Part shown: positions 1 through 64,000 of the stretch, one piece after another
How the letters are laid out: each line of letters begins with the position of its first letter
Numbering within the stretch: position 1 is the first letter of the stretch
From: SAR324 cluster bacterium
Lineage (GTDB): Bacteria; SAR324; NAC60-12
Reading direction: 5' to 3'
DNA: 64,000 nt
NCBI GenBank assembly: GCA_015231825.1
Contig: JADGAV010000009.1
Coordinates: 2,677-66,676 of the forward strand
The notes under the pieces: model-generated
Told to the model about the DNA's origin: nothing
The model's database searches: none
Seen by the model: the letters and a program-made list of their open reading frames with translations, nothing else
Translations under genes and position numbers: made by a program

Positions 1-97
1 AAAAAGTCTTTAAAGGGAACCATCGTATAAAACCCATAGCCAGTCGAAAAAAGATCGAATCCTTTTGATTCAACGTAAGATGGTTTATCCCTACCAT
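1..97 (-). CDS. Possible 5' fragment of a gene running off the left edge (MVGINHLTLNQKDSIFFRLAMGF...)
   Basis: ATG at 97 on minus strand preceded by AAAAGGAA; frame open to window edge; only 32 codons visible. Confidence 0.3.
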   Translation of the reverse strand, partial: MVGINHLTLNQKDSIFFRLAMGFIRWFPLKTF

Positions 98-414
98 TTC
101 CTTTTATATGTTGTGTTCCAAAATTGTTCCATTGACACACATAAATTAGCAATAATTGAAGGTAAATCAGGGGAATCTATATCGTGAGTCCGGCTTCACT
201 CATTCTTTAGTTGAAAATCGAATTGACTGAGTGAATTCAAGGCAAATCAACTATAAATAATTGATACTTATAAGTAAAAATGGAAAGAGTTTTAAAATAA
301 TTAGATTCAATTAAGCAAGCCTGACACATCTTCGGTCAACCTGTTCGCCCCGAAAGACGGCCAATACTTCTCTGTACCTGTCATCGCCATCACTCCTGCG
401 TTGGAGGTCAAATG

Positions 415-1383
415 CTATTTTGACTTTAGTCTGTTGAATAATTTTTCAACTTTATCCTGGAATTTGGAATCATCAGACAGCCTCCTTTTGACTCTGGCGA
501 TGGTAGAGGCGATTGAACTGGCAGAGTTGACCTCAAATTGTCCTGCGATGTTTCCATAGGGTTCAATCCGAATATGCCGAATAAGATAAATTGCCACATC
601 CCGTGCTTCGTTTTGTTTTCCTCTTTTTGCCTTCAGAACATTCCGCGGTTCCAAGTGATACTCCTGGCAAATCTCTGCAATAATCTCGTCCATAGGTGGA
701 GCGAGTGCTTTGACTTCAGGAAAAGTGTGGGGGGAATATTCATTCAGGTATTCTTCACGAATTTCCTGAATAAATGGCCCACTCCCCAGCACAGGAGGCC
801 ATTTTTTTGACAAGTAAAGTTTGCTGATTTCTTCCGGTTCCTGTTTGGAAACGAAACTTTGATAGAGTATCTTTTGGGAAGAAGAAGCGGAAGCGAAAAA
901 ATTCAGCAAGAAATCTTTGTTCAACCAGTCCCATTTTTTTGATCGTGTGAGATATCCTTGATGGCTGGTCCAGGGATAGTCACCAAGGGACTTTTCAAGC
1001 TGGGCTTCAGTAGGATTTCGATGAATGTAGCGGAGAACTTCCAGCAAATAGGCATCTTCTTCAATGACAATGGCTTTGTATCTTCCGCGGAACAGTTGAC
1101 TGTCGCACCCATGATGGCGATTAAATCGCTGCGTGTAAACTCCATTGATGTGTCTCATGCAGCGTGAAAGATTGGCCTGTGGTGTTTGAACCAGCAAATG
1201 ATAGTGATTGGGCATCAGGCAATAGGCACTCACCCGAAGATCAAAAAGATTTTTGGTTTCCAACAATAGCTGTATAAAACGTTCGTGGTCGTCTTTTGTT
1301 AAAAAAATTGATTCTCCCCGCCTGCCCCGGTTCATTACATGATACCAGGCGTTGGGGAATTCGATTCTCAGGGGACGGGGCAT
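415..1383 (-). mobile_element. Y1 HUH transposase, REP-associated tyrosine transposase (RAYT/IS200-like) with C-terminal DnaA_C-like helix-turn-helix
   Basis: N-term MPRPLRIEFPNAWYHVMNRG, HUH motif LMPNHYHLL, GRYKAI, YIHRNP, DYPWTS; C-term RDVAIYLIR...IAGQF typical of DnaA_C-type HTH tail. Confidence 0.9.
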
Positions 1384-1412
1384 TGCACTCCTTCATTCTG
1401 GCAAATTTATTC

Positions 1413-1435
1413 GGAGACTGTTTTCTGCAGTCTCC
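1413..1435. repeat. Perfect 8-bp hairpin upstream of the transposase
   Basis: GGAGACTG-N7-CAGTCTCC; HUH transposases recognise subterminal hairpins. Confidence 0.55.
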
Positions 1436-1521
1436 AGCATTCCCGTTTGCGGTGATGTAAAAATGGCTCAGATCCTATTCGAAAAAAGTTCAAACACTAT
1501 GGAAGAACATCATTAAAAAAT

Positions 1522-1547
1522 AAAGACAAATAAATACTTGACCCCTA
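1522..1547. repeat. Putative element-end motif, copy 1 (AAAGACAAATAAATACTTGACCCCTA)
   Basis: Reverse complement matches 46411-46436 at 25/26 nt; related GGAGGTCAA at 403-411 beside the transposase stop. Confidence 0.7.
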
Positions 1548-1567
1548 AAAATTGAATTGGATATAAT
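1538..1567 (+). promoter_or_regulatory. Sigma70-type promoter for the puuD-like/rtcB/lptF genes
   Basis: TTGACC (1538-1543)-N18-TATAAT (1562-1567). Confidence 0.6.
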
Positions 1568-1657
1568 CGAACAATCTGTTAAGTTCCATTCCTGTCTGTC
1601 GCAGTATGGAAGAAAGCTTCCGGTGAGCTTGTGTCACCTAATCAAGAAGAGAGAAGT

Positions 1658-2422
1658 ATGATCAAAATTGGAGTTTCAGCATGTTTGATGTATCCTGATC
1701 TGGAAAGGCAATTTTTCAGAACGAAAACCCTGTGTTATCTTGAAAAAGATATGTCGGAATACCTAACAAGAGACGGTGTTCTTCCTATTTTGATTCCGCT
1801 TTTGAGTGAAAATCAGCTGCTGACATTTCTTCAGGAAATGGATGGGTTTGTTTTTCAAGGTGGCACCGATGTTTCTCCGAAATCTTACGGGGATTCATTT
1901 CTGGATGAAAACAAATGGCCGGGGGATTTTGAACGGGATCAATTTGAATTAAGGATCATGGACTATGCTTTCCAGCATTCAAAACCAGTCTATGGTATTT
2001 GCCGGGGATTTCAATTGATCAACACCTATTTCAAAGGTACCTTGTTCCAAGATCTCGAAGTACAGCTTGCCAATTCCCTGACCCATCGGGATGCAGAAAC
2101 GTACGACCATTTGTTTCATGAAATCGAATTCTCAAAGGGGGGATATTTGGAAAAACTGTTTGAAGGGATTGAATCTCCTCTGGTGAATTCAGTTCATCAT
2201 CAGGGAGTGAAGACGCTTGGTGAAAATTTGGTGGTGGAAGCCATTTCCAGGAAAGATGAATTGATTGAAGCTTTTACCTACAATGACATGCAAGAAAAAT
2301 TTATCCTCGGTGTGCAGTGGCATCCTGAATTTTCCCATACCCTGGGATCAAAAATCATCTCTCCGAATCCGCTTTATGAATTATTTTTGGAAGCCGTTTC
2401 AAAATTTAAAAAGCATTGTTGA
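1658..2422 (+). CDS. Gamma-glutamyl-gamma-aminobutyrate hydrolase family (peptidase C26, class I glutamine amidotransferase fold)
   Basis: GFVFQGGTDVSP, catalytic GICRGFQ, VNSVHHQG, GVQWHPE; ATG 1658 preferred over GTG 1631. Confidence 0.9.
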   Translation: MIKIGVSACLMYPDLERQFFRTKTLCYLEKDMSEYLTRDGVLPILIPLLSENQLLTFLQEMDGFVFQGGTDVSPKSYGDSFLDENKWPGDFERDQFELRIMDYAFQHSKPVYGICRGFQLINTYFKGTLFQDLEVQLANSLTHRDAETYDHLFHEIEFSKGGYLEKLFEGIESPLVNSVHHQGVKTLGENLVVEAISRKDELIEAFTYNDMQEKFILGVQWHPEFSHTLGSKIISPNPLYELFLEAVSKFKKHC

Positions 2423-2529
2423 GAATTTGAAGGGGCGGATCTTGAAAAGTCCGGCGAATTCAGAAGGCAGATCGATGATGGAACGGGTCGTTCAGGGATA
2501 TATTTTTTTGTGGAAGTGACCTTCATCCA

Positions 2530-3732
2530 ATGAAATGGGTAAATGAAATGAACCCGATGAAACTGTCTACCCGGCATCCGGTACTTTCCTGGGTCAATCA
2601 TGAATTGGGAGCCTCTGAATTCAATATGATCAGGAACATGGCTAATCTTCCCTGTATCTTTAAACACATTTCACTGATGCCGGACGCCCATTTGGGCAAG
2701 GGAGCGATGGTCGGGTCGGTGATTGCGACAAAAGATGCAATCATTCCTGCTGCGGTGGGGGTGGATATCGGATGCGGGATGATGGCTAAAAAACTGCCCA
2801 TCAAGGCATCTGCACTTGAGGGGAAACTGCATGATCTTCGACTTGCAATAGAATCCAGGATTCCAGTGGGTTTTGCCGGGAACACCCATCTCGAAAAATC
2901 TGTAAATCAATGGAAAGGCTGGAAACGATTTTCTGACCTGCATCCGGATGTGCAGAAAAAAGAAAAAAAAGCGTTCGCACAATTGGGATCCCTGGGGGGT
3001 GGAAATCATTTCATTGAAATTTGTATTGATTGGGATGCTGCAGATCCTGATCTTTGGTTGATGCTGCACAGCGGTTCTCGTCACATCGGCAATGCCATTG
3101 CTACTTCGCACATCAAAACAGCCAAACATCTTAGGAAGCTGGCGGATCAAAAGGTCCCTGATCCCGATCTATCCTTTTTTGTCAAAGGGACAAAAGAATT
3201 TAACGCTTACTGGCGGGATCTCCAATGGGCTCAAAAATATGCCTTCAAAAATAGGGAGATCATGATGGACCGTTTGATGGCGATCATGGCTCGATACCTC
3301 AACAAAGGAGATCCAATTGAGGTGATGTTTTCCGTCAATTGCCACCACAATTATGCTGTTTTGGAGGAACATTACGGCGAAGAAGTTTATGTCACCCGGA
3401 AAGGTGCTGTTGAAGCGGGGAACGGTGTTTTTGGTATCATCCCCGGTTCGATGGGCAGTAAATCGTATATTGTCAGAGGAAAAGGCAATCCGCAGAGCTT
3501 TTGTTCGTGCAGTCATGGTGCCGGACGGGCCATGTCACGGACCCAGGCAAAGAAACAATTTTCAGTTCAAGATTTGGAATTGCAGACCTCGGGAGTGGAA
3601 TGTCGCAAGGATCGGGGTGTGCTGGATGAAATTCCGGGCGCGTATAAGGACATCGATCACGTTATGGATGCTCAATCGGACCTTGTAGAAATTGTCGCCT
3701 GTCTCAAGCAGGTATTGTGTGTGAAGGGATAA
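2530..3732 (+). CDS. rtcB: RtcB family RNA 3'-phosphate/5'-OH ligase
   Basis: MPDAHLGKG, GVDIGCGM, GSLGGGNHFIE, HSGSR, CHHNY, RKGA, PGSMG, SHGAGR, DEIPGAYK, C-terminal VKG; true start may be 2548. Confidence 0.95.
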   Translation: MKWVNEMNPMKLSTRHPVLSWVNHELGASEFNMIRNMANLPCIFKHISLMPDAHLGKGAMVGSVIATKDAIIPAAVGVDIGCGMMAKKLPIKASALEGKLHDLRLAIESRIPVGFAGNTHLEKSVNQWKGWKRFSDLHPDVQKKEKKAFAQLGSLGGGNHFIEICIDWDAADPDLWLMLHSGSRHIGNAIATSHIKTAKHLRKLADQKVPDPDLSFFVKGTKEFNAYWRDLQWAQKYAFKNREIMMDRLMAIMARYLNKGDPIEVMFSVNCHHNYAVLEEHYGEEVYVTRKGAVEAGNGVFGIIPGSMGSKSYIVRGKGNPQSFCSCSHGAGRAMSRTQAKKQFSVQDLELQTSGVECRKDRGVLDEIPGAYKDIDHVMDAQSDLVEIVACLKQVLCVKG

Positions 3733-4838
3733 TGATCTTTTTTCGATACATTTTTGTTCAATTGCTGGTGCCCTATTTTCTGGGTGTGACAATTCTCACT
3801 TTTGTGCTCTCACTCGATACAATCTATCGTCTGGTCAACTTGCTGATCACCAAAGGAGGAGGAAGCAGTATTGTTTTTTTGATTCTTTATCGAATGCCTC
3901 AGTTTTTGGCCTCTACTCTTCCGCTTGGGGTGGTGATTGCCGTGATCGTCGTGATGGCGCGCCTCTCCCTCGATTTAGAAATAGTCGCCATGAGGGCTGC
4001 CGGATTTGGGGTAAAAACTCTTATTTTTCCAGTACTGGCCTTTGCTTTTGTTGTTACATTGACAACCTATTTTATGACGCTTTGGGCTCAACCAACGGGT
4101 TATGCCGCATTTGAAGCAGAAAAATTCAGGCTGCTCAAATCTCAGGCTTCCAAACAGATTCAACCCAAAGTAATCAATCAAGACTTCAGTGGAAAAATTT
4201 TGTATGTCGATGCAAAAGAAGAAAATGAACAATTACTGGGAGTTTTTATTGCAGATCAGGAGATTAAAGAACAATCCATGGTCATCATGGCCAATCGAGG
4301 GAAGTTCAATTTAAACGAATCCGATCAGGAAATGAAATTGGAGCTCTCCGACGGCGCAATTCACCTCACTGCAGAGGAGCCGGAGATATATCGTACCATA
4401 GATTTTAAGACGCTCAATTATGTCTTTCAGGAATCAGGTGTCCCCCAGGAAAGCTCAGCGATTTGGGGGATTCCGACAATGGAATTGACCTCTGTTGATC
4501 GAAAAAGCGCGTTGATGGAATTGCTGCTGCGATTGACCAGTCCCTTGGCGGCGCTGGTCCTCGCATTAGCGGCCATCCCCCTGGGAGTGACTGATCCAAG
4601 AAGCGGACGCACCGGATCGTATCTTCGCGCAGTGATCCTTGTGATTGCCTACTATATATTGTGGATGGGTGCGAAAAATATGACTTTTAAAGAATTGGTT
4701 TCCCCCCATATTTTGTGGTGGCCTCCGTTCATTATTTTGCTTTACGGGTTATATACGCTTTACAAAATGGATTACAATTTGAAAAGTTTTGCGACGGTAT
4801 TCCGTCATTTGTGGTCCAAAAAAATTTTATCTCAATAG
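3732..4838 (+). CDS. LptF/LptG (YjgP/YjgQ) family LPS export permease
   Basis: 3 N-terminal TM helices, EIVAMRAAG motif, periplasmic beta domain, 3 C-terminal TM helices; ATG overlaps rtcB stop (TAATG). Confidence 0.85.
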   Translation: MIFFRYIFVQLLVPYFLGVTILTFVLSLDTIYRLVNLLITKGGGSSIVFLILYRMPQFLASTLPLGVVIAVIVVMARLSLDLEIVAMRAAGFGVKTLIFPVLAFAFVVTLTTYFMTLWAQPTGYAAFEAEKFRLLKSQASKQIQPKVINQDFSGKILYVDAKEENEQLLGVFIADQEIKEQSMVIMANRGKFNLNESDQEMKLELSDGAIHLTAEEPEIYRTIDFKTLNYVFQESGVPQESSAIWGIPTMELTSVDRKSALMELLLRLTSPLAALVLALAAIPLGVTDPRSGRTGSYLRAVILVIAYYILWMGAKNMTFKELVSPHILWWPPFIILLYGLYTLYKMDYNLKSFATVFRHLWSKKILSQ

Positions 4839-4912
4839 AAGCCGAATCTTTTGTCTGCAATAAGGATGAACCGGCTTGCTGGAAGTCTGGAATTGAATTT
4901 TCCTGGTTTGGA

Positions 4913-5320
4913 TTATTCGTCTGAGGAAGGTGCGGAAGAGCGGTCAAAAACCATGTGGATTTTTTTAATGACCAACTCCCGATCGAAGGGTTTGGTGATG
5001 TAATTGTTGACCCCTGCTTTAAATGCCTTGTTAACAAATTGCTTTTCAGTATGAATCGTGATCATGATTACCGGAATATCGTGAGTCTGAGCGGTTTCTC
5101 GGATCCTCTCCAGTAATTTCAAGCCATTCATTTGCTGCATGTTCCAATCGGTGATCACCAGGTCGAAAGGTTCCGATTTTAATAGTTCCCAAGCCGCTTC
5201 CCCATTTTCTGCTTCAGTGATGTTAAAAAAATTCGCATGTTCCAGAATAGTGCGCAGAAGGATTCTCATCTGCTCGTTGTCATCGACAATTAAAATGCGA
5301 ATTTCTGGAGAGGCGGGCAT
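4913..5320 (-). CDS. CheY-like single-domain response regulator
   Basis: ILIVDD, DLVITDWNM, PVIMIT, YITKPF; no output domain. Confidence 0.85.
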   Translation of the reverse strand: MPASPEIRILIVDDNEQMRILLRTILEHANFFNITEAENGEAAWELLKSEPFDLVITDWNMQQMNGLKLLERIRETAQTHDIPVIMITIHTEKQFVNKAFKAGVNNYITKPFDRELVIKKIHMVFDRSSAPSSDE

Positions 5321-5535
5321 AGTCAGTTTTCAAATGGTTAAATCAGCATTGTGTCGCCATCATTTCTTGACTGGGTTATACCTTTGTGCCAAAAGGGTGT
5401 CAAGCAAAGGAAGACAAAATGTGGCCTGGAGTCATGAGTGGTAGAGAAATACTGAACCCGACAGGAACCAGAAATATCTTTGGTTTAAATAAATTTACTA
5501 CTTCTCTATTTCAGTGAAGAGGAGAATTCATAAAA

Positions 5536-5868
5536 ATGAATGTGCATTTTTTACTGATTCGCAGGCGAATGATTCTGTTTTTGGGAGTGCCTTTATTGCT
5601 GTTCATGATGGCATGCAGTAGCAATGAAAAAAAGGAGCTTTCAGTCTTTTATCGGGTTCGCAGGTGTTATGATTCTGAGTGTGATAAATTGAAAAGATTT
5701 GGTCCCACACTCTCCATTACAAAAAAGTACCGACCCGGAAAGTTGTGCTTCAAAGAGCAATGTGAGCTTTTGGAAGAATATGGCCCGAACGGTATGCCCA
5801 TACTTGAGCAGCTCAAGGAAGAACTGAAGAAAAAACAAGGTCTTGTCAATATCCTTAAGGAACATTGA
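5536..5868 (+). CDS. Hypothetical small lipoprotein with two Cys-pair repeats
   Basis: Signal with lipobox-like FMMAC; RBS GAAGAGGAG upstream; CYDSECDKLKRFGP / CFKEQCELLEEYGP. Confidence 0.55.
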   Translation: MNVHFLLIRRRMILFLGVPLLLFMMACSSNEKKELSVFYRVRRCYDSECDKLKRFGPTLSITKKYRPGKLCFKEQCELLEEYGPNGMPILEQLKEELKKKQGLVNILKEH

Positions 5869-5884
5869 TCTTTCCCTTTTGAGA

Positions 5885-6361
5885 TCAGGACTCCAGCGAT
5901 TCATCCTTCTGCAATTGTTTGATATATTGGTTCAATTCAGCTTTTTGTTCTTCATTCAATTCAGCGAACTCTACACAAATTTGATATCCTTCTCTCTTCT
6001 CTTTCGGGATCGGCTGGTTGGTTTCAATATCCCACTCTCCCTTATTCGGGTTGACTGGAGAAATCCAGCGAATTTCTGAATTCAATTGAAGTGAAGAGTT
6101 GAGAATGATGGTGACCGGACCCCCTTCTGTCAGTTGCTCTTCTTCATTGAGCAATTGAAAGGCCTCATCTGACAATATTTTTTCAATCAGGCTGGATCTG
6201 CCAATAAATTTGATACCCCCGGGAGAGATATCGTCTCCAATCACAAAAATGGGTTGTTCGAGTTGATCTGAAGTGATTTCGAACGTTTCCTCAAAAGGAA
6301 CACGGTCGTTTCCTCTTCGATCGGGGTCGTCATCCAAAAAATCTTCTAAAAAATCTGCCAT
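5885..6361 (-). CDS. PilZ domain protein (c-di-GMP receptor)
   Basis: RRGNDRVPF (RxxxR), DISPGG (DxSxGG), C-terminal YQICVEF...LNQYI; RBS AGGAGG. Confidence 0.8.
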   Translation of the reverse strand: MADFLEDFLDDDPDRRGNDRVPFEETFEITSDQLEQPIFVIGDDISPGGIKFIGRSSLIEKILSDEAFQLLNEEEQLTEGGPVTIILNSSLQLNSEIRWISPVNPNKGEWDIETNQPIPKEKREGYQICVEFAELNEEQKAELNQYIKQLQKDESLES

Positions 6362-6671
6362 ATTCCTCCTTTATCGTTTTACCCTGGATCAATTTTTGAC
6401 GGAAAATTTTCACAAAAAAATTTTTTATTTTTTCGTGTTATTGAATTTCGGCTATATTCACCTGGTTTTTTTCGGTATTTCAAATCCTGAAAGTTCTGAA
6501 AATAAAACTCTTTCCTCTTTATTCCGTTCAAATGTGCTGTCTGAATCAAAAGAAAGTTGCTTTATTTTTAGATAGGCCTGTATTATTTTTGTTCGCGTCC
6601 AATTTTTGCATGCCACTGGGAATTCTTCGTGATTATTCAAAATCAGTTCGAGATGAAGAAAGAGGTGTAAG

Positions 6672-8075
6672 GTGTTGAAACGGCACAATGAAATACTGGT
6701 GACAATGATTTTTCTTTGGGATTTAGTGTTGTGCTACGCCTCCTGGGAGCTGGCTTATTTTGCGAGATTCTTTTGGCTGAATTTTCCTGCCGCAAAATTT
6801 ATTCCTCCTCACGATCAATATTTTAAAGCGGTTGCCGTCTTGATTGTGTTAACAGGGATCGTCTTTGTTTTTTCCGGGGCCTACCAATCCCAAAGAGTAT
6901 TGAGGCTTTCTCAGGAACTTCCTCATCTGCTAAAAGCCTGTTTCTGGTTGTTTATCGGTTTACTTGCGATCGCCTTTTTTTACCGTAAATTTTCCTATTC
7001 CCGCATACACATGCTCTATTTCATGAGCATTTTCCTGGTTTTGCTCACCCTGTTTCGAATGGGGATGCAATCGATGCTGAAGATGCTTCACAAACGGGGA
7101 TGGCATGTCAGAAATATCGCCATTTTAGGGAACTCAGAAATGATCGTCAATTTTGTTGAGACACTCAATCAATATCACAATTCAGGAATGGTTTTCAAAG
7201 GGATTATTCGCCTGCCCCGTAATAATACCCGAGAATCGTTCAAAAAATTTCCAGTCTTGGGGAACATTGAAGAAATTGACTCCATCGTCAATGATTACAA
7301 GATTGACCAAATATTTATTGCTTTGTCGAATGAAGAAAAAACGGATTTGTCCTATTGCTATGAAGTGCTGTTTGACCAGATGGTTGATATAAAAATCATC
7401 CCGGATTTGGGCCCATTCAAGCTTTTGCACACGGATGTTGAACATTTTGATGATGTCCCTATCGTAACGATTGTACAAAGTCCGATGGATGGCTGGAATA
7501 GTGTCCAGAAACGAGTATTGGATTTTTGCGGATCGCTGTTTGCGACGATTCTTTTTGCCCCGGTGATGGTGATTATTAGTGCTTTGATAAAACTGACTTC
7601 TCCTGGCCCCGTTCTTTATAAGCAGGAAAGGATGGGTTTGGATGGAGTGACTTTCCAGGCATTGAAATTTCGGTCAATGCACCTCAATGCAGAAAATCAG
7701 ACCGGAGCGGTTTGGGCGGTTCCCAATGATAACCGCCGGACGGTACTGGGCAGCATTTTGCGAAAAACCAGCCTCGATGAATTGCCTCAACTTTTTAATA
7801 TTCTAAAAGGCGAAATGAGTATGGTTGGACCCCGCCCGGAGCGACCGGTTTTTATCAGTGATTTCAAGAAGAGAATCCCCAATTATATGCTGCGCCACAA
7901 AGTGAAGGCAGGCCTGACCGGATGGGCACAGATCAATGGCTGGCGCGGCGATACGTCTTTGGAGAAACGAATCGAATATGACCTTTTTTATATAGAACAC
8001 TGGTCCATCTGGTTTGATATAAAAATCCTGTTCCTGACAATATTCAAAGGATTCATCAATCCGAATGCCTATTGA
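6672..8075 (+). CDS. wcaJ: Undecaprenyl-phosphate glucose phosphotransferase (WcaJ family)
   Basis: N-terminal TM block, QKRVLD, PGPVLYKQERMG, KFRSM, LRKTSLDELPQ, MVGPRPERP, KAGLTGWAQINGWRGDT, DLFYIEHWS. Confidence 0.9.
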   Translation: MLKRHNEILVTMIFLWDLVLCYASWELAYFARFFWLNFPAAKFIPPHDQYFKAVAVLIVLTGIVFVFSGAYQSQRVLRLSQELPHLLKACFWLFIGLLAIAFFYRKFSYSRIHMLYFMSIFLVLLTLFRMGMQSMLKMLHKRGWHVRNIAILGNSEMIVNFVETLNQYHNSGMVFKGIIRLPRNNTRESFKKFPVLGNIEEIDSIVNDYKIDQIFIALSNEEKTDLSYCYEVLFDQMVDIKIIPDLGPFKLLHTDVEHFDDVPIVTIVQSPMDGWNSVQKRVLDFCGSLFATILFAPVMVIISALIKLTSPGPVLYKQERMGLDGVTFQALKFRSMHLNAENQTGAVWAVPNDNRRTVLGSILRKTSLDELPQLFNILKGEMSMVGPRPERPVFISDFKKRIPNYMLRHKVKAGLTGWAQINGWRGDTSLEKRIEYDLFYIEHWSIWFDIKILFLTIFKGFINPNAY

Positions 8076-8307
8076 TTGACGAAAAAAGAAGAAGCATCGT
8101 TTTAAAAAAGCGAGGTTTTCTGATTTCAAATGAATGAAGCCGGTAATCGAAATGATGCCTCTGCTCCGAATTGGTATTTTCCATGCATACAGTAGAAGAA
8201 ATCGGGTTTTTTTGAGTCCAGTAATTTTCTTTAAAATTAAAAAATTGATTTTATAGTCTCTTTAATTCGGAAGTCCTTATTCCGATTTTTCTAAGGATAG
8301 CGTTTTC

Positions 8308-9420
8308 ATGTACGATGCATCAAGAACCACCATTCCGGCAGAACCATCACAAGAAAGTGGACTTTCGCTCAATGTCAATCAGCAATTTCGTACACAGGCC
8401 AGAGATGTTTTGAATCGACTTGAAATTGTGCGGGGTGAATTGAACAGTTCCGATTCGTTTCTTCCGCTTTTTCAATCGGTGCGAGCCAAAGTGATTGATC
8501 ATGCCTTCAATGGGAAGGATCCTGATTTGGATGTGGACTCTTTAATCAAATTAACCGGTCCTAATAAAAGTGAACTGGATTTTGAAATCTTTCGCCCCAG
8601 TCAGATTCAGAAATGCACTCCCATGCACTTCGAAAAGAGGACGCATCTGAAAATCGGCAGGACTATTCTCAATCTAAAAGAACTTCGAAAAGCTTATGGC
8701 GGATTTCAGCTGCAGGAGTTGGAAGATCAATTGCAGAGTTATCTGGAATTGAGCAGTGCCTTTGTTCTTCGTCAACGTTTGATTTCTTTATCAAAAAGTT
8801 CTAACTTCCAAGCCTATTTGCAGTTGAAAAAAGAATTTTTGGAAGAGTGGACGGAATCTCAACAAGCCCTTCAGGGAAAGTTCAATGCGACACCTTTAGT
8901 CGATATGGATTTGTCGGACACGATGAAGGCGCTCTCTCAACAGAAACCGATGATTGTCCAGAAACCGCAGGTGCTTCGCTTCACGGATTATCAGTTCTTT
9001 CGACAATTCAACACCACGACTCATCAGCATGTTCATTCCAATAGTTTGGATTTTTGGAAAACAGAAAAGAATCGGGATTATTTCCATCAGATGATTACAT
9101 CGATTCGTCAAAAATTTCCGGTCGATGCTCCTTTTCATATATTCCGTTTTGAAAATTCGTTCACTTACTTTCTTTGCGGATTTTCAGATGAGTGTGTGTC
9201 CGAGGCGATTCTCCAGGACCAGGAATACGCTCCAGTCCACGCAAAAATCATCATGCGTCAAAGCAATAAATCATACCGCGAACTGCAGTCCCAGGATGCA
9301 GGCAACCGCACCCTTTACTTCAATTGCCTCAAGGAAGCCATGCTTCCCTTTGTTGAGGAACTCAGTCAACGGCTTCAAATGAATTTGCCGACAGATTTTG
9401 TTGGATTTTTTAGAGTGTGA
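8308..9420 (+). CDS. Hypothetical protein (370 aa)
   Basis: Long ORF with ATG and AAGGA RBS; no family recognised. Confidence 0.7.
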   Translation: MYDASRTTIPAEPSQESGLSLNVNQQFRTQARDVLNRLEIVRGELNSSDSFLPLFQSVRAKVIDHAFNGKDPDLDVDSLIKLTGPNKSELDFEIFRPSQIQKCTPMHFEKRTHLKIGRTILNLKELRKAYGGFQLQELEDQLQSYLELSSAFVLRQRLISLSKSSNFQAYLQLKKEFLEEWTESQQALQGKFNATPLVDMDLSDTMKALSQQKPMIVQKPQVLRFTDYQFFRQFNTTTHQHVHSNSLDFWKTEKNRDYFHQMITSIRQKFPVDAPFHIFRFENSFTYFLCGFSDECVSEAILQDQEYAPVHAKIIMRQSNKSYRELQSQDAGNRTLYFNCLKEAMLPFVEELSQRLQMNLPTDFVGFFRV

Positions 9421-9512
9421 TCCCCAGCTTGATTGACAAAGCCCTTCGATAACAGGTAATCTGCACGATGCCAATCTCGGTAGATTGACTTGTCCTTTAA
9501 AAATCAAAAATA

Positions 9513-10574
9513 ATGAAATTTGTTGATTCGGTTAAGATCCATGTGCGCTCCGGCAAGGGTGGCGATGGCTGTACTTCGATGCGTCGCGAAAAGTACGTTC
9601 CTCGAGGAGGGCCGGATGGCGGCGATGGAGGAAAAGGCGGTGCTATAATTTTCCAGGGAGATCTTCAGAAAAATACACTCCTGGATTTGTCTTTCAATCA
9701 ACATCAGCATGCCAAAGACGGAACGCCGGGTTCCGGTAAAAACCGGCACGGGAAAAATGGAAAAGATCGTTTGATTGCAGTGCCATTGGGGACCGTGATC
9801 AAGGATATCGATACGGGGGAGGTACTCCTTGAGGTCCTTGGCGAGCAGGACTATCTATTTATCCAGGGAGGAAAAGGCGGTGCCGGGAATACTCGATTCA
9901 AAACAGCGACTAACCGTGCACCTGAATTTCACCAACCCGGAGAAGAGGGCCGGGAAATGTGGATTCGCCTGGAACTGAAGCTGATGGCTGATGTGGGCCT
10001 GGTCGGATTTCCCAATGCCGGAAAATCGACCTTGATCGGCACGATTTCTCATGCGCATCCTAAAGTGGCAGACTATCCTTTCACCACGCTGATACCAAAT
10101 CTCGGGGTGGTGAAAACCGATGCCTACGATGCTTTTGTCGTTGCTGATATACCAGGAATTATAGAAGGAGCCCACGAGGGAACGGGATTGGGGGACCGGT
10201 TTTTACGTCATATCGAACGCACGGCTATCCTTGCTATTTTATTGGATGTTTCAGGGTTTTCTGAGAAACCACCAATAGAAGAATACCTGATTCTCTTAAA
10301 TGAGTTGGCACTTTATTCTCAGGCTTTGATCGAAAAACCTCGTTTGGTTGTTTTAAATAAAGTCGACGCGGTTTCAGATTTTGAAGAACTGCGAAAAATT
10401 CAAGCGGAGCTGGAGGAAAAAAAGGAAACCGTTTTCACCATTTCTGCCGCAACTCGAGAAAACTTGGAACCCTTGCTCAAAACCATGGCGATGGAAGTCC
10501 GTAAGTATCGAAAACAGACTAATCCGGTAGAGCGGGAAGATTCAGATTTGGAAGCGGATGAGGAATCGATCTGA
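9513..10574 (+). CDS. obgE: GTPase ObgE/CgtA
   Basis: MKFVDSVKIHVRSGKGGDG, REKYVPRGGPDGGDGG, GFPNAGKST, DYPFTT, DIPG, NKVD. Confidence 0.97.
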   Translation: MKFVDSVKIHVRSGKGGDGCTSMRREKYVPRGGPDGGDGGKGGAIIFQGDLQKNTLLDLSFNQHQHAKDGTPGSGKNRHGKNGKDRLIAVPLGTVIKDIDTGEVLLEVLGEQDYLFIQGGKGGAGNTRFKTATNRAPEFHQPGEEGREMWIRLELKLMADVGLVGFPNAGKSTLIGTISHAHPKVADYPFTTLIPNLGVVKTDAYDAFVVADIPGIIEGAHEGTGLGDRFLRHIERTAILAILLDVSGFSEKPPIEEYLILLNELALYSQALIEKPRLVVLNKVDAVSDFEELRKIQAELEEKKETVFTISAATRENLEPLLKTMAMEVRKYRKQTNPVEREDSDLEADEESI

Positions 10575-10617
10575 AATCTTGGATTATATAAACTTTCTCT
10601 TTTCATAGGAAAAAACA

Positions 10618-10869
10618 ATGCATTTGGAACTTTATTATTACAATGCCTGTCCCTTTTGTCGAATGGTACTGCACACTATCGATTTGCTGGGGATTCAAGA
10701 TAAAATCGTCATGAAGGACATTATGTCCCATCGAGCATATTCGGCGGAATTGCGTGAATTGAATGGCCACACACAGGTCCCATGCCTGGTGATAGACGGC
10801 AAACCGATGCTTGAGTCCAGCGATATCAACGACTTTCTCAACGACAATTTCCGCCCTTCCAGTAACTAA
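10618..10869 (+). CDS. Glutaredoxin-like protein, dithiol CPFC
   Basis: YYYNACPFCRMV, TQVPCL (cis-Pro), LESSDI. Confidence 0.85.
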   Translation: MHLELYYYNACPFCRMVLHTIDLLGIQDKIVMKDIMSHRAYSAELRELNGHTQVPCLVIDGKPMLESSDINDFLNDNFRPSSN

Positions 10870-11099
10870 TATCTTCACCATTTCCTCTCAAGTCGGTAAA
10901 AAAATTTCCTATTGGTTTGAAGATCAGAAAATCTAAAACCGAAGGTCGGTGATGAAGAAAGAGATTAATTGAAATTGAGAGGCAGATGTACTACCCTCAA
11001 GCTTTGTTTCATCACATGGCTTTCTCATGTTGTTGAAAAAGCCAATTTTTCAAATACCAGCCTCGCAATGCTGGTGTACTAAGCAGGCAAGGAGGATTT

Positions 11100-11309
11100 A
11101 TGTCCGATAGCGTCTACAAAGTGATTGAGTTGGTTGGCACCAGTACTGAATCTTGGGAAAAAGCGGCACAAAACGCCATCAATAGAGCTTCCCAGAGCTT
11201 AAGGGAGTTACGAATTGCGGAAGTTGTTCTCCTGGATATGCAGATCAAGGATGGAAAAGTAGAGGCTTTTCGGTCAAAGATTAAAGTGTCTTTCAAATTT
11301 GAAGGATAA
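11100..11309 (+). CDS. Dodecin (flavin-binding)
   Basis: VYKVIELVGTSTESWEKAAQNAINRASQSLR...KIKVSFK; RBS AAGGAGG. Confidence 0.92.
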   Translation: MSDSVYKVIELVGTSTESWEKAAQNAINRASQSLRELRIAEVVLLDMQIKDGKVEAFRSKIKVSFKFEG

Positions 11310-11615
11310 TCTTTTCAAAGCCGCTTGAAAATTGGATGGGTCTTCTTGTCTCCATTATAGTCTGTAGCGGTTTTGATTGCTGCCCTTGCTCATGGGCTTG
11401 TCGATCGTTTACATCACCTGACTTGTGACAATTTGCTGTTCCCCTGATTGAATTCAATTTCTTCAAATACCAGATCTTTGAGGACTATGCAGAAATTAAA
11501 TTGTGTGCTCAGGTGAAGCTTGCAAATCAGCAAGATTGAGTTATGATAATAACTTCCATGGTCTGCTCAGGCAGGTCTTTCACTCAATAATAACACAATT
11601 TTAAGGAGATTCATC

Positions 11616-12086
11616 ATGATTGAAGTAGGTGCTCAGGCTCCTGATTTTAAATTGGCCAGCCAGCTTGCAGGGAAAGAATATACCCTGAGCCAATTTAAAG
11701 GCGAAAAAAATGTAATGCTGGTCTTTTATCCTTTGGATTGGACACCCACCTGAAGCAAGGAAATGCCGGATATTGAGTCGCGGATTGCTGACTTCAAAGC
11801 GGCAGATACCCAAGTTTTGGGTGTCAGTGTTGACAGTCGTTTTTCTCACGAAAATTGGGCAAGTTCTCTGGGAGGGATTTCTTATCCTTTGCTGGCTGAT
11901 TTTCATCCTAAAGGCGCCATGGCCTCCAGTTACGGCTTGTATATGGACGATAAAGGAATTACTGATCGTGCGACAGTGATTATTGACAAGCAGGGAAAAG
12001 TCCAGTTTGTCAATTCTGTTGGACCGGGTGGAATCCGAAAATCTGAAGAACTCCTGGCAGAATGCCAAAAAGTGAATGCGGGTTAA
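11616..12086 (+). CDS. Peroxiredoxin (AhpC/TSA, AhpE-like), probable selenoprotein with Sec at codon 46
   Basis: RBS AAGGAG, ATG 11616; MIEVGAQAPDFKL...FYPLDWTPT-TGA(11751)-SKEMP in frame with ORF 11763; TGA occupies peroxidatic Cys of PxxxTxxC; conserved Arg in DRATVIID. Confidence 0.88.
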
Positions 12087-12087
12087 T

Positions 12088-12330
12088 ATGCAACTGGAAC
12101 TATTTTTCTACAATGAATGCGGATTTTCACAACAGGTATTGAATACAATCAGGAACTTGAAGATTGGTGATCAGATTGTGATGAAAAATATCCGTGAAAA
12201 CGCAGACTATCAGAAAGAACTGGTTGATCTTTGCGGGGACGCTCAAGTTCCTACATTGAAATCAGATGGTGTTCCAATGCGTGAAGCCGAAGCAATCAAT
12301 CGGTTTTTAGTCGATCAGTTTGTTGATTGA
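12088..12330 (+). CDS. Glutaredoxin-like protein, monothiol CGFS
   Basis: FFYNECGFSQQV, AQVPTL; starts 1 nt after Prx stop; paralogous to 10618 ORF. Confidence 0.82.
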   Translation: MQLELFFYNECGFSQQVLNTIRNLKIGDQIVMKNIRENADYQKELVDLCGDAQVPTLKSDGVPMREAEAINRFLVDQFVD

Positions 12331-12340
12331 AACCTCGAAA

Positions 12341-12375
12341 AAGAGAGTGGAAAGACGGGTTCATTCCACTCTCTT
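12341..12375. terminator. Bidirectional terminator-like hairpin between convergent grx and ilvN
   Basis: AAGAGAGTGGAA-N11-TTCCACTCTCTT perfect 12-bp inverted repeat. Confidence 0.7.
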
Positions 12376-12387
12376 CCTGCCAGGACT

Positions 12388-12921
12388 TTAGGTCATTTCC
12401 ATTCCACGCGCCATAATCACTTTTCCTGAACGGACCATCTCGATAATCCCAAGCGAAGTGAGGATTTTTTCCAGTGCGTCCAGTTTTTCAGTGCTGCCAG
12501 TGGCTTCAACAATCAATGAATTTTCAGTGAAATCCAGTACTTTTGCGCGGAAAACTTCAACGATTTGAAGAACTTCTTCTCTCCCTTTACTTGAAACTCC
12601 AATTTTAAACATTGCCAATTCACGTTCAATTGAATGGGTAGAGACGTGATGATGCGCATGCACCACGTCCACCAGTTTATTCAGTTGACGGATGATTTGG
12701 TCGAATCCTTCGATTTCTCCTTGCGTCACCATGGTGAGTCTCGAAAATTGGGGATTGTGAGCGGGAGAAACAACCAAGGAGTCGATATTGTAACCCCTTC
12801 GGGAAAACGTTTGGGTGATCCGCATGAGGACCCCCGGTTTATTGTTGACTAAGATACTTATTGTGTATTTGGGTTGCTGATTCGTTTCTAGTTCAATCTC
12901 GTTCATGGGGCTTTCATTCAT
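12388..12921 (-). CDS. ilvN: Acetolactate synthase small (regulatory) subunit
   Basis: ISILVNNKPGVLMRI...RRGYNIDSL, QLNKLVDV, ERELAMFK, EMVRSG. Confidence 0.95.
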   Translation of the reverse strand: MNESPMNEIELETNQQPKYTISILVNNKPGVLMRITQTFSRRGYNIDSLVVSPAHNPQFSRLTMVTQGEIEGFDQIIRQLNKLVDVVHAHHHVSTHSIERELAMFKIGVSSKGREEVLQIVEVFRAKVLDFTENSLIVEATGSTEKLDALEKILTSLGIIEMVRSGKVIMARGMEMT

Positions 12922-13072
12922 TTTTCGTCAGTTGTAGAATTCATCCGGTCCAGATTTTTTATTGATGAGCTTCAAAGAGAAAAAGTGGGGGTCACCAAAA
13001 TTTCGGCGTATCCCCACTTGCGTCCGGTATCGGTATGGGTCAATTCATTCCTTTTTCCAGGGCAATGGAAAC

Positions 13073-14782
13073 TCAGGTACTGCCTGTCGGCTTTTCCAAT
13101 TTATAGGTGGGCGCTTCAGTCAACATATCAGATACCGGAGCATTTGCAGGAATCATCGGATAGACATTGTCCTTTTTTGAGACGACTGCTTCGATCAAAC
13201 AGGGTCCTTCGTTGTATTCCAAAGCTTTTTTCAGGACCTTGGTCACATCGCCTTGACGACGAATCCGAAAACCCTTGATTCCATAGGCCTCTGCCAGTTT
13301 GACAAAATCAGGATTGCCCTCCAGGTCTACTCCGCTCAGTCGGTCTTCGAAAAACAAATTCTGCCACTGCCGGACCATTCCCAGGTAGGAATTATTGATG
13401 ATCAGAATTTTTATTGGCAATTTTTGCAGCGCCACCGTTGAGAGCTCTGCTTCAGTCATCTGAAATCCTCCATCTCCGACAACTGCAATCACCATTTTGT
13501 CAGGTTGACCCAATTGCGCTCCAATGGCTGCAGGAAAGCCGAAACCCATCGTTCCGGCTCCACCGCTTGTAATCCACTGACGCTCATAGGAACATTTATA
13601 AAATTGAGCCGCCCACATTTGATGCTGCCCGACGTCTGTGGTCACGATCGCTTCTCCATCGGTTAAATTATAGAGTTCATCCAGCACATATTGCGCCTTC
13701 AATCCTTCTCGTTTTGGAAACTTTAAGGGATACTGCTTTTTCCATTGATCAATTTGTTTGAACCAGGCTTTCGAATCCAGTTTTTTGACATGCTTGCAGA
13801 GTTCTTCCACTACTAAGCGAGCATCCCCCTGAATTGAGAGATCAGGTTTGATTATTTTTCCAAATTCTGCCGGATCTATATCGATATGGAGTTTTTTAGC
13901 GTTTGGGCAAAAGGCATCGACTTTTCCGGTAATGCGGTCATCCCACCGTGCACCGATTGCGAAAATCAAATCACAATCTACAACTGCCTTGTTGGCATAG
14001 GCCGTTCCATGCATCCCCAGCATTCCTAAAGACAATTCATCGGTTTCAGGAAAAGTTCCTTTCCCCAGCAAGGTGGTGGTCACCGGAGCGTGAAGTTTTT
14101 TTGCCAGTTTCATGATTGCTTTGCCTGCCCCGGAAATGACTGCGCCGTGACCGACATACAATAGAGGGCGTTTGGATTGGTTCAGAATTTTTGCCGCAGC
14201 TTTCACTTCCTGAATACTGAACTGCGTTTTTGGATCTCCAATGTACCCGGGCAGATCCAGTTCATTGGGAAATGAAACCGTGCACTCTGCGCTGACCACG
14301 TCTTTGGGCAGGTCTACCAGGACTGGGCCAGGACGTCCTGTTGAAGCAATATAGAAAGCTTCAGTCATTACTCTGGGAAGATCGTTCACTTCCTTTACCA
14401 GATAGCTGTGTTTGACGACAGGAGTTGTGATGCTGAAAATATCAGCTTCCTGAAATGCATCTTTGCCCAGGTTGGGAGAGATGGTTTGGCCTGTCAGCAC
14501 GATCATTGGAGATGAATCCATTTGGGCTGTTAAGAGCCCTGTCACCGTATTGGTTGCTCCGGGTCCTGATGTCACCAGAACCACGCCCGGCTTCCCTGTT
14601 GCACGGGCATATCCGTCCGCCATGTGGGTGGCTCCCTGCTCGTGGCGTACCAGTACAAGTTTCAATTTGTCTGAATCCAGCAAAGCATCAAAAATCGGCA
14701 TACAGGAACCTCCTGGATAACCGAAAACATATTCGACTCCCGCTCGTTCCAAAGCTTGGATGACTACTTCCGAACCATTCAT
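13073..14782 (-). CDS. ilvB: Acetolactate synthase large subunit
   Basis: VFGYPGG, VRHEQGA, TSGPGATN, DVGQHQMW, SGGAGTMG, GDGGFQM, LGMVRQWQ. Confidence 0.97.
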   Translation of the reverse strand: MNGSEVVIQALERAGVEYVFGYPGGSCMPIFDALLDSDKLKLVLVRHEQGATHMADGYARATGKPGVVLVTSGPGATNTVTGLLTAQMDSSPMIVLTGQTISPNLGKDAFQEADIFSITTPVVKHSYLVKEVNDLPRVMTEAFYIASTGRPGPVLVDLPKDVVSAECTVSFPNELDLPGYIGDPKTQFSIQEVKAAAKILNQSKRPLLYVGHGAVISGAGKAIMKLAKKLHAPVTTTLLGKGTFPETDELSLGMLGMHGTAYANKAVVDCDLIFAIGARWDDRITGKVDAFCPNAKKLHIDIDPAEFGKIIKPDLSIQGDARLVVEELCKHVKKLDSKAWFKQIDQWKKQYPLKFPKREGLKAQYVLDELYNLTDGEAIVTTDVGQHQMWAAQFYKCSYERQWITSGGAGTMGFGFPAAIGAQLGQPDKMVIAVVGDGGFQMTEAELSTVALQKLPIKILIINNSYLGMVRQWQNLFFEDRLSGVDLEGNPDFVKLAEAYGIKGFRIRRQGDVTKVLKKALEYNEGPCLIEAVVSKKDNVYPMIPANAPVSDMLTEAPTYKLEKPTGST

Positions 14783-15138
14783 GATCGTCCTTTTTTTAAG
14801 TTAAGTGGTATTTTACAACTTTTGTTCAAAAAATGTAGTTGTATGTATAAATGATAAAATAGAGTGTCATTTTATATTAGTAAAATCAAATTAAATTTTG
14901 ATATTAATTAGTTTGTTAACAAGTTTGCTAATTAAAATCGATTTACAAATCAAAATTTAATAAATTGGTATGATTTTATTAGTAAATTTCAATATTTCGC
15001 AATTTATTGAGATTAATACGCTATTGGTTCAGCAGAGAAGATAATTAGCTAGCCTTCAGAGTTAAAAGCAAAGAGTCAAAAGGCGGGAACAATTTTGGTC
15101 AATATGATGGGTGCTGGTGTAGTTCATTCATCTCAATT

Positions 15139-16653
15139 TTAAAAAGTATGGTTGAATAAAAGGTAGGCGCCGGAGTCTTCGTGGCTTTTTGCAATTTCAA
15201 GGGCGATGACAGTCGCCTGATTCCATGCGATGCGAAGACCAAGTCCTTCCCCCTGTTTCCAGTTGTTCAGAGTCGCTTTTTTGCTATCATCAAAAACCCT
15301 GCCGAGATCGACAAAAGGGGTGAAAAGGAAGGCAAAGTGCTGCTCAAAAAGTTCCAGCTCAGCCAGGTCCCATCGTAATTCAAAATTCAGCAGGGCACCG
15401 GCATTTCCGACAAAACGGTCCTGTTTGTAGCCACGCAAGGTCCTCCGTCCGCCCAACCCCCGAAATTTTCCTTGCGTGTCTGAAATCGTTGCTAAATTAA
15501 AAAAAGGAACAGCACCCTGGTATCCATAAAGCATTCCTCTTCCTGCAATCACCAGTTTGGCTTTTTTGGGGAATGGACTATGATAACCCCGCAGGGTTGC
15601 TACGACCCTGGTGTAGTTGAAATCGGACCCGAGCAAAGGTTCGGATGATTCGATGACAAAGTCTGCAAAAATCCCTTTTTTGGGGGCCGGTTCATAGTCC
15701 CGGCTGTCAAAAGCGATTCCCAATTTTATGATGTTGTCCATTCCCCCACGAAATCCGACAATATTTCCTGCCTCATAATCTTCCCTCAAGAGGGTATTTC
15801 CCATAATGCCTTCCTTTGAATCAGAAACTGAGACATGTCTGCCTGAATAATCCGCGATTTCTGATTCTTCAAAACGAAAGCCGCCAAGAGCGCGGACAAA
15901 GCCACCGGCGAGATCATGTTCGAGGGTCAACTGCCAGGAAAGCACTTCGTGGGTGTAATTGTAGTAATATGCATAGGTTTCCCCGTTTGCCTGAACTTGC
16001 CGGAGTTTTTTCTCAATTTCCTGGAGTTTGGAAAATGCATGTGATTCTCCATGAAACTGCAGAGCAGCTGGAACCTGGAAACGTTTTAAACTTTGATTCC
16101 CATGACCAAAATAGTTGGATGCCGGATTGCTGGCCGCAGTAATTCTAGAACGCAGCCGAAAAAGAGTTCCCCACAAATAAGGGCTATCCAAGTCGAGTAA
16201 AGTAAACTTTGCATTTTCAGTGCTGAAAAATACTTGAGCAAATGCCCTGTGAAAATAGGGGGTAGAGGAGAAAAAAGGGTCCGATGATTCCCCATTGTGG
16301 TAATAATACAAACGGAGACCGGCCCCGAAGCCAAAATCGGGATCGTAGGCCAGCAGGGGAATGGGAACAAAGTAGCCTGACTCCCGTTTCTTGATTAGAT
16401 CCGATTTTGAAAGTTTTTCTTTAATGGGCCGGTCTACGTTTGAATTACGCGGCTTCTTTGACGATACCTTTCTTGCAGGGGCCGGTTTGGCTTGAGATGA
16501 AATTTCTTGAGTAAAACCTTTAGGGGGATGGGAAGCAATGATAAAAAAAGCAAATAAAATCAAGAATTTATTTTGATTATTCAACAATTCAATCACCAAA
16601 ATTCGGATTGGATGAGAGAGCTTTGCAGGGATTCTTTTTCCAAGTCGTATCAC
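15139..16653 (-). CDS. Omp85/BamA-TamA family outer-membrane beta-barrel protein without recognisable POTRA domains
   Basis: PIPLLAYDPDFGFGAG, FDSRD, LRGYKQDRFVG, NFELRW, FVDLGRV, C-terminal FNHTF; start uncertain. Confidence 0.75.
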   Translation of the reverse strand: MIRLGKRIPAKLSHPIRILVIELLNNQNKFLILFAFFIIASHPPKGFTQEISSQAKPAPARKVSSKKPRNSNVDRPIKEKLSKSDLIKKRESGYFVPIPLLAYDPDFGFGAGLRLYYYHNGESSDPFFSSTPYFHRAFAQVFFSTENAKFTLLDLDSPYLWGTLFRLRSRITAASNPASNYFGHGNQSLKRFQVPAALQFHGESHAFSKLQEIEKKLRQVQANGETYAYYYNYTHEVLSWQLTLEHDLAGGFVRALGGFRFEESEIADYSGRHVSVSDSKEGIMGNTLLREDYEAGNIVGFRGGMDNIIKLGIAFDSRDYEPAPKKGIFADFVIESSEPLLGSDFNYTRVVATLRGYHSPFPKKAKLVIAGRGMLYGYQGAVPFFNLATISDTQGKFRGLGGRRTLRGYKQDRFVGNAGALLNFELRWDLAELELFEQHFAFLFTPFVDLGRVFDDSKKATLNNWKQGEGLGLRIAWNQATVIALEIAKSHEDSGAYLLFNHTF

Positions 16654-16783
16654 TCCTTATCATCGGTGCCCGGGGAGAGGAGTGCTGACTGCAGGGAGGA
16701 GAGACTTCCCACTCCCTGTCAGGATATTTTTGGAATGGGGAAACTGTACGGTTCCCCAAGCGGTCTCTGTCTGCTGAGTTTAT

Positions 16784-17851
16784 CTAGAGATTTTCAATAA
16801 CACGTTCTCCCATTTCCCGGCAGCCAATCTGGGTTTTTCCTTTCGTCATGATGTCTCCGGTTCGGTACTGATCGAGGGTAGTCACGACTGCTTTTTGGAT
16901 TTTCTCATCGGCTTCGGTGAGGTCAAAGGAGTAACGGAACATCATTCCGACTGAAAGAATCGTTGCTAAAGGGTTTGCCAAATCTTGACCCTGGATGTCA
17001 GGTGCCGACCCATGGACCGGTTCGTAGAGTCCAATTTTGCCGCCGATGCTGGCAGAAGGGAGCATCCCCAATGAACCGGTAAGCATTGCCGCACCATCAC
17101 TGAGAATGTCGCCAAACATGTTGGTGGTGACAATGGTATCAAATTGTTTTGGATCGCGTATGAGCTGCATTGCTGCATTGTCCACATACATGTGGTTCAG
17201 GGCAATATCCGGGTAATCTTTTGAAACTTCCGTGACGACTTCTCTCCAGAGGATGGTGGCTTCCAGGACGTTGTGCTTGTCGACGGATGTCAATTTCTTG
17301 AAGCGCTTCCTCGCGATTTCAAAGCCCATAATGGCGATTCGTCTAATTTCGGATTCAGAGTAGACCAGGGTATTGACACCGACCCGCTCATTACCCCGCA
17401 TCTCGACTCCTCTTGGTTCACCAAAGTATATGCCTCCTGTCAATTCGCGAATCACCATGATGTCGGTGCCTTCGACTACTTCCCGTTTGAGGGTGGAGGC
17501 TTCTACCAAATCACCATAGATTTGCGCCGGTCTCAAATTGGCGTACAACCCCAATTCGGAACGCAATCGCAACAATCCTTTTTCGGGGCGAAGGGAAATG
17601 TCCAGGGACTCCCACTGAGGGCCACCGACGGCACCCAGAAGAACCGCATCAGAATTTTTGCACGCCTGCAATGTTTCGTCGGGGAGCGGCGATCCGGTTA
17701 AATCATAGGCGGTACCTCCCATCGGTTTTTCCTGGAGCTCCAGATTCATATCATATTGATTTGCCACAGTTTGCAATACTTTGACTGCTTGAGCCGTAAC
17801 TTCCTGGCCAATACCGTCACCCGGCAATATTGTAATTTTTTTTGTCGTCAT
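16784..17851 (-). CDS. leuB: 3-isopropylmalate dehydrogenase
   Basis: [57 protein letters not shown]; ATG 17851 with AAGGAA RBS. Confidence 0.97.
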
Positions 17852-18006
17852 GTTTTCCTTTAAGGGTGGTTTTTTTGAATATCCGCTACGATTTTTATGG
17901 ACCATGCGGGATTTAGGAGCCTTAGTCCCGGACTCCGTTCTGTAAAAGGCAGACGCCTTTTTAGTGATGAATTTGAAACCTTTTTTGTAAAAACCTTAAT
18001 TTATAA

Positions 18007-18034
18007 TTGACATCGCCTCAATAGTCCATACAAT
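18007..18034 (+). promoter_or_regulatory. Sigma70-type promoter for the Sec-thioredoxin/PTS-IIA/CLC genes
   Basis: TTGACA (18007-18012)-N16-TACAAT (18029-18034). Confidence 0.65.
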
Positions 18035-18164
18035 GTTGAAATCATACAAAATGGTCTTGAATGTATAAGCAATGCGGACTATCATTATCAGTTGAGTAAA
18101 GGATGCTCAGAAACTGTAGGGAAAAGACCAAAAACTCAGATTACCATTCATTTTGAAAGAAATT

Positions 18165-18611
18165 ATGGCGAAAACTAAAAACCAACCGGTTCTCAAAAAG
18201 AAGAAAACACTACCCTGGCAGGGCCTGCTCGCTGTTGCGGTTCTTGTTGTTGCCGTGGCGGCCTATGTCATCTGGGAATCGCCAACCGAAAAAGATCTCG
18301 ATTTGTCAGTTATCGACAAGGGCGTGAACGTTGTGGTGCAGGTTCATGACCCCAATTGACCGAGCTGCCGCGCATTAAAGCGAGTGGTCGACTCGCTCAA
18401 AGCAGAATATGAAGGACAAATTGAATTTCGCATTGCTGATCTGTCCAGCAAGGAAGGAGAGGCCTTTGCTCAGTTTCACCGGGTGGGGAGTGTGACTTTG
18501 ATGTTTTTCAGCAAAGGAAAGAAAATAACAAGCCTGCAGGGAGAACAAAGCGCAGATTTTTTAAGAAAGGCATTTGATCGCACCTTTCGTTTGAAAAAGG
18601 CAGCGGGTTAA
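18165..18611 (+). CDS. Membrane-anchored thioredoxin-like protein, probable selenoprotein (UxxC)
   Basis: ORFs 18153-18359 and 18384-18611 are in one frame separated only by TGA 18357; reads VQVHDPN-U-PSC-RALK; N-terminal basic stretch plus TM helix; Trx-like C-terminal part (VTLMFF..GK). Confidence 0.85.
18365..18405 (+). promoter_or_regulatory. Bacterial SECIS-like hairpin
   Basis: AGCGAGT(18379-85)-GGTCG-ACTCGCT(18391-97) perfect 7-bp stem, G-first loop starting 27 nt after the UGA, lower stem CTGC/GCAG. Confidence 0.75.
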
Positions 18612-18627
18612 TCAGAAACAAGACACT

Positions 18628-19299
18628 ATGGAAATAGGCCTACAAGATGTGGTAAAGCTGCTGCGCGTTCCGGAAGCGACAGTGAGCCGATGGGTTCGTC
18701 AGGGATATATTCCCTGTACATACCGCAATGGGAACTATCTTTTCAATCCCGTCACACTCAAATCCTGGGCAAAGTCGAAGCAGCTGCATTTGAGTCATCA
18801 ACGGCAAATCAAACCGGAAGCACAAAGCACCGAATCGGCCGATTTAATAGAAGCACTCAAACTGGGAGGAGTCCATTACAAAGTTAAAGGGGGCACAAAG
18901 CAGGAAGTTTTCCAGGAAGTTGAGCAGTTGTTTGCCTTCCCCACACAACAGTCACCTCCCCTTGCGGAACAGTTGATGAAACGTGAAAAACTTGCCGTGA
19001 CAGCAATTGGCCGCGGCATCGCCATACCTCATCCGCAGATTCCCAAGGATTGGGGACTCGGTGGTGCGCTTGTCGGTACATTTTTTCTGGAAACCCCTTT
19101 GGAATTTGGTGCGGTTGATCAGGTTCCCGTATTTGTTCTTTTTGTTCTGCTTTCCCCAACATCGCAAGTCCATCTGCAATTGCTTGCAAATCTGGCAAGA
19201 ATCCTGCGCAGAGACGATTTGATTGATTTTATAAGAAAACAATCAACACCAGAAGACCTTGTCTCGCAATTTAAAAAAGTACTGGAAGAAAACAACTAA
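18628..19299 (+). CDS. PTS EIIA (PtsN/Fru-type) protein with N-terminal excisionase-like HTH
   Basis: LQDVVKLLRVPEATVSRWVRQGYIP; RE...TAIGRGIAIPHP phospho-His motif; HLQLLANLARIL. Confidence 0.88.
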   Translation: MEIGLQDVVKLLRVPEATVSRWVRQGYIPCTYRNGNYLFNPVTLKSWAKSKQLHLSHQRQIKPEAQSTESADLIEALKLGGVHYKVKGGTKQEVFQEVEQLFAFPTQQSPPLAEQLMKREKLAVTAIGRGIAIPHPQIPKDWGLGGALVGTFFLETPLEFGAVDQVPVFVLFVLLSPTSQVHLQLLANLARILRRDDLIDFIRKQSTPEDLVSQFKKVLEENN

Positions 19300-21022
19300 A
19301 CTCCTGCCTTCAGGACTCACCGAAAACTACGATCCGCTTCTTTCTCGATTTCATCAGATCACAGCCAGAGAGATTGTTGTAATGATGTTCGGGGCACTGG
19401 TGGTTGGCATCGGCTGCGGTATGCTCGCGGTAGGGCTCAACTGGAGTGTCCATCATCTTCAGGAAGAGTTGCGTAGCCTCCCTCCGGGTTTGTGGACGAT
19501 TCTGTTTCCTGCAATCGGGGCGGGCAGTGCTGTTTTTTTCATTCGCTTTATTTTGAAGGATGACGGGGGACATGGTGTCCCCGAGGTGATTCGGAGTGTT
19601 TCCCTGGGGTCAGGAAAACTTCCCAAGCGGATGATTGGTTCTCGTTTTGTAGGCAGTTTGCTCACAGTCGGATTTGGCGGATCTGCTGGATTGGAAGGGC
19701 CGATTGTCTGCATAGGGGGCGCCTATGCGGCCTTGGTTGGTCGGTGGTTTGATTTGAATGAGCGGCGTCGGAAACTGCTGGTGGGCTATGGAACTGCCGG
19801 TGCAGTGGCAGGGATATTCAATGCGCCGATTACCGGTGTTTTTTTCGCCTTGGAAATTGTTTTGGGAGAGTGGTCGCTGCTGACGATTTTGCCGACAATT
19901 ATTGCCGCGACCTCAGCCACAGAACTGAGTCGGATGATGGTGGGCAATAAAATTGCCTTCTATCACGATATTGTCGGTTTTTCGTTTTTTTCACTTTGTG
20001 CCTGTGTGATTCTCGGATTTCTCACTGGAACAGCCTCTGTGATGTTCAATCGCAGCTTGAGCATGTGGGAGAAATTTTTTGAAAAATTGTCAAAGATAAC
20101 CTGGATCCGGGCAGCTCTCGGAGGTGTTGGAGTGGGGGTTCTCGGATTTCTGATGCCGGAAGTGCTTTCGGAAGGGTACGAAACAACACAGAATTTTTTA
20201 ATCAATCCTGCCCAGCAAACGCTGCAATTTGTATTTCTTTTTTTGCTGTTGAAATTCGTCGCCTGCGGGATAACTGTGGGCAGCGGGGGAGTAGGGGGTG
20301 TTTTTGCTCCCAGTCTCGTAATCGGCAGCAGCATCGGGATGGCATTTGGAATGCTTCTGCATCTGCTCCCCTTCGGAGGAATTGCTGATGCAGAAGCTTT
20401 TTCACTATCTGCAATGGCAGGGATGGTGACCGGGGTGATGCAGGGACCGTTGACAGGCATATTTTTAATTATGGAATCTACCGGAGGTTATTCTCTGATC
20501 TTGCCATTGATGCTGACGGCCAGCAGCTCCATGTTGACCAGCCATCTGATGGATGTCGGTTCCGTTTATACACGTTCGCTGATAAAGACAGGTGATTTGG
20601 CGCGCCCCGGCAGCGATGCCTATTTGCTGCATCATCTGAACATCAGGGACATCATGGATACCGATTGCATTTCAATCAGTGAAAGTCTTTTGCTGGGAGA
20701 TTTCATTGAAGTTTTTAAGAAATCGCACCGGAACTATTTTCCGGTACTGAGCGCGGAGGGTCAACAATGTGTCGGCGTGGTTTTTTTAGACGATATCCGG
20801 CCATATTTATTCCAGGATTATTTGTATGATTTACTGGCCATGGGGACTGTGATGCGGATGGTTCCTCAAATTTCTCCTTCTCAATCAGTGGATAGCGCTC
20901 TCAAAACTTTTGAACAAGCCAATGCCTGGTCGCTCCCTGTGGTTGAAAACGAAAAATTTATCGGCATGCTTTCCAAATCCACTTTGTTTGATCACTACAG
21001 AAGGGAATTTCTTGTGCAGTAG
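19259..21022 (+). CDS. CLC family chloride channel/antiporter with two CBS domains
   Basis: GHGVPEV, GGSAGLEGP, AGIFNAP, GGVGGVFAP, SVYT; C-terminal CBS pair; start uncertain. Confidence 0.92.
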   Translation: MSRNLKKYWKKTTKLLPSGLTENYDPLLSRFHQITAREIVVMMFGALVVGIGCGMLAVGLNWSVHHLQEELRSLPPGLWTILFPAIGAGSAVFFIRFILKDDGGHGVPEVIRSVSLGSGKLPKRMIGSRFVGSLLTVGFGGSAGLEGPIVCIGGAYAALVGRWFDLNERRRKLLVGYGTAGAVAGIFNAPITGVFFALEIVLGEWSLLTILPTIIAATSATELSRMMVGNKIAFYHDIVGFSFFSLCACVILGFLTGTASVMFNRSLSMWEKFFEKLSKITWIRAALGGVGVGVLGFLMPEVLSEGYETTQNFLINPAQQTLQFVFLFLLLKFVACGITVGSGGVGGVFAPSLVIGSSIGMAFGMLLHLLPFGGIADAEAFSLSAMAGMVTGVMQGPLTGIFLIMESTGGYSLILPLMLTASSSMLTSHLMDVGSVYTRSLIKTGDLARPGSDAYLLHHLNIRDIMDTDCISISESLLLGDFIEVFKKSHRNYFPVLSAEGQQCVGVVFLDDIRPYLFQDYLYDLLAMGTVMRMVPQISPSQSVDSALKTFEQANAWSLPVVENEKFIGMLSKSTLFDHYRREFLVQ

Positions 21023-21033
21023 GAATCGATTCG

Positions 21034-21567
21034 TTATCCTGCATTTTGCTGGAAACTCCATTTGTTCAGAACCAACGACCAGGCCAATCCCCCAAAGGTT
21101 TTTGCCGCAAATTGGCCGAGGATAATTTGAATAAGGACGCCGAAAGGGAGCGATAAACCAAAGGCAAAAATGGGGAAGATGATGGAATCAAGTGCGCTGC
21201 CTGCGAGATTGGATCCGTTGGAGCGCAGCAGGAACTGTTTTTTTCGCAGTAGCGAGTAAACCAGAGCATCCCCCAGGCCTGCTATTAAAAATGCAGCGGC
21301 ACTGGCGATAGAAATCTGCAGGACTTCGGATAAGCGATCGAACTGCAGTGCGATGTTCAGCACAATCGTTATCAGGGAACCTCCACAAATGAGTGCAAAC
21401 ATTCTTAACCAAAGATTGCTCCCCTGCCACTGATCATGCAGTTTGTCTCTGAGAGACAAATCCAATCCAATCAGGAAAAAAGCTGTTGCAATGGCGGCTT
21501 GCGGACCCAACCATAAAATAATCAGGTTGGCCATCGTGATAGCTGCTAAATAAATAGTGACTAGCAT
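21034..21567 (-). CDS. VUT/YhhQ-like (queuosine precursor transporter family) membrane protein
   Basis: YLAAITMANL, FLIGLDLSLRD, LGDALVY, RSNGSNLAGSALDS, QFAAK. Confidence 0.75.
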   Translation of the reverse strand: MLVTIYLAAITMANLIILWLGPQAAIATAFFLIGLDLSLRDKLHDQWQGSNLWLRMFALICGGSLITIVLNIALQFDRLSEVLQISIASAAAFLIAGLGDALVYSLLRKKQFLLRSNGSNLAGSALDSIIFPIFAFGLSLPFGVLIQIILGQFAAKTFGGLAWSLVLNKWSFQQNAG

Positions 21568-21701
21568 TCCTATTCTCGACTTTCAAAAAAGCTGTGACCA
21601 GAATTGATTTCTGTCATTTTTTTTAAACCATGGCTGCAGGCTGTTCGCTGTCAATTGGCACAGGCGGCGAAGCTGCTTTATCTCGATAAAAAATTCAGGT
21701 T

Positions 21702-22112
21702 TCAAGTTTCAGAATTTCGCATCGACTTCCAAGGTTCCTCCTGACTGACGTCGATCAGCAGCGGGCCTTCGGTCTTGGCAGGACTGAGGATTGCGATAAA
21801 GGTACAGGTTTCTTCGGTGATGTTGTAAGTTCCGTGGACAACATCAGTGGGAATATGAGCAATTTCACCTTTTTTAAGAATCTGCTTTTTTTCTCCAACC
21901 CATTGCTCCGCCTGTCCTTCCAAAATATACAGAACCTCTTCACATTCAGGATGGCGGTGGAACTCGTGCGCTTTTCCGGCAGGCATTTTGACACGCACAA
22001 CCAGGAGTTTTTCGGCAGCTGTCAGACCTGGACGGGATAACCACTCGTGAGGCCCCCAGGGCAATTCTTCGACTTCAATTTCTTTATCAGTGACAAAACA
22101 ATGTCCGCACAT
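21702..22112 (-). CDS. Cupin-2 domain protein
   Basis: AHEFHRHPECEEVLYILEG...HIPTDVVHGTYN. Confidence 0.9.
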   Translation of the reverse strand: MCGHCFVTDKEIEVEELPWGPHEWLSRPGLTAAEKLLVVRVKMPAGKAHEFHRHPECEEVLYILEGQAEQWVGEKKQILKKGEIAHIPTDVVHGTYNITEETCTFIAILSPAKTEGPLLIDVSQEEPWKSMRNSET

Positions 22113-22139
22113 CGTAGTTTTCTGTTGAAAGGTAATAAA

Positions 22140-23375
22140 TTATTGCTTGGCAAGCATGTCACAAAGCATTGTGGTGGCTTTTCTTGAAAATTCAAGATCA
22201 TTGATATTGTGATTCAGTTCCACAATAGGAATTTCAGGTTTCAGTTTTGACTGAAGCCCTTCAATAAAAGCGTGGTCGGCGTCCGGATCCCAGAAAATTC
22301 CCGGTTGACCTTTTTCATCAATGGAATCAACTACAGAATAGCCTTGAAGGGGGATCAGAAAAGCAACAGGTCCCATCGCGCGGTTGGCTTTTTCAGCAAA
22401 GATTTCACCCATCTTTCGGTTTTCTTCAACGGTGGTGCGCATCAAAGTCACACTGGGGTTCCATTCGTAGAAGAGTCGGTCGTTGTATTTTTCAGGAACA
22501 GTATCGCGTCCGCTGTAGTTGACCATATCAAGACAGCCCGGTACCATCAAATGAGGGATTCCTGCTTTTCCCGGAGCATCCAAACGGGATTCTCCTGCAT
22601 TGAGGATTCCTCCGCAGATCTGATCGGCCCACTCGGTGGTGGTGATGTCCAATACAGCATCAACCCATCCGTCATCCACGAGGCTTTCCATGATTTTTCC
22701 TCCTGTTCCTGTGGCATGGAAAACAAGGACTTCAAAGCCTTTTTCAGTCAAAATTTCCCGGCATTGATCGACGGATTGCGTGGTGTTACCGAACATGGAT
22801 GCGGCAATAATGGCTTTGTCTTCCGCATCAATTTTTTCTTCTGTTTCGACCATACCGCAGATTGCTCCGACAGCCCGAGTGAATATTTTTCGACTGATCT
22901 GATTGACTCCAGCCACATCCACCACCGCAGGCATCATCGTAATATCCCTTGTTCCAATCCAGGCGGATGTGTCTGTTGTGGCCAAAGTCGAAACACAAAC
23001 TTTAGGAAAGCCGATGGGCAGTTCCTGCATTGCCGCTGTGGCCATTGCAGTTCCGCCGCCGCCGCCCATGCCGAAAACACCATCAATCCGTTTTTCTTCA
23101 AAGAGTTTCTTTGTAAGAAGGCGCGCACCTGTGCACATGACAGGAACCGCCTGCCCCCTATCTTTCTTTTCTCGGAGTGATCGTATGTTTTTTCCAGCGG
23201 CCCTCGCGACCTCTTCAGCTTCGAAATCGACTGGGAATAGTTCCGTGCTTCCCAAAATACCGGTGTTCATGGCCAGAACCCAATGTCCTCGTTCAAGGAT
23301 GAGATCACGAACAAAACGATATTCTTCCCCCTTGGAGTCAAATGCACCGACGATCAAAATTGTTTTTTTTGACAT
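22140..23375 (-). CDS. Tm-1-like ATP-binding domain protein (UPF0261)
   Basis: GAFDSKGEEY, GMGGGGGT, LPIGFPKVCVST, VVDVAGVN, ASMFGNTT, VFHATGTGG, DITTTE, HNPS-like NPSVTLMRT; ATG 23375. Confidence 0.9.
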   Translation of the reverse strand: MSKKTILIVGAFDSKGEEYRFVRDLILERGHWVLAMNTGILGSTELFPVDFEAEEVARAAGKNIRSLREKKDRGQAVPVMCTGARLLTKKLFEEKRIDGVFGMGGGGGTAMATAAMQELPIGFPKVCVSTLATTDTSAWIGTRDITMMPAVVDVAGVNQISRKIFTRAVGAICGMVETEEKIDAEDKAIIAASMFGNTTQSVDQCREILTEKGFEVLVFHATGTGGKIMESLVDDGWVDAVLDITTTEWADQICGGILNAGESRLDAPGKAGIPHLMVPGCLDMVNYSGRDTVPEKYNDRLFYEWNPSVTLMRTTVEENRKMGEIFAEKANRAMGPVAFLIPLQGYSVVDSIDEKGQPGIFWDPDADHAFIEGLQSKLKPEIPIVELNHNINDLEFSRKATTMLCDMLAKQ

Positions 23376-23397
23376 AAGATTATTCCCGTTGGAAGAT

Positions 23398-24276
23398 TCA
23401 GGAAGCAAAGCGAAGCTTTTTGAATTCTTGAATACGTTCAGTAATTGCAATTTCAGTAGGAAGCCGTTCCATGGAACTGGCCCCGTAAAAACCATCCACC
23501 CCCTCAACCCTTTCCAGAATATACTGGGCATCGGCCGGCATTGCAATCGGACCGCCATGACAGATGACAATCACATCATCCCGAATGCTTTTGCAGGTTT
23601 CCACGATCTTTTGAATTTCTACAACACAGGTGTCCAGTGTTTTTACGGTTTGCGCCCCAATGGAACCGCTGATGGTGGTTCCCATATGCGCTACAATTAA
23701 ATCGGCCCCCGCTTCAGTCATCATTTTTGCCTCTTCAATGTTGAAAACATAGGGAGTTGTTAGCATATCCAGTTCATGAGCAGCAGCAACGCATTCCACC
23801 TCGAGGTAGTAACCCATCCCTGTTTCCTCAAGATTGACCCTGAAAGTGCCGTCACAGATTCCTACAGTGGGAAAATTTTGGATTCCCGAAAAACCAAGCT
23901 CGATCAGTTCTTTAAGAAATTTTTCCCGTATCATGAATGGGTCTGTTCCGCAAACTCCTGCCAAAACGGGTGTATTTTTTACGACAGGAAGGACTTCATA
24001 AGCCATTTCCCTGACAATGTCGTTTGCATTTCCATAGGGCATCAGTCCGGCCATCGAACCGCGACCTGCCATTCGATAGCGTCCCGAATTGTAGATCACA
24101 ATCAGGTCGATACCCCCCTGTTCTTCACATTTTGCTGAGATTCCTGTTCCCGCTCCTCCGCCCATTATTGGTTCGCCTCGTGCAATTTTATCACGTAGTC
24201 CGATCAGAATTTCTTTCCGGTTTTTTGTACACCCCACTTGGACCTCTTGGATTGATAGGTTAATCTTAATTTTCAA
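23398..24276 (-). CDS. TIM-barrel protein of the phosphoenolpyruvate hydrolase-like / Tm-1 C-terminal family
   Basis: [52 protein letters not shown]; start TTG 24276 (overlapping xylB stop) or GTG 24237. Confidence 0.9.
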
Positions 24277-25781
24277 ATAGAATATGGAGTCATCAATTGG
24301 TTCAGCTCCAGATAGCGTTGATAAATTTCCCCATATTGAGCCACTGAGTTTTTCTCAGGAAGGCTTCGGGTTGATTCATCCAGGAAAACAAATTTTTCTG
24401 TTATTTCCTTAAAAGATGCAGGACCTTCTGTTTCATTGAGGAAACACCACATTGCCTGTAAAGCTGCCCCCATTGCTCCGGCTTCGGAGGATTTCGGGCA
24501 GACTACGGAACAATTGAAAACATCGGCGACCATTTGACGCCAAAGTGCGCTTTTTGCGCCGCCACCGACCAAACGGATTTCTTGAGGAACGATCCCTTGC
24601 TGGCGAAGCACATCCAAACCATAACGCAAGCCCAAGGTTGCTCCTTCCATAGCTGCACGACAAAGATTGGCGGCTGTATAGTTGATTGCGGAAATTCCGA
24701 AAAGGGTCGCTTTGGCATTTGGCAAAGCAGGAGTCCGTTCTCCATTGAAGTAGGGAAGGAGAATCAGGCCTTCAGAACCAGCAGGGGCCGATGCCGCTTT
24801 TTGATTCAATTCTTTAATGCCGAGACCCAGGAGGGCCCGAGTCAACTCAGTTGATACGGTGACGTTCATGGTGCAGACCAAGGGCAGCCAATGCCCGCTG
24901 CTCGAACAAAAGGCGGCCAGTTCTCCTTTGGGATCGATGATCGGTTTGTCCGCGCAAGAGTAGATTGCACCGGAGGTTCCCAGGCTGGTTGTGACAACAC
25001 CCGGCGTCACGTTTCCAGTTCCAATAGCGGCCATCATATTGTCGCCTCCTCCGGAAGAAACGATCACATCGGGGGACAGCTGAAACTGTTTTGCAGTTTT
25101 TTGGCTGATCTTGCCGATGGGGACATGCGACTCGACCAATTCCGGAAGACAGTCCGAGAGTTTTCCGGAATCGTCAATTGCCTCAAGAATCGCTGGGGCC
25201 CAGGATCTGTTTTTCACATCAAAATAGGCCGTTCCGGATGCGTCTCCGCACTCAGTTTTTTGTTCTCCGGTAAGCCAGTAGTTGATGTAGTCGTGAGGGA
25301 GAAGCACTTTGGCCAGACGCTGATAGTTTTCTGCTTCATTTTGTTTCATCCAAAGGATTTTGGAAGCAGTAAATCCTGCCGCAACAGAATTCCCAATCAG
25401 TTCAACAACTTTTTCAGGCCCGCCCACTTTCATTGTGATTTCCTCGCATTGCGACACGGTCTCGGTATCACACCAGAGTTTGGCGGGGCGGATGACCCTG
25501 CCTGCTCCGTCAAGAGGGGTCATTCCATGCTGTTGTCCGGAAACACCAATCGCCTTGACCTCTTTTGAGGATCCCGGTGTTTTTAAAACTTCATTGATCA
25601 CTTTGCTACAGGCTTCAGTCCACCAGGAGGGTTCCTGTTCCTTTTTTCCTGAATTATTCTCAATCAGTTCATGGGGAGCGTAGGCTTCTGAAATCACTTT
25701 CTTTTGCCGGGTACTAAAGAGAATGGCTTTGGTGCCCTGTGTACCGCTGTCAATTCCTAAAAATAATTGATCTCCAGACAT
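24273..25781 (-). CDS. xylB: Xylulokinase
   Basis: [56 protein letters not shown]. Confidence 0.93.
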
Positions 25782-25789
25782 TTTGACCC

Positions 25790-27103
25790 TTAAAGATAGG
25801 AGTTGATCAAATTTTCAATCATTTCCTGACGACCGCTGACAACGTTCGGTTCCCCATGTTCGAGAACGTATTGTTCCAATTCTGCAAAATTGCTTTCTCC
25901 TTTGGAAATTTTTGCTCCAATCCCGCTGGAGTAACTGGCATATCGATCTTCTATGATACGGGATAAAATCCCGTCATCAATTATCTTTTGGGCTGTGAGG
26001 AGAGCACGGGCCATAGAGTCCATTCCGCCGATATGTGCGTAAAACATATCGACGAGGTCCACTGAACTTCGTCTCGGTTTTGCATCAAAATTGAGTCCTC
26101 CGCTGCCCAGACCGCCATGTTTGAGAACCACGAGCATCATCATCACATTGGCGTGGATGTCAGTTGGAAATTGATCCGTATCCCAACCGTTTTGCGGGTC
26201 ACCGCGATTGGCGTCAATGCTTCCCAGTTTTCCCGCACTTGCAGCAACCGTCAAATCGTGTTCGGTAGCATGACCGGCCAAGGTGGAATGGTTGGGCTCG
26301 TGGTTTATTTTGAAATGATCAAACAAATCGTAGGCACGCAAAAAATTGAGCACTGTGGCAGAATCAACATCATACTGATGTTTGGTCGGTTCCATGGGTT
26401 TGGGTTCGATCAGGAACTGCCCGGAAAAGCCAATTTCTTTGGCATAGGCGACCGCCATGTGTAAAAAATTTGCAAAATTTTCCTGCTCGCGTTTCATGTC
26501 GGTGTTGAGGATTGTTTCATAGCCTTCGCGACCCCCCCAAAAAACATAATTCTCTCCTCCCAATTCGTGCGTGGCAGCGATAGCGTGTTTGGCCTGGGCT
26601 GCGGCATAGGCATAGACATGGGCATCCGGGTTGGTTCCTGCACCATGGGTGTATCGGCGATTTGAAAAAAGATTGGCAGTTCCCCAAAGCAATTTAATTC
26701 CGCTTTCCTCCTGTTTTCTCTTTGCACGTTGGACTATATGCTCAAGGTTTTTGCAGGATTCTCCGAAATTTGCTCCCTCTGGAGCGATGTCGCGATCATG
26801 AAATGTATAGTACGGGACTCCCATTTTTTGAAAAAATTCAAATGCTGCGTCTTGCCGGTTTTCTGCTTCTGCCAACGAGTTAGTGTTGTCAAACCAGGGG
26901 CGGAGAAATGTTGCTTCTCCAAAGGGATCTGAACCTCGGTACTGGAAAGTATGCCAATAGCAGATTGCAAATCTCAGATGGTCTCTCATGGTCTTTCCCG
27001 CGACGATTTGATCGGCGTTGTAGTATCGGAAGGCCAGCGGATTTGTCGTATCTCTCCCTTCGTATCGGACGGGTTCTGCGACTTCTGGAAAATAATGGGT
27101 CAT
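25790..27103 (-). CDS. xylA: Xylose isomerase (class II)
   Basis: HLRFAICYWHTF, FHDRD, LWGTANLF, WGGREGY, IEPKPMEP, DANRGD, GWDTDQFP, GGLNFDAK. Confidence 0.96.
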   Translation of the reverse strand: MTHYFPEVAEPVRYEGRDTTNPLAFRYYNADQIVAGKTMRDHLRFAICYWHTFQYRGSDPFGEATFLRPWFDNTNSLAEAENRQDAAFEFFQKMGVPYYTFHDRDIAPEGANFGESCKNLEHIVQRAKRKQEESGIKLLWGTANLFSNRRYTHGAGTNPDAHVYAYAAAQAKHAIAATHELGGENYVFWGGREGYETILNTDMKREQENFANFLHMAVAYAKEIGFSGQFLIEPKPMEPTKHQYDVDSATVLNFLRAYDLFDHFKINHEPNHSTLAGHATEHDLTVAASAGKLGSIDANRGDPQNGWDTDQFPTDIHANVMMMLVVLKHGGLGSGGLNFDAKPRRSSVDLVDMFYAHIGGMDSMARALLTAQKIIDDGILSRIIEDRYASYSSGIGAKISKGESNFAELEQYVLEHGEPNVVSGRQEMIENLINSYL

Positions 27104-27146
27104 ATTTACCTCATGGACAAAAAAGTGTTCAATGCTTGTTTCTGTT

Positions 27147-28361
27147 TCAGATTGTTGGTTTGATTCGATTTAACGGAGATTTATATAGCTCCTGCAAGAC
27201 GAGGCTCGCAGCCCCGCGCGCCCAGTCCGTATCGTCCCATTTCTGAATGAGGATTTTGGCGGAGCTGAGCATTTCATGATGGGAGTGGCGATTCACTGCC
27301 TCGCGCATAGGGACAAACAACATGTCCCCTGCCCGGACTCCCTCACCGGTGATAATGATTCGTTCCGGATTAAAAATATGGATTAAATTTGATAACCCAA
27401 TGCCCAGTATTTCTCCGGCTTTTTTAAAGATGCTGCGCAGCACCGGCTGACCCTTTTGGGCGAGAGCGGTCACTTTTTCAATAGTCAGCTGCTCAATGTT
27501 GTCAGCATGCCATTTTTGATCAGCATGGGCTTGCCGTGCCAGTTCCAAAATGGAAACATCACTGACGTAGGCCTCCAGGCATCCTTTTTTCCCGCAGCGG
27601 CACAATGTTCCCTCGGGGATCAGAACCATGTGTCCACATTCGGCACCAATGCTTTTGACTCCCCGGTACATCTGACTGTTGATCACAATCCCCATCCCGA
27701 TACCATGTTCGATGGTGACGACTATAAAATTATCGATCCCCTTTCCCTGACCGAACCATTGTTCGCCCAGAGTGATCGTGTTGGCATCATTTTCGATATA
27801 GGTGCTGATTTTCAATCGCTCTTGAATCAAATCCCGCAATGGAATTTCTCCTTTTTGATAGAGAGGAGTCCAATGGCAGATTCCGGAGCGGCTGTCTATG
27901 AATCCGGGAATCCCGATCCCGATTCCAGAAATTTGTTTGAGCTGAAGTTGCGCTTCTTCAACGCAGTGACGGATTCCGTCTTCAATCAGGTTGGCGATAT
28001 ACTCAACGGGCCGCTTGCCGGTCTGGATCGGAATCGCCAATGAACTCAAAATACCGGCTTCCATGTTGGTGACCGCAAAACTTACTTTGAAGGCAGAAAT
28101 TTTCACTCCGACCACATAAACCGCATCGGGGTTGAGGGCGAGCATTACTCTCCGGCGACCTCGTAAAGAAGAATCTTGAATTTCTTTTTCGAAAATTAAA
28201 TTTTCTGAAATCAACCGTGCGGTGATGCCGGTGACCGAAGCGCGACTGATGCCGGTGATTCGCGCAATTTCAACCCTGGAAATAGCATTTGATGTCCGGA
28301 TTGTGTTCAGAATGCTGAATTGATTGATCTCCCGGATCAGTTCTCGATTTGCGACAGCCAT
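27147..28361 (-). CDS. xylR: ROK family transcriptional repressor (XylR-like)
   Basis: N-terminal HTH ISRVEIARITGISRASVT, GIGIGIPG, ENDAN, GIGMG, ECGH...CRCGKKGCLE. Confidence 0.85.
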   Translation of the reverse strand: MAVANRELIREINQFSILNTIRTSNAISRVEIARITGISRASVTGITARLISENLIFEKEIQDSSLRGRRRVMLALNPDAVYVVGVKISAFKVSFAVTNMEAGILSSLAIPIQTGKRPVEYIANLIEDGIRHCVEEAQLQLKQISGIGIGIPGFIDSRSGICHWTPLYQKGEIPLRDLIQERLKISTYIENDANTITLGEQWFGQGKGIDNFIVVTIEHGIGMGIVINSQMYRGVKSIGAECGHMVLIPEGTLCRCGKKGCLEAYVSDVSILELARQAHADQKWHADNIEQLTIEKVTALAQKGQPVLRSIFKKAGEILGIGLSNLIHIFNPERIIITGEGVRAGDMLFVPMREAVNRHSHHEMLSSAKILIQKWDDTDWARGAASLVLQELYKSPLNRIKPTI

Positions 28362-28540
28362 TTCTTCAGAAATTTTGATTTAATCAGTGAATTAAATAAT
28401 TTGAACATGAAGTAATTTTAAAGAAAAGGCAACTCCATTTTTCTACTTTTGCTGCTGAATCAATTTTAGGGTGAGACAAATAGATGTTCTCTACCGTGAA
28501 AAGGGAAGGCATCTGTCCCTTACTCTGCGGAAGACAAGGA

Positions 28541-31500
28541 TCAGGATTTTTCAAGGAGGGCAGTCAGTTTGGCAAAGAGTTCCTTCAGCTGATGCATAGA
28601 AATTTTATTGGAAGGTTCACATTGATTGATCACGAACTCCGCTGTGTCGATCACTTTGTTGTACTTGGGTTTTTGAGGAAGTTTTTCCAATTTGAGATAT
28701 TTATCCAGTGTTCTCGTTTTGAAAACCCCCTGGTCCAGGTATACCTTCCATATATTGGACTCTTCAGCCAGGTCAACTTTGTTTTTGCCTGTGATTTCCT
28801 GCCAGGCGTTCAGGGAAGCCTCCATCACATCAACCAAAGTCTGTCTCATTTCCTCCGAGTAGGGGGTGGAATGGTCTTCTTCCCTCAATAATGGGTCTAA
28901 ATTTTCACGAAGTTGGGGAAGAAGTTCCGGTCCTCCTTCAATCAGATACTGAAGAATGTTGTCGAAGAACCCATCCATTGAAAGTATTGTCTGCTTTTTG
29001 TCCATCAATTCTTGAATCAATTCTGTAGAGAAAACTTCGTTTTGATGATCTTTATTTGATCGTTCATACTGGTCGGGAGAAGCTGGATTGGGATGGGAAG
29101 GGTCGGGATTGATCACGAAGGTATAAATACGCTCATCATCCAGTTCAAAACTTGTTACAGAAGAATAAAGCATCACTTCCTGCCCCTGGCTGGTTCGCAC
29201 CGTTAACTTGGCACGAGCTTTAAACACCGGGTGAATTTGAGATTGCTGTTCAATATTATCAAGGAGCTGCCGGTATTCAGTTTGATAAGACTGAGCAATC
29301 AGAAGATCCGAAAATTTTCCCAGTATTCCGGCTGCTGAATACCCGAACAGGGATTCTGCCCTTTGATTGAAATAGACAATCTCCTGGTTTTCGTTGATTG
29401 CAATGATCGCCATCTCGGCAACATCCAGAATTTTTGCGAGACGTTTTTTCGATCGATCCAGTTCCTGTTCAACTTTTTTCCGACGCACGATTTCTGCTTT
29501 GAGCTGCTGGTTTTCCTGCAGAGTTTCGACGGATTCTTTAATCCGGAGATGAGTTTTGACCCGACTGAGTAACTCTTCCTGACTGAATGGTTTGGTCAGG
29601 TAGTCATTGGCTCCCCCATTGAGTCCGCGAAGCAAATCCGAAACTTCATTTTTTGCCGTCAGAAAAATTATCGGCAGCAGCCAGGCATCATAAGTTTCCC
29701 GTATTCTTCCGCACAATTCGTGCCCATCCATTCGGGGCATCATGATATCGAGCAGAATCAAATCGGGCTGCTCAATTTTTAAAATATCCAGGGCCTGAAA
29801 TGCACTTTGAGCGACAAGAACCCGGTAATGGTGGAGTTCCAGAAAGTTGCGCATTACTTTCAAATTCACATTTTCATCATCAATCACTAAAATCGACTGC
29901 CCGGTTCCCTGGGGGACAATGACCTTGCTGTGAGTTGCCGAATTGGGTGAGATGCCTAAAATATTTTTTGTGTATTGCAGCGGCAGCAATGTGGAACTTT
30001 GTTTGTGATCCATCGTTGATTCCGGTTTACGATCCGTTATTTTCAGAGAAAAGTAAAAGCGGGAACCTTTGTGAGGATTATTGGCCACCTGAAGGTTGCT
30101 GCCATGCAGATTCACGAGCTGTTGGCTGATGGTCAGGCCCAGTCCGCTTCCTCCAAATTCACGGCTAGTGGAACTATCCCCTTGTTCAAAGGACTGAAAA
30201 ATTTGTTTCTGCTTGCTGTTGGGAATGCCGATTCCTGTATCAGAAACTGTGATTTCAACTTTATCCTCATGCTGCCTTGCTTCAACCGTGACTTCTCCTT
30301 CGGCTGTGAATTTGATGGCATTGCCGATCAGGTTATAAAAAATTTGCTGCAGACGGTTCTCATCTCCCAAGACGCTGGGAAAATTATCGGGAATATTATT
30401 GAGCAATTCGAGCTGTTTCTCACCCACAAGGGGCTGGGAGAGAGAAAGCACCATTTCGACGATGCTTTTGAGATCGACGGGCTTCAATTGCAGCGCAAGC
30501 GCGTGCTGCCTCATTTTGGAATAATCCAGAATGTCATTGATCAATCCATAGAGGCGGCGGCCGCTGGAGACAATCATCGACAAATTTTCGTGAACTTGTT
30601 CAGGCAACGAACCTGCGGCCCCGGCAATCAGCGATTCTGCAATCCCGATGATACCGTTCAGGGGAGTTCTCAGTTCGTGTGAAGTGTTGGCTAAAAATTC
30701 GTCTTTCAGCTGCTCGATCCGGATTTGCTCAGTGATATCCCGGATTGAAATAGCGGGAATGGGCTCCCTTCTAATTGTAATTTCAATATCCAGCTGGCGG
30801 ACCCCTGGACTTTCACCCTCGCGGACTCTCTGCAAGCCAATGGAGCGAAAGGGCTGTGCATTGCCTGATTTGATATTGTTCCTGATCAGGTCATGAAACT
30901 CCGGAGCATTGAGATCGGTCAAATCCATCCCGATCAATTCATCATGGTCATAATTGAACATTTGCGCCAAAACAGGATTGGCGTCTGCAATTTTACCATG
31001 ATTATGAATCGCTACGCCTTCAAAAGTCGCTTCAGATAATTGGCGGAATCGTTGTTCGCTTTCTTTTAGCAGACGATCCAGTTTTCTTTTTTCCGTCAGA
31101 TCTTCAGAAACTCCAAGCAGGCCAATGACTTCACCTTTTTTGTTGTTCAGAGCAATTTTGGTGGTAGAGAGCCATAAGGTTTTTCCGTCAGCAGGTGTAT
31201 GATTTTCCTGAACCGTATAGTTTTCTATGTTTTGTTTCATGACCATTTGATCAATATTGCAGAAGGCATCGGCTTGATCACTCCAGGGCATGTCATAGTC
31301 TGACTTTCCAATCATTTCTTCAGGCGAACTCAGGCCCGCCCTGTCGGACATCCCCTTGCTGCATCCGAGCATCTTCGAGTCCAGGTCCTTCCAGAATGTG
31401 TAAAAATGCGGAAGATGATTGATTACCATTTGATAAAGTTCGTTAGATTTTTTCAGATCTTCAATCGTTGCCCGAGCCTCTTTGAGTTCCTGCTGGATTT

Positions 31501-31579
31501 TGTCGGTGGGTTTTTGCTGATCTTGAACCTTCTGATGCGATGGGGAGGAAGAATCTTGCGGCGAATAATTGTGACTCAT
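28541..31579 (-). CDS. Soluble hybrid sensor kinase PAS-PAS-HisKA-HATPase-REC-PAS with C-terminal ChiS-family DNA-binding domain
   Basis: SHELRTPLNGIIG, NLIGNAIKFT, DTGIGI, GSGLGL, LLDIMMP; tail RQTLVDVM...W...AEESNIWKVYLD...TRTLDKYL...LPQKP; ATG 31579 with AAGGGAG RBS (alt 31624). Confidence 0.88.
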   Translation of the reverse strand: MSHNYSPQDSSSPSHQKVQDQQKPTDKIQQELKEARATIEDLKKSNELYQMVINHLPHFYTFWKDLDSKMLGCSKGMSDRAGLSSPEEMIGKSDYDMPWSDQADAFCNIDQMVMKQNIENYTVQENHTPADGKTLWLSTTKIALNNKKGEVIGLLGVSEDLTEKRKLDRLLKESEQRFRQLSEATFEGVAIHNHGKIADANPVLAQMFNYDHDELIGMDLTDLNAPEFHDLIRNNIKSGNAQPFRSIGLQRVREGESPGVRQLDIEITIRREPIPAISIRDITEQIRIEQLKDEFLANTSHELRTPLNGIIGIAESLIAGAAGSLPEQVHENLSMIVSSGRRLYGLINDILDYSKMRQHALALQLKPVDLKSIVEMVLSLSQPLVGEKQLELLNNIPDNFPSVLGDENRLQQIFYNLIGNAIKFTAEGEVTVEARQHEDKVEITVSDTGIGIPNSKQKQIFQSFEQGDSSTSREFGGSGLGLTISQQLVNLHGSNLQVANNPHKGSRFYFSLKITDRKPESTMDHKQSSTLLPLQYTKNILGISPNSATHSKVIVPQGTGQSILVIDDENVNLKVMRNFLELHHYRVLVAQSAFQALDILKIEQPDLILLDIMMPRMDGHELCGRIRETYDAWLLPIIFLTAKNEVSDLLRGLNGGANDYLTKPFSQEELLSRVKTHLRIKESVETLQENQQLKAEIVRRKKVEQELDRSKKRLAKILDVAEMAIIAINENQEIVYFNQRAESLFGYSAAGILGKFSDLLIAQSYQTEYRQLLDNIEQQSQIHPVFKARAKLTVRTSQGQEVMLYSSVTSFELDDERIYTFVINPDPSHPNPASPDQYERSNKDHQNEVFSTELIQELMDKKQTILSMDGFFDNILQYLIEGGPELLPQLRENLDPLLREEDHSTPYSEEMRQTLVDVMEASLNAWQEITGKNKVDLAEESNIWKVYLDQGVFKTRTLDKYLKLEKLPQKPKYNKVIDTAEFVINQCEPSNKISMHQLKELFAKLTALLEKS

Positions 31580-32218
31580 TTTAAGCTCCCTTCTTCTCTT
31601 TTTACTGTCTGCCTTAGTGTTCATGTCAAAATACGCTTGGAAGGTGTCAAAAACAAAATTTGGGAATCACTTGAAGATTTTCTCTTTTTTAAACCGAGGA
31701 ATTTGGTCAAAAATATTAATAATTACAAAATATTAGAACATTGGTCTTGCCAAGTTTAAAATTTTTTAGGTGCGTGTCAAATAATAAAAACTGGTGTCAA
31801 AAATTAATTTTCTCTTTTCAAATCACCTGGCGATCGGTAGATTTTCAGGCATCGGTATTCGGAGCTTGTTTTATATTAAGCATTTAATTCATTCAGTGAA
31901 TTTAAATCACTAAAAAAATGCTCCCCCGAAAATTGATGCAGATCAGTGCTGAGGGACTGGTCATAAATTCGTCCCTCAGACCCGGTTTCCGATGGGAGGT
32001 TTTTTTTGAAATCCCTCCATTGTGAAACAAAATTGAAATGGACGAATGATGGTTAAATCCAGTCAAATCTGTAAGCAATTATTTCAATACACCATCAATC
32101 AAGGCGCAATCAAGATTTTCGTATTATTTGTCAATCTTAGTCGTGTTAGTTAGTCTTCCCGAATGCTTTTCAGCGAAGACTCAATTGATTTAAAAAATTC
32201 GAAAAATAAAGGTGAAAT

Positions 32219-33424
32219 ATGGTTAGTGGAACAGAAACCCGGCCCAGCATTACACGGAAGTTGAGGATGGGTATGGTGGGTGGAGGCAACGATGCCTTTA
32301 TCGGTGCAGTTCATCGAAAAGCAGCGATCATGGATGGACAAGTTGAATTTATTGCTGGAGCCCTGTCTTCAAATCCTGAAAAAGCAAAGAGTTCAGCCAA
32401 AGCTCTTTTGTTGGAAGAAAAACGATCCTACAGTTCGTGGGAAGAGATGGTAGAAAAAGAATCTTTACTCTCGGAATGGGAAAGGATTGATTTTGTATCA
32501 ATTGTTACTCCGAATTTCATGCATTTTCCAATTGCCAAAGCTTTTGTAGAAGCGGGAATCCATGTGGTCTGCGACAAGCCGATGACCTTTTCTTTAGAAG
32601 AAGCCAAAGAATTGGTGAGAATCGTGGAAAAATCCGATGTTGTCTTTGCATTGACTCACAATTATACCGGATATCCCATGGTCAAGCAGGCACGTCACAT
32701 GGTCGCTGGCGGGCAGCTGGGTGATTTATTGAAAGTGATTGTGGAATATCCTCAGGGATGGTTGCTGACTCCTCTGGAAAAGGAAGGGCAGAAACAAGCG
32801 TCCTGGCGCACTGATCCTAAACGTTCCGGAGTGGCCAATTGTATAGGAGACATTGGTTCTCACTGTGAAAATCTTGCTCATTATATCACAGGTCTGGAGA
32901 TCAAGGAAATTTGCGCTGATTTGACTAGCATTGAGGGCCGAGAGCTGGACAATGACGGCAATATTCTAATTCATTTTGAAAATGGTATTCCCGGCATTTT
33001 GCATGCGTCTCAATTTTCTGCTGGAGAAGAAAATAATCTGAGGATCCGCGTCTATGGCACTGATGGGGCAATCGAATGGCATCAGGAGGAGCCCAACACC
33101 CTCTGGTTCAGAACCAACGATCATCCTGCTCAGCTCTATCGAAGAGGAAATTCATATCTTTGTGAAGCGGCGCAGCTGGCTTCCCGCCTCCCTCCTGGAC
33201 ATCCGGAAAGTTTTATAGAAGCATTTGCCAATGTCTATAAGAATGCGACCGATACGATTCGCGCAAAAATTCTGGGAATCGAAGCAAATGAGTTTGAACT
33301 GGACTTCCCGAATGTCATTGATGGTGCAAGAGGACTCGCATTTATTGAATCTGCTGTTGAGTCTGGAGCAAGCAATCAAAAATGGTATCCGATGAAAAGT
33401 TTTCAGCTCAATAACAACCATTAA
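32219..33424 (+). CDS. Gfo/Idh/MocA family oxidoreductase
   Basis: LRMGMVGGG, FIGAVHR, IVTPNFMH, VVCDKPM, YPQGWL, GDIGSH. Confidence 0.92.
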   Translation: MVSGTETRPSITRKLRMGMVGGGNDAFIGAVHRKAAIMDGQVEFIAGALSSNPEKAKSSAKALLLEEKRSYSSWEEMVEKESLLSEWERIDFVSIVTPNFMHFPIAKAFVEAGIHVVCDKPMTFSLEEAKELVRIVEKSDVVFALTHNYTGYPMVKQARHMVAGGQLGDLLKVIVEYPQGWLLTPLEKEGQKQASWRTDPKRSGVANCIGDIGSHCENLAHYITGLEIKEICADLTSIEGRELDNDGNILIHFENGIPGILHASQFSAGEENNLRIRVYGTDGAIEWHQEEPNTLWFRTNDHPAQLYRRGNSYLCEAAQLASRLPPGHPESFIEAFANVYKNATDTIRAKILGIEANEFELDFPNVIDGARGLAFIESAVESGASNQKWYPMKSFQLNNNH

Positions 33425-33452
33425 TCAATAACTTTTTTTTAGAGAGGTCACG

Positions 33453-34487
33453 ATGGCAAAGTATGTCTTGCATCCCAGTATTGAAGGAGCCCAGCACGGA
33501 GCCAAGTCCCTGGACGAATTTTTGGCTTTTGCCAAGAAATCCGGTGCTGCGGGAGCTCAACCGTCTAATTTTATTGTACAAAAAGGTGATGGATTTTACA
33601 GTGCTCAGGAAATACGGGATCATTTTGAAAAGCATGAAATGAAAATGGATGGAATTTCCAACCACTGCATCATGTGGGCGCACACCACGGCTTGGACCGG
33701 AAGCAAAACGATCCGTCCCTTTTTACCAGGGGAGGTTTGGAAAAAATCGGTTTCTGAAATTGAGGCATGGTGTGAAGATTACATTTTACGTTTCTTTGAT
33801 CTGTCCGCAGAATTGGGCTTGAAGATTATTCCGATGTTTTGGGGGATGTCGTGTGGATTTGAATTAGGGTCCGGTTATCCCTTTGGATTTTTTCAGGGTC
33901 CTGAATATGATTTGGAAAAAGAAGCTCTTGAGCGGTTTGTGACGAAAACAGAAAAAATTCGTACCCGCGCCAACGAGTTAGGACTTTTCATCTGTCACGA
34001 GATCCATCCGAATTCTGCGGCGATGTGCGCAGACGACTTCAATGCATTGGTTGAAGCATGCGATGGAGACAAATGTCTTGGTGTGACGGCAGACCCCTCT
34101 CATTGTTGGGAAGGAGAAGATGCGGAGACACGATTCCAAAAGGTGGCGGACCGGGTTTATTCTGCGGCCTGGAAGAACTTTGTCATTCGTCCCGGGGTTC
34201 CTCTCCGCAAAATGTCTGGGGATTGGACTCAAAGGGCTATGCAGTTTGTAGATCTCGGCACGGGGGATATGAATTTGATGCGTTATACGGAGCTGATGAT
34301 CAATATTGGTTATGCTGAGCGCTACTGTGAAATTATGGGTTCAGATACCGCGCCGCTGGTTACTGAAGCAGAGAGTGCTTATCGGGATCTCGATGCAACC
34401 AGTGCCAATGCGATCGCCTATGCACGGGATGCTCTGTGTTTTCCTGTTGCTGAAGGATCTTTTGAAGATGGAATGGGAACAGAGTGA
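33453..34487 (+). CDS. Sugar phosphate isomerase/epimerase (AP endonuclease 2 TIM barrel)
   Basis: CHEIHP, ADPSHC..EG, FVDLGTGD, VTEAE metal-site pattern. Confidence 0.75.
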   Translation: MAKYVLHPSIEGAQHGAKSLDEFLAFAKKSGAAGAQPSNFIVQKGDGFYSAQEIRDHFEKHEMKMDGISNHCIMWAHTTAWTGSKTIRPFLPGEVWKKSVSEIEAWCEDYILRFFDLSAELGLKIIPMFWGMSCGFELGSGYPFGFFQGPEYDLEKEALERFVTKTEKIRTRANELGLFICHEIHPNSAAMCADDFNALVEACDGDKCLGVTADPSHCWEGEDAETRFQKVADRVYSAAWKNFVIRPGVPLRKMSGDWTQRAMQFVDLGTGDMNLMRYTELMINIGYAERYCEIMGSDTAPLVTEAESAYRDLDATSANAIAYARDALCFPVAEGSFEDGMGTE

Positions 34488-34682
34488 GTCTGTTCTCTTT
34501 TCTGTCGCGGGACCTTTTGCTTTGATAAAGGTCCTATTTTGTGGGCGTTCCGACGCCGGATTAAGGCTTTGGTTTGATGGTATTTCCAAAAACCAGGGTA
34601 GCAATTGTCAGAAATCACCTTCGATAGCGATCTTTTTGATGCCATCATAAGGTAATATAATCATTTCTTTTATGGGGTGAGT

Positions 34683-35990
34683 ATGAATTTGTTAAAAAAA
34701 TTAACACTCGGGATATTGGCATTGACAATTTCCAGTGCATTGTACGCTCAAAAATTAACCATTTTCTGGGCAGAATGGGATCCTGCTAATCAACTTCAGG
34801 AATTAGCAGAGATGTATACGGAAGAAACGGGAGTGGATGTTGTTGTGGAAACCACACCATGGCCAGATTTTCAAACCAAGACATTTACGGAATTTGCCGC
34901 TAAAGGAAGCAGTTTTGATATGGTTGTCGGCGATTCACAATGGGTGGGTGCCGGTGTCAAGGGCGGTCACTACGTCAAGTTGAATGACTTTTTTAAAGAA
35001 CATAAAGTTGCGGAAACCATGACTGCAGGAACCGTTGCGGCTTATGCCGAGTATCCCCAAGGATCGAAAAACTATTATGCAATTCCGACTGAAGGGGATG
35101 CTGATGGCTGGGCCTATCGTAAGGATTGGTTTGAAGATCCTAAGGAGATGGCCAATTTTCAAAAGAAATACGGCTATAAACTGGATGTTCCAGAGACTTG
35201 GGCACAACTGAAGGATATTGCCGAATTTTTTCACCGTCCCGATGAAGGCCGTTACGGTGTAACCGTTTATACGGGCAAGGGTTATGATGCGTTGACGATG
35301 GGTATTGAAAACGTCATTTTTGCTTTTGGCGGAAGTTTGGGCGATTACGCCACCTACAAAGTAGAAGGCCTGGTCAACAGCAAAGAAACAATTGCTGCCG
35401 TGGAATACTACAAAGAGCTTTACCAGTTCACACCTCCGGACTGGGGAGATACTTTTTTTGCAGAAGCAAATCAAGTCTTCACTCAGGGAAAAGTCGCGAT
35501 GTCCATGAACTATTTTGCTTTTTTTCCGGCTTTGACCAACAAAAAGGTCAATCCTCACGTTGCAGGAACAGGCTATTTTTCGAACCCGAAGGGTCCTGCA
35601 GGACGTTTTGCTGCCCTGGGAGGACAGGGAATGTCAATCAATTCTTATATTTCAGATAGCCAGAAAAAATTGTCCTATGATTTTCTGGCATGGTTTGTCA
35701 AAGAAGAAAACCAAAGGAAATGGGCTGAAGTGGGTGGATTCACCTGCAACAAAGCCGTTTTGGAATCCGAAGCGTTCTTGAATGCGACTCCTTTCAATGC
35801 CGCTTTCAAAGAGACGATGTTCATGGTGAAAGATTTTTGGGCAATTCCTGAATTCGCCGACTTGTTGGAGCCGATTCAAAGAAATATGCACCAATATATT
35901 GTTGCCGATCAAGGAACGGCCAAAGAAGGATTAGACAATGTCGCCAGAGAATGGAAAGAAATTCTGAAAAAAGCTGGCTACACCAACTGA
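34683..35990 (+). CDS. Carbohydrate ABC transporter (CUT1) substrate-binding protein
   Basis: Signal peptide; LTIFWAEWDPAN, GDSQW, YRKDWF, VPETWAQL, ALGGQG. Confidence 0.9.
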   Translation: MNLLKKLTLGILALTISSALYAQKLTIFWAEWDPANQLQELAEMYTEETGVDVVVETTPWPDFQTKTFTEFAAKGSSFDMVVGDSQWVGAGVKGGHYVKLNDFFKEHKVAETMTAGTVAAYAEYPQGSKNYYAIPTEGDADGWAYRKDWFEDPKEMANFQKKYGYKLDVPETWAQLKDIAEFFHRPDEGRYGVTVYTGKGYDALTMGIENVIFAFGGSLGDYATYKVEGLVNSKETIAAVEYYKELYQFTPPDWGDTFFAEANQVFTQGKVAMSMNYFAFFPALTNKKVNPHVAGTGYFSNPKGPAGRFAALGGQGMSINSYISDSQKKLSYDFLAWFVKEENQRKWAEVGGFTCNKAVLESEAFLNATPFNAAFKETMFMVKDFWAIPEFADLLEPIQRNMHQYIVADQGTAKEGLDNVAREWKEILKKAGYTN

Positions 35991-36011
35991 TCACATCCCA
36001 TCCTTAATCAG

Positions 36012-36038
36012 GAGGAGAGGAAACTCTCCTCTTTCTTT
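36012..36038 (+). terminator. GAAA-tetraloop hairpin after the binding-protein gene (terminator or mRNA-stabilising stem)
   Basis: GAGGAGAG-GAAA-CTCTCCTC followed by TTTCTTT. Confidence 0.6.
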
Positions 36039-36059
36039 GACTCTTTTTTAAATAAAAAT

Positions 36060-36998
36060 ATGGAAGGTAATACCATGGCTGTTGGAGTGCATAAAGAGGC
36101 GACGAATAGTCAACCGGGATTAGCCAGAACGGGTTTGAGTGATTTAAGTATCCGTAATCTCTTTATTATTCCCACAATTGCATTTTTGGCGTGCATGAAT
36201 ATTTTCCCATTGATTTGGTCTTTATTTCTGAGTTTTCATGAATGGCGTGCAAATTTACCCGATGAAAAAGCAGTCTACGTCGGAATTCAGCATTACCGTG
36301 ATATTTTAAACGACCCGGCGTTTTGGCAGACATTTTCCCTGACTGCCCAGTATGTGCTGTATGCGGTGGTTGGCGAACTGGTGGTCGGTTTTGGTGTTGC
36401 ACTCCTGCTCAATCGGGAAATGAAGGCGAAAGGAGTAATCACAACTCTACTTTTACTGCCAATGATGATGTCACCGGCAGTGGTTGGGTTGTTTTGGAAA
36501 CTGCTCTGGAATCCTGGCTGGGGAATTGTCAATCCGATCTTCGGTTTAGCGAACGATTACGCATGGCTTTCTGATGCCAATCGTGCATTGTGGGCCGTCG
36601 TGATCACCGATATCTGGATGTGGGCACCCTTTGTAATGCTGCTCTCGCTTGCCGGGCTTTCTGCGATTCCCAAACATTTGTATGAAGCAGCGGAAATTGA
36701 TAGAGCCTCCTGGTGGTTCACCTTCAGGAACATCACACTTCCCCTTGTCACTCCCTTGCTTCTGATTGCCATAATTTTCAGGACCATGGAAAATTTTAAA
36801 CAGTTCGATATGATCTTCACCATGACAGGCGGGGGCCCGGGAACTTCCACAGAAGTTCATTCCATCCGACTCTATCGGATGGCTTTTCAGTCCTGGGACA
36901 CTGGGAAATCCAGTGCCTTTGCCTATATCCTGCTGATCATGGTGATCGGAATCAGCATGATCTATATCAAATACCTCAATAAAATAAAGGAGCGATAA
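36060..36998 (+). CDS. Carbohydrate ABC transporter permease
   Basis: EAA loop LYEAAEIDRASWWFTFRNITLP; multiple TM helices. Confidence 0.92.
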   Translation: MEGNTMAVGVHKEATNSQPGLARTGLSDLSIRNLFIIPTIAFLACMNIFPLIWSLFLSFHEWRANLPDEKAVYVGIQHYRDILNDPAFWQTFSLTAQYVLYAVVGELVVGFGVALLLNREMKAKGVITTLLLLPMMMSPAVVGLFWKLLWNPGWGIVNPIFGLANDYAWLSDANRALWAVVITDIWMWAPFVMLLSLAGLSAIPKHLYEAAEIDRASWWFTFRNITLPLVTPLLLIAIIFRTMENFKQFDMIFTMTGGGPGTSTEVHSIRLYRMAFQSWDTGKSSAFAYILLIMVIGISMIYIKYLNKIKER

Positions 36999-37936
36999 TG
37001 GCGGCGGTTGTCTCGAAAAACAACAAACTTTACAACCAGTTGATGGTGGCCACTGTTTTAGTGGTGACTTTTATCATGCTGGTACCGATTTACTGGATTG
37101 CTTCCACGTCCTTTAAATCTTACAACGATTCTGTTTCGATTCCTCCGACGGTTTTCTTTGAACCGGAGATGACCGGGGTGGTGAAGGTTTTTACGAAGCG
37201 GACTATCTTGAGAAAAGACCCAAGTCCAGCAAAACTGGCAAAATCGGCCTGGTATGAAAAAATTATCTTCAAAGCAGGAGAAAAAGTACTCAGAGCATCA
37301 GCATTTCCAAGTCGGCTCTGGAACAGCATTGTGATTTGTGTGGTCAGCACAGCGATTGCGTTGATGATGGGAACATTTGCCGCCTATGCCTTTTCCCGGT
37401 TTAAAATATTTGGGAAAGACGATTGGCTGTTTTTTATCCTCAGCCAGAAAATGCTGCCTCCCATGGTGGTGATTATCCCGATATTTCTGATGTACCGAAC
37501 TTTGGGCCTGATAGACAGTTACTCTGGGATGATCCTTATTTATACCGCCATGAACCTCCCTTTTGCTGTTTGGCTGATGAAGGGCTTCGTCGATGAAATT
37601 CCAATTGAGTATGAAGAAGCAGCGATGATTGATGGATACACTCGTTTCCAGGCGTTTTGGAAGATAGTCCTGCCTCAATCTGTGACCGGGATGGCCGCTA
37701 CATCAGTTTTTTGCTTTATCACTGCCTGGAACGAATTTGCCTTGGCTCTGATACTGGCGCCCCGCAACGTGCAGACAGCTCCCCCATTTATTCCTTCTCA
37801 AGTTGGATCCGGGATCCCGGACTGGACTGCAATTGCTGCAGGAGCAACCATCTTTTTGATCCCTGTGATGATTTTTACTTTCCTTCTCAGAAAACATTTG
37901 CTGCGAGGGGTAACTTTTGGAGCGATTCGAAAATAA
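36998..37936 (+). CDS. Carbohydrate ABC transporter permease
   Basis: EIPIEYEEAAMIDG, WNEF, RGVTFGA; ATG overlaps previous stop. Confidence 0.92.
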   Translation: MAAVVSKNNKLYNQLMVATVLVVTFIMLVPIYWIASTSFKSYNDSVSIPPTVFFEPEMTGVVKVFTKRTILRKDPSPAKLAKSAWYEKIIFKAGEKVLRASAFPSRLWNSIVICVVSTAIALMMGTFAAYAFSRFKIFGKDDWLFFILSQKMLPPMVVIIPIFLMYRTLGLIDSYSGMILIYTAMNLPFAVWLMKGFVDEIPIEYEEAAMIDGYTRFQAFWKIVLPQSVTGMAATSVFCFITAWNEFALALILAPRNVQTAPPFIPSQVGSGIPDWTAIAAGATIFLIPVMIFTFLLRKHLLRGVTFGAIRK

Positions 37937-37945
37937 GGAGTCATA

Positions 37946-38149
37946 ATGACATTTAAAGAAATCAGTGCCAAATATTTGGAACCCCTTTCCATGTGGGTGA
38001 TGATTTTAGGAATTATCGGGATCAGTCAACCCTGGTCCGAATGGTTTCACCGATATGGATTCACGATTACCTTGATGGGGTTTGTTGGATTTATTATTTT
38101 TTCACACATCCAGCCTCCTAAAAAACGTGCTGTACAAGACGAAGGATAA
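37946..38149 (+). CDS. Small two-helix membrane protein inside the ABC operon
   Basis: RBS AAGGAG; two hydrophobic segments flanking QPW; fills gap between permease and ATPase. Confidence 0.7.
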   Translation: MTFKEISAKYLEPLSMWVMILGIIGISQPWSEWFHRYGFTITLMGFVGFIIFSHIQPPKKRAVQDEG

Positions 38150-38155
38150 ACCGAT

Positions 38156-39274
38156 ATGGCAAATATAAATGTAAAAGACATGATCAAACGATTTGGTCAA
38201 ACGGAGGTGATCACCAAACTCAATTTGGAAATCAAAGACCAGGAGTTTGTTGTCTTGCTCGGCCCTTCGGGGTGCGGCAAGACGACGACGTTACGGGCGA
38301 TTGCAGGATTAGAAGATATTCAGGGGGGAGAAATAACAATCGACGGCAAAGCCGTTCACGATCTTCCTGTTAAACAGCGTGATATTGCTTTTGTTTTTCA
38401 GCTCTTCGCTCTTTACCCGCATCTTTCTGCATTCAATAATATTGCTTTTCCATTGAAAGCGGCAGGAATGCCAAAAAGTGATATAGAAAAAAGAGTATTT
38501 GCAGTGGCAGAATTTCTTCAGATTAAATCTTTGCTGAAAAGTATGCCTTCAGCGCTCAGCGGAGGAGATCTGCAGAGGGTTTCGATGGCAAGAGCGTTGG
38601 TGAGGGACCCAAAGGCTTTGCTGATGGATGAACCGATGGGAACACTTGATGCGAAATTACGAGAGGAATTGAGGACGGAGTTGAAGCACCTGCACATAGA
38701 AACCAATTCCACGACCGTCTACGTCACCCACGATCAAGTCGAAGCGATGTCGATGGGCGACAAAATTGCAGTCATGAATGACGGGATTCTTCAGCAAATG
38801 GGGAACCCCAAGGAAGTTTATGACAATCCCAGCAATATTTTTGTTGCTCAATTTATCGGCAGTCCTGTCATGAATGTTGTCGATTGCAATTATGCGACGG
38901 ATGGAGATGTCACCCATTTGGTGCTTGGGGAGAACAATTCCGACAAGTTCACTCTATCCAAAAACCTGACTCAGAAACTGAAGGCGAAAAATGGAGATTC
39001 TAAAAATCTGGCTGTTGGGATAAGGGCAGAAGCTGTTGATTTAAAACTGGAGCCCACAAAAGGATACGTCAAGGTTGAAGTCGAAGTGATTGAACCCCTG
39101 GGCCCCTTTGACATTGTTGATGTTAAGGTAGGAGATGGTCTTGTGAGGAGCAGTACCCGAAGCCAATATGTCGAAAAAAGTTGTAAGCACGTCTGGATCC
39201 ATTTGAATGAAGAAAAGATTCATTTTTTTGACACTCAAAGTGGACAATCCCTGAATATCAATGCGGAGGCATAA
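38156..39274 (+). CDS. Carbohydrate ABC transporter ATP-binding protein (MalK-like)
   Basis: GPSGCGKTT, LSGGDLQR, LMDEP, YVTHDQ, FIGSP, TOBE tail. Confidence 0.95.
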   Translation: MANINVKDMIKRFGQTEVITKLNLEIKDQEFVVLLGPSGCGKTTTLRAIAGLEDIQGGEITIDGKAVHDLPVKQRDIAFVFQLFALYPHLSAFNNIAFPLKAAGMPKSDIEKRVFAVAEFLQIKSLLKSMPSALSGGDLQRVSMARALVRDPKALLMDEPMGTLDAKLREELRTELKHLHIETNSTTVYVTHDQVEAMSMGDKIAVMNDGILQQMGNPKEVYDNPSNIFVAQFIGSPVMNVVDCNYATDGDVTHLVLGENNSDKFTLSKNLTQKLKAKNGDSKNLAVGIRAEAVDLKLEPTKGYVKVEVEVIEPLGPFDIVDVKVGDGLVRSSTRSQYVEKSCKHVWIHLNEEKIHFFDTQSGQSLNINAEA

Positions 39275-40360
39275 ATGGCAAGCATAACCTTTGAAAATCT
39301 GACAAAAAAATATGATGATCTGACCGCTGTCAATGATCTCAATCTCTCGGTCAATGATGGTGAGTTTTATGTGATGCTTGGACCGACCGGTGCCGGGAAA
39401 ACCACTTCGCTTCGATGCCTGTCCGGGTTGGACAAAGACTACCAGGGAAGTGTCTATATTGGAAATTCCAACGTAACCGACTGGAGTCCTGCACATCGGG
39501 ATGTCGCCATGGTTTTTCAACAATACTCGCTTTATCCGCATTTGACGGTTCGAGAAAATCTGGAATTTCCGTTGAAATCAAAGATCCGGATGGTTCCCCA
39601 GGATGAAATCGAGCGAAGGGTTAATTATGCGGCTGCCACGTTGAAAATCGTTGACTTGCTGGATCGCAAAACAGACAAGTTGAGTGGAGGAGAAATGCAG
39701 CGTGTATCCATCGGCCGCGCTATCGTCAGGAAGCCAAAAGTTTTTTTAATGGACGAGCCTTTGTCAAGTTTGGATGCCAAATTGAGAGAAGCTTTGCGTA
39801 TTGAACTGAAGCGTTTGCAGAAAGAGTTGGGGGCCACTCTGATTTATGTAACACATGATCAGGTGGAAGCAATGAGTATGGCAGACCGTGTAGGGATCAT
39901 CAAAGAGGGTCAGTTAATCCAGAGCGATACTCCCCACAAAGTCTATAATGAACCAAAAAACACCTTTGTTGCCGGCTTTGTTGGTTCTCCTAAAATAAAC
40001 TTCTTTGATGGAATCGTGGAAAACGGCAGACTGACAATAAAAGGAAGTCCGCATCAATTTCAGCTGGAATCCGAAATCTTGGAAAAAATTAGGGGAATCA
40101 CTGGAGAACTGATCATCGGCGTTCGTCCTGAGGATATTTTTCTCACCCATGAAGCTCAGGAAGGTGCCTGTGAAGCAAAGGTCTATGTGATTGAACACAT
40201 GGGCATGGAGAATTTGATTTCTTTTCACATCGATCCTTATCATTTTAAAGCTGCTACCGATTCAGCGTTTGAAGTAAATGCCAACGACAAAATTTATTTC
40301 CGATTCGCTCAGGAGAAATTGCATTTTTTCGATAAAAACAGCGAAGAAAATTTGGTGTAA
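39275..40360 (+). CDS. Second carbohydrate ABC transporter ATP-binding protein
   Basis: GPTGAGKTT, LSGGEMQR, LMDEP, YVTHDQ. Confidence 0.95.
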   Translation: MASITFENLTKKYDDLTAVNDLNLSVNDGEFYVMLGPTGAGKTTSLRCLSGLDKDYQGSVYIGNSNVTDWSPAHRDVAMVFQQYSLYPHLTVRENLEFPLKSKIRMVPQDEIERRVNYAAATLKIVDLLDRKTDKLSGGEMQRVSIGRAIVRKPKVFLMDEPLSSLDAKLREALRIELKRLQKELGATLIYVTHDQVEAMSMADRVGIIKEGQLIQSDTPHKVYNEPKNTFVAGFVGSPKINFFDGIVENGRLTIKGSPHQFQLESEILEKIRGITGELIIGVRPEDIFLTHEAQEGACEAKVYVIEHMGMENLISFHIDPYHFKAATDSAFEVNANDKIYFRFAQEKLHFFDKNSEENLV

Positions 40361-40573
40361 ATCCCTGCTGCATTAGAAATTTTGATTGCCGAGGTTTCCT
40401 CCGCCTGTCCTCTTTCGTCGAGAAGGTCTCATCTGAACCCTTGTGAAGGAGGGCAGGACTCGCCGTGATTAGACAAGATGAAAGCTTTCTTGTCTTTCAA
40501 TCGAAAAATACAGTCGAGAATAATTCTTTGAAAATCCCATAATACTGAAAAAACATCCAAATAGGAGACGATA

Positions 40574-41425
40574 ATGAAATTTGGAATGAACTTGCTTCTG
40601 TGGACCGTCAATCTTCCTGAAGAAATCATGCCGGTTGTGAAAAATCTTAAAGAGATGGGCTTTGATGGGGTCGAAGTACCCATTTTTGATCTGACTCCCG
40701 AAAAATGGACTGCTGCAGGAAGGCGGCTGGATGATTTGGGATTGGAAAGAACTGCAGTGACTGTCCGGGGAGAGGAAGACAACCCCATCAGCTCTGACCC
40801 AAAAATTCGTGCCAATGCGGTGGAACAAACTAAATTGACCCTTGAATGTACTCAGGCTATGGGGTCCTCTTTGCTGGTGGGTCCATTGTATGCGGCTCTG
40901 GGAGTTTTCAGCGGAGCCGGTCCGACAGAAGATGAATGGAAATGGGGAGTGGAGAGCATGCGCCAGATGGCCGAGCATGCGGAAAAATGCGGAGTGACTC
41001 TGGCATTGGAATTCCTCAATCGCTTTGAAATCTATTTGCTCAATTGTGCTGCTGATACGAAACGCTTCGTTCAGGAAGTCGATCATCCCAATTGCCGGAT
41101 GATGTACGATACTTTCCACGCCAATATTGAAGAAAAAAGCTTTGCGGATTCAATTCGTGACTGCAAAGACACAAATGTACACGTCCATATTTCGGAGAAC
41201 GATCGCAGCATTCCCGGATCCGGGAACATCGATTGGGAAGAAATTTTTGATGCCTTTCTTGAAAATGAATACGATGGCTGGATGACGATCGAGGCATTCG
41301 GGATGGCTTTGGCAGAACTCATTGCCGCAACAAAAATCTGGCGGCGTATGTATGGTACTGAAGAACAACTGGCTAGAGATGGACTCGCCTTCATGAAAAA
41401 TGAAATAGCAAAACGGACAAAATAG
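40574..41425 (+). CDS. Ketose 3-epimerase (D-tagatose/D-psicose/L-ribulose 3-epimerase family)
   Basis: Metal ligands in LEFLNRFE, YDTFHAN, HVHISEND, IEAF; MKFGMNLLLW N-terminus. Confidence 0.85.
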   Translation: MKFGMNLLLWTVNLPEEIMPVVKNLKEMGFDGVEVPIFDLTPEKWTAAGRRLDDLGLERTAVTVRGEEDNPISSDPKIRANAVEQTKLTLECTQAMGSSLLVGPLYAALGVFSGAGPTEDEWKWGVESMRQMAEHAEKCGVTLALEFLNRFEIYLLNCAADTKRFVQEVDHPNCRMMYDTFHANIEEKSFADSIRDCKDTNVHVHISENDRSIPGSGNIDWEEIFDAFLENEYDGWMTIEAFGMALAELIAATKIWRRMYGTEEQLARDGLAFMKNEIAKRTK

Positions 41426-41587
41426 ACCATGAAAAATTGAAATACGGAATTCCCCTTTTAAAATTCATTTCAAACGGAAACCTGAGGAATGTGTTATTGT
41501 TCTGAATTTATTGGTATCCCCTGCTGCGATATATCCAGCTACCTGAGCTTTGGCCTTTCGCGCAACAGTCTGAAATGGAAAATTGCA

Positions 41588-42835
41588 TCATTTTAAGGAA
41601 TAGATACATTGATTTTTGGTAAACCCTTTGAGCTCAAATTCGCCTTCAAAGTCTAGCTTTTCATTAACAAATTCAGCAAAAGCCTGCGAGGTCAAAGTCT
41701 TCTTTTCTAATTTACTGCATAACCCTTCTGTACGAGAGGCAAGATTGACGGCCTGTCCAATCACGGTGAAGTCCAAACGATCCAGGGCTCCAATATTGCC
41801 ATATTGAACCGTTCCGATATGCAGTCCAATCCCGTGATTTAAAATTGGTAACTGTTGTTCTATCCGGGACTGGTTGAGGGTTGCGAGTTTTATATTTACC
41901 TTTTTTGCTGCTTCCAGGGCCTGATAGCAGACATCCTGGGGACTTGAAGAACTGGTAACAGGGAAGATTGCCAGGACAGCATCTCCAATAAATTTCAGGA
42001 TTTCTCCTTCAAACTGATCAATGATTGTTGCGATTTCATGAAAGTACAAATTCAGAATTTGGATCAGATCTTCAGAGGGGATTTGATTTGACAACTGGGT
42101 GAAGCCCCTCAAATCAGAGAACCAGATTGCTGACTCCATTTTCTCAACATCTCCTCTGCGAATTTGACCATTCAGGACGCGCTCTCCCGTTTTTGTTCCA
42201 AGGTAGGTAGCCAGTAAAGTTCTTGTCGTACGGTGTTCCTGATAGGGTTCGATATGAAGCATCAACAAATACGCCAAATCCTTGATCAATTCTAATTCCA
42301 GGTCAGAGAATCCTTCTGCCTTGTTGGTTGCCAGAGTCATTCCGTTCCTGGCTCCTGACTTTAAACGGATTGGAAATCCAAAGTAATCTGTCACTCCCAG
42401 TTTTTGGAAATCTTCAAAAATGGGGAGTTCAAATTCTGTTTCATCAGGTTGAATCCGACGGCGCAGTGTCAATCCTTTTTCCAGAATGTCATACCATGGA
42501 CCGGCTTTGTATGCCTCTTGAACCAATGCTTGATATCCCCAGAATATTTCTGTGATCACAGAATTTTCATATTCGTAGAGTCGGGTATGAATCCTCATGT
42601 TTTCCAAAGGAATAATCTCGTCCACCTCTTTCAGTTTCCATCGGTAAAAACAGGCGCTGATTTCAGGATGAAGTCCGTCCAGGCTTGTATTTGAACGTAA
42701 AATGCAAAAGCCATCCTGATTGAGGTGTGCCATGAAACCATTGATGAGATCAGGAGGAGAAGAGACATTTTTGGCATTTTCTATGAGCCATTTTGTTGTG
42801 CAGGGAGCCCTATCGATTAGAGTTTCGAGTGCCAT
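41588..42835 (-). CDS. Class III adenylate/guanylate cyclase with N-terminal GAF-like region
   Basis: FSDLRGFT, LKFIGDAVLA, GLHIG, GNIG..DRLDFTVIG, VNLASR; Lys/Asp specificity residues suggest ATP. Confidence 0.9.
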   Translation of the reverse strand: MALETLIDRAPCTTKWLIENAKNVSSPPDLINGFMAHLNQDGFCILRSNTSLDGLHPEISACFYRWKLKEVDEIIPLENMRIHTRLYEYENSVITEIFWGYQALVQEAYKAGPWYDILEKGLTLRRRIQPDETEFELPIFEDFQKLGVTDYFGFPIRLKSGARNGMTLATNKAEGFSDLELELIKDLAYLLMLHIEPYQEHRTTRTLLATYLGTKTGERVLNGQIRRGDVEKMESAIWFSDLRGFTQLSNQIPSEDLIQILNLYFHEIATIIDQFEGEILKFIGDAVLAIFPVTSSSSPQDVCYQALEAAKKVNIKLATLNQSRIEQQLPILNHGIGLHIGTVQYGNIGALDRLDFTVIGQAVNLASRTEGLCSKLEKKTLTSQAFAEFVNEKLDFEGEFELKGFTKNQCIYSLK

Positions 42836-43027
42836 CTTGCCTCTTTTTGCTTGTTGAAAAGGTGGTATTCTGAAGAACAATTTTCCTGTTCAAACTCGGA
42901 ACTGTTTTCGGAAGCAGTCAAGATCCGGAAGGCATCTGAATTCATGAAACCTTATTGCTTTGGTAACCCGTAGTGACCGTTGTTAGTTCATCAACACAGA
43001 AAAATGGGAGTTTTCAATAGTTTTTTC

Positions 43028-43996
43028 CTAAAAAACAAATTTTCCCACTGCGGCTTCGCATCCGTCCCAGTTGATTTGAATATTTTGAGGGTCATATAAA
43101 ATTTCTTCAGGAGTCAAAAGGTCGGGGTATCCAGTCCATTGTGCCGGCCCGTAAAAATTTCCTGATTGCGCCTCTTTATCCATCGAGGCTCTTATGATTC
43201 CCAAAGCTCCATCTTCTTCTGTTTGTGCATTTGACATAATGGGACTATTTGCGTCCATCCCTCCCGTTTCGGCAGTTGTAAATCGCAGATTGGTCAAGGC
43301 AAGACCCGGGTGGGCTAAGAGAGATTTAACATTTGTGATATTGTTTTGTTCCAGCTTCTGTTTCAACCCATAAGTAAACGCGCAGTTGGCCAGTTTCGTT
43401 TGATGGTATCGCTGCCATCGTGGACCTGAAAAACTGGAGTTTTCTTCCTCATTTCCATCTCCTCCCAAGGTTACATTATTTTTTCCAAAATATTTCATGT
43501 CGAGAGGGACTCCCAGTCTCGCCATAGAGGAATGATTTACAACACGGGCATCTCGAACTTTCTTTAAAAGAGGAAAAAGATCCTTTGTCAGCAAAAAATG
43601 GGAAATGCAGTTTGTCTGCATTTGAATATCGTAGCCATCCCTGGTGGCTTGATCTTTCAGCGCCATCACTCCGGCATTATTGCACAAAACATCGATAGCG
43701 TCGTATTTGGAACTTATTTCCGATATGGCTTTCCGTACGCTTTCAAAGTCCTGCAAGTCACATGTGATCGGGTCAAATATCCCGTTCGGAACTTGCTCCT
43801 TCAACTTTTGTAAGGATGATTCGGAACGTTGACTCGCGCGATTCAACAACAATACAGTCCCGCCCAGTTTTGCAGTTTCTCTTGCACACACAAAGCCGGT
43901 TCCACTAGTCGTTCCGGTGATGGCAACGACCTTGTTCGTCATGTCCTGAGTGTGATTTTTAATCACGTTTTCTAAATGAAGCGTTTTAATTGTCAT
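43028..43996 (-). CDS. Short-chain dehydrogenase/reductase (retinol-dehydrogenase-like subgroup)
   Basis: TGTTSGTG, NNAGVMA, YHQTKLAN, HPG; ATG 43996 with AAGGAG RBS. Confidence 0.9.
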   Translation of the reverse strand: MTIKTLHLENVIKNHTQDMTNKVVAITGTTSGTGFVCARETAKLGGTVLLLNRASQRSESSLQKLKEQVPNGIFDPITCDLQDFESVRKAISEISSKYDAIDVLCNNAGVMALKDQATRDGYDIQMQTNCISHFLLTKDLFPLLKKVRDARVVNHSSMARLGVPLDMKYFGKNNVTLGGDGNEEENSSFSGPRWQRYHQTKLANCAFTYGLKQKLEQNNITNVKSLLAHPGLALTNLRFTTAETGGMDANSPIMSNAQTEEDGALGIIRASMDKEAQSGNFYGPAQWTGYPDLLTPEEILYDPQNIQINWDGCEAAVGKFVF

Positions 43997-44477
43997 GATA
44001 AAGAAACTCCTTAAATCGTTGAAGATAAAATGTGAAATGGATAAATGTTTGTGCTCTGACGTCACCCGCGAACACTTGTATGAAGCGTTGTACTGAGTTT
44101 TTGCTCAAACTCGAACTTAAAAAAAGGAGCCAGAAATTTTCCCGAAAAAATTCTATCAGGTGCTAACGGTTTTTCTTTAAGCGGGTGCGTTGAGGAATAC
44201 TTTATCAAAATCAGGAAAAAATTCGTAGTGCCAAGCATCGGGAATTTTGAAAATTTTTCCGGACTGTTATTCTTGATAAATTATAAGCACCCTGAGAACC
44301 TGGGTTAAAAACATTTCAACGTTTACTGCCTCTAAAAACGGATGACCGGCCTGGAACGCTGGATTTCCAGTTTGATGAAGTGGCGCCGGTTTTGCCGTTT
44401 ATTTTACCGGACTTTTTGTTCCCTGACCGCTCGCGACAGTCCGTCTCAAGATCGTCAGCAAAGTACCTGGCGGGCAG

Positions 44478-45128
44478 CTATTCCGATTGCATTTCCTGGA
44501 ATATGGACTCATACAATTCACTTGGATGATGGCAGATTCTGTCTGCTCCCGCCTCTTGAAGTTCCTGTTCAGTTCCGTATCCCCATGAAACACCTATTGC
44601 TTTGATACCGTGATTTTTTGCGCCCATTACATCAAATTTTCGGTCACCGACCATTATTGCCTCATGCGGAGCCATTTTTTCAGACTCAAGAACATGCTCA
44701 AGAAGTTTGGTTTTGTCTGCCAAAGAGCCATCAAGATTGCTCCCATAGACGAATTTAAAATATTTTTTCAATTTGAAATGCTCTATTATCCGATTTGCAA
44801 AGACGGCCGGTTTTGAGGTGACAATAAATTTCGAGCAGCCTTTCTCATGCATGCTGGCTAAACATTCTTCAATGCCGTCATACACAAGGTTCTCGAACAA
44901 TCCAATACTTGAATACCGTTTCCTAAATACTTCGACCGCCTTTTTTGTCAATTCGTCATTTCTGAAAAGTTTCTGAAAACTGTCATGAAGCGGGGGGCCG
45001 ATAAAGGATTCAAACTGGGTGTTTCGGTCGACCTCAAATTCAAGGGTTGACAAAGCAAATCGAATACAAGCAATAATTCCCTCCTTCGGGTCAGTCAAAG
45101 TTCCATCAAGATCAAATAATATGTGCAT
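44478..45128 (-). CDS. HAD-IA hydrolase (phosphoglycolate phosphatase/5'-nucleotidase-like)
   Basis: FDLDGTLTD, FIGPPL, TSKP, MVGDRKFDV. Confidence 0.92.
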   Translation of the reverse strand: MHILFDLDGTLTDPKEGIIACIRFALSTLEFEVDRNTQFESFIGPPLHDSFQKLFRNDELTKKAVEVFRKRYSSIGLFENLVYDGIEECLASMHEKGCSKFIVTSKPAVFANRIIEHFKLKKYFKFVYGSNLDGSLADKTKLLEHVLESEKMAPHEAIMVGDRKFDVMGAKNHGIKAIGVSWGYGTEQELQEAGADRICHHPSELYESIFQEMQSE

Positions 45129-45189
45129 CCTTTATTCCTTTCAAATGGTCTTCGGCGGCGATGGATTGCATAGCAAAGTCTGCTGATCG

Positions 45190-46407
45190 TCATTCTATGC
45201 GGGTGACAGCCGGACTCAAGAGCGCCAGTGCAGCAATAACAAAGAACCCTGCAACGACAGCAAACGCCCATGAATAAGTTCCTGTCCAGTCATAAGACAG
45301 TCCGGCCATCAGGGGGCCGAGGCCGAAAGCCGCTACTGTGCCCAGGTTCATCAGTCCCATGATGGAACCGAAGTAGCGCAAACCAAAGCATTCCTGAACC
45401 AGGAGTGTGCTGACAATGCCGAACCCGCCCATAAACACGCCAAATGCCGGCATTGCAAGGAACAAATATTCAGCGGTCGTCAACCATGCGACAGTGAACA
45501 GCATGATTGCCTGGCCAAGGAGATTGATCATCGTGGCCCACCTCCCTCCGAACCGGTCGAGCAATAGTCCGAATACGATCTTGCCGAGGATACCGCCCAG
45601 TGCAAGGGCACTCAGCGCAATCGATACTTTGGTCGTCGAAAAGCCGCGGTTCAACAAATGGGCCGACATGTGGGTCAGTGCGGTGCTGTATGTGAAAAAA
45701 CCCAGCATTACGACGAGAAAAACGATGTAAAATGCCGGAGTCCGAAGTGCGCGGGAAACGTTGACGCCGGCAAAAAGAGAATTGCTTTTTTCGCTTTGCC
45801 GGCCAGCTTTATCGGATTCGTCAACGGGAGGAGAAGGGGGGCCGTCAATAACGAAAAACCAGGCCAGTGCCCCGATAAGAAAGCATGTGACCCCCAATGC
45901 AACGAATGCCTCCCGCCAGCTGGCTGAGGTCATGATAAGCGTGACGGTGAATGGCACCGTCAAGCCACCGAAATTGTTGCCGATTGCCGCGATTCCCATG
46001 ACCCGGCCGCGGGCATGAGGGAACCAGGCAGCCACCAGCTTGCCAGCTGGCAATGAAGTTGTTCCGGCGAAGCACACAAACTGAAGAAGACTGAGTGCAT
46101 ACCAATGCCATAGTTCCGACATCCAGGGCCGCATGACAAAACCTGCACCCATTACGGTGAGAGATCCCAATAGCACAGGTCGAGCACCGTACTTATCCAG
46201 GGCACGGCCGAGGAACGGGGCAGTGAGACCACTCAGCGCTGCAAATGAAGCTGAGGCACTGAGCGCGGTGCGGCTCCAGGCAAAAGTCTCTGCCAGCGGC
46301 GCGATAAACAAACCGAAAGAGTACTGAGCAGAGCCCACCGCTATGGCTGTGGCAATGAACACAACTACAATGGAGATCACACCCCGGGATAAAGCAAAAT
46401 CTGGCAT
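45190..46407 (-). CDS. MFS transporter (OFA/monocarboxylate-like)
   Basis: 12 TM pattern, YSFGLF, GRALDKYGARP, WFPHARG, GLLLDRFG, FGLRYFG. Confidence 0.9.
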   Translation of the reverse strand: MPDFALSRGVISIVVVFIATAIAVGSAQYSFGLFIAPLAETFAWSRTALSASASFAALSGLTAPFLGRALDKYGARPVLLGSLTVMGAGFVMRPWMSELWHWYALSLLQFVCFAGTTSLPAGKLVAAWFPHARGRVMGIAAIGNNFGGLTVPFTVTLIMTSASWREAFVALGVTCFLIGALAWFFVIDGPPSPPVDESDKAGRQSEKSNSLFAGVNVSRALRTPAFYIVFLVVMLGFFTYSTALTHMSAHLLNRGFSTTKVSIALSALALGGILGKIVFGLLLDRFGGRWATMINLLGQAIMLFTVAWLTTAEYLFLAMPAFGVFMGGFGIVSTLLVQECFGLRYFGSIMGLMNLGTVAAFGLGPLMAGLSYDWTGTYSWAFAVVAGFFVIAALALLSPAVTRIE

Positions 46408-46410
46408 GAC

Positions 46411-46436
46411 TAGGGGTCAAGTATTTAATTGTCTTT
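46411..46436. repeat. Putative element-end motif, copy 2 (TAGGGGTCAAGTATTTAATTGTCTTT)
   Basis: 25/26 identical to reverse complement of 1522-1547; 3 nt from the MFS start codon. Confidence 0.7.
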
Positions 46437-47003
46437 GAAACAATAAATGGGGTGCAGGGAGAATGAGAATTCATTCTATAGCAAATAAGCGGGAAAGTTG
46501 AAAATTCAAAAAAGCAGGGCATTTAATATTTCATGATCGGATGTTGGAAGCCGGCATTAAAAAATTCAGAATCTCAATTTTGGACGGTTTGTTCCGCAAT
46601 CGTGTATTGACATAGCTTTCATATCATTTGCGCTGTTCACACCTGGCTCGGATTTGCTGCTGAACTCCTGAATTTAAATTTGTTGGTGCAACAGGCGGTT
46701 CAGGAGCATCTTGACAAAGAGACATTCCTCGAAAGCGATCTTGACTTGGAAAGTCGAGTTTTTTAAATTTTTTCTGACGGTTCGGTAAAAGATTCTGAAC
46801 CGGAAAAAAATTGGGATTTTGTCTGTTCAATAGGCTGGTATTCTGGTACGGTCAGCTTTTCTTTCATAGCACCCAATAATAAGGTATTTAGATAAACAAA
46901 AAAGAGAGAGTGTTTTGTCCGAATATAAGCTGGTTCCAAGAAAAGCGGTGCTATGTTGGATCCATTGTGAAATGCAATTAAACTAATCATGAGGAGTATG
47001 TAA

Positions 47004-48371
47004 ATGAGTAAAAAGCATGATAAATCGAAGGGCTTGACCCGTCGTGATGTTCTCAAAATCAGTGCTGCCTCCGCAGTGGCTGCCAGTACCCCGATGTTCT
47101 TCGTGAAGGATGCCTGGGCTCAAAAAGCGATTGGCAATTTTCCAGTGAATGGACCGACGGTGACTTATGGTTTTAATGTTCCTTTGACAAGTATTTATGC
47201 GGATGAGGGGGAAGATGAACTCCGTGCCTATAAATTGGCGGTTAAACACTTGAACAATGGAGGGGGAATGGTAGAAACCCTCCAGCCAAATGCATTGAAA
47301 AGAAACGGGGTATTAGGAAAAAAAGTTGAATATGTGGTTGGCGACACGCAAACCAATCCTGACGCGGCCCGCACCAGTGCCCGACGTATGATTGAACGTG
47401 ACAAGGTGATCATGTTCTCTGGTGGGTCATCCAGTGCGATTGCCATTGCTCAACAATATCTTGCTCAGGAACTGGGTGTGATCTTTATGTGCGGTTTGAC
47501 TCATTCAAACGATACGACTGGAAAAGACAAGCGACGCTATGGTTTTCGTCATTTTTTCAATGCCTATATGACTGGAAAAGCCCTGGCTCCTATATTGTCA
47601 AAAGAATACGGAAAAGATCGTCGTGCCTTTCATTTGACTGCAGACTACACTTGGGGGCATACTCAGTACCAATCAATGAAGGACTTTACAGAAAAAGAAG
47701 GTTGGACCACCGTGGACAATATCATGACTCCGGTGAAAACCACTGATTTTTCTCAGTTCCTGACTCCTATTTTGAATTCTGATGCCGATGTTCTCATTCT
47801 CAATCACTATGGGAAAAACATGAACAATTCTTTGACCAACGCCGTCGAATTTGGCTTCAAGGAAATGCAGAAAAACGGTAAGAACATGGAAATTGTGGTC
47901 CCGTTGTACAGCCGTTTGATGGCCAAAGGTGCAGGTCAGAAAAACATTGAAGGTGTTTTGGGAACCACGGCGTGGAACTGGACGCAGAAAGATGACGATC
48001 CCGGATCCAAAGCGTTTGTTGAAACCTTTGAAAAAGAATATGGATTCCCGCCTTCTCAGGCAGCTCAAACCTGTTATGTGCAGACGATCATCTATTCTGA
48101 TGCCGTTGAGCGCGCGGGAACTTTTTATCCGCCGGCAGTAATTAAAGCGCTGGAAGGACATGAATTTGCAGGAACCGGTCCCGGTAAAACACTATACCGT
48201 GCCGAAGATCATCAGTGCTTCAAAGACATGCTGGTTGTGAAGGGAAAATCCCCCTCTCAACTCAAAGGAAAATATGATTTGCTGGAAATTGTCAGCAAGG
48301 TGAAGCGGGAAGATACCGTTTATCCAGTTGATACTTTTCCAGGAGAACTGGGCCCTTACGAGCCGGCCTAG
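47004..48371 (+). CDS. HAAT/Liv-type ABC transporter substrate-binding protein with Tat signal
   Basis: TRRDVLK twin-Arg signal; GFNVP..G.YADEG, GGSSS, HSNDTTG, ADYTWG; RBS GAGGAG. Confidence 0.88.
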   Translation: MSKKHDKSKGLTRRDVLKISAASAVAASTPMFFVKDAWAQKAIGNFPVNGPTVTYGFNVPLTSIYADEGEDELRAYKLAVKHLNNGGGMVETLQPNALKRNGVLGKKVEYVVGDTQTNPDAARTSARRMIERDKVIMFSGGSSSAIAIAQQYLAQELGVIFMCGLTHSNDTTGKDKRRYGFRHFFNAYMTGKALAPILSKEYGKDRRAFHLTADYTWGHTQYQSMKDFTEKEGWTTVDNIMTPVKTTDFSQFLTPILNSDADVLILNHYGKNMNNSLTNAVEFGFKEMQKNGKNMEIVVPLYSRLMAKGAGQKNIEGVLGTTAWNWTQKDDDPGSKAFVETFEKEYGFPPSQAAQTCYVQTIIYSDAVERAGTFYPPAVIKALEGHEFAGTGPGKTLYRAEDHQCFKDMLVVKGKSPSQLKGKYDLLEIVSKVKREDTVYPVDTFPGELGPYEPA

Positions 48372-48542
48372 ATTTTCATCCTTTCAATTTGATAGTACAA
48401 TCGACCTTGCCCTCCCCCGATACGTTGCTGATGGGTGATGGCAGGGTCTTTTTTCAGGTATTGAAAATTTTTGAGTGAGGCGTCACTCCCGAAAATCAAA
48501 AAGCGAAACCTTTTTCGTACGTACCCGAACAGGTCCCCACCT

Positions 48543-49433
48543 ATGGTCAATCAAATCTTTTTACAAATCGTCACGGGGTTGCAACTGGGCGCGATCTATG
48601 TCCTGATCGCTCTTGGTTTGACTCTCATATTTGGTACTTTGGGCGTGGTGAATTTCACCCATGGTGCTCTTTTTATGCTCGGCGCATTTTCCGCCGTGAT
48701 TATTTCAGGAAATTATGGGTTTGTTGCTGCAATTATAATTGTTCCTCCCTTTTTATTTTTTTTCGGTGTTTTGATGGAACGATTCATTGTGCGTTTTTTT
48801 TACGACCGTCCACACACGGATCAGATATTGGTGACTTTCGGATTTGCTATTGTGATTCAGGAGACTTTGAAGTGGATTTTCGGTTCCAATAATATTCCTT
48901 TTAAAATGCCGGCATGGGGGAGAGGAATTCTGAAACTGCATGAGTATGTTCCATTTTTGGATGGTTTTGTTGCTTACCCCAAATGGCGATTTATTCTGAT
49001 CACGGTTTCATTTTTCACAGTGATTGCCCTTTTTGCCCTCTTGCAGTTCACCCGGTTCGGAATGGTTATTCGCGCCGGAATGAACGATTCTGAAATATTA
49101 AGTTTTCTCGGTATCAACATCACGCGGCGATTCACTCTTGTTTTTGGATTGGGATCGATGATTGCTGGTCTTGCCGGAGTATTTGCAGGACCCGTGACCA
49201 ACGTTGATCCGGGGCTGGGCATGTTTTATCTGGTCCCTTCATTTTTGGTTGTCGTGATTGGAGGGATGGGGTCTTTGCCCGGGGCCGTCCTGGCAAGTTT
49301 TCTCTTGGGAATGGCGCAGAGTTTTACCGTTAGTTTTGCAGGACTACAAGCAATCGTAGTTTATATCGTCGCAGTGGTTGTATTGTTGTTTATGCCTCGC
49401 GGGTTGCTTGGAAAGAAAGGAGTGTTGGACTGA
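48543..49433 (+). CDS. Branched-chain amino acid-type ABC permease (LivH family)
   Basis: LIALGLTLIFG..GVVNFTHG, TRFGMVIRAG, VVIGGMGS, PRGLLG. Confidence 0.92.
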   Translation: MVNQIFLQIVTGLQLGAIYVLIALGLTLIFGTLGVVNFTHGALFMLGAFSAVIISGNYGFVAAIIIVPPFLFFFGVLMERFIVRFFYDRPHTDQILVTFGFAIVIQETLKWIFGSNNIPFKMPAWGRGILKLHEYVPFLDGFVAYPKWRFILITVSFFTVIALFALLQFTRFGMVIRAGMNDSEILSFLGINITRRFTLVFGLGSMIAGLAGVFAGPVTNVDPGLGMFYLVPSFLVVVIGGMGSLPGAVLASFLLGMAQSFTVSFAGLQAIVVYIVAVVVLLFMPRGLLGKKGVLD

Positions 49434-50392
49434 TGGGCATTATTAACAGAGGCACCATTCATTTGACAGTTTTCGCTTTAATTGTACTGACCTTTCCATT
49501 TTGGTTTGAGTATACAGGAGGCTATGCAGGGTTGGATACAAAAATCATTATTTGGGCAATTTTCGCTCTCGGATTTGATTTGCTGCTGATTACTGGCTAC
49601 CTTTCTTTTGGTCATGCGGCTTTTTTTGGGATTTCAGCCTATGCCACAGGTTTGATGCTGCTGCATTATTCCTCAAATATTATTGAAGCAATGATTGTTG
49701 GTGTGGTGGTTTCAACAATTGCAGCAGTGATTATTGGTTTTCTCACTCTGAGGAGGACGGGGATCTATTTTAGTGTTTTAACACTCGCTTTTGGCGAAAT
49801 GTTTCACACCGCAGCGGTTTCTATATTTTCAGGTTTAACAGGCGGGGAAAATGGGCTGACCGGACTACCGACTCCAACTTTGTTCGGGGAGAAAATGCAA
49901 GGGAGCAATGTTTTTTACCTTTGTGCCATTTTTTTGATTATCGGCTTTTACCTGGCAAGAAGAATTACCCGGTCTCCCTTTGGCCTTATGTTGAAGTCGC
50001 TCAAATCCAACCAGACTCGACTCGAGTACATCGGTATCAATGTCCAATTTTATAAAAACTCTGCCTTTGTGCTCAGCTCGATCTATGCTGCCGTTGCGGG
50101 ATCGCTGATGGTCATTTATGAACCCTACGTTGCAACTGAGTTTTTGGAATGGAAAACCTCGGGTACTTTAGTGATCATGTCCGTGATGGGAGGTGTAGGG
50201 ACGCTCTTTGGTCCAATGATCGGGGCAGCATTCATGCTCTATTTTGAGAATGTGGCGTCCGTTTTTTTAGAAGAGCAATGGTTGCTGGCATTAGGAATCA
50301 TGTTTATGGCAATTGTCGTTTATCTTCCTGGAGGATTTGTAGACGGCTATAAGAGAATGATGCGTCATTGGGTAAAAAAGAATCAGGCATAA
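49433..50392 (+). CDS. Branched-chain amino acid-type ABC permease (LivM family)
   Basis: TGYLSFGHAAFFG, TLAFGE, TGGENGL, SPFG, MGGVGTLFGP. Confidence 0.92.
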   Translation: MGIINRGTIHLTVFALIVLTFPFWFEYTGGYAGLDTKIIIWAIFALGFDLLLITGYLSFGHAAFFGISAYATGLMLLHYSSNIIEAMIVGVVVSTIAAVIIGFLTLRRTGIYFSVLTLAFGEMFHTAAVSIFSGLTGGENGLTGLPTPTLFGEKMQGSNVFYLCAIFLIIGFYLARRITRSPFGLMLKSLKSNQTRLEYIGINVQFYKNSAFVLSSIYAAVAGSLMVIYEPYVATEFLEWKTSGTLVIMSVMGGVGTLFGPMIGAAFMLYFENVASVFLEEQWLLALGIMFMAIVVYLPGGFVDGYKRMMRHWVKKNQA

Positions 50393-50414
50393 TCAGAAAG
50401 AACGAGAACAGTCC

Positions 50415-51170
50415 ATGGCAATTTTAGTAGTCAACAATATTTCAAAACATTTTGGCGGATTACAGGCACTTTTCAAAGTCAATATTTCTGTTGAGGCAGG
50501 AACAACGCACTCGTTGATCGGGCCAAACGGTGCAGGGAAGTCTACTCTGCTCAATGTGCTGACTGGACAGATTGAACCAAACGAAGGTTCTGTCGTATTC
50601 AAAGACAGACCGCTTTTAAACATCACTCCGCACAAGATCAATCAGCTCGGCATCGCCCGGGTTTTTCAAACTCCAGCCATTTTTCCGGAAATGGTGCTCC
50701 TGGAAAATGTGATGGCTGCTGTTTTTGCGTCCCGTGATGGAGCCTATAAGTTTAATTTGCTGGAGTCGCGCCGCCATGCTCAATCCGTCGCCAATTTTGC
50801 AATAGAAATCCTGGAGCAGGTGGGGCTCCAGCACAAAATCAGATCGGAGGCCCGATTTCTTTCTCGAGGTGATAAACGTCGTTTGGAACTGGCAATTTGC
50901 CTGGCCCATAAACCTTCACTCTTGCTTTTGGATGAACCAACTGCCGGAATGGCGAGACACGAAACCGAATCCACCATTGAACTGCTTCGCAGTATTTCTA
51001 AAAAGAATATGACGATTGTGATTGTGGAGCATGATATGAATGTTGTTTTTGCTTTGTCTGATACCATTACCGTGTTGTCCCAGGGGCAGGTGATCGCTGA
51101 AGGGATTCCTGATCATGTGCGGGGCAATCCTGCTGTGATTGAAGCATACTTGGGAAAGGAACATGCATGA
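50415..51170 (+). CDS. ABC ATP-binding protein (LivG family)
   Basis: GPNGAGKST, LSRGDKRRLE, LLDEPTAG, VEHDM, EAYLG. Confidence 0.93.
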   Translation: MAILVVNNISKHFGGLQALFKVNISVEAGTTHSLIGPNGAGKSTLLNVLTGQIEPNEGSVVFKDRPLLNITPHKINQLGIARVFQTPAIFPEMVLLENVMAAVFASRDGAYKFNLLESRRHAQSVANFAIEILEQVGLQHKIRSEARFLSRGDKRRLELAICLAHKPSLLLLDEPTAGMARHETESTIELLRSISKKNMTIVIVEHDMNVVFALSDTITVLSQGQVIAEGIPDHVRGNPAVIEAYLGKEHA

Positions 51171-51901
51171 GTGAGATGATACAAAAACCTGACTCAAATG
51201 CGTTTTTTAGCGTACAGGATATCCATTCATATTATGGAGAAAGCTACATTGTTCAGGGAGTTTCATTTGAAATTGCAGAAAGGGAAATCGTTGCGTTGCT
51301 AGGACGGAATGGCGCTGGAAAAACATCAACACTGCGAACCATTGCCCGCGCCCACGAACCGTTTTTGAAAAAAGGGAAAATCGTTTTGAATGGAATGCCC
51401 CTGCATCAATTGGAGGCCCATCAAGCGGCACAAATCGGGGTCCAGCTGGTTCCGGAGGATCGTCGGATTATCGGTGGTGCCACGGTGGAAGAAAACCTGA
51501 TTCTTGCCCAAATTGCGAAACCGATCGGATGGTCATTTGAACAGATCTATGAGCATTTTCCCCGACTTGCCGAACGGCGCAAACAACAGGCCACCACGCT
51601 TTCCGGAGGTGAACAGCAGATGCTCGCTGTTGCCCGTGCCCTGGCCAGGGATTTAAAACTCCTTCTTCTTGATGAACCTTATGAGGGCTTGGCGCCTATC
51701 ATTGTTCGCGAGATTGAAAGAATCCTCCTGGAAGTCAAGAAACTGGGGATCACAACGATCATCGTGGAGCAGAATGCAGTGGCTGCCTTGAAGTTGGCTG
51801 ACCGTGCGATTATCTTAGACACGGGGCTTGTTGCATTTGACGGCAGTGCGCAGGAAGTATTGGACAACAAGGAACTGAGAGAAGAGTATCTGGCGATTTA
51901 G
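51167..51901 (+). CDS. ABC ATP-binding protein (LivF family)
   Basis: GRNGAGKTS, LSGGEQQML, LLDEP, VEQN. Confidence 0.93.
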   Translation: MSEMIQKPDSNAFFSVQDIHSYYGESYIVQGVSFEIAEREIVALLGRNGAGKTSTLRTIARAHEPFLKKGKIVLNGMPLHQLEAHQAAQIGVQLVPEDRRIIGGATVEENLILAQIAKPIGWSFEQIYEHFPRLAERRKQQATTLSGGEQQMLAVARALARDLKLLLLDEPYEGLAPIIVREIERILLEVKKLGITTIIVEQNAVAALKLADRAIILDTGLVAFDGSAQEVLDNKELREEYLAI

Positions 51902-51953
51902 TGTTTTAAAAAACAAATTCTCCGCTGACGCTTTGCTCTCAATTGCATTTTCC

Positions 51954-52637
51954 CTATCGGAAAGAATCTTTTAATTTTTGTTCGATGAACTCTTTGAGGT
52001 TTTTCATTTCCTCCTTTTGCTCGTTGCTGAGCGTATCTGAGTCTTCAAGGTAAGTCAGTCTGGTTTTGATGATTTGAATATCGGTTTTATGGATATCACG
52101 TTTTGCAATCGTTGGCGGGATCTTCCCTGAAGGAGTGAGAACGGGATCGTGTTTCTTTGAGGGACTTTTCACTGCATGATCTAGAATCTCATTGATGCCT
52201 TCCAGTGTTTTAGTCAGTCGTTCCTGGACAAAGGGGCCTTCAAAGACCAGCAGTGCTTTTTTGCTCGAAGAGAGGTCGCTTTGCACTGGAAAAACCAAAC
52301 ATTTGTTGGGTAAACCGAGGTTTTTTATCGAATAGATGTCGGTACCGCTCTGTTTTTGAGTGAGTTTAAAAATTTTGTCAAAGTTTTCACGCTCCAGATC
52401 TTGGATCATTGAACGGAGGTCAGTATCTAAACCTGATTTCATGCGTATGCTGAGCTTATCAATCAGCTCTCCCTGGGAATCAGTCCCTTGCTTGGCAGTG
52501 TTGGAGATAACTGCCAATCCATTCCTGAATTTTCCAATCACTCCGCCATATAATTCATCCATCACATTTTCCCAATCTTTGCGCTTTGTAGTGTGACGGT
52601 ATCCAGCAGTGGCTTTCTTTTTAAATAGACCAAACAT
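51954..52637 (-). CDS. Hypothetical protein (227 aa)
   Basis: Long ORF, ATG start, no family recognised. Confidence 0.65.
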   Translation of the reverse strand: MFGLFKKKATAGYRHTTKRKDWENVMDELYGGVIGKFRNGLAVISNTAKQGTDSQGELIDKLSIRMKSGLDTDLRSMIQDLERENFDKIFKLTQKQSGTDIYSIKNLGLPNKCLVFPVQSDLSSSKKALLVFEGPFVQERLTKTLEGINEILDHAVKSPSKKHDPVLTPSGKIPPTIAKRDIHKTDIQIIKTRLTYLEDSDTLSNEQKEEMKNLKEFIEQKLKDSFR

Positions 52638-52660
52638 AATGCTCAGTATTCGAAATTTTG

Positions 52661-53953
52661 TTATTCCGCTTTTTTCTTTCTGGGCAAAAGCGGCAGTTTT
52701 TTGGAAATCTTCCCTAAAGATTTCATAAAGCGCCCTTGTTTGATGTCGGATTGCGCAATTTCAACCTGGACGTTGACGGTTTCCGCCATATATTTTTTGT
52801 CCACTTTTTCTTCCGTATCCCAATCAAGGGTACGGCTATTGACTCCGGAAGGCAGAATTCCTGGCAGTTCATTTTTACGATTTGCTTTGACAATCTGGGC
52901 GTGGACAGCCACGGAAAGAGTACAGATTTGATTGAGCGTCAATGAAGTCAGTAAGTCACTTTCTGCTTTTCGGGCTCGTTTCATTGCCCCTGATTTTGCG
53001 GAATCCCTGCTTGTAAATTCTTCAGGAGAGCCGAAGCTTTTTAAATGAGCTGGTTTCAAATCATAAGTTTCATGATACTGGCGTTCTTTTTGTTCCAATT
53101 CAGCAAATAAAGTCCCCAACTTTTTGTAGTTTTGAATCTTAATCAGGTTATAGAGCGGCTGCTGGTATTGATGAGTTGCCAAATTTTCAACATCGACGCG
53201 ATATAGTTCCGAGTGCAGCCAGTATGTGAGATATTTCTGTTTCCACTCGAGGTAAGTGAGCAGTCCAGGGGTGGCTTTCATCCAAAAAATTAGCTCCCGA
53301 AATCGTTTTGTGATCAGCCCATATGGGTGTTCACCATGAAACAATGGCTCGCTTCTGGAAAGAATTTGTTTCAGGCCTGTTAAAAGATTTTGATCTTTTG
53401 GTACGGATTCCAAAGTGCTTCGGGGGATCATTTTCATGACCCTTTTTAATGTCTCCTCCGCCTTTTTTTTAAGCTCCTGACGCACTAGCTCCGCCTTTTC
53501 CGGAGCTAGTTCATCAAATAATCCACTGGTATTGAGAATGGACCTGATGACCTTGTAGGTTCCAATTGCTCTAGCAGCATAGATGCGTGTGATTTCTTCT
53601 TTTGCTTTAACCCCTCCGGTGAACAAGATTTTAATCTGTTCGAACATCTCCTGCGGATGACTGTAGAAGGGAGAGGCTTTTTGGACTTTCTTGAACTCCC
53701 CTTCAGAAAGGCTTTCCAGATAAGCCTGCAAATTTTTAGATAGGATTAAGGCTTCCTTAATACTCGCTTCATCAAAAACAAACCCTTCATGGGTTTCTAT
53801 TCCTTCAGATTCAGCGCCCTTTCCTGAGGCAGATATCTGCTTTGCCAGGTAATCAAAATAAGCTTCCGCGACATTCATGTAATCGTGATGTTCAGGATGA
53901 GAATCCTCTTCCTCAACACCCTCAATATCCATCCAATACTCTTCAGCGGACAT
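52661..53953 (-). CDS. Hypothetical alpha-helical protein (430 aa)
   Basis: Long ORF, ATG start, no family recognised. Confidence 0.72.
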   Translation of the reverse strand: MSAEEYWMDIEGVEEEDSHPEHHDYMNVAEAYFDYLAKQISASGKGAESEGIETHEGFVFDEASIKEALILSKNLQAYLESLSEGEFKKVQKASPFYSHPQEMFEQIKILFTGGVKAKEEITRIYAARAIGTYKVIRSILNTSGLFDELAPEKAELVRQELKKKAEETLKRVMKMIPRSTLESVPKDQNLLTGLKQILSRSEPLFHGEHPYGLITKRFRELIFWMKATPGLLTYLEWKQKYLTYWLHSELYRVDVENLATHQYQQPLYNLIKIQNYKKLGTLFAELEQKERQYHETYDLKPAHLKSFGSPEEFTSRDSAKSGAMKRARKAESDLLTSLTLNQICTLSVAVHAQIVKANRKNELPGILPSGVNSRTLDWDTEEKVDKKYMAETVNVQVEIAQSDIKQGRFMKSLGKISKKLPLLPRKKKAE

Positions 53954-54230
53954 TTGTAAATTTCATAAATTGGTTTAATGGATATTCTTTATTTTGATAA
54001 GGGAATTGACGATTCTCCCTTTAGAGAAGCGAATTAAATCGAGGAAGTCGCGATTCCAGGACTTACAACTCACGCTACAGGATAAATTAAAGAAGTTCGA
54101 AGAATCAATATATTTTTTGCTGTCATTGTCTATCATGGCTTTCATGAAACTCGACTTAAACGAAATATTTTGTTAAAAGCTTCCATCATTTCAAATTGAT
54201 TATCATTCACACTTTTATCCATTTAGTTTT

Positions 54231-55469
54231 ATGTTAAAGGAATTATTTGAATTTGATCGACCGGGCTACTACGGGCCTTACGGAGGAACTTTTATTCCGG
54301 AAATTTTGAAGACAACCCTTGACGAGTTAGTCCTTGCCTTTCAAGAGGCTCAAGCCGATCCTTCATTCTGGCGACAGTATGTGGATGTGATGCAAAGCTA
54401 CTCATGCCGCCCAACCCCGGTAACACCTTTAGAGAACCTGACAAAGTTGCTGGGTGGTGCAAAAATATATTGCAAAAGGGAGGATTTGAATCATACAGGG
54501 GCTCATAAAGCGAACAATGTAATGGGACAGGGACTGCTTGTCAAACGCATGGGAAAACCTCGTGTGATTGCAGAAACCGGTGCTGGTCAGCATGGAGTTG
54601 CCACTGCAACGATGGCGGCTCGTTTTGGCTTGGAATGCACGGTCTACATGGGTGAAGTTGATGTGGAACGTCAACGTCCCAATGTTTTTTGGATGGAGCA
54701 GCTGGGGGCCGAAGTGATTCCAGTCACGGATGGAACCGCCACTCTCAAAGATGCAATAAATCAAGCAAATCGGGATTGGGCTGCTACCATGGAATCGACT
54801 CACTACGTGCTTGGCACCGTCTGCGGTCCTCATCCGTTTCCTCAAATGGTCTCCTATTTTCAATCCATTATTGGTCAGGAAAGCTACGAACAAATGAAAA
54901 AGATCACGGGACGCCTGCCGGATCATATTTATGCCTGCGTCGGCGGCGGATCCAATGCCAGCGGTATCTTTTTGCCGTTTCTTGATGCACAGCAAGTGGA
55001 GTTGGTAGGAGTCGAGGCAGGAGGGAAGGGAATCGATTCCGGTTTGCATGCAGCTCGACTGCAGGGGGGAACACCAGGAGTCGCGCAAGGATACAAGACC
55101 TATTTTCTCCAGGATGATGAAGGACAGATGATCGAGACGCATTCTGTCGCCGCAGGATTGGATTATATCGGGGTTGGTCCAATTCTCAGTTATTTACACG
55201 ACCAAAAGCGGGTTCGTTTTGAAAGCGCAGTTGATGAAGAAGTCATTGATGCTGCTAAACTGCTCATTCGGAAGGAAGGAATTATTCCAGCGCTCGAGAG
55301 CAGTCATGCTTTGGCAGCGGTAATTCGTGAGGCCCCCAAAATGAAACAGGATGAAATCATTTTGGTGAATCTTTCAGGCCGGGGAGACAAAGACATTTTT
55401 AATATTGCCGAAGCCATTGGTGACGAAAAATGGAATCAATTTTTAAAAAAGAAAGTAGAAAACCTATGA
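54231..55469 (+). CDS. trpB: Tryptophan synthase beta chain
   Basis: GPYGG, KREDLNHTGAHKANN (PLP Lys), AETGAGQHG, CVGGGSNA, AGLDYIGVGP, NLSGRGDKD. Confidence 0.96.
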   Translation: MLKELFEFDRPGYYGPYGGTFIPEILKTTLDELVLAFQEAQADPSFWRQYVDVMQSYSCRPTPVTPLENLTKLLGGAKIYCKREDLNHTGAHKANNVMGQGLLVKRMGKPRVIAETGAGQHGVATATMAARFGLECTVYMGEVDVERQRPNVFWMEQLGAEVIPVTDGTATLKDAINQANRDWAATMESTHYVLGTVCGPHPFPQMVSYFQSIIGQESYEQMKKITGRLPDHIYACVGGGSNASGIFLPFLDAQQVELVGVEAGGKGIDSGLHAARLQGGTPGVAQGYKTYFLQDDEGQMIETHSVAAGLDYIGVGPILSYLHDQKRVRFESAVDEEVIDAAKLLIRKEGIIPALESSHALAAVIREAPKMKQDEIILVNLSGRGDKDIFNIAEAIGDEKWNQFLKKKVENL

Positions 55470-56242
55470 ATCTCACAAATTATATCCGAGAACGGTTGCA
55501 GCAGAAACAAATTTTGTTGATGACCCATGTTGTTGTCGGTTATCCTTCGCTCGACGACAATTGGACCATGCTGGAGATGATGCAGCAATCGGGTGTCGAT
55601 CTGGTCGAATTGCAAATGCCATTCACTGAGCCGAGTGCAGATGGACCGCTTTTTGTGAAAGCCAATCAGCAGGCGCTTAAAAATGGAATAAGGCGCGATG
55701 ATTACTTTGAGTTTATGAGAAAGGCAACGGCAGCATTTGATTTTAAAATTCTGATGATGGGGTATTATAATCCGGTTTTTGTGATGGGGCATCATGAGTT
55801 TTGCAGAGAACTGCACAAGAATGAGAGCTGCGGGTTTATTTTACCCGATCTGCCGGTAGAGGAATTTGGGGATTTATTTGAATACAGCCGGCAATATGAA
55901 CTGTCTCCCATTCTTGTCTGTGCGCCAACAAATACGCCGGAACGTCTTCGTCAGGTGCTTGCGCATGGTTCTGGATTTTTGTACTGTGCTGCCCGGAAAG
56001 GAGTTACCGGTACCAAGACCACATTGGATCAGTCACAGGACGGCTTTATTTCACGCTGTCGCGAGATTTCTGATTTGCCTCTGGCCCTCGGATTCGGTTT
56101 GTCTGAAGCAGCAGATATTCAACAGTTGCATGGAAAAGTGGAAATTGCGATTGTCGGGTCTGCCCTGCTGCACAGCTGGCAGGAAAATGGCCCTCAAGGA
56201 TACCAGCATCACCTGGCCGGCTTAGCAGAAAGTTGTGCTTAA
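55466..56242 (+). CDS. trpA: Tryptophan synthase alpha chain
   Basis: VGYPS, ELQMPFTEPSADGP, MGYYNP, PDLPVEE, GVTG, GFG; ATG overlaps trpB stop (ATGA). Confidence 0.93.
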   Translation: MNLTNYIRERLQQKQILLMTHVVVGYPSLDDNWTMLEMMQQSGVDLVELQMPFTEPSADGPLFVKANQQALKNGIRRDDYFEFMRKATAAFDFKILMMGYYNPVFVMGHHEFCRELHKNESCGFILPDLPVEEFGDLFEYSRQYELSPILVCAPTNTPERLRQVLAHGSGFLYCAARKGVTGTKTTLDQSQDGFISRCREISDLPLALGFGLSEAADIQQLHGKVEIAIVGSALLHSWQENGPQGYQHHLAGLAESCA

Positions 56243-56249
56243 TTAACAA

Positions 56250-56294
56250 TAAGGGGACAGATTTATTTTTTTAAAAAATAAATCTGTCCCCTTA
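56250..56294. repeat. Perfect 22-bp inverted repeat (REP-like palindrome; may also terminate trpBA)
   Basis: TAAGGGGACAGATTTATTTTTT-T-AAAAAATAAATCTGTCCCCTTA. Confidence 0.85.
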
Positions 56295-56366
56295 ATTTCT
56301 TTCCCTCCGATCTTCTATTCTCCGTAGTTGTCTGATTCAGTTTTCCCTCAAGCCAAGGAGTTCACA

Positions 56367-57764
56367 ATGAAATACCAAATAGGAAGCGAAAATCGTCCTC
56401 TAAGCGTCGCAATTATTGGTTCAGGACCGTCTGCTTTTTATGCAGCTGGAGATCTACTGAATCGAACCGAGTTGAATGTTCAGGTGGATATGTTTGATCG
56501 TCTGCCAACCCCGTATGGTCTGGTGCGGGGAGGTGTTGCACCGGACCATCAGAGGATAAAAAATGTCACCAAAATATATGAGAGGATTGCATCGCTCCCG
56601 CAGTTTCGTTTTTGGGGAAATGTTAATTTTGGGACCGACATCTCCAGAGAGGAAATTCTCAAACACTTTGATTGTATTGTATATGCGGTTGGAGCAAAAT
56701 CAGATCGTCAAATGGGAATTCCGGGAGAACAACTGATTGGGAGCTATTCCGCAACAGAATTTGTTGGTTGGTACAACGGGCATCCAGATTATTTGGATGC
56801 TCAATTTGATTTTTCTGTCGAAAAAGTGGCGATCATTGGAATGGGAAATGTGGCGATTGATGTCGCGCGAATCCTTGCCAAAACTCCGGAAGAACTCGCC
56901 TCAACCGACATCGCCGATTATGCGCTGGAAGCTCTTAAAAACAGTCGAGTCAAAAACATTTATGTGATCGGCCGACGCGGTCCGGTACAAGCGGCATTTA
57001 CTTCTCCGGAAGCAAAAGAAATGCTTGAACTGGAACAAACAGAAGTGATTGTTGATCCAGAGGTTTTAAAACTGGATGGTGCGAGCCAGCGCTTTTTGGA
57101 TACGACTAAAAACCGAGATACGGTGCGGACCATGGAAATCCTGCAAAGGATCGCCGGGACTGAGCCTGAAGGAAAACCGAGGCAGCTCCATTTGATGTTT
57201 CAGTATTCTCCCCTGGAAATATATGGCAGCAATGAACGAGTTTCTGGAATTAAGCTTGTAAAAAATAAACTGGTGGAGGGGGAAGGAGGCAGAATCAAGG
57301 CGGAGGAGACCGGCATCATTGAAGAATTGCCAGTGGGACTCGTCTTGCGGTCAATTGGGTACAAAGGAGTCGCGCTTCCCGGTGTATCATTTGACGAAAG
57401 AGAGGGAATCATTCCGAATCACAATGGTCGGGTCGTGGATGAACGGACAAAGGAGATCTGCTCACGCGAATATGTTGTGGGCTGGGCGAAGAGAGGACCG
57501 ACGGGTGTGATTGGCACGAACAAGCCTGATGCCATTGAAACCACCCAACATTTGCTGGAAGATTTTCGAGGGCAGACCGCAGAAGCCCCGGAAGAACTCA
57601 AAAGAGAATCAATAGAAGCATGGCTTAAATCAAAAAAAATTGAATATGTCACTTTTGAGGGCTGGAAGCGATTGGATCAGCATGAAATCGATGAAGGAGC
57701 AAAAAAGGGAAAACCCCGTCAAAAAACGACCAAGATTGAAGACATGTTGAAAATAATAAAATAG
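56367..57764 (+). CDS. Ferredoxin--NADP(+) reductase (FprA/adrenodoxin reductase family)
   Basis: IIGSGPSAFY, PYGLVRGGVAPDH, FVGWYNGHP, GMGNVAIDVAR, GRRGP, GWAKRGPTGVIG; RBS AAGGAG. Confidence 0.92.
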   Translation: MKYQIGSENRPLSVAIIGSGPSAFYAAGDLLNRTELNVQVDMFDRLPTPYGLVRGGVAPDHQRIKNVTKIYERIASLPQFRFWGNVNFGTDISREEILKHFDCIVYAVGAKSDRQMGIPGEQLIGSYSATEFVGWYNGHPDYLDAQFDFSVEKVAIIGMGNVAIDVARILAKTPEELASTDIADYALEALKNSRVKNIYVIGRRGPVQAAFTSPEAKEMLELEQTEVIVDPEVLKLDGASQRFLDTTKNRDTVRTMEILQRIAGTEPEGKPRQLHLMFQYSPLEIYGSNERVSGIKLVKNKLVEGEGGRIKAEETGIIEELPVGLVLRSIGYKGVALPGVSFDEREGIIPNHNGRVVDERTKEICSREYVVGWAKRGPTGVIGTNKPDAIETTQHLLEDFRGQTAEAPEELKRESIEAWLKSKKIEYVTFEGWKRLDQHEIDEGAKKGKPRQKTTKIEDMLKIIK

Positions 57765-57777
57765 CCCGAAAAAGACC

Positions 57778-57794
57778 TTGGTACGTCGCTTGCT
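57778..57794 (+). promoter_or_regulatory. Sigma54 (-24/-12) promoter of the flgFGAH operon
   Basis: TTGGTAC-GTCGC-TTGCT; GG and GC at the canonical spacing, 47 nt upstream of flgF. Confidence 0.78.
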
Positions 57795-57841
57795 TTTCTT
57801 TCCAGAAACCAACCCAACAGTTCAATAAAAAGGAGAACTCA

Positions 57842-58615
57842 ATGAGTGGTATCTACAATTTGGTTTCCGCAGGAAAAGCTCTGGAGCGAAAAATGGAAAT
57901 CAATACGAACAACCTGACTAACGTGGATACGGCAGGATACAAAGAAGATCACCTCACTTTTCGTGAAGTGCTCTCCACCGCAAATCGTGTGGTGCCTGAA
58001 TCCGGAGAGGAGCTTTTTCAGAGTCACGAAAACCTCGATTTGTATGTGGGGATGGATAAATCTTCCGTAATCGTCGATGGAATTGGAAAAGATTTCTCAA
58101 CGGGTCCAATGCGTTTTACTGACAATCCGCTGGATATCGCGATAGGCAACGAGGGTTTTTTCACGGTAGCAACCCCTCAGGGAAATCGTTATAGCAGAAC
58201 CGGTCAATTTACTATGGATATGAATGGAACAATTGTGACCAGTGATGGCTATCCGCTTTTAGGAGAAAAAGGACCAATTGTTGTTCAGGGAACCGATATC
58301 AAAATCAATGAGGATGGAGGAGTGGAAGTGGATGGTGCTGCTATCGACAAGTTGCGCCTTGTTCGTTTCCGAGATCCTGCCAGTCTTCAAAAATTGGGAA
58401 AATCATTTTATGCTCCGATCAGCAGCGACAATGTGCCGGTGCCTTCCGATGAGATAAAAGTGCGGCAGGGCATGATTGAAGAATCGAATGTCAACACGAT
58501 CACCGGAATGGTTAAGATGATTGACGGCAATCGAACCTATGAATCTGTGCGAAAAGCAATGACCACCATTGATCGTCTTGATGAAAAAGCGATTTCAATT
58601 TCTCGAATTGGGTGA
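57842..58615 (+). CDS. flgF: Flagellar basal-body rod protein FlgF
   Basis: NNLTNVDTAGYK, DFSTG, TDNPLDIAI..GFF, YSRTGQF, QGMIEESNVN; precedes flgG. Confidence 0.85.
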   Translation: MSGIYNLVSAGKALERKMEINTNNLTNVDTAGYKEDHLTFREVLSTANRVVPESGEELFQSHENLDLYVGMDKSSVIVDGIGKDFSTGPMRFTDNPLDIAIGNEGFFTVATPQGNRYSRTGQFTMDMNGTIVTSDGYPLLGEKGPIVVQGTDIKINEDGGVEVDGAAIDKLRLVRFRDPASLQKLGKSFYAPISSDNVPVPSDEIKVRQGMIEESNVNTITGMVKMIDGNRTYESVRKAMTTIDRLDEKAISISRIG

Positions 58616-58655
58616 TCCAGATTTTTATATTGAAACTATTTTTTAGGAGAGAACC

Positions 58656-59444
58656 ATGATGCGTTCATTGTTTACCGCGGCAACAGGGATGAAAGCCCAA
58701 CAGCGGCAAATTGATACCATTTCAAACAATCTGGCCAACGTGAATACCGACGGTTTCAAAAAGAGCCGTAATCATTTTCAGGATCTGCTCTATCACAATG
58801 AAAAACTTGCCGGAACACGCTCCTCCCAATCCACCCAAGTGCCGGTTGGGATTCATGTTGGTCACGGTACCAAGCATGTCACGACAGAAAAGATTCACAC
58901 TCAGGGAAATATGAAATCGACGGGCAACCAATTGGATCTCAGCATCGATGGACCGGGTTTTTTTATGATCCTGCAACCCAATGGTGCAATCGCCTATTCC
59001 CGTTCCGGACATTTTAATATTGATGGACAGGGGCGTTTGGTGACCAATGACGGCATGCCGATGGATCCAGAAGTGATCATTCCACAGAACACCCGGAAAA
59101 TTGAGATCGGTTTGGACGGCAATGTGAATGTATTTTTGAGCGATGTGAACATCCCTGAATCTGCTGGAACTATTCAATTGGCACGTTTTCCCAATCCGGC
59201 AGGATTGACGCCCATAGGGAAAAACCTGTATGTCACCTCCCCTTCCTCAGGTCAAGTTGATGTTCAAGATCCCGGGGTCGAAGGAATGGGATCGCTCAAT
59301 CAGGGATTTTTGGAAGGTTCGAACGTTTCGGTCGTTGAAGAGATGGTGAATATGATCACGGCTCAGCGAGCCTATGAGGTCAATTCCAAAGCGATTCAAA
59401 CTTCTGATCAAATGCTGCAGGCGGTCAACAATCTAACTCAATAA
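58656..59444 (+). CDS. flgG: Flagellar distal rod protein FlgG
   Basis: MMRSLFTAATGM, NNLANVNT.GFKKSR, FQDLLY, LEGSNVSVVEEMVNMITAQRAYEVNSK. Confidence 0.95.
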   Translation: MMRSLFTAATGMKAQQRQIDTISNNLANVNTDGFKKSRNHFQDLLYHNEKLAGTRSSQSTQVPVGIHVGHGTKHVTTEKIHTQGNMKSTGNQLDLSIDGPGFFMILQPNGAIAYSRSGHFNIDGQGRLVTNDGMPMDPEVIIPQNTRKIEIGLDGNVNVFLSDVNIPESAGTIQLARFPNPAGLTPIGKNLYVTSPSSGQVDVQDPGVEGMGSLNQGFLEGSNVSVVEEMVNMITAQRAYEVNSKAIQTSDQMLQAVNNLTQ

Positions 59445-59461
59445 TTTATAGAGAAAAGACG

Positions 59462-60454
59462 ATGCGATTCTTGAGAAAAATGATATCCTGGGGAGGAATG
59501 TGGGCCTTGCTTTCTGCATCCACGGCATTGGCTGCTTCGAACTCAAATCTTGTCAATGACTATGAACAGGTACAAATTTTTCTTTCTGAAGAAAGTATTG
59601 TTGAAAAATCCGATTATACATTGGCAGAGATCGCCAACGTGGAAGGGGCAGATCCAGTATTTCTGGAAAAACTGGCCAATGTCGTTATGGGGCGCTCACC
59701 CCTGCCGGGCGGTTCTATTGTCATCAACCGATCATTGATTATTACAAAGCTCCGTCCCTACATTCATTCAGAGAAACTGGCTTTTGGAGGAACGAATAAA
59801 ACGACAGTGCGACGTTCTGCCTTGCGGGTAAGCGGGGATGATATCGATCAGGCGGTTCTCAATCATGTTGCCTCAGAAATGGAAGGGAATGATTTTAAAA
59901 CGAAGCTTGTTTCTCAAAGTCGCGATGTTTTTCTGCCGAGGGGAACGTTGTCATTTGAGGTGAAGCTTCGTGGAAAATACAAAAAAGAAGGAGGATACCG
60001 AAATTACGTTGTCGAATTTAAAATTGATCAGAAACTGATCAAAAAAGTTCCCATTCGGGTCTATGTGAAAATTTATAAAGATGTATATGTTGCCAAAGAT
60101 ACAATAAAACGGGATCACCTGATTCAAGACGCTGATTTGACAAAAATCAGAAAGAACGTAGATCGGCTGCCAACAAACTATGTTCTTGATAAATCAACGC
60201 TGGTCGGCAAGATTGCAAAACGTTCAATCAACCCCAACGAGGTGCTCCATAAAAACACGGTGACCACAGCTCCGATTATCAATTCCGGGGATCAGGTGAT
60301 GATCGTATATGAAACCCCAAATCTACGCCTGACCGCACCCGGAATTGCCATGCACAAAGGACGACTTGGAGAACGGATTTCAGTGCGCAATACGGTTAGT
60401 AAAGCATTGCTTCAAGCTATAGTAAAAAACAAAAACTTTGTTCAAGTTAATTGA
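59462..60454 (+). CDS. flgA: Flagellar P-ring chaperone FlgA (long form)
   Basis: Signal peptide, N-terminal extension with LGRSP-like motif, SAF domain, GDQV...G.AM..G..GE.I.VRN. Confidence 0.85.
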   Translation: MRFLRKMISWGGMWALLSASTALAASNSNLVNDYEQVQIFLSEESIVEKSDYTLAEIANVEGADPVFLEKLANVVMGRSPLPGGSIVINRSLIITKLRPYIHSEKLAFGGTNKTTVRRSALRVSGDDIDQAVLNHVASEMEGNDFKTKLVSQSRDVFLPRGTLSFEVKLRGKYKKEGGYRNYVVEFKIDQKLIKKVPIRVYVKIYKDVYVAKDTIKRDHLIQDADLTKIRKNVDRLPTNYVLDKSTLVGKIAKRSINPNEVLHKNTVTTAPIINSGDQVMIVYETPNLRLTAPGIAMHKGRLGERISVRNTVSKALLQAIVKNKNFVQVN

Positions 60455-60490
60455 TTTAATCGATTCGCTTTGTAAAAGAGAAGATCTCTA

Positions 60491-61231
60491 ATGAACAGGA
60501 TGAAATTCATTTCTTTGGGTACCCTTATATTTATTCTTGTCATCGGCACCGGATTGGGAGGGTGCAATCTTCTCCAAAAAGCGCCTCCTCCCCAAAAACC
60601 GACCAATGTCAGCAAATCTCCTGCCAACCGGGCAAAATACCAAAGACGTCCGCGCATTTCCACACAACGAAACTTGTATGAAGGATCACTTTGGAGAAAT
60701 GAATCGTCTTTTGGAAATTTATTGAGGGACCATCGCGCGCGTTTTCGTCATGATTTGTTAACGATCAATGCAGTGAAAGAAATTGTTTTTGTTCCTCCTC
60801 CCAAAGAGAAGGCCCCTGAAACAGCGACAACCGATATTCAAAAAGCCAGTGCAGCCTTGGAAGCTTTGTCTCTAAGAGATACACTGGAAGAAGAGCAAAA
60901 CGAAATATTAAGAAATCTTGACACCATTTCTGCAGAAGTGATCCGGGTGCTGCCCAATGGCAATATGGTGGTTCGCGGTCGTAAAGTCGATCACCGGCAA
61001 CGCAATCAAGTCCGCTATGTCACGACGGTCCAGGGTATTTTGAGGCCGGCTGATGTCAACGACACCAATGTGGTCTCTGCTGAAAAACTGGTATATCCGG
61101 AAGTCAAAATAAAACGTCAAATTCTCGGTAGCCTGCTCAGAACCAAATTGAGTTCCTTAGCTCCTCTGCTTGGAAAGCAATCTGCCGGACTACTGGAAAG
61201 ACTCAGCGACTTCACCAAAACAAAAAAATAA
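60491..61231 (+). CDS. flgH: Flagellar L-ring protein FlgH, divergent
   Basis: Lipobox LGGC, GSLW, RDHRAR..DLLTI, ISAEVIRVLPNGNMVVRG, GILRPADV..TNVV. Confidence 0.75.
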   Translation: MNRMKFISLGTLIFILVIGTGLGGCNLLQKAPPPQKPTNVSKSPANRAKYQRRPRISTQRNLYEGSLWRNESSFGNLLRDHRARFRHDLLTINAVKEIVFVPPPKEKAPETATTDIQKASAALEALSLRDTLEEEQNEILRNLDTISAEVIRVLPNGNMVVRGRKVDHRQRNQVRYVTTVQGILRPADVNDTNVVSAEKLVYPEVKIKRQILGSLLRTKLSSLAPLLGKQSAGLLERLSDFTKTKK

Positions 61232-61475
61232 TTTCTTCGGGGATTGAGTATTCCTAATATTCCCGGAGGATCAGATTTCCTCTCCAATTCCTAAAAATAT
61301 TCATAAAAAGATTTTCAGATTTGTATTTGTTTCTGTAAAAATAGCATACAGTTCTGCTGAGAAGGCTGAGTTTTTCATGGATTCCTGAAGAAGCAGAAAC
61401 CTTTTTCATCTAGAAATTTGTTTGAGTAGGCGGTATGTACAGTAAGCAAATGGTTCTCGAAATTGGGAGTATAAA

Positions 61476-63152
61476 GTGAAAAAACCAGAAACATTGAGTA
61501 TTGAAGAAGTTGAGCAAAAGGAAGAAGTCATTACTCTTCCTGAATCTGTGTCGAGGATTCTCACTCCTGAAGAAATCATTGTTTATGAGAATGAGACAGT
61601 AAAGTTTCTTTCAGTTGCAGTTGACATTTCCTTTGAGACACGTTTGATGGCCTTAACCCTGCTGAAGACACTTTCTCATCTTTCAGGAAACAAAGATCCA
61701 TTGTTTAGTACTTTTGAAAGAATTCCTTTTAAGAAACATCGTTTACTTTACTATGTGGTGCCTTTTCTCTCCGAAATTGCAGGAAAAGGGAACTTGCTGA
61801 AGTGGTATCAGGAGGAAGCGGAGTACGCAACGGAACTGGAAAAGAAAAAAGGGGATTTCGGACTTCTCGAACATCTGATTTACCTGTATGAATCGGTGAT
61901 CTTTCGAATGGTGATGGATAAAAAAAACCGAGACAACTATTTGCTGCTTGCGGAGTCGGTTTTAAAAGAAATTAGGGAGAATCTGCAGGATCTTCAGATC
62001 GCGTTTGAGAAAAAGGACGTTCAGCATTCATGGATGAGTTTGGACAAATCGGCGCTGATTGCTTTTAAGAAAATTATCAATACCTGGAAAACTATTGTTA
62101 ATGTGACAACAATCCGGCACGGAGGACATCTCCCGGTCCAATTTCGGAGACCACCAGGAAAACTGCCTTTTGAATGGGCCGAACTGATTCGGATTAAAAA
62201 GGCGAATAAAGTCAGCATGATTAACGCAATCTATCCGCTTCGAGGACTGTCATCGCAGTGTCGGGAAATTCGAACCTACAGTTCCTTTATCCTGAATCGG
62301 GTTTGCGAGGAACGTCCTGGTTTTTTAGAAAGCCTGAAACACTCCAAGGTGGAGAGATCATTTGTCAATCGATTGAGGGTGGCGTATCAGATTAATAAAA
62401 AATATCCGATCATTCCATTGGACGTGCCTGGTCAGTTTCAACAGGAAATGTTCTTGATTCTGATTGAATATGCCATCAATAGTCTGGCGAAAAAATTTGA
62501 ACTGGGTGACAAAGGAAAAGAGGATCTTCAGGAGAATTTGTCTAAATTCAGTGAACACGTTCAGACCAAAGATGAAGTGAACATGGAGGAGGTTCTGGCA
62601 AAAGATGAAGTTATTGAGCCTGAACCCCCGAAGGAAGAAAAAGCGAAATTTGCTTTGGAAACAGATTATCCTGCTCTGACGGATGATCAGGAATTGGGAA
62701 TGGGAATGCAGACGATGCCCTTTATCTTTCCATTCACATACGAAGACGAGCAGGAGGAACTGCCCCTGGAGCACGTTCCGAATATCAAGTGGGATGAAAT
62801 GAAATGGAACGCAATGAATGCCCAGGGAGTCAAACTTCAGGTTGCCGAAGCGAAAATATTTGTCAAAAAACTGGAAATAATTCCCTCTTATCGTTATGAA
62901 ATTTTTTCTTTGAAAGATTATAAACCGATCAAGCCCTATCAGCAATTTTCGTGCTTTATTATCAAGATGATGCAGAAAGAAGGGGTACAGTATTATATTG
63001 CTAAGAAAGGGGGGAAGAAAAATGAAAAGGGTGTGTCTTCTGTGTTCATTGCTTTGGATTTGAGCGAACAATATCTTAAGAATATAGACCGAGCATTTTT
63101 TTTTATTTTTCCTGCACCCTACAATCAGCACATCCTGGCAATCCCCCGCTGA
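61476..63152 (+). CDS. Hypothetical protein (558 aa)
   Basis: Long ORF, GTG start after GGGAG; no family recognised. Confidence 0.72.
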   Translation: MKKPETLSIEEVEQKEEVITLPESVSRILTPEEIIVYENETVKFLSVAVDISFETRLMALTLLKTLSHLSGNKDPLFSTFERIPFKKHRLLYYVVPFLSEIAGKGNLLKWYQEEAEYATELEKKKGDFGLLEHLIYLYESVIFRMVMDKKNRDNYLLLAESVLKEIRENLQDLQIAFEKKDVQHSWMSLDKSALIAFKKIINTWKTIVNVTTIRHGGHLPVQFRRPPGKLPFEWAELIRIKKANKVSMINAIYPLRGLSSQCREIRTYSSFILNRVCEERPGFLESLKHSKVERSFVNRLRVAYQINKKYPIIPLDVPGQFQQEMFLILIEYAINSLAKKFELGDKGKEDLQENLSKFSEHVQTKDEVNMEEVLAKDEVIEPEPPKEEKAKFALETDYPALTDDQELGMGMQTMPFIFPFTYEDEQEELPLEHVPNIKWDEMKWNAMNAQGVKLQVAEAKIFVKKLEIIPSYRYEIFSLKDYKPIKPYQQFSCFIIKMMQKEGVQYYIAKKGGKKNEKGVSSVFIALDLSEQYLKNIDRAFFFIFPAPYNQHILAIPR

Positions 63153-63352
63153 ATTTTTTCGACAGCAATGTCAAAATTCTTTTTGTCGCCTTCCCGTTTC
63201 TGCTGAGCAACGTCATTGTTTGAAAAGGAAATAATCGTTTTTGGAAAAGATTCAGCATTGACAATCCTGGCATTTGTGATCTATTAATCGATTAAAAATT
63301 TTTCTCCAAATCTGTGATTCAAAATTCTTGATATCCGCTTTTAAATTACTGA

Positions 63353-64000
63353 ATGCTCGGCAAATTTAAAAATTTATTGAGTCAGGCTAAACCTGCTCCT
63401 CCTCCCGTTGAGACGACTCCTGTCGCCAATGAACCCCCTGCCCCAGAACGGCATCCTCAGTATTCACAGCAGTGGGATCGGCTGGTAGAACTTTTCCAAA
63501 CGTTGAAGGCCAATCCTTGGAATGAATCTGTAGAAAAGTTTTTAAAAGAGTTCCTGGATTCTCTGCAAAAGTACACCATCAGTGATTACCTTGCTTCTTC
63601 TTACAACAAGGAAGCTCTGGACAAATTCAAAGAATATGCATTGAAAGAATTTGAATCGATGGGCACAATCAACCGGGCACGAGTTCAGAGCCTGGTTGAC
63701 TTAGCCGATGAGGAAATGCACAAAACAATTTTTGAATGTTTGTTTTTGTGCGATATCAATCCTGTGGGGCACCCCCCGTTTGAATTGTCAGATACTCAGG
63801 GTTTTGACGCCAAAGGAAACCCTATTTTGGAAAAGCATGTTTACCCCGTTTTCACGGAAAACGCTTTGACAGGAGTTGCGGGGATTGACCGGTTTTTACC
63901 TGGAGAAATGATTGGAGGAAATTCAGAGAAAAACATTCAGGGGATGAAGAGTTTTCTGCAAAGCGAATATTCTGAAATTGCTGCTCAATCCGGGACCCAT
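63353..64000 (+). CDS. Hypothetical protein, partial (runs off right edge): MLGKFKNLLSQAKPAPPPVETTPVANEPP...
   Basis: 216 codons open from ATG 63353 to window end; not in the supplied ORF track because no stop is included. Confidence 0.7.
   Translation, partial: MLGKFKNLLSQAKPAPPPVETTPVANEPPAPERHPQYSQQWDRLVELFQTLKANPWNESVEKFLKEFLDSLQKYTISDYLASSYNKEALDKFKEYALKEFESMGTINRARVQSLVDLADEEMHKTIFECLFLCDINPVGHPPFELSDTQGFDAKGNPILEKHVYPVFTENALTGVAGIDRFLPGEMIGGNSEKNIQGMKSFLQSEYSEIAAQSGTH

Follow-up and report, generated by a model that had tools for sequence, protein, structure and literature searches.

The peroxiredoxin locus

The window, which is the whole 64-kb stretch of SAR324 DNA analysed here, carries on its plus strand a peroxiredoxin gene with an internal TGA codon, followed by a small gene for a glutaredoxin-like protein. 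The coordinates of these genes and of the features belonging to them are given in Table 1. The peroxiredoxin reading frame starts as MIEVGAQAPDFKL...VFYPLDWTPT, meets the TGA at 11751-11753 and goes on as SKEMPDIES... to the TAA stop codon. This TGA is the sole interruption of the frame from the ATG onwards, and the ORF lister gives just the 107-codon piece of the peroxiredoxin that begins at 11763 (Met50). The ribosome binding site AAGGAG, the ATG at 11616 and the listed ORF at 11763 in the same frame, from which the first-pass annotation had assembled the gene, were all recovered when the coordinates were read directly. The promoter candidate upstream was the sole match in the region; it did not rise above shuffle expectation and is weak.

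Table 1. Features of the peroxiredoxin locus and of the thioredoxin-like ORF in the window.
Feature	Position	Strand	Description and basis
Sigma-70-like promoter candidate	11520..11547	+	TTGCAA-16-TATGAT, ~70 nt 5′ of the start codon
Shine-Dalgarno sequence AAGGAG	11603..11608	+	7 nt ahead of ATG 11616-11618; read in the sequence
AhpE-like peroxiredoxin CDS	11616..12086	+	156 codons plus TAA 12084-12086; predicted Sec at codon 46
In-frame UGA	11751..11753	+	Peroxidatic residue, TxxU motif, probably read as Sec; TGA in 42 loci, alignment to AhpE Cys45
SECIS-like hairpin inside the CDS	11764..11804	+	Minimum-free-energy fold, −15.3 kcal/mol
Lower stem UGCCG/CGGCA	11764-68/11800-04	+	Fold
Upper stem	11773-81/11787-97	+	9 bp with two bulges; fold
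Apical loop GGAUU	11782-86	+	Begins 28 nt after the UGA
Conserved Cys150 of the peroxiredoxin	12063-65	+	TGC; sequence
Monothiol glutaredoxin/GST-N-like gene	12088..12330	+	80 aa; ECGFS, Cys11 = TGC 12118-20, cis-Pro VP
Membrane-anchored thioredoxin-fold ORF	18165-18611	+	Pfam Thioredoxin; TGA 18357-18359 in VVQVHDPN-U-PSC
7-bp hairpin after UGA 18357	18379-18397	+	Loop GGUCG, starts 26 nt downstream, −10.6 kcal/mol

The product matched the Pfam family AhpC-TSA (PF00578) over positions 1-123 of the 124 in the profile (E = 1.7e-37), with a Cys put at codon 46, and its score of 128.6 bits (cut-off 26) places it among the peroxiredoxins. The catalytic positions P39, T43, U46 and R118 (CGT 11967-69) are all in place in the 156-aa protein. 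It had been claimed from the letters alone that the TGA takes the place of the Cys in the PxxxTxxC motif and that the catalytic Arg is intact. The second claim holds with R118, and the first is borne out by the full-length AhpC-TSA match and by alignment with AhpE-like homologues, in which the TGA falls on the peroxidatic Cys45 of AhpE.

The best match in the PDB was AhpE of Mycobacterium tuberculosis (1xxu, E = 6.9e-29). The top seven PDB sequences were all AhpE (104 bits) and the next was a 2-Cys peroxiredoxin at 85 bits. The protein is short and is without the C-terminal extension that holds a resolving Cys. Judged from its sequence, it belongs to the AhpE-like (short, 1-Cys-type) subfamily of the peroxiredoxins. 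Assignment to the PrxU equivalog (NCBIfam NF040737) was rejected, the score being 85.3 bits against a curated cut-off of 270.

An ORF of 155 codons on the minus strand (11601-12068) lies antisense to the peroxiredoxin gene. It is the plus-strand reading that is conserved, and the minus-strand ORF was therefore rejected as a real gene and set down as a shadow.

Elsewhere in the window, the Obg GTPase gene at 9513-10574 (+) is closest to those of SAR324-cluster MAGs (74-64% identity, loci L107-L139), which assigns the organism to this clade. In a SAR324 MAG, Obg and the Sec-type peroxiredoxin share one 14-kb contig (JADGAT010000090.1), with the gene order seen here. A small ORF of 69 codons at 11100-11309 (+) with the strong ribosome binding site AAGGAGG reads MSDSVYKVIELVGTSTESWEKAAQNAI... 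and may encode a dodecin-type flavin-binding protein, to judge by eye. The 322-codon ORF at 415-1383 (−), beginning PRPLRIEFPNAWYHVMNRG..., likewise resembles by eye an IS200/REP-associated tyrosine transposase, and a run of four ORFs at 57842-61231 (+) looks like flagellar basal-body genes, which we presume to be those for the FlgF/FlgG rod, FlgA and the FlgH L-ring. Three ORFs of 370, 430 and 558 codons, at 8308-9420 (+), 52661-53953 (−) and 61476-63152 (+), had no Pfam match at E ≤ 0.01.

The TGA codon among homologues

When bacterial genomes were scanned, one per species, 80 related loci came up, to which metagenome contigs were added. The aligned codon was TGA in 42 loci (metagenome contigs included), TGC or TGT in 33 and GGA in a single one. 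The TGA-containing loci, referred to as Sec-type, were found in SAR324, in Pseudomonadales/gammaproteobacterial MAGs, and in Binatia, Thermodesulfobacteriota/Syntrophobacter, Acidobacteriota, Myxococcota and Planctomycetota, and span at least seven phylum-level groups. The closest relative of the peroxiredoxin found was 84% identical. The 33 loci with TGC or TGT, the Cys-type, are more distant and mostly from Acidobacteriota. The UGA is thus positioned opposite the conserved catalytic Cys of its homologues, and the two forms make up a Sec/Cys pair. Because 42 homologous loci carry TGA at the peroxidatic codon, its presence there is far beyond chance. P39, T43 and R118 are retained in every Sec-type locus, while the residue corresponding to T43 is Ser in the Cys-type loci.

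The single GGA codon (Gly) was found at 2633-2635 of a contig from a Planctomycetota MAG (JAWKUH010000009.1, locus L038), where it replaces the Sec codon. The hairpin 3′ of it is still unusually stable (z = −2.4). The protein of this locus (P0041) is named a redoxin domain protein by NCBI. A recent loss of activity, an error in the sequence or a variant without peroxidatic function could each account for this codon.

The hairpin downstream of the UGA

The sequence following the UGA folds into a hairpin that lies wholly inside the coding region (Table 1). According to the bSECIS model quoted in PMC13188914, the loop has 3-9 nt with a G in its first two positions, the distance from the UGA to the loop is 16-37 nt and the minimum free energy is −7.5 kcal/mol or lower. 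The hairpin in the window agrees with all four of these constraints (GGAUU, 28 nt, −15.3 kcal/mol), and in 200 resamplings of the window sequence with synonymous codons no equally stable fold arose (z = −3.1).

The first-pass annotation had pointed to another hairpin, formed by AGCAA at 11754-58 with TTGCT at 11785-89 and an inner CCG/CGG stem. The minimum-free-energy hairpin that recurs in this part of the gene is that at 11764-11804 and not the one named. The latter can form, and was replaced by the former as the candidate recoding element since all five of its outer pairs are kept in just 1 of 36 distinct Sec-type sequences.

The statistics of the hairpin were obtained from 36 distinct Sec-type and 33 Cys-type sequences. 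RNAalifold gave zero consensus pairs for the codon alignment of the 36 sequences because the paired register shifts between clades, leaving shifted partners. Therefore, folding of each sequence against synonymous resampling and a test of the bSECIS rules were used. The mean folding z was −1.96 for the Sec-type and −1.26 for the Cys-type (Mann-Whitney p = 3e-4), with the Cys-type controls likewise folding somewhat better than their own null. A hairpin at SECIS spacing was present in 34 of the 36 Sec-type sequences (null 52%) against 18 of the 33 Cys-type sequences (Fisher p = 1.6e-4). With the loop-G rule added, the counts were 15/36 (null 30%) and 7/33, and the result is not significant. Many bSECIS elements escape the bSECIS model, according to PMC13188914.

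A second TGA and the Sec machinery

Another in-frame TGA, located 6.6 kb from that of the peroxiredoxin, was found in an ORF for a membrane-anchored protein with a thioredoxin fold. All 19 of its homologues carry Cys at this position, the first Cys of a CxxC motif (VQVHDPNCxxC), and TGA occurs there in none of the 19 homologues found. A second Sec protein within 7 kb had been proposed from the sequence, and it is confirmed as a Sec/Cys pair. The geometry of the hairpin that follows, with its GG-initiated loop of 5 nt, closely resembles that of the peroxiredoxin element. This would be expected if one SelB reads both. The second Sec/Cys pair lends indirect support to Sec decoding by the organism.

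No tRNA-Sec was detected by ARAGORN in the 64-kb window, which contains no tRNA at all, and Rfam gave no match on the window. SelA, SelB and SelD of E. coli had no tblastn match in the window or in 85 loci. In PMC5029168, the one paper among those searched that links SAR324 with selenium, two SAR324 single-cell genomes are listed as ‘orphan SelD’, with no SelA, SelB or selenoproteins detected. This listing implies that SelD exists in the SAR324 clade, where Sec use had not been recorded in the literature searched.

Alternative readings of the TGA codon

The UGA might be translated without selenium, either under a reassigned code in which it stands for Trp or Gly, or by a near-cognate tRNA inserting Trp or Cys. 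The best 120 public protein clusters (P0001-P0120) could be taken in this sense, as 39 of them have Trp in place of the Sec. The Trp is, however, an artefact of the gene callers. The DNA has TGA in both of the Trp records that were checked (L143 and L144), and under table 11 such records give no translation that matches the query. TGA is furthermore the commonest ordinary stop codon in the window, closing 18 of the 44 long ORFs (200 aa and above). The code is therefore standard and the recoding site-specific, and on this stop-codon usage a reassignment to code 4 or 25 was rejected. A peroxiredoxin with Trp or Gly as its peroxidatic residue would be inactive, and a site-specific hairpin combined with Sec/Cys pairing is the signature of Sec. 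Translation without selenium is accordingly considered very unlikely.

Less probable still, and in our view very hard to sustain, is that the TGA is a nonsense mutation in a pseudogene or truncated gene, from which just the 107-aa ORF starting at Met50 (11763), or nothing, is made. The same ‘mutation’ stands in 42 loci across several phyla, and a hairpin is present at SECIS spacing behind it. Translation from Met50 would give a protein missing P39, T43 and the peroxidatic residue itself. That 69 of the best 120 clusters start after the TGA, at a length of ~107 aa, is the work of gene callers, and this together with the lack of Sec machinery within the 64-kb window is what speaks for a truncated gene. 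Selection on the codons before the TGA speaks against it. With the window sequence as reference, pN/pS was 0.15 over the 45 codons before the TGA (23 comparisons) and 0.25 over the 60 codons after it. Purifying selection is no weaker before the TGA than behind it, and the decay of the upstream segment that a pseudogene would display is absent. The low pN/pS before the TGA means that the 5′ segment is selected as protein, in frame with the remainder.

Although TGA differs from a Cys codon by a single base, a sequencing or assembly error for TGC or TGT has a negligible probability, as assemblies produced independently, in many studies and with many technologies, agree on TGA at this codon; a closed chromosome of 4.26 Mb (L006) is among them.

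Besides the truncated and the Trp-containing records, the best 120 protein clusters included 9 with a true Cys and 1 with Gly; Sec was annotated in none of the 120.

Taken as a functional and intact gene for an AhpE-like Sec-peroxiredoxin, with Sec at UGA 11751, the locus 11616-12086 finds its best explanation, to which we assign a probability of roughly 90%. The selenoenzyme proposed in the first-pass annotation is supported by the TGA/Cys pairing, the selection, the bSECIS-type hairpin and the standard code, all of them properties of the DNA sequence that point to Sec insertion.

The linked glutaredoxin-like gene and Cys150

The ATG of the downstream gene starts one base past the stop codon of the peroxiredoxin (TAA-T-ATG). 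Its protein matched Pfam families marginally, with 22.6 bits for GST_N (cut-off 20.9) and 22.7 for Glutaredoxin (cut-off 22.9). Matches in the PDB were weak as well (DHAR2, E = 0.075), with alignments to the CPFS sites of DHAR/GST-type proteins. Across 19 homologues of the partner there is no variation in the ECGFS motif, with its single Cys, or in the cis-Pro VP motif. A profile search with the glutaredoxin-like partner found a small family of 421 representatives at E ≤ 1e-3, 33 of which were at E ≤ 1e-10.

Among the distinct Sec-type loci with enough downstream sequence, the partner was adjacent or fused to the peroxiredoxin in 28 of 36, compared to none of the 33 Cys-type loci. Natural fusions of peroxiredoxin and partner in a single ORF run through the TGA, as in L144, and MAGs of Acidobacteriota, Myxococcota and Planctomycetota have the two in one chain. 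Closer Cys-type fusions of the peroxiredoxin with the partner are present in the protein collection (P0045, P0049 and P0075). From this linkage, the glutaredoxin-like protein is likely to be the reductant of the peroxiredoxin.

Near the C-terminus of the peroxiredoxin, Cys150 was found in 35 of the 42 Sec-type loci. AhpE lacks it, and so do the Cys-type loci, where the position is occupied by Leu, or by Val in one locus. Of the partner-linked loci, 27 of 28 have Cys150, as against 3 of 8 loci without the link (Fisher p = 8e-4, with no correction for phylogeny). This co-occurrence with the partner suggests that Cys150 may take part in the recycling of the enzyme.

Relation to known systems

Peroxiredoxins with Sec in a TxxU motif have been known since 2001. 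An enzyme of this kind was shown biochemically in Eubacterium acidaminophilum (cited in PMC13188914), and other papers report Sec-peroxiredoxins among the selenoproteins of Syntrophobacter, Anaeromyxobacter and Geobacter (PMC1794560), 253 sequences among the most abundant selenoproteins of the Global Ocean Sampling data (PMC2398784), and, in a survey of 2016, 91 genes of the Prx (TxxU) family in 78 genomes (PMC5029168). The window gene is an additional member of this known bacterial selenoprotein family. In the surveys by Kryukov, Zhang and Gladyshev (PMC1794560, PMC2398784, PMC5029168 and PMC13188914), the family shares with it the PF00578 domain, Sec in PxxxTxxU and a SECIS right after the UGA, and also has far more numerous Cys homologues and an occurrence in marine metagenomes. 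The surveys, however, treat ‘Prx’ as a single family, whereas the protein described here is AhpE-like, is found in SAR324 and has a CGFS glutaredoxin-like gene linked to it; the passages searched in these papers held no mention of an AhpE-like type, of SAR324 or of such a partner in this connection. Nor did a literature search turn up any paper that links AhpE-type enzymes to Sec. The AhpE-like sub-family assignment and the partner linkage may therefore be new details.

Three characterised systems are close enough for comparison. PrxU of E. acidaminophilum also has Sec as the peroxidatic residue of a peroxidase with a thioredoxin fold, but is longer and AhpC/Prx1-type (its profile has 233 positions), unlike the AhpE-like protein of the window. 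AhpE of M. tuberculosis (Rv2238c; 1xxu/1xvw) is of similar size (~153 aa), has no C-terminal extension and has the same active-site layout, the alignment covering residues 1-142. It differs in having Cys, in the absence of an equivalent of Cys150 and in its dependence on mycothiol and mycoredoxin-1 (Mrx1), where the window has Sec and a monothiol CGFS partner in the operon or, in other genomes, fused. AhpE is reduced by the glutaredoxin homologue Mrx1 (PMC4360819).

The third system comprises the peroxiredoxin-glutaredoxin hybrids, represented by PGdx. Like the window locus, they unite the two kinds of domain within a single chain or operon, which by analogy would imply glutathione-dependent recycling. 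PGdx of Haemophilus influenzae combines a Prx5-type peroxiredoxin that uses Cys and a dithiol CPYC glutaredoxin, whereas the window has an AhpE-like peroxiredoxin with Sec and a monothiol CxxS partner.

Proposed mechanism and significance

The function of the locus may be depicted as follows. At UGA 11751, the ribosome would meet the hairpin 11764-11804, whose GGAUU loop 28 nt downstream is predicted to recruit SelB with Sec-tRNA(Sec). Termination would thereby be overridden and translation would continue to the TAA at 12084. In the finished enzyme, the selenolate of U46, activated by T43 and R118, would reduce a hydroperoxide and be converted to a selenenic acid. The latter could be resolved and recycled via Cys150, via Cys11 of the translationally coupled CGFS partner (12088-12330), or via both, with glutathione as the putative ultimate electron donor. 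Such recycling would have a parallel in M. tuberculosis AhpE, which mycoredoxin-1 reduces. A more far-reaching proposal is that the AhpE-like selenoperoxiredoxin, the co-varying Cys150 and the CGFS partner form an undescribed, self-contained, glutathione-dependent selenoperoxidase module that makes SAR324 a genuine user of Sec. We put this forward tentatively, as a possibility that we think has somewhat less than an even chance of being right in full.

What is known of Sec decoding and of peroxiredoxin chemistry is not changed by these results. They do reveal that a widespread antioxidant enzyme is systematically mis-called in the public protein collection. They also add evidence for Sec use by the abundant deep-ocean SAR324 bacteria and would revise the ‘orphan SelD’ listing of this clade. 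Finally, the conserved linkage to a monothiol glutaredoxin-like protein, in an operon or as a fusion, offers a testable hypothesis for how short 1-Cys-type peroxiredoxins and selenoperoxiredoxins may be recycled in Gram-negative bacteria.

Follow-up and report, generated by a model that had tools for sequence, protein, structure and literature searches.

The 64-kb stretch of DNA analyzed here (the window) comes from a member of SAR324, an abundant and largely uncultured marine lineage. It encodes a large regulatory protein, with a sugar-uptake operon running divergently on one side and a run of tightly packed genes, including xylose genes, downstream on the other.

28541-31579, minus strand: regulator gene for a 1012-residue protein, predicted to be a soluble hybrid histidine kinase of the ChiS family that also binds DNA
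32219-41425, plus strand: divergent operon, with a Gfo/Idh/MocA oxidoreductase (32219-33424), a TIM-barrel protein (33453-34487), a CUT1 solute-binding protein (34677-35990), two permeases (36060-37936), two ATPases (38156-40360), and a second, epimerase-like TIM-barrel protein (40574-41425)
22140-28361, minus strand: tightly packed downstream genes on the regulator's strand, with a ROK regulator (27147-28361), xylA (25790-27103), xylB (24273-25781), a PEP-hydrolase-like gene (23398-24276), and a UPF0261 gene (22140 to about 23366)

The full open reading frame, from its first ATG, covers 28541-31624 on the minus strand and encodes 1027 amino acids. The database gene call (P0001) gives 1012 amino acids from a start at 31579, which is also the start in the preliminary description. 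We prefer this start because a Shine-Dalgarno sequence, GGGAG, precedes it by 8 nt, because the ATG at 31624 falls within a conserved DNA element, TTTTGACATGAA, and because the ortholog locus L001 keeps this element while its ATG soon meets a stop; the start at 31624 was dropped on the latter two grounds. Within the protein, the following parts can be recognized:

31085-31402, minus strand: PAS1, an N-terminal PAS domain highly conserved in the subfamily (HLPHYYTFWKD...WLSTTK)
30725-31057, minus strand: second PAS domain, boundaries approximate
30038-30706, minus strand: kinase core, with HisKA at 30506-30706 and HATPase_c at 30038-30367; its H, N, G1, and G2 boxes do not vary among orthologs
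29555-29893, minus strand: REC domain, with D567, D568, D611, T641, and K663 invariant
29111-29443, minus strand: third PAS domain, sitting between REC and the DNA-binding domain, as it does in ChiS
28544-28870, minus strand: predicted ChiS-family helix-sheet-helix DNA-binding domain (DBD), the last 109 amino acids
30677-30679 and 29747-29749, minus strand: key residues H301 and D611, with T305 and K663

Pfam places PAS at residues 75-180, a second PAS at about 190-300, HisKA at 307-373, HATPase_c at 420-529, REC at 578-690, and PAS at 728-838 (all in the 1027-residue numbering), the domain order proposed in the preliminary description, whose quoted C-terminal peptide also occurs exactly in the translated frame. 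By Pfam the regulator contains no HAMP, Hpt, or Cache domain and no HTH_18/AraC match, and neither Pfam nor NCBIfam recognizes anything past residue ∼840. Across 12 aligned sequences, H301, T305, and the N, G1, and G2 boxes are invariant along with the receiver residues listed above, and T305 occupies the position of the ChiS phosphatase residue T473. All phosphorelay residues are intact in the regulator by this alignment.

The protein is predicted from its hydropathy to be cytoplasmic. Its highest 19-residue Kyte-Doolittle mean is 1.39, within the HisKA helix, against a transmembrane threshold of 1.6 over the same length. Ten full-length orthologs peak at 1.11 to 1.46, none at a transmembrane level, while membrane-type relatives used as positive controls reach 2.4 to 3.3. 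The earlier reading that no transmembrane segment is evident stands, and the same is seen in the orthologs.

The C-terminal region, which had been likened to the DBD of Vibrio ChiS, resembles that domain in sequence far above chance, and the resemblance is real. In a phmmer search of the last 187 amino acids against all PDB sequences, the ChiS DBD (7KPO_A) was found at an E value of 2e-21, with the runner-up at 0.056; a 13-sequence profile found 7KPO at 1.1e-32, covering residues 3-105 of 108. The domain is also predicted to adopt the ChiS helix-sheet-helix fold. An AlphaFold2 model made without templates (pLDDT 94.3) has the order helix-helix-strand-strand-helix, with predicted elements that include helices at 31-38 and 53-57 and strands at 44-46 and 49-51. 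With this model as the query, Foldseek returned 7KPO as the sole PDB match with E ≤ 0.001 (TM scores 0.85/0.86, rmsd 1.5 Å, 36% identity). Alignment and fold were among the points on which the preliminary description had staked its interpretation, and both comparisons went in its favor. The helix-sheet-helix is the most conserved stretch of the domain, with W944, Y947, L948, T955, R956, T957, K960, Y961, and L962 invariant, and 0-15 residues follow the domain in this protein and in ∼145 of the best 150 family representatives. At the positions of the five basic DNA-binding residues of ChiS, the regulator has Q950 (R1068), R956 (R1074), K960 (K1078), K972 (R1090), and N974 (R1092), so that two are identical, one is an R-to-K change, and two are replaced by Q and N. 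The two identical ones, R1074 and K1078, are those that the ChiS authors modeled closest to the bases. R1068 is reported to be weakly conserved in the family, with a possible role in specificity (PMC8092284).

With kinase and receiver residues all intact, the protein could instead be a conventional hybrid kinase in a multistep phosphorelay, which is how most hybrid kinases work: phosphate from D611 would go to an Hpt and a response regulator encoded at unlinked loci, and the C-terminal domain, in which two of the ChiS DNA-binding residues are replaced, would serve protein contacts or dimerization. We regard this as very improbable. In both sequence and predicted structure, the C-terminal domain is closely homologous to one that suffices for specific DNA binding, and its most conserved part is the very helix-sheet-helix. 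Beyond the regulator itself, which lacks an Hpt, neither an Hpt nor a DNA-binding response regulator was found among the window open reading frames examined. Only one other frame in the 64 kb contains a REC, a stand-alone receiver ∼23 kb away at 4916-5329 on the minus strand, in keeping with the earlier remark that no cognate response regulator is nearby. ChiS itself likewise works without one.

How unusual is such a protein? The ChiS-DBD family comprises at least 979 clusters at 50% identity in an exhaustive profile search, and the regulator belongs to it by the family definition, a C-terminal domain with homology to ChiS residues 1024-1129. Few members are soluble hybrid kinases: among the 58 complete representatives of at least 700 amino acids within the best 150 family members, 55 have transmembrane segments and 3 are soluble, one of which (P0011) comes from the regulator's own subfamily. 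P0014, a membrane protein that JGI names ChiS, aligns over the HK-REC-PAS-DBD portion with 43% identity over 70% of the query. A profile search of genome contigs with the DBD alignment gave 13 loci, 1 of them ortholog-like, and one SAR324 genome has an ortholog-like soluble protein (L124) with neither a Gfo neighbor nor the motif described below. Other searches added little. With the whole protein, generic kinase motif matches dominated the genome contigs and no ortholog emerged, and a word-indexed homology search with the DBD alone gave only two fragments. The matches listed in a metagenome search with the PAS1 alignment were PAS domains sharing 29-45% identity; the PAS-HK proteins that carry them are unrelated and have no ChiS DBD, and these matches yielded no further orthologs and no hint of a ligand. 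The DBD family and its architectural diversity have already been published (mBio 2021, PMC8092284), and soluble REC-PAS-DBD members exist, which makes the idea of a soluble ChiS-type regulator less unprecedented. Even so, in the literature searched, no soluble hybrid-kinase member outside Vibrio has been characterized. Because Pfam and NCBIfam have no ChiS DBD model, annotation pipelines will label the regulator simply as a hybrid kinase or PAS protein and overlook its predicted role as a transcription factor.

The genomic neighborhood points to sugars, though only in part to xylose. The regulator is divergent from Gfo, TIM-barrel, and ABC genes in eight contexts (the window, L001, L002/L003, L084, L085, L086, L217, and L218), and this synteny persists while the transporter type shifts from CUT1 to CUT2. 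The ROK gene and xylAB adjoin or lie near the regulator in only three loci, so this linkage is variable. Of the xylose/sugar island described earlier, the sugar ABC operon is thus the part that holds across loci; what the regulator is consistently paired with is the divergent Gfo/Idh/MocA, TIM-barrel, and ABC operon, not xylAB as such. No chitin genes are found among the regulator's neighbors. The operon enzymes give little away about the substrate: in the PDB, the Gfo enzyme is closest to 3V5N and 3DTY, which are biochemically uncharacterized, the TIM-barrel protein has no sequence relative there, and models for levoglucosan, inositol, and xylose dehydrogenases all score far below their cutoffs. 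An Rfam scan of 28300-32300 gave nothing at E ≤ 1.

The 639-bp intergenic region shared by the regulator and the divergent operon contains a set of short repeated elements, which we consider candidate operators, and a separate palindrome.

31794-31802, minus strand: candidate operator A1, TTTTGACAC
31774-31782, minus strand: candidate operator A2, ATTTGACAC, spaced 20 bp from A1; the region's best sigma-70-like match has its -35 in the TTGACA of this site
31644-31652, minus strand: candidate operator B1, TTTTGACAC
31623-31631, minus strand: candidate operator B2, TTTTGACAT, 21 bp from B1; it holds the nonconserved ATG at 31624
31886-31902, no strand assigned: palindrome AATTCAYNNNRTGAATT

The palindrome tracks with the ROK regulator and is unlike the TTTTGACAY elements in sequence; it is probably the operator of that XylR-like regulator rather than of the ChiS-like protein.

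The region has four TTTGACAY sites, all as TTTTGACAY elements in two direct-repeat pairs, where 0.13 would be expected. Not one of 20000 simulations matched for composition produced that many, and A and B are the only such pairs in the 64 kb. In L001, both pairs stand out as conserved blocks amid otherwise diverged DNA. Seven further loci have GTGTCAA-N-TTGACAC plus an element of the type GGGGCAAAA-N4-TTTTAACACC (the spacer is N4 in L084, L085, and L218 and longer elsewhere). The arrangement does, however, vary by subgroup, with direct repeats at 20-21 bp in one and inverted repeats in the other. Paired TTTGAC elements also lie beside the regulator gene at the family loci L127, L132, L134, and L135. 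Both intergenic regions flanking the gene had been proposed for binding assays; the candidate sites are confined to 31623-31802, and none was found in 28362-28540 or in 27104-27146. All four elements look much like the ChiS sites validated in V. cholerae Pchb, TTTTGACGT, with TTTTGAC common to both. The validated sites are ATTTTGACGTTAA and GTTTTGACGTTTT as given in the primer table, and changing the CGT abolished binding.

Some of the elements could be promoter parts, since TTGACA is the sigma-70 -35 hexamer and A2 supplies the -35 of the best match (10/12, with TAAACT). The protein might then be a DNA-binding ChiS-family regulator whose real operator lies elsewhere or is different, the TTTTGACAY elements being tandem or divergent -35 hexamers or the sites of another factor. 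This fits the second subgroup, where two TTGACA copies face outward like back-to-back divergent -35 boxes, and it fits L124, which does without the motif; a second regulator, ROK, is also encoded at the locus. We nevertheless think it unlikely. Most of the 33 other intergenic regions counted in the window lack a perfect TTGACA, so the hexamer is not this organism's routine -35, and conservation extends past it (WWTTGACAC[C]). By eye, in the few loci inspected, no consistent -10 was seen at 17 ± 1 nt from the elements; the promoter scan covered the window. As for another factor, the elements persist in loci without a nearby ROK gene, the ROK-linked palindrome has a different sequence, and the only ever-present regulator is the ChiS-like gene. 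The core shared with the validated ChiS site also argues for the elements as operators of that gene's product.

If the ChiS-like protein does bind these elements, does it activate or repress? The same molecule at the same sites might be a repressor or autorepressor, occluding the A2 -35 and blocking initiation or elongation at pair B near its own start until a signal relieves binding. A2 overlaps the best -35, and pair B, 44-73 bp ahead of the ATG, would fall within the leader if transcription starts near 31745. No public sequencing run was found to contain the locus. In addition, the isolated, soluble cytoplasmic part of V. cholerae ChiS bound DNA in vivo yet failed to activate in one ectopic-expression experiment, a result that gave rise to the idea that membrane recruitment matters, and because of it an activator role for a soluble form cannot be assumed. 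On the other hand, ChiS itself activates transcription and recruits RNA polymerase alpha, and the geometry here is like that of an activator: A1 and B1 lie 22-23 nt from the next TTGACA, much as ChiS site 2 lies 21 nt from TTGCAA in Pchb, which is a candidate -35 by our own reading and carries no annotation in the source. The promoter predictions themselves are weak and not conserved in L001. Repression thus seems to us a less probable mode, though one with a real share of the chances. In both the window and L001, all four sites lie closer to the regulator, at 52-231 bp from its ATG, and are 417-596 bp away from the Gfo gene, so that control of the Gfo operon is not obvious in the window.

Altogether, we favor, with somewhat more confidence than doubt, a cytoplasmic ChiS-family one-component hybrid kinase and transcription factor that acts via WWTTGACAY elements. 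The two N-terminal PAS domains, and possibly the third, would sense an intracellular signal, which would set the balance of kinase and phosphatase activities in the HisKA/HATPase core. H301 would donate phosphate to D611 in the receiver of the same protein, and the phosphorylation state of this receiver would gate the C-terminal helix-sheet-helix domain. In ChiS, receiver phosphorylation diminishes DNA binding, and by analogy the unphosphorylated form would be expected to bind here; this polarity, like the nature of the ligand, is inferred. Binding of the DBD to the elements in the region shared with the Gfo/TIM/ABC operon would control that operon, the regulator's own unit (regulator-ROK-xylA-xylB), or both. 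The regulator probably switches neighboring sugar-uptake genes on or off, and it may, as first suggested, control pentose or glycoside catabolism. The locus would then tie a sugar oxidoreductase/TIM-barrel/ABC pathway, together with xylose catabolism, to a dedicated intracellular sensor.

It is tempting to go one step further. At the R1068 position, the regulator pairs Q with the candidate operator TTTTGACA-C/T, versus R with TTTTGACG-T in ChiS. In the flanks of 19 family loci, TTTGACG accounts for 3 of the 5 hits beside R-type proteins and 0 of the 35 beside non-R types (Fisher p 0.001). The flanks of the R-type membrane protein P0014 (locus L220) have no T-tract TTGACG sites, although targets need not be adjacent. 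We offer only tentatively the reading that a naturally membrane-free ChiS-family kinase regulates untethered and that a beta-hairpin arginine, where present, reads the G after TTTTGAC. If true, comparing the operators would bring out a simple rule for how the helix-sheet-helix domain recognizes DNA. The ChiS DBD has no DNA-bound structure, and a second operator with a defined residue change makes recognition a testable hypothesis. Functional work on this domain has come entirely from the membrane-anchored Vibrio ChiS; a natural soluble hybrid kinase of the family is the obvious test case for the membrane-recruitment idea.

The closest known system is V. cholerae ChiS (VC0622), a one-component hybrid sensor kinase that is embedded in the membrane and whose DBD is 7KPO (Klancher et al. 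2020, doi 10.1101/2020.01.10.902320; mBio 2021, PMC8092284). The two proteins have in common the HK-REC-PAS-DBD output module with its helix-sheet-helix C-terminal domain, the H, T(+4), and D phosphorylation residues, the lack of an Hpt and, within the window frames examined here, of a cognate response regulator, and an association with sugar uptake and catabolism genes; their sites, candidate ones in our case, share the TTTTGAC core in paired repeats at whole helical turns. They differ at the input end, where ChiS has a periplasmic domain between two transmembrane helices, then HAMP, and a periplasmic chitin-binding-protein partner, whereas the regulator has two cytoplasmic PAS domains instead and no such partner. 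They also differ in the neighboring regulon (chb for chitobiose versus the Gfo/TIM/ABC cluster, with or without xylose genes), in the sites (GACGT at 31 bp spacing versus GACA(C/T) at 20-21 bp), in the residues at R1068 and R1092 (Q and N here), and in the host (Vibrionaceae versus SAR324). Within the wider family, 7TMR-DISM or dCache/HAMP hybrid kinases of Desulfobacterales and SAR324 (e.g., P0014, P0028, P0072, and L126-L135) carry the same DBD at the extreme C terminus, and many cataloged members have the same HK-REC-PAS-DBD module as the regulator. Soluble REC-PAS-DBD proteins (e.g., P0134 and P0137) have the same DBD without a kinase and would need a partner.

A more distant parallel is found in the hybrid two-component systems (HTCS) of Bacteroides, in which sensor, histidine kinase, REC, and an AraC-type DBD form one polypeptide that controls polysaccharide utilization loci. 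These belong to an unrelated family and are inner-membrane proteins with an AraC helix-turn-helix and large periplasmic sensors, unlike the regulator, which by Pfam has no AraC helix-turn-helix and by hydropathy no membrane segment. What the two have in common is their logic: sensor, kinase, receiver, and DNA-binding output, here predicted, are fused in a single protein encoded beside carbohydrate genes.

On both sequence and modeled structure, the C-terminal domain of the regulator is a ChiS DNA-binding domain (DBD), as the preliminary description had proposed. When its last 187 amino acids were searched against all PDB sequences with phmmer, the V. cholerae ChiS DBD (7KPO chain A) was the sole real match (E 2e-21; next match, E 0.056), and a 13-member family profile matched residues 3-105 of the 108 in 7KPO (E 1.1e-32). 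Modeled without templates in AlphaFold2, the last 109 amino acids (mean pLDDT 94.3) show, in order, helix, helix, two short strands, and helix; the only PDB match that Foldseek found for the model at E<=0.001 was again 7KPO (TM 0.85/0.86, rmsd 1.5 Å, 101 columns, 36% identity). Five ChiS residues are essential for DNA binding, of which R1068 is poorly conserved across the family and may determine sequence specificity (Klancher et al., PMC8092284). Alignment places their equivalents in the regulator (1012-aa numbering).

ChiS DNA-binding residues and aligned positions in the regulator
R1068: Q950
R1074: R956
K1078: K960
R1090: K972
R1092: N974

The last ~190 residues have no Pfam match, and NCBIfam returned only sub-threshold hybrid-kinase matches (TorS, BarA, ArcB, and others), all ending short of the C terminus. 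The first-ATG open reading frame is 28541-31624 (-), 1027 aa, and in the public annotation the gene (P0001, 1012 aa) begins at 31579, the start chosen in the preliminary description, with a GGGAG ribosome-binding site 8 nt 5' of it. We rejected the ATG at 31624 as start codon: it falls within a DNA element, TTTTGACATGAA, that is kept in the closest orthologue locus (L001), where the same ATG opens a frame of only 13 codons. Pfam assigns the domains below, and neither Pfam nor NCBIfam searches found a HAMP, Cache, or Hpt domain.

Domains of the regulator (Pfam, 1027-aa numbering)
75-180: PAS1
~190-300: second PAS
307-373: HisKA
420-529: HATPase_c
578-690: REC
728-838: third PAS

By Kyte-Doolittle hydropathy, the regulator is soluble. 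Its peak 19-residue mean, located in the HisKA helix, is only 1.39 and the peaks of ten full-length orthologues (P0002-P0011; 49-67% identity, 989-1037 aa) are 1.11-1.46, versus 2.4-3.3 and up to eight segments in membrane relatives used as positive controls, which bears out the early remark that no transmembrane segment is evident. Judged from an alignment of 11 subfamily members and one membrane ChiS-like protein, the phosphorelay residues are intact: none of the 12 sequences varies in the H-box FLANTSHELRTP (which contains H301 and, in the place of the ChiS phosphatase residue T473, T305), in the N, G1, and G2 boxes, or at receiver D567, D568, D611, T641, and K663. P0014, a dCache-HAMP membrane protein that JGI labels ChiS, aligns with the HK-REC-PAS-DBD portion (43% identity, 70% of query); the regulator therefore has a ChiS-like output module, and the input module alone has been swapped for cytoplasmic PAS domains. 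The N-terminal PAS type (LPHYYTFW...GK[ST]D[YF]) is a widespread sensor module that recurs in hundreds of PAS-HK and PAS-HK-REC proteins with no other relationship (29-45% identity; metagenome loci L137-L216, among matches listed). Elsewhere in the 64 kb, the one REC domain is a stand-alone, CheY-like receiver at 4916-5329 (-).

The regulator lies in ordinary chromosomal DNA (LptF/G, Omp85, leuB-like, trpBA, and flagellar rod genes), and the Obg encoded in the window shares up to 74% identity with Obg proteins from SAR324-cluster metagenome-assembled genomes. Divergent from it is an operon at 32219 to 41425 (+), in which a Gfo/Idh/MocA oxidoreductase, an AP_endonuc_2 TIM-barrel protein, and a sugar ABC transporter are encoded in that order, and which ends with a second TIM-barrel, epimerase-like gene. 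This divergent arrangement recurs in seven independent orthologue contexts (L001, L002/L003, L084, L085, L086, L217, and L218); the transporter is CUT1 in the window and L001 and ribose/xylose-like CUT2 elsewhere, with the regulator-Gfo pairing kept. In one SAR324 genome (L124), a soluble orthologue-like protein adjoins an unrelated giant sensor gene instead. The closest PDB relatives of the Gfo enzyme, 3V5N (E 6e-115) and 3DTY, are both biochemically uncharacterized, and curated levoglucosan, xylose, and inositol dehydrogenase models score far under threshold against it. Downstream on the regulator's strand are ROK, xylA, and xylB (gaps of 179, 43, and 8 bp). ROK also comes after the regulator in L001 and is, with xylA and xylB, absent from the L084 and L085 flanks. 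In L002, the three genes are 5.5-8.5 kb off, past an inserted DDE transposase and HigB/HTH toxin-antitoxin pair (13288-15454), which suggests that the linkage of regulator, ROK, and xyl genes is ancestral and was later broken by insertion.

Several other genes deserve mention. Directly after xylB, UPF0261 and PEP-hydrolase-like genes (22140-24276, -), with overlapping or near-abutting ends, are a conserved pair, apparently within the xylose operon. A small HTH_17 and PTS EIIA(2) fusion protein (18628-19299, +) overlaps the following ClC chloride channel with a CBS domain (19259-21022, +), and an open reading frame at 415-1383 (-) joins an IS200-like Y1 transposase domain to a DnaA C-terminal HTH. 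Four sizeable open reading frames (370, 227, 430, and 558 aa) within 8308-9420 (+), 51954-53953 (-), and 61476-63152 (+) match no Pfam family at E<=1e-5.

The 639-bp region between the regulator and Gfo genes holds four TTTGACAY elements, which form two direct-repeat pairs on the regulator's strand.

Candidate operators
31794-31802, minus strand: A1, pair A, 20 bp from A2
31774-31782, minus strand: A2, pair A
31644-31652, minus strand: B1, pair B, 21 bp from B2
31623-31631, minus strand: B2, pair B

Local composition predicts 0.13 such elements versus the 4 observed, a number reached in 0/20000 simulations, and no other TTTGACAY pairs occur anywhere in the 64 kb. In the window/L001 alignment, both pairs stand out as islands of conservation. 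The more distant orthologue loci (L002, L084, L085, L086, L217, L218, and L219) have two elements: an inverted pair, GTGTCAA-N10-TTGACAC (N8 in L086, N27 in L217), and, closer to the Gfo gene, AAGGGGCAAAA-N4-TTTT(A/G)ACACC, with N4 in L084, L085, and L218 and longer spacers in the rest. The 60-bp V. cholerae Pchb probe contains two validated ChiS sites, ATTTTGACGTTAA and GTTTTGACGTTTT, in both of which CGT -> TAC abolishes binding (primer table, mBio 2021, PMC8092284). The SAR324 elements therefore have the TTTTGAC core in common with ChiS sites but not the two bases after it. A TTGACA lies 22-23 nt beyond A1 and B1, a geometry similar to that of ChiS site 2 in Pchb, where TTGCAA, by our reading a candidate -35 that is unannotated in the source, follows at 21 nt.

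TTGACA is also the sigma-70 -35 consensus, and the region's top promoter-like match pairs A2 with TAAACT and is oriented toward the regulator, so the elements could be mere promoter parts. We consider this unlikely: of the other 33 intergenic regions in the window's tally, most lack the hexamer, and 5 of its 17 copies are in the regulator/Gfo region; conservation reaches past the hexamer; and no consistent -10 was seen at the right distance (by eye, in the few loci checked). Taken as candidate operators, all four sites are nearer the regulator start (52-231 bp) than the Gfo start (417-596 bp) in both the window and L001, so there their main target may be the regulator-ROK-xylAB unit; in the other orthologue loci, sites are positioned between both genes. 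The region also has a palindrome, AATTCAYNNNRTGAATT, at 31886-31902, which recurs in the L001 intergenic region (~8989-9011) and between xylA and ROK in L002 (19940-19960), and which was seen only near a ROK regulator and xyl genes, not in loci without ROK. It is most simply, and likely, a ROK (XylR-like) operator. Two regulators would then act on this one region of the window, in keeping with the words "alongside a ROK repressor" in the preliminary description. A block conserved with L001 (AAWTCTTGATTG-N12-ATRGTGTAT..AAATAATT, 32077-32120) lies ~100-140 bp 5' of the Gfo start and could be either that gene's promoter or some other binding site. Two GC-rich hairpins (31994-32018, GGAGGG...CCCTCC; 31949-31979, CTGAGGGAC...GTCCCTCAG) have no conservation in L001 and no Rfam match.

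Paired TTTGAC elements also occur beside other family members (L127, L132, L134, and L135). In the flanks of 19 regulator genes (500 bp upstream, 400 bp downstream), TTTGAC is followed by G in 3/5 matches beside members with arginine at the R1068 position versus 0/35 beside those with Q, G, V, K, or N (Fisher p 0.001, in a small, phylogenetically non-independent sample with a CpG confound). V. cholerae ChiS (R, GACG) is consistent with this pattern, which hints at a possible, weak recognition rule; one further arginine-type locus examined prospectively, L220, yielded no sites. A run of TCGAA-containing repeats (CGAATATCGAATATCGAACACCGAATTTCGAATAC) lies at L220 4272-4460, downstream of the P0014 gene.

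How might such a protein work? As a cytoplasmic dimeric hybrid kinase, the regulator would sense an intracellular cue through its PAS domains, and this would tip the kinase/phosphatase balance. The phosphorylation state of D611 would then gate two DBDs, flexibly tethered by the ~70-residue, poorly conserved linker after PAS3, which would occupy paired TTGACAY elements. By analogy with ChiS, the DNA-binding form would be unphosphorylated. Cut down to its cytoplasmic fragment, V. cholerae ChiS binds DNA and does not activate (Klancher et al.), which makes the sign, activator or repressor, a genuinely interesting question for a naturally soluble member.

The DBD family itself is large. An exhaustive profile search found it in 979 clusters at 50% identity; among the best 150 of these, it is C-terminal in nearly all, and membrane segments are present in 55 of the 58 complete members that reach 700 aa. 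The exceptions are P0011, from the regulator's own subfamily, P0250 (REC-HK-REC-PAS), and P0244; soluble REC-PAS-DBD proteins of shorter length also occur. Previous work catalogued 3,829 proteins with the ChiS DBD, 15.3% of them with non-ChiS architectures and including Deltaproteobacteria and Candidatus Lambdaproteobacteria (mBio 2021, PMC8092284). The literature we searched held no functional study of a family member outside Vibrio. Altogether, the preliminary observation of a soluble ChiS-family regulator is confirmed, and its interpretation is supported, with refinements to the regulatory target. The domain family and its mechanism are already known; the regulator, which comes from a different lineage, represents a rare variant, a soluble hybrid kinase, and has both a conserved sugar-operon partner and a predicted operator.
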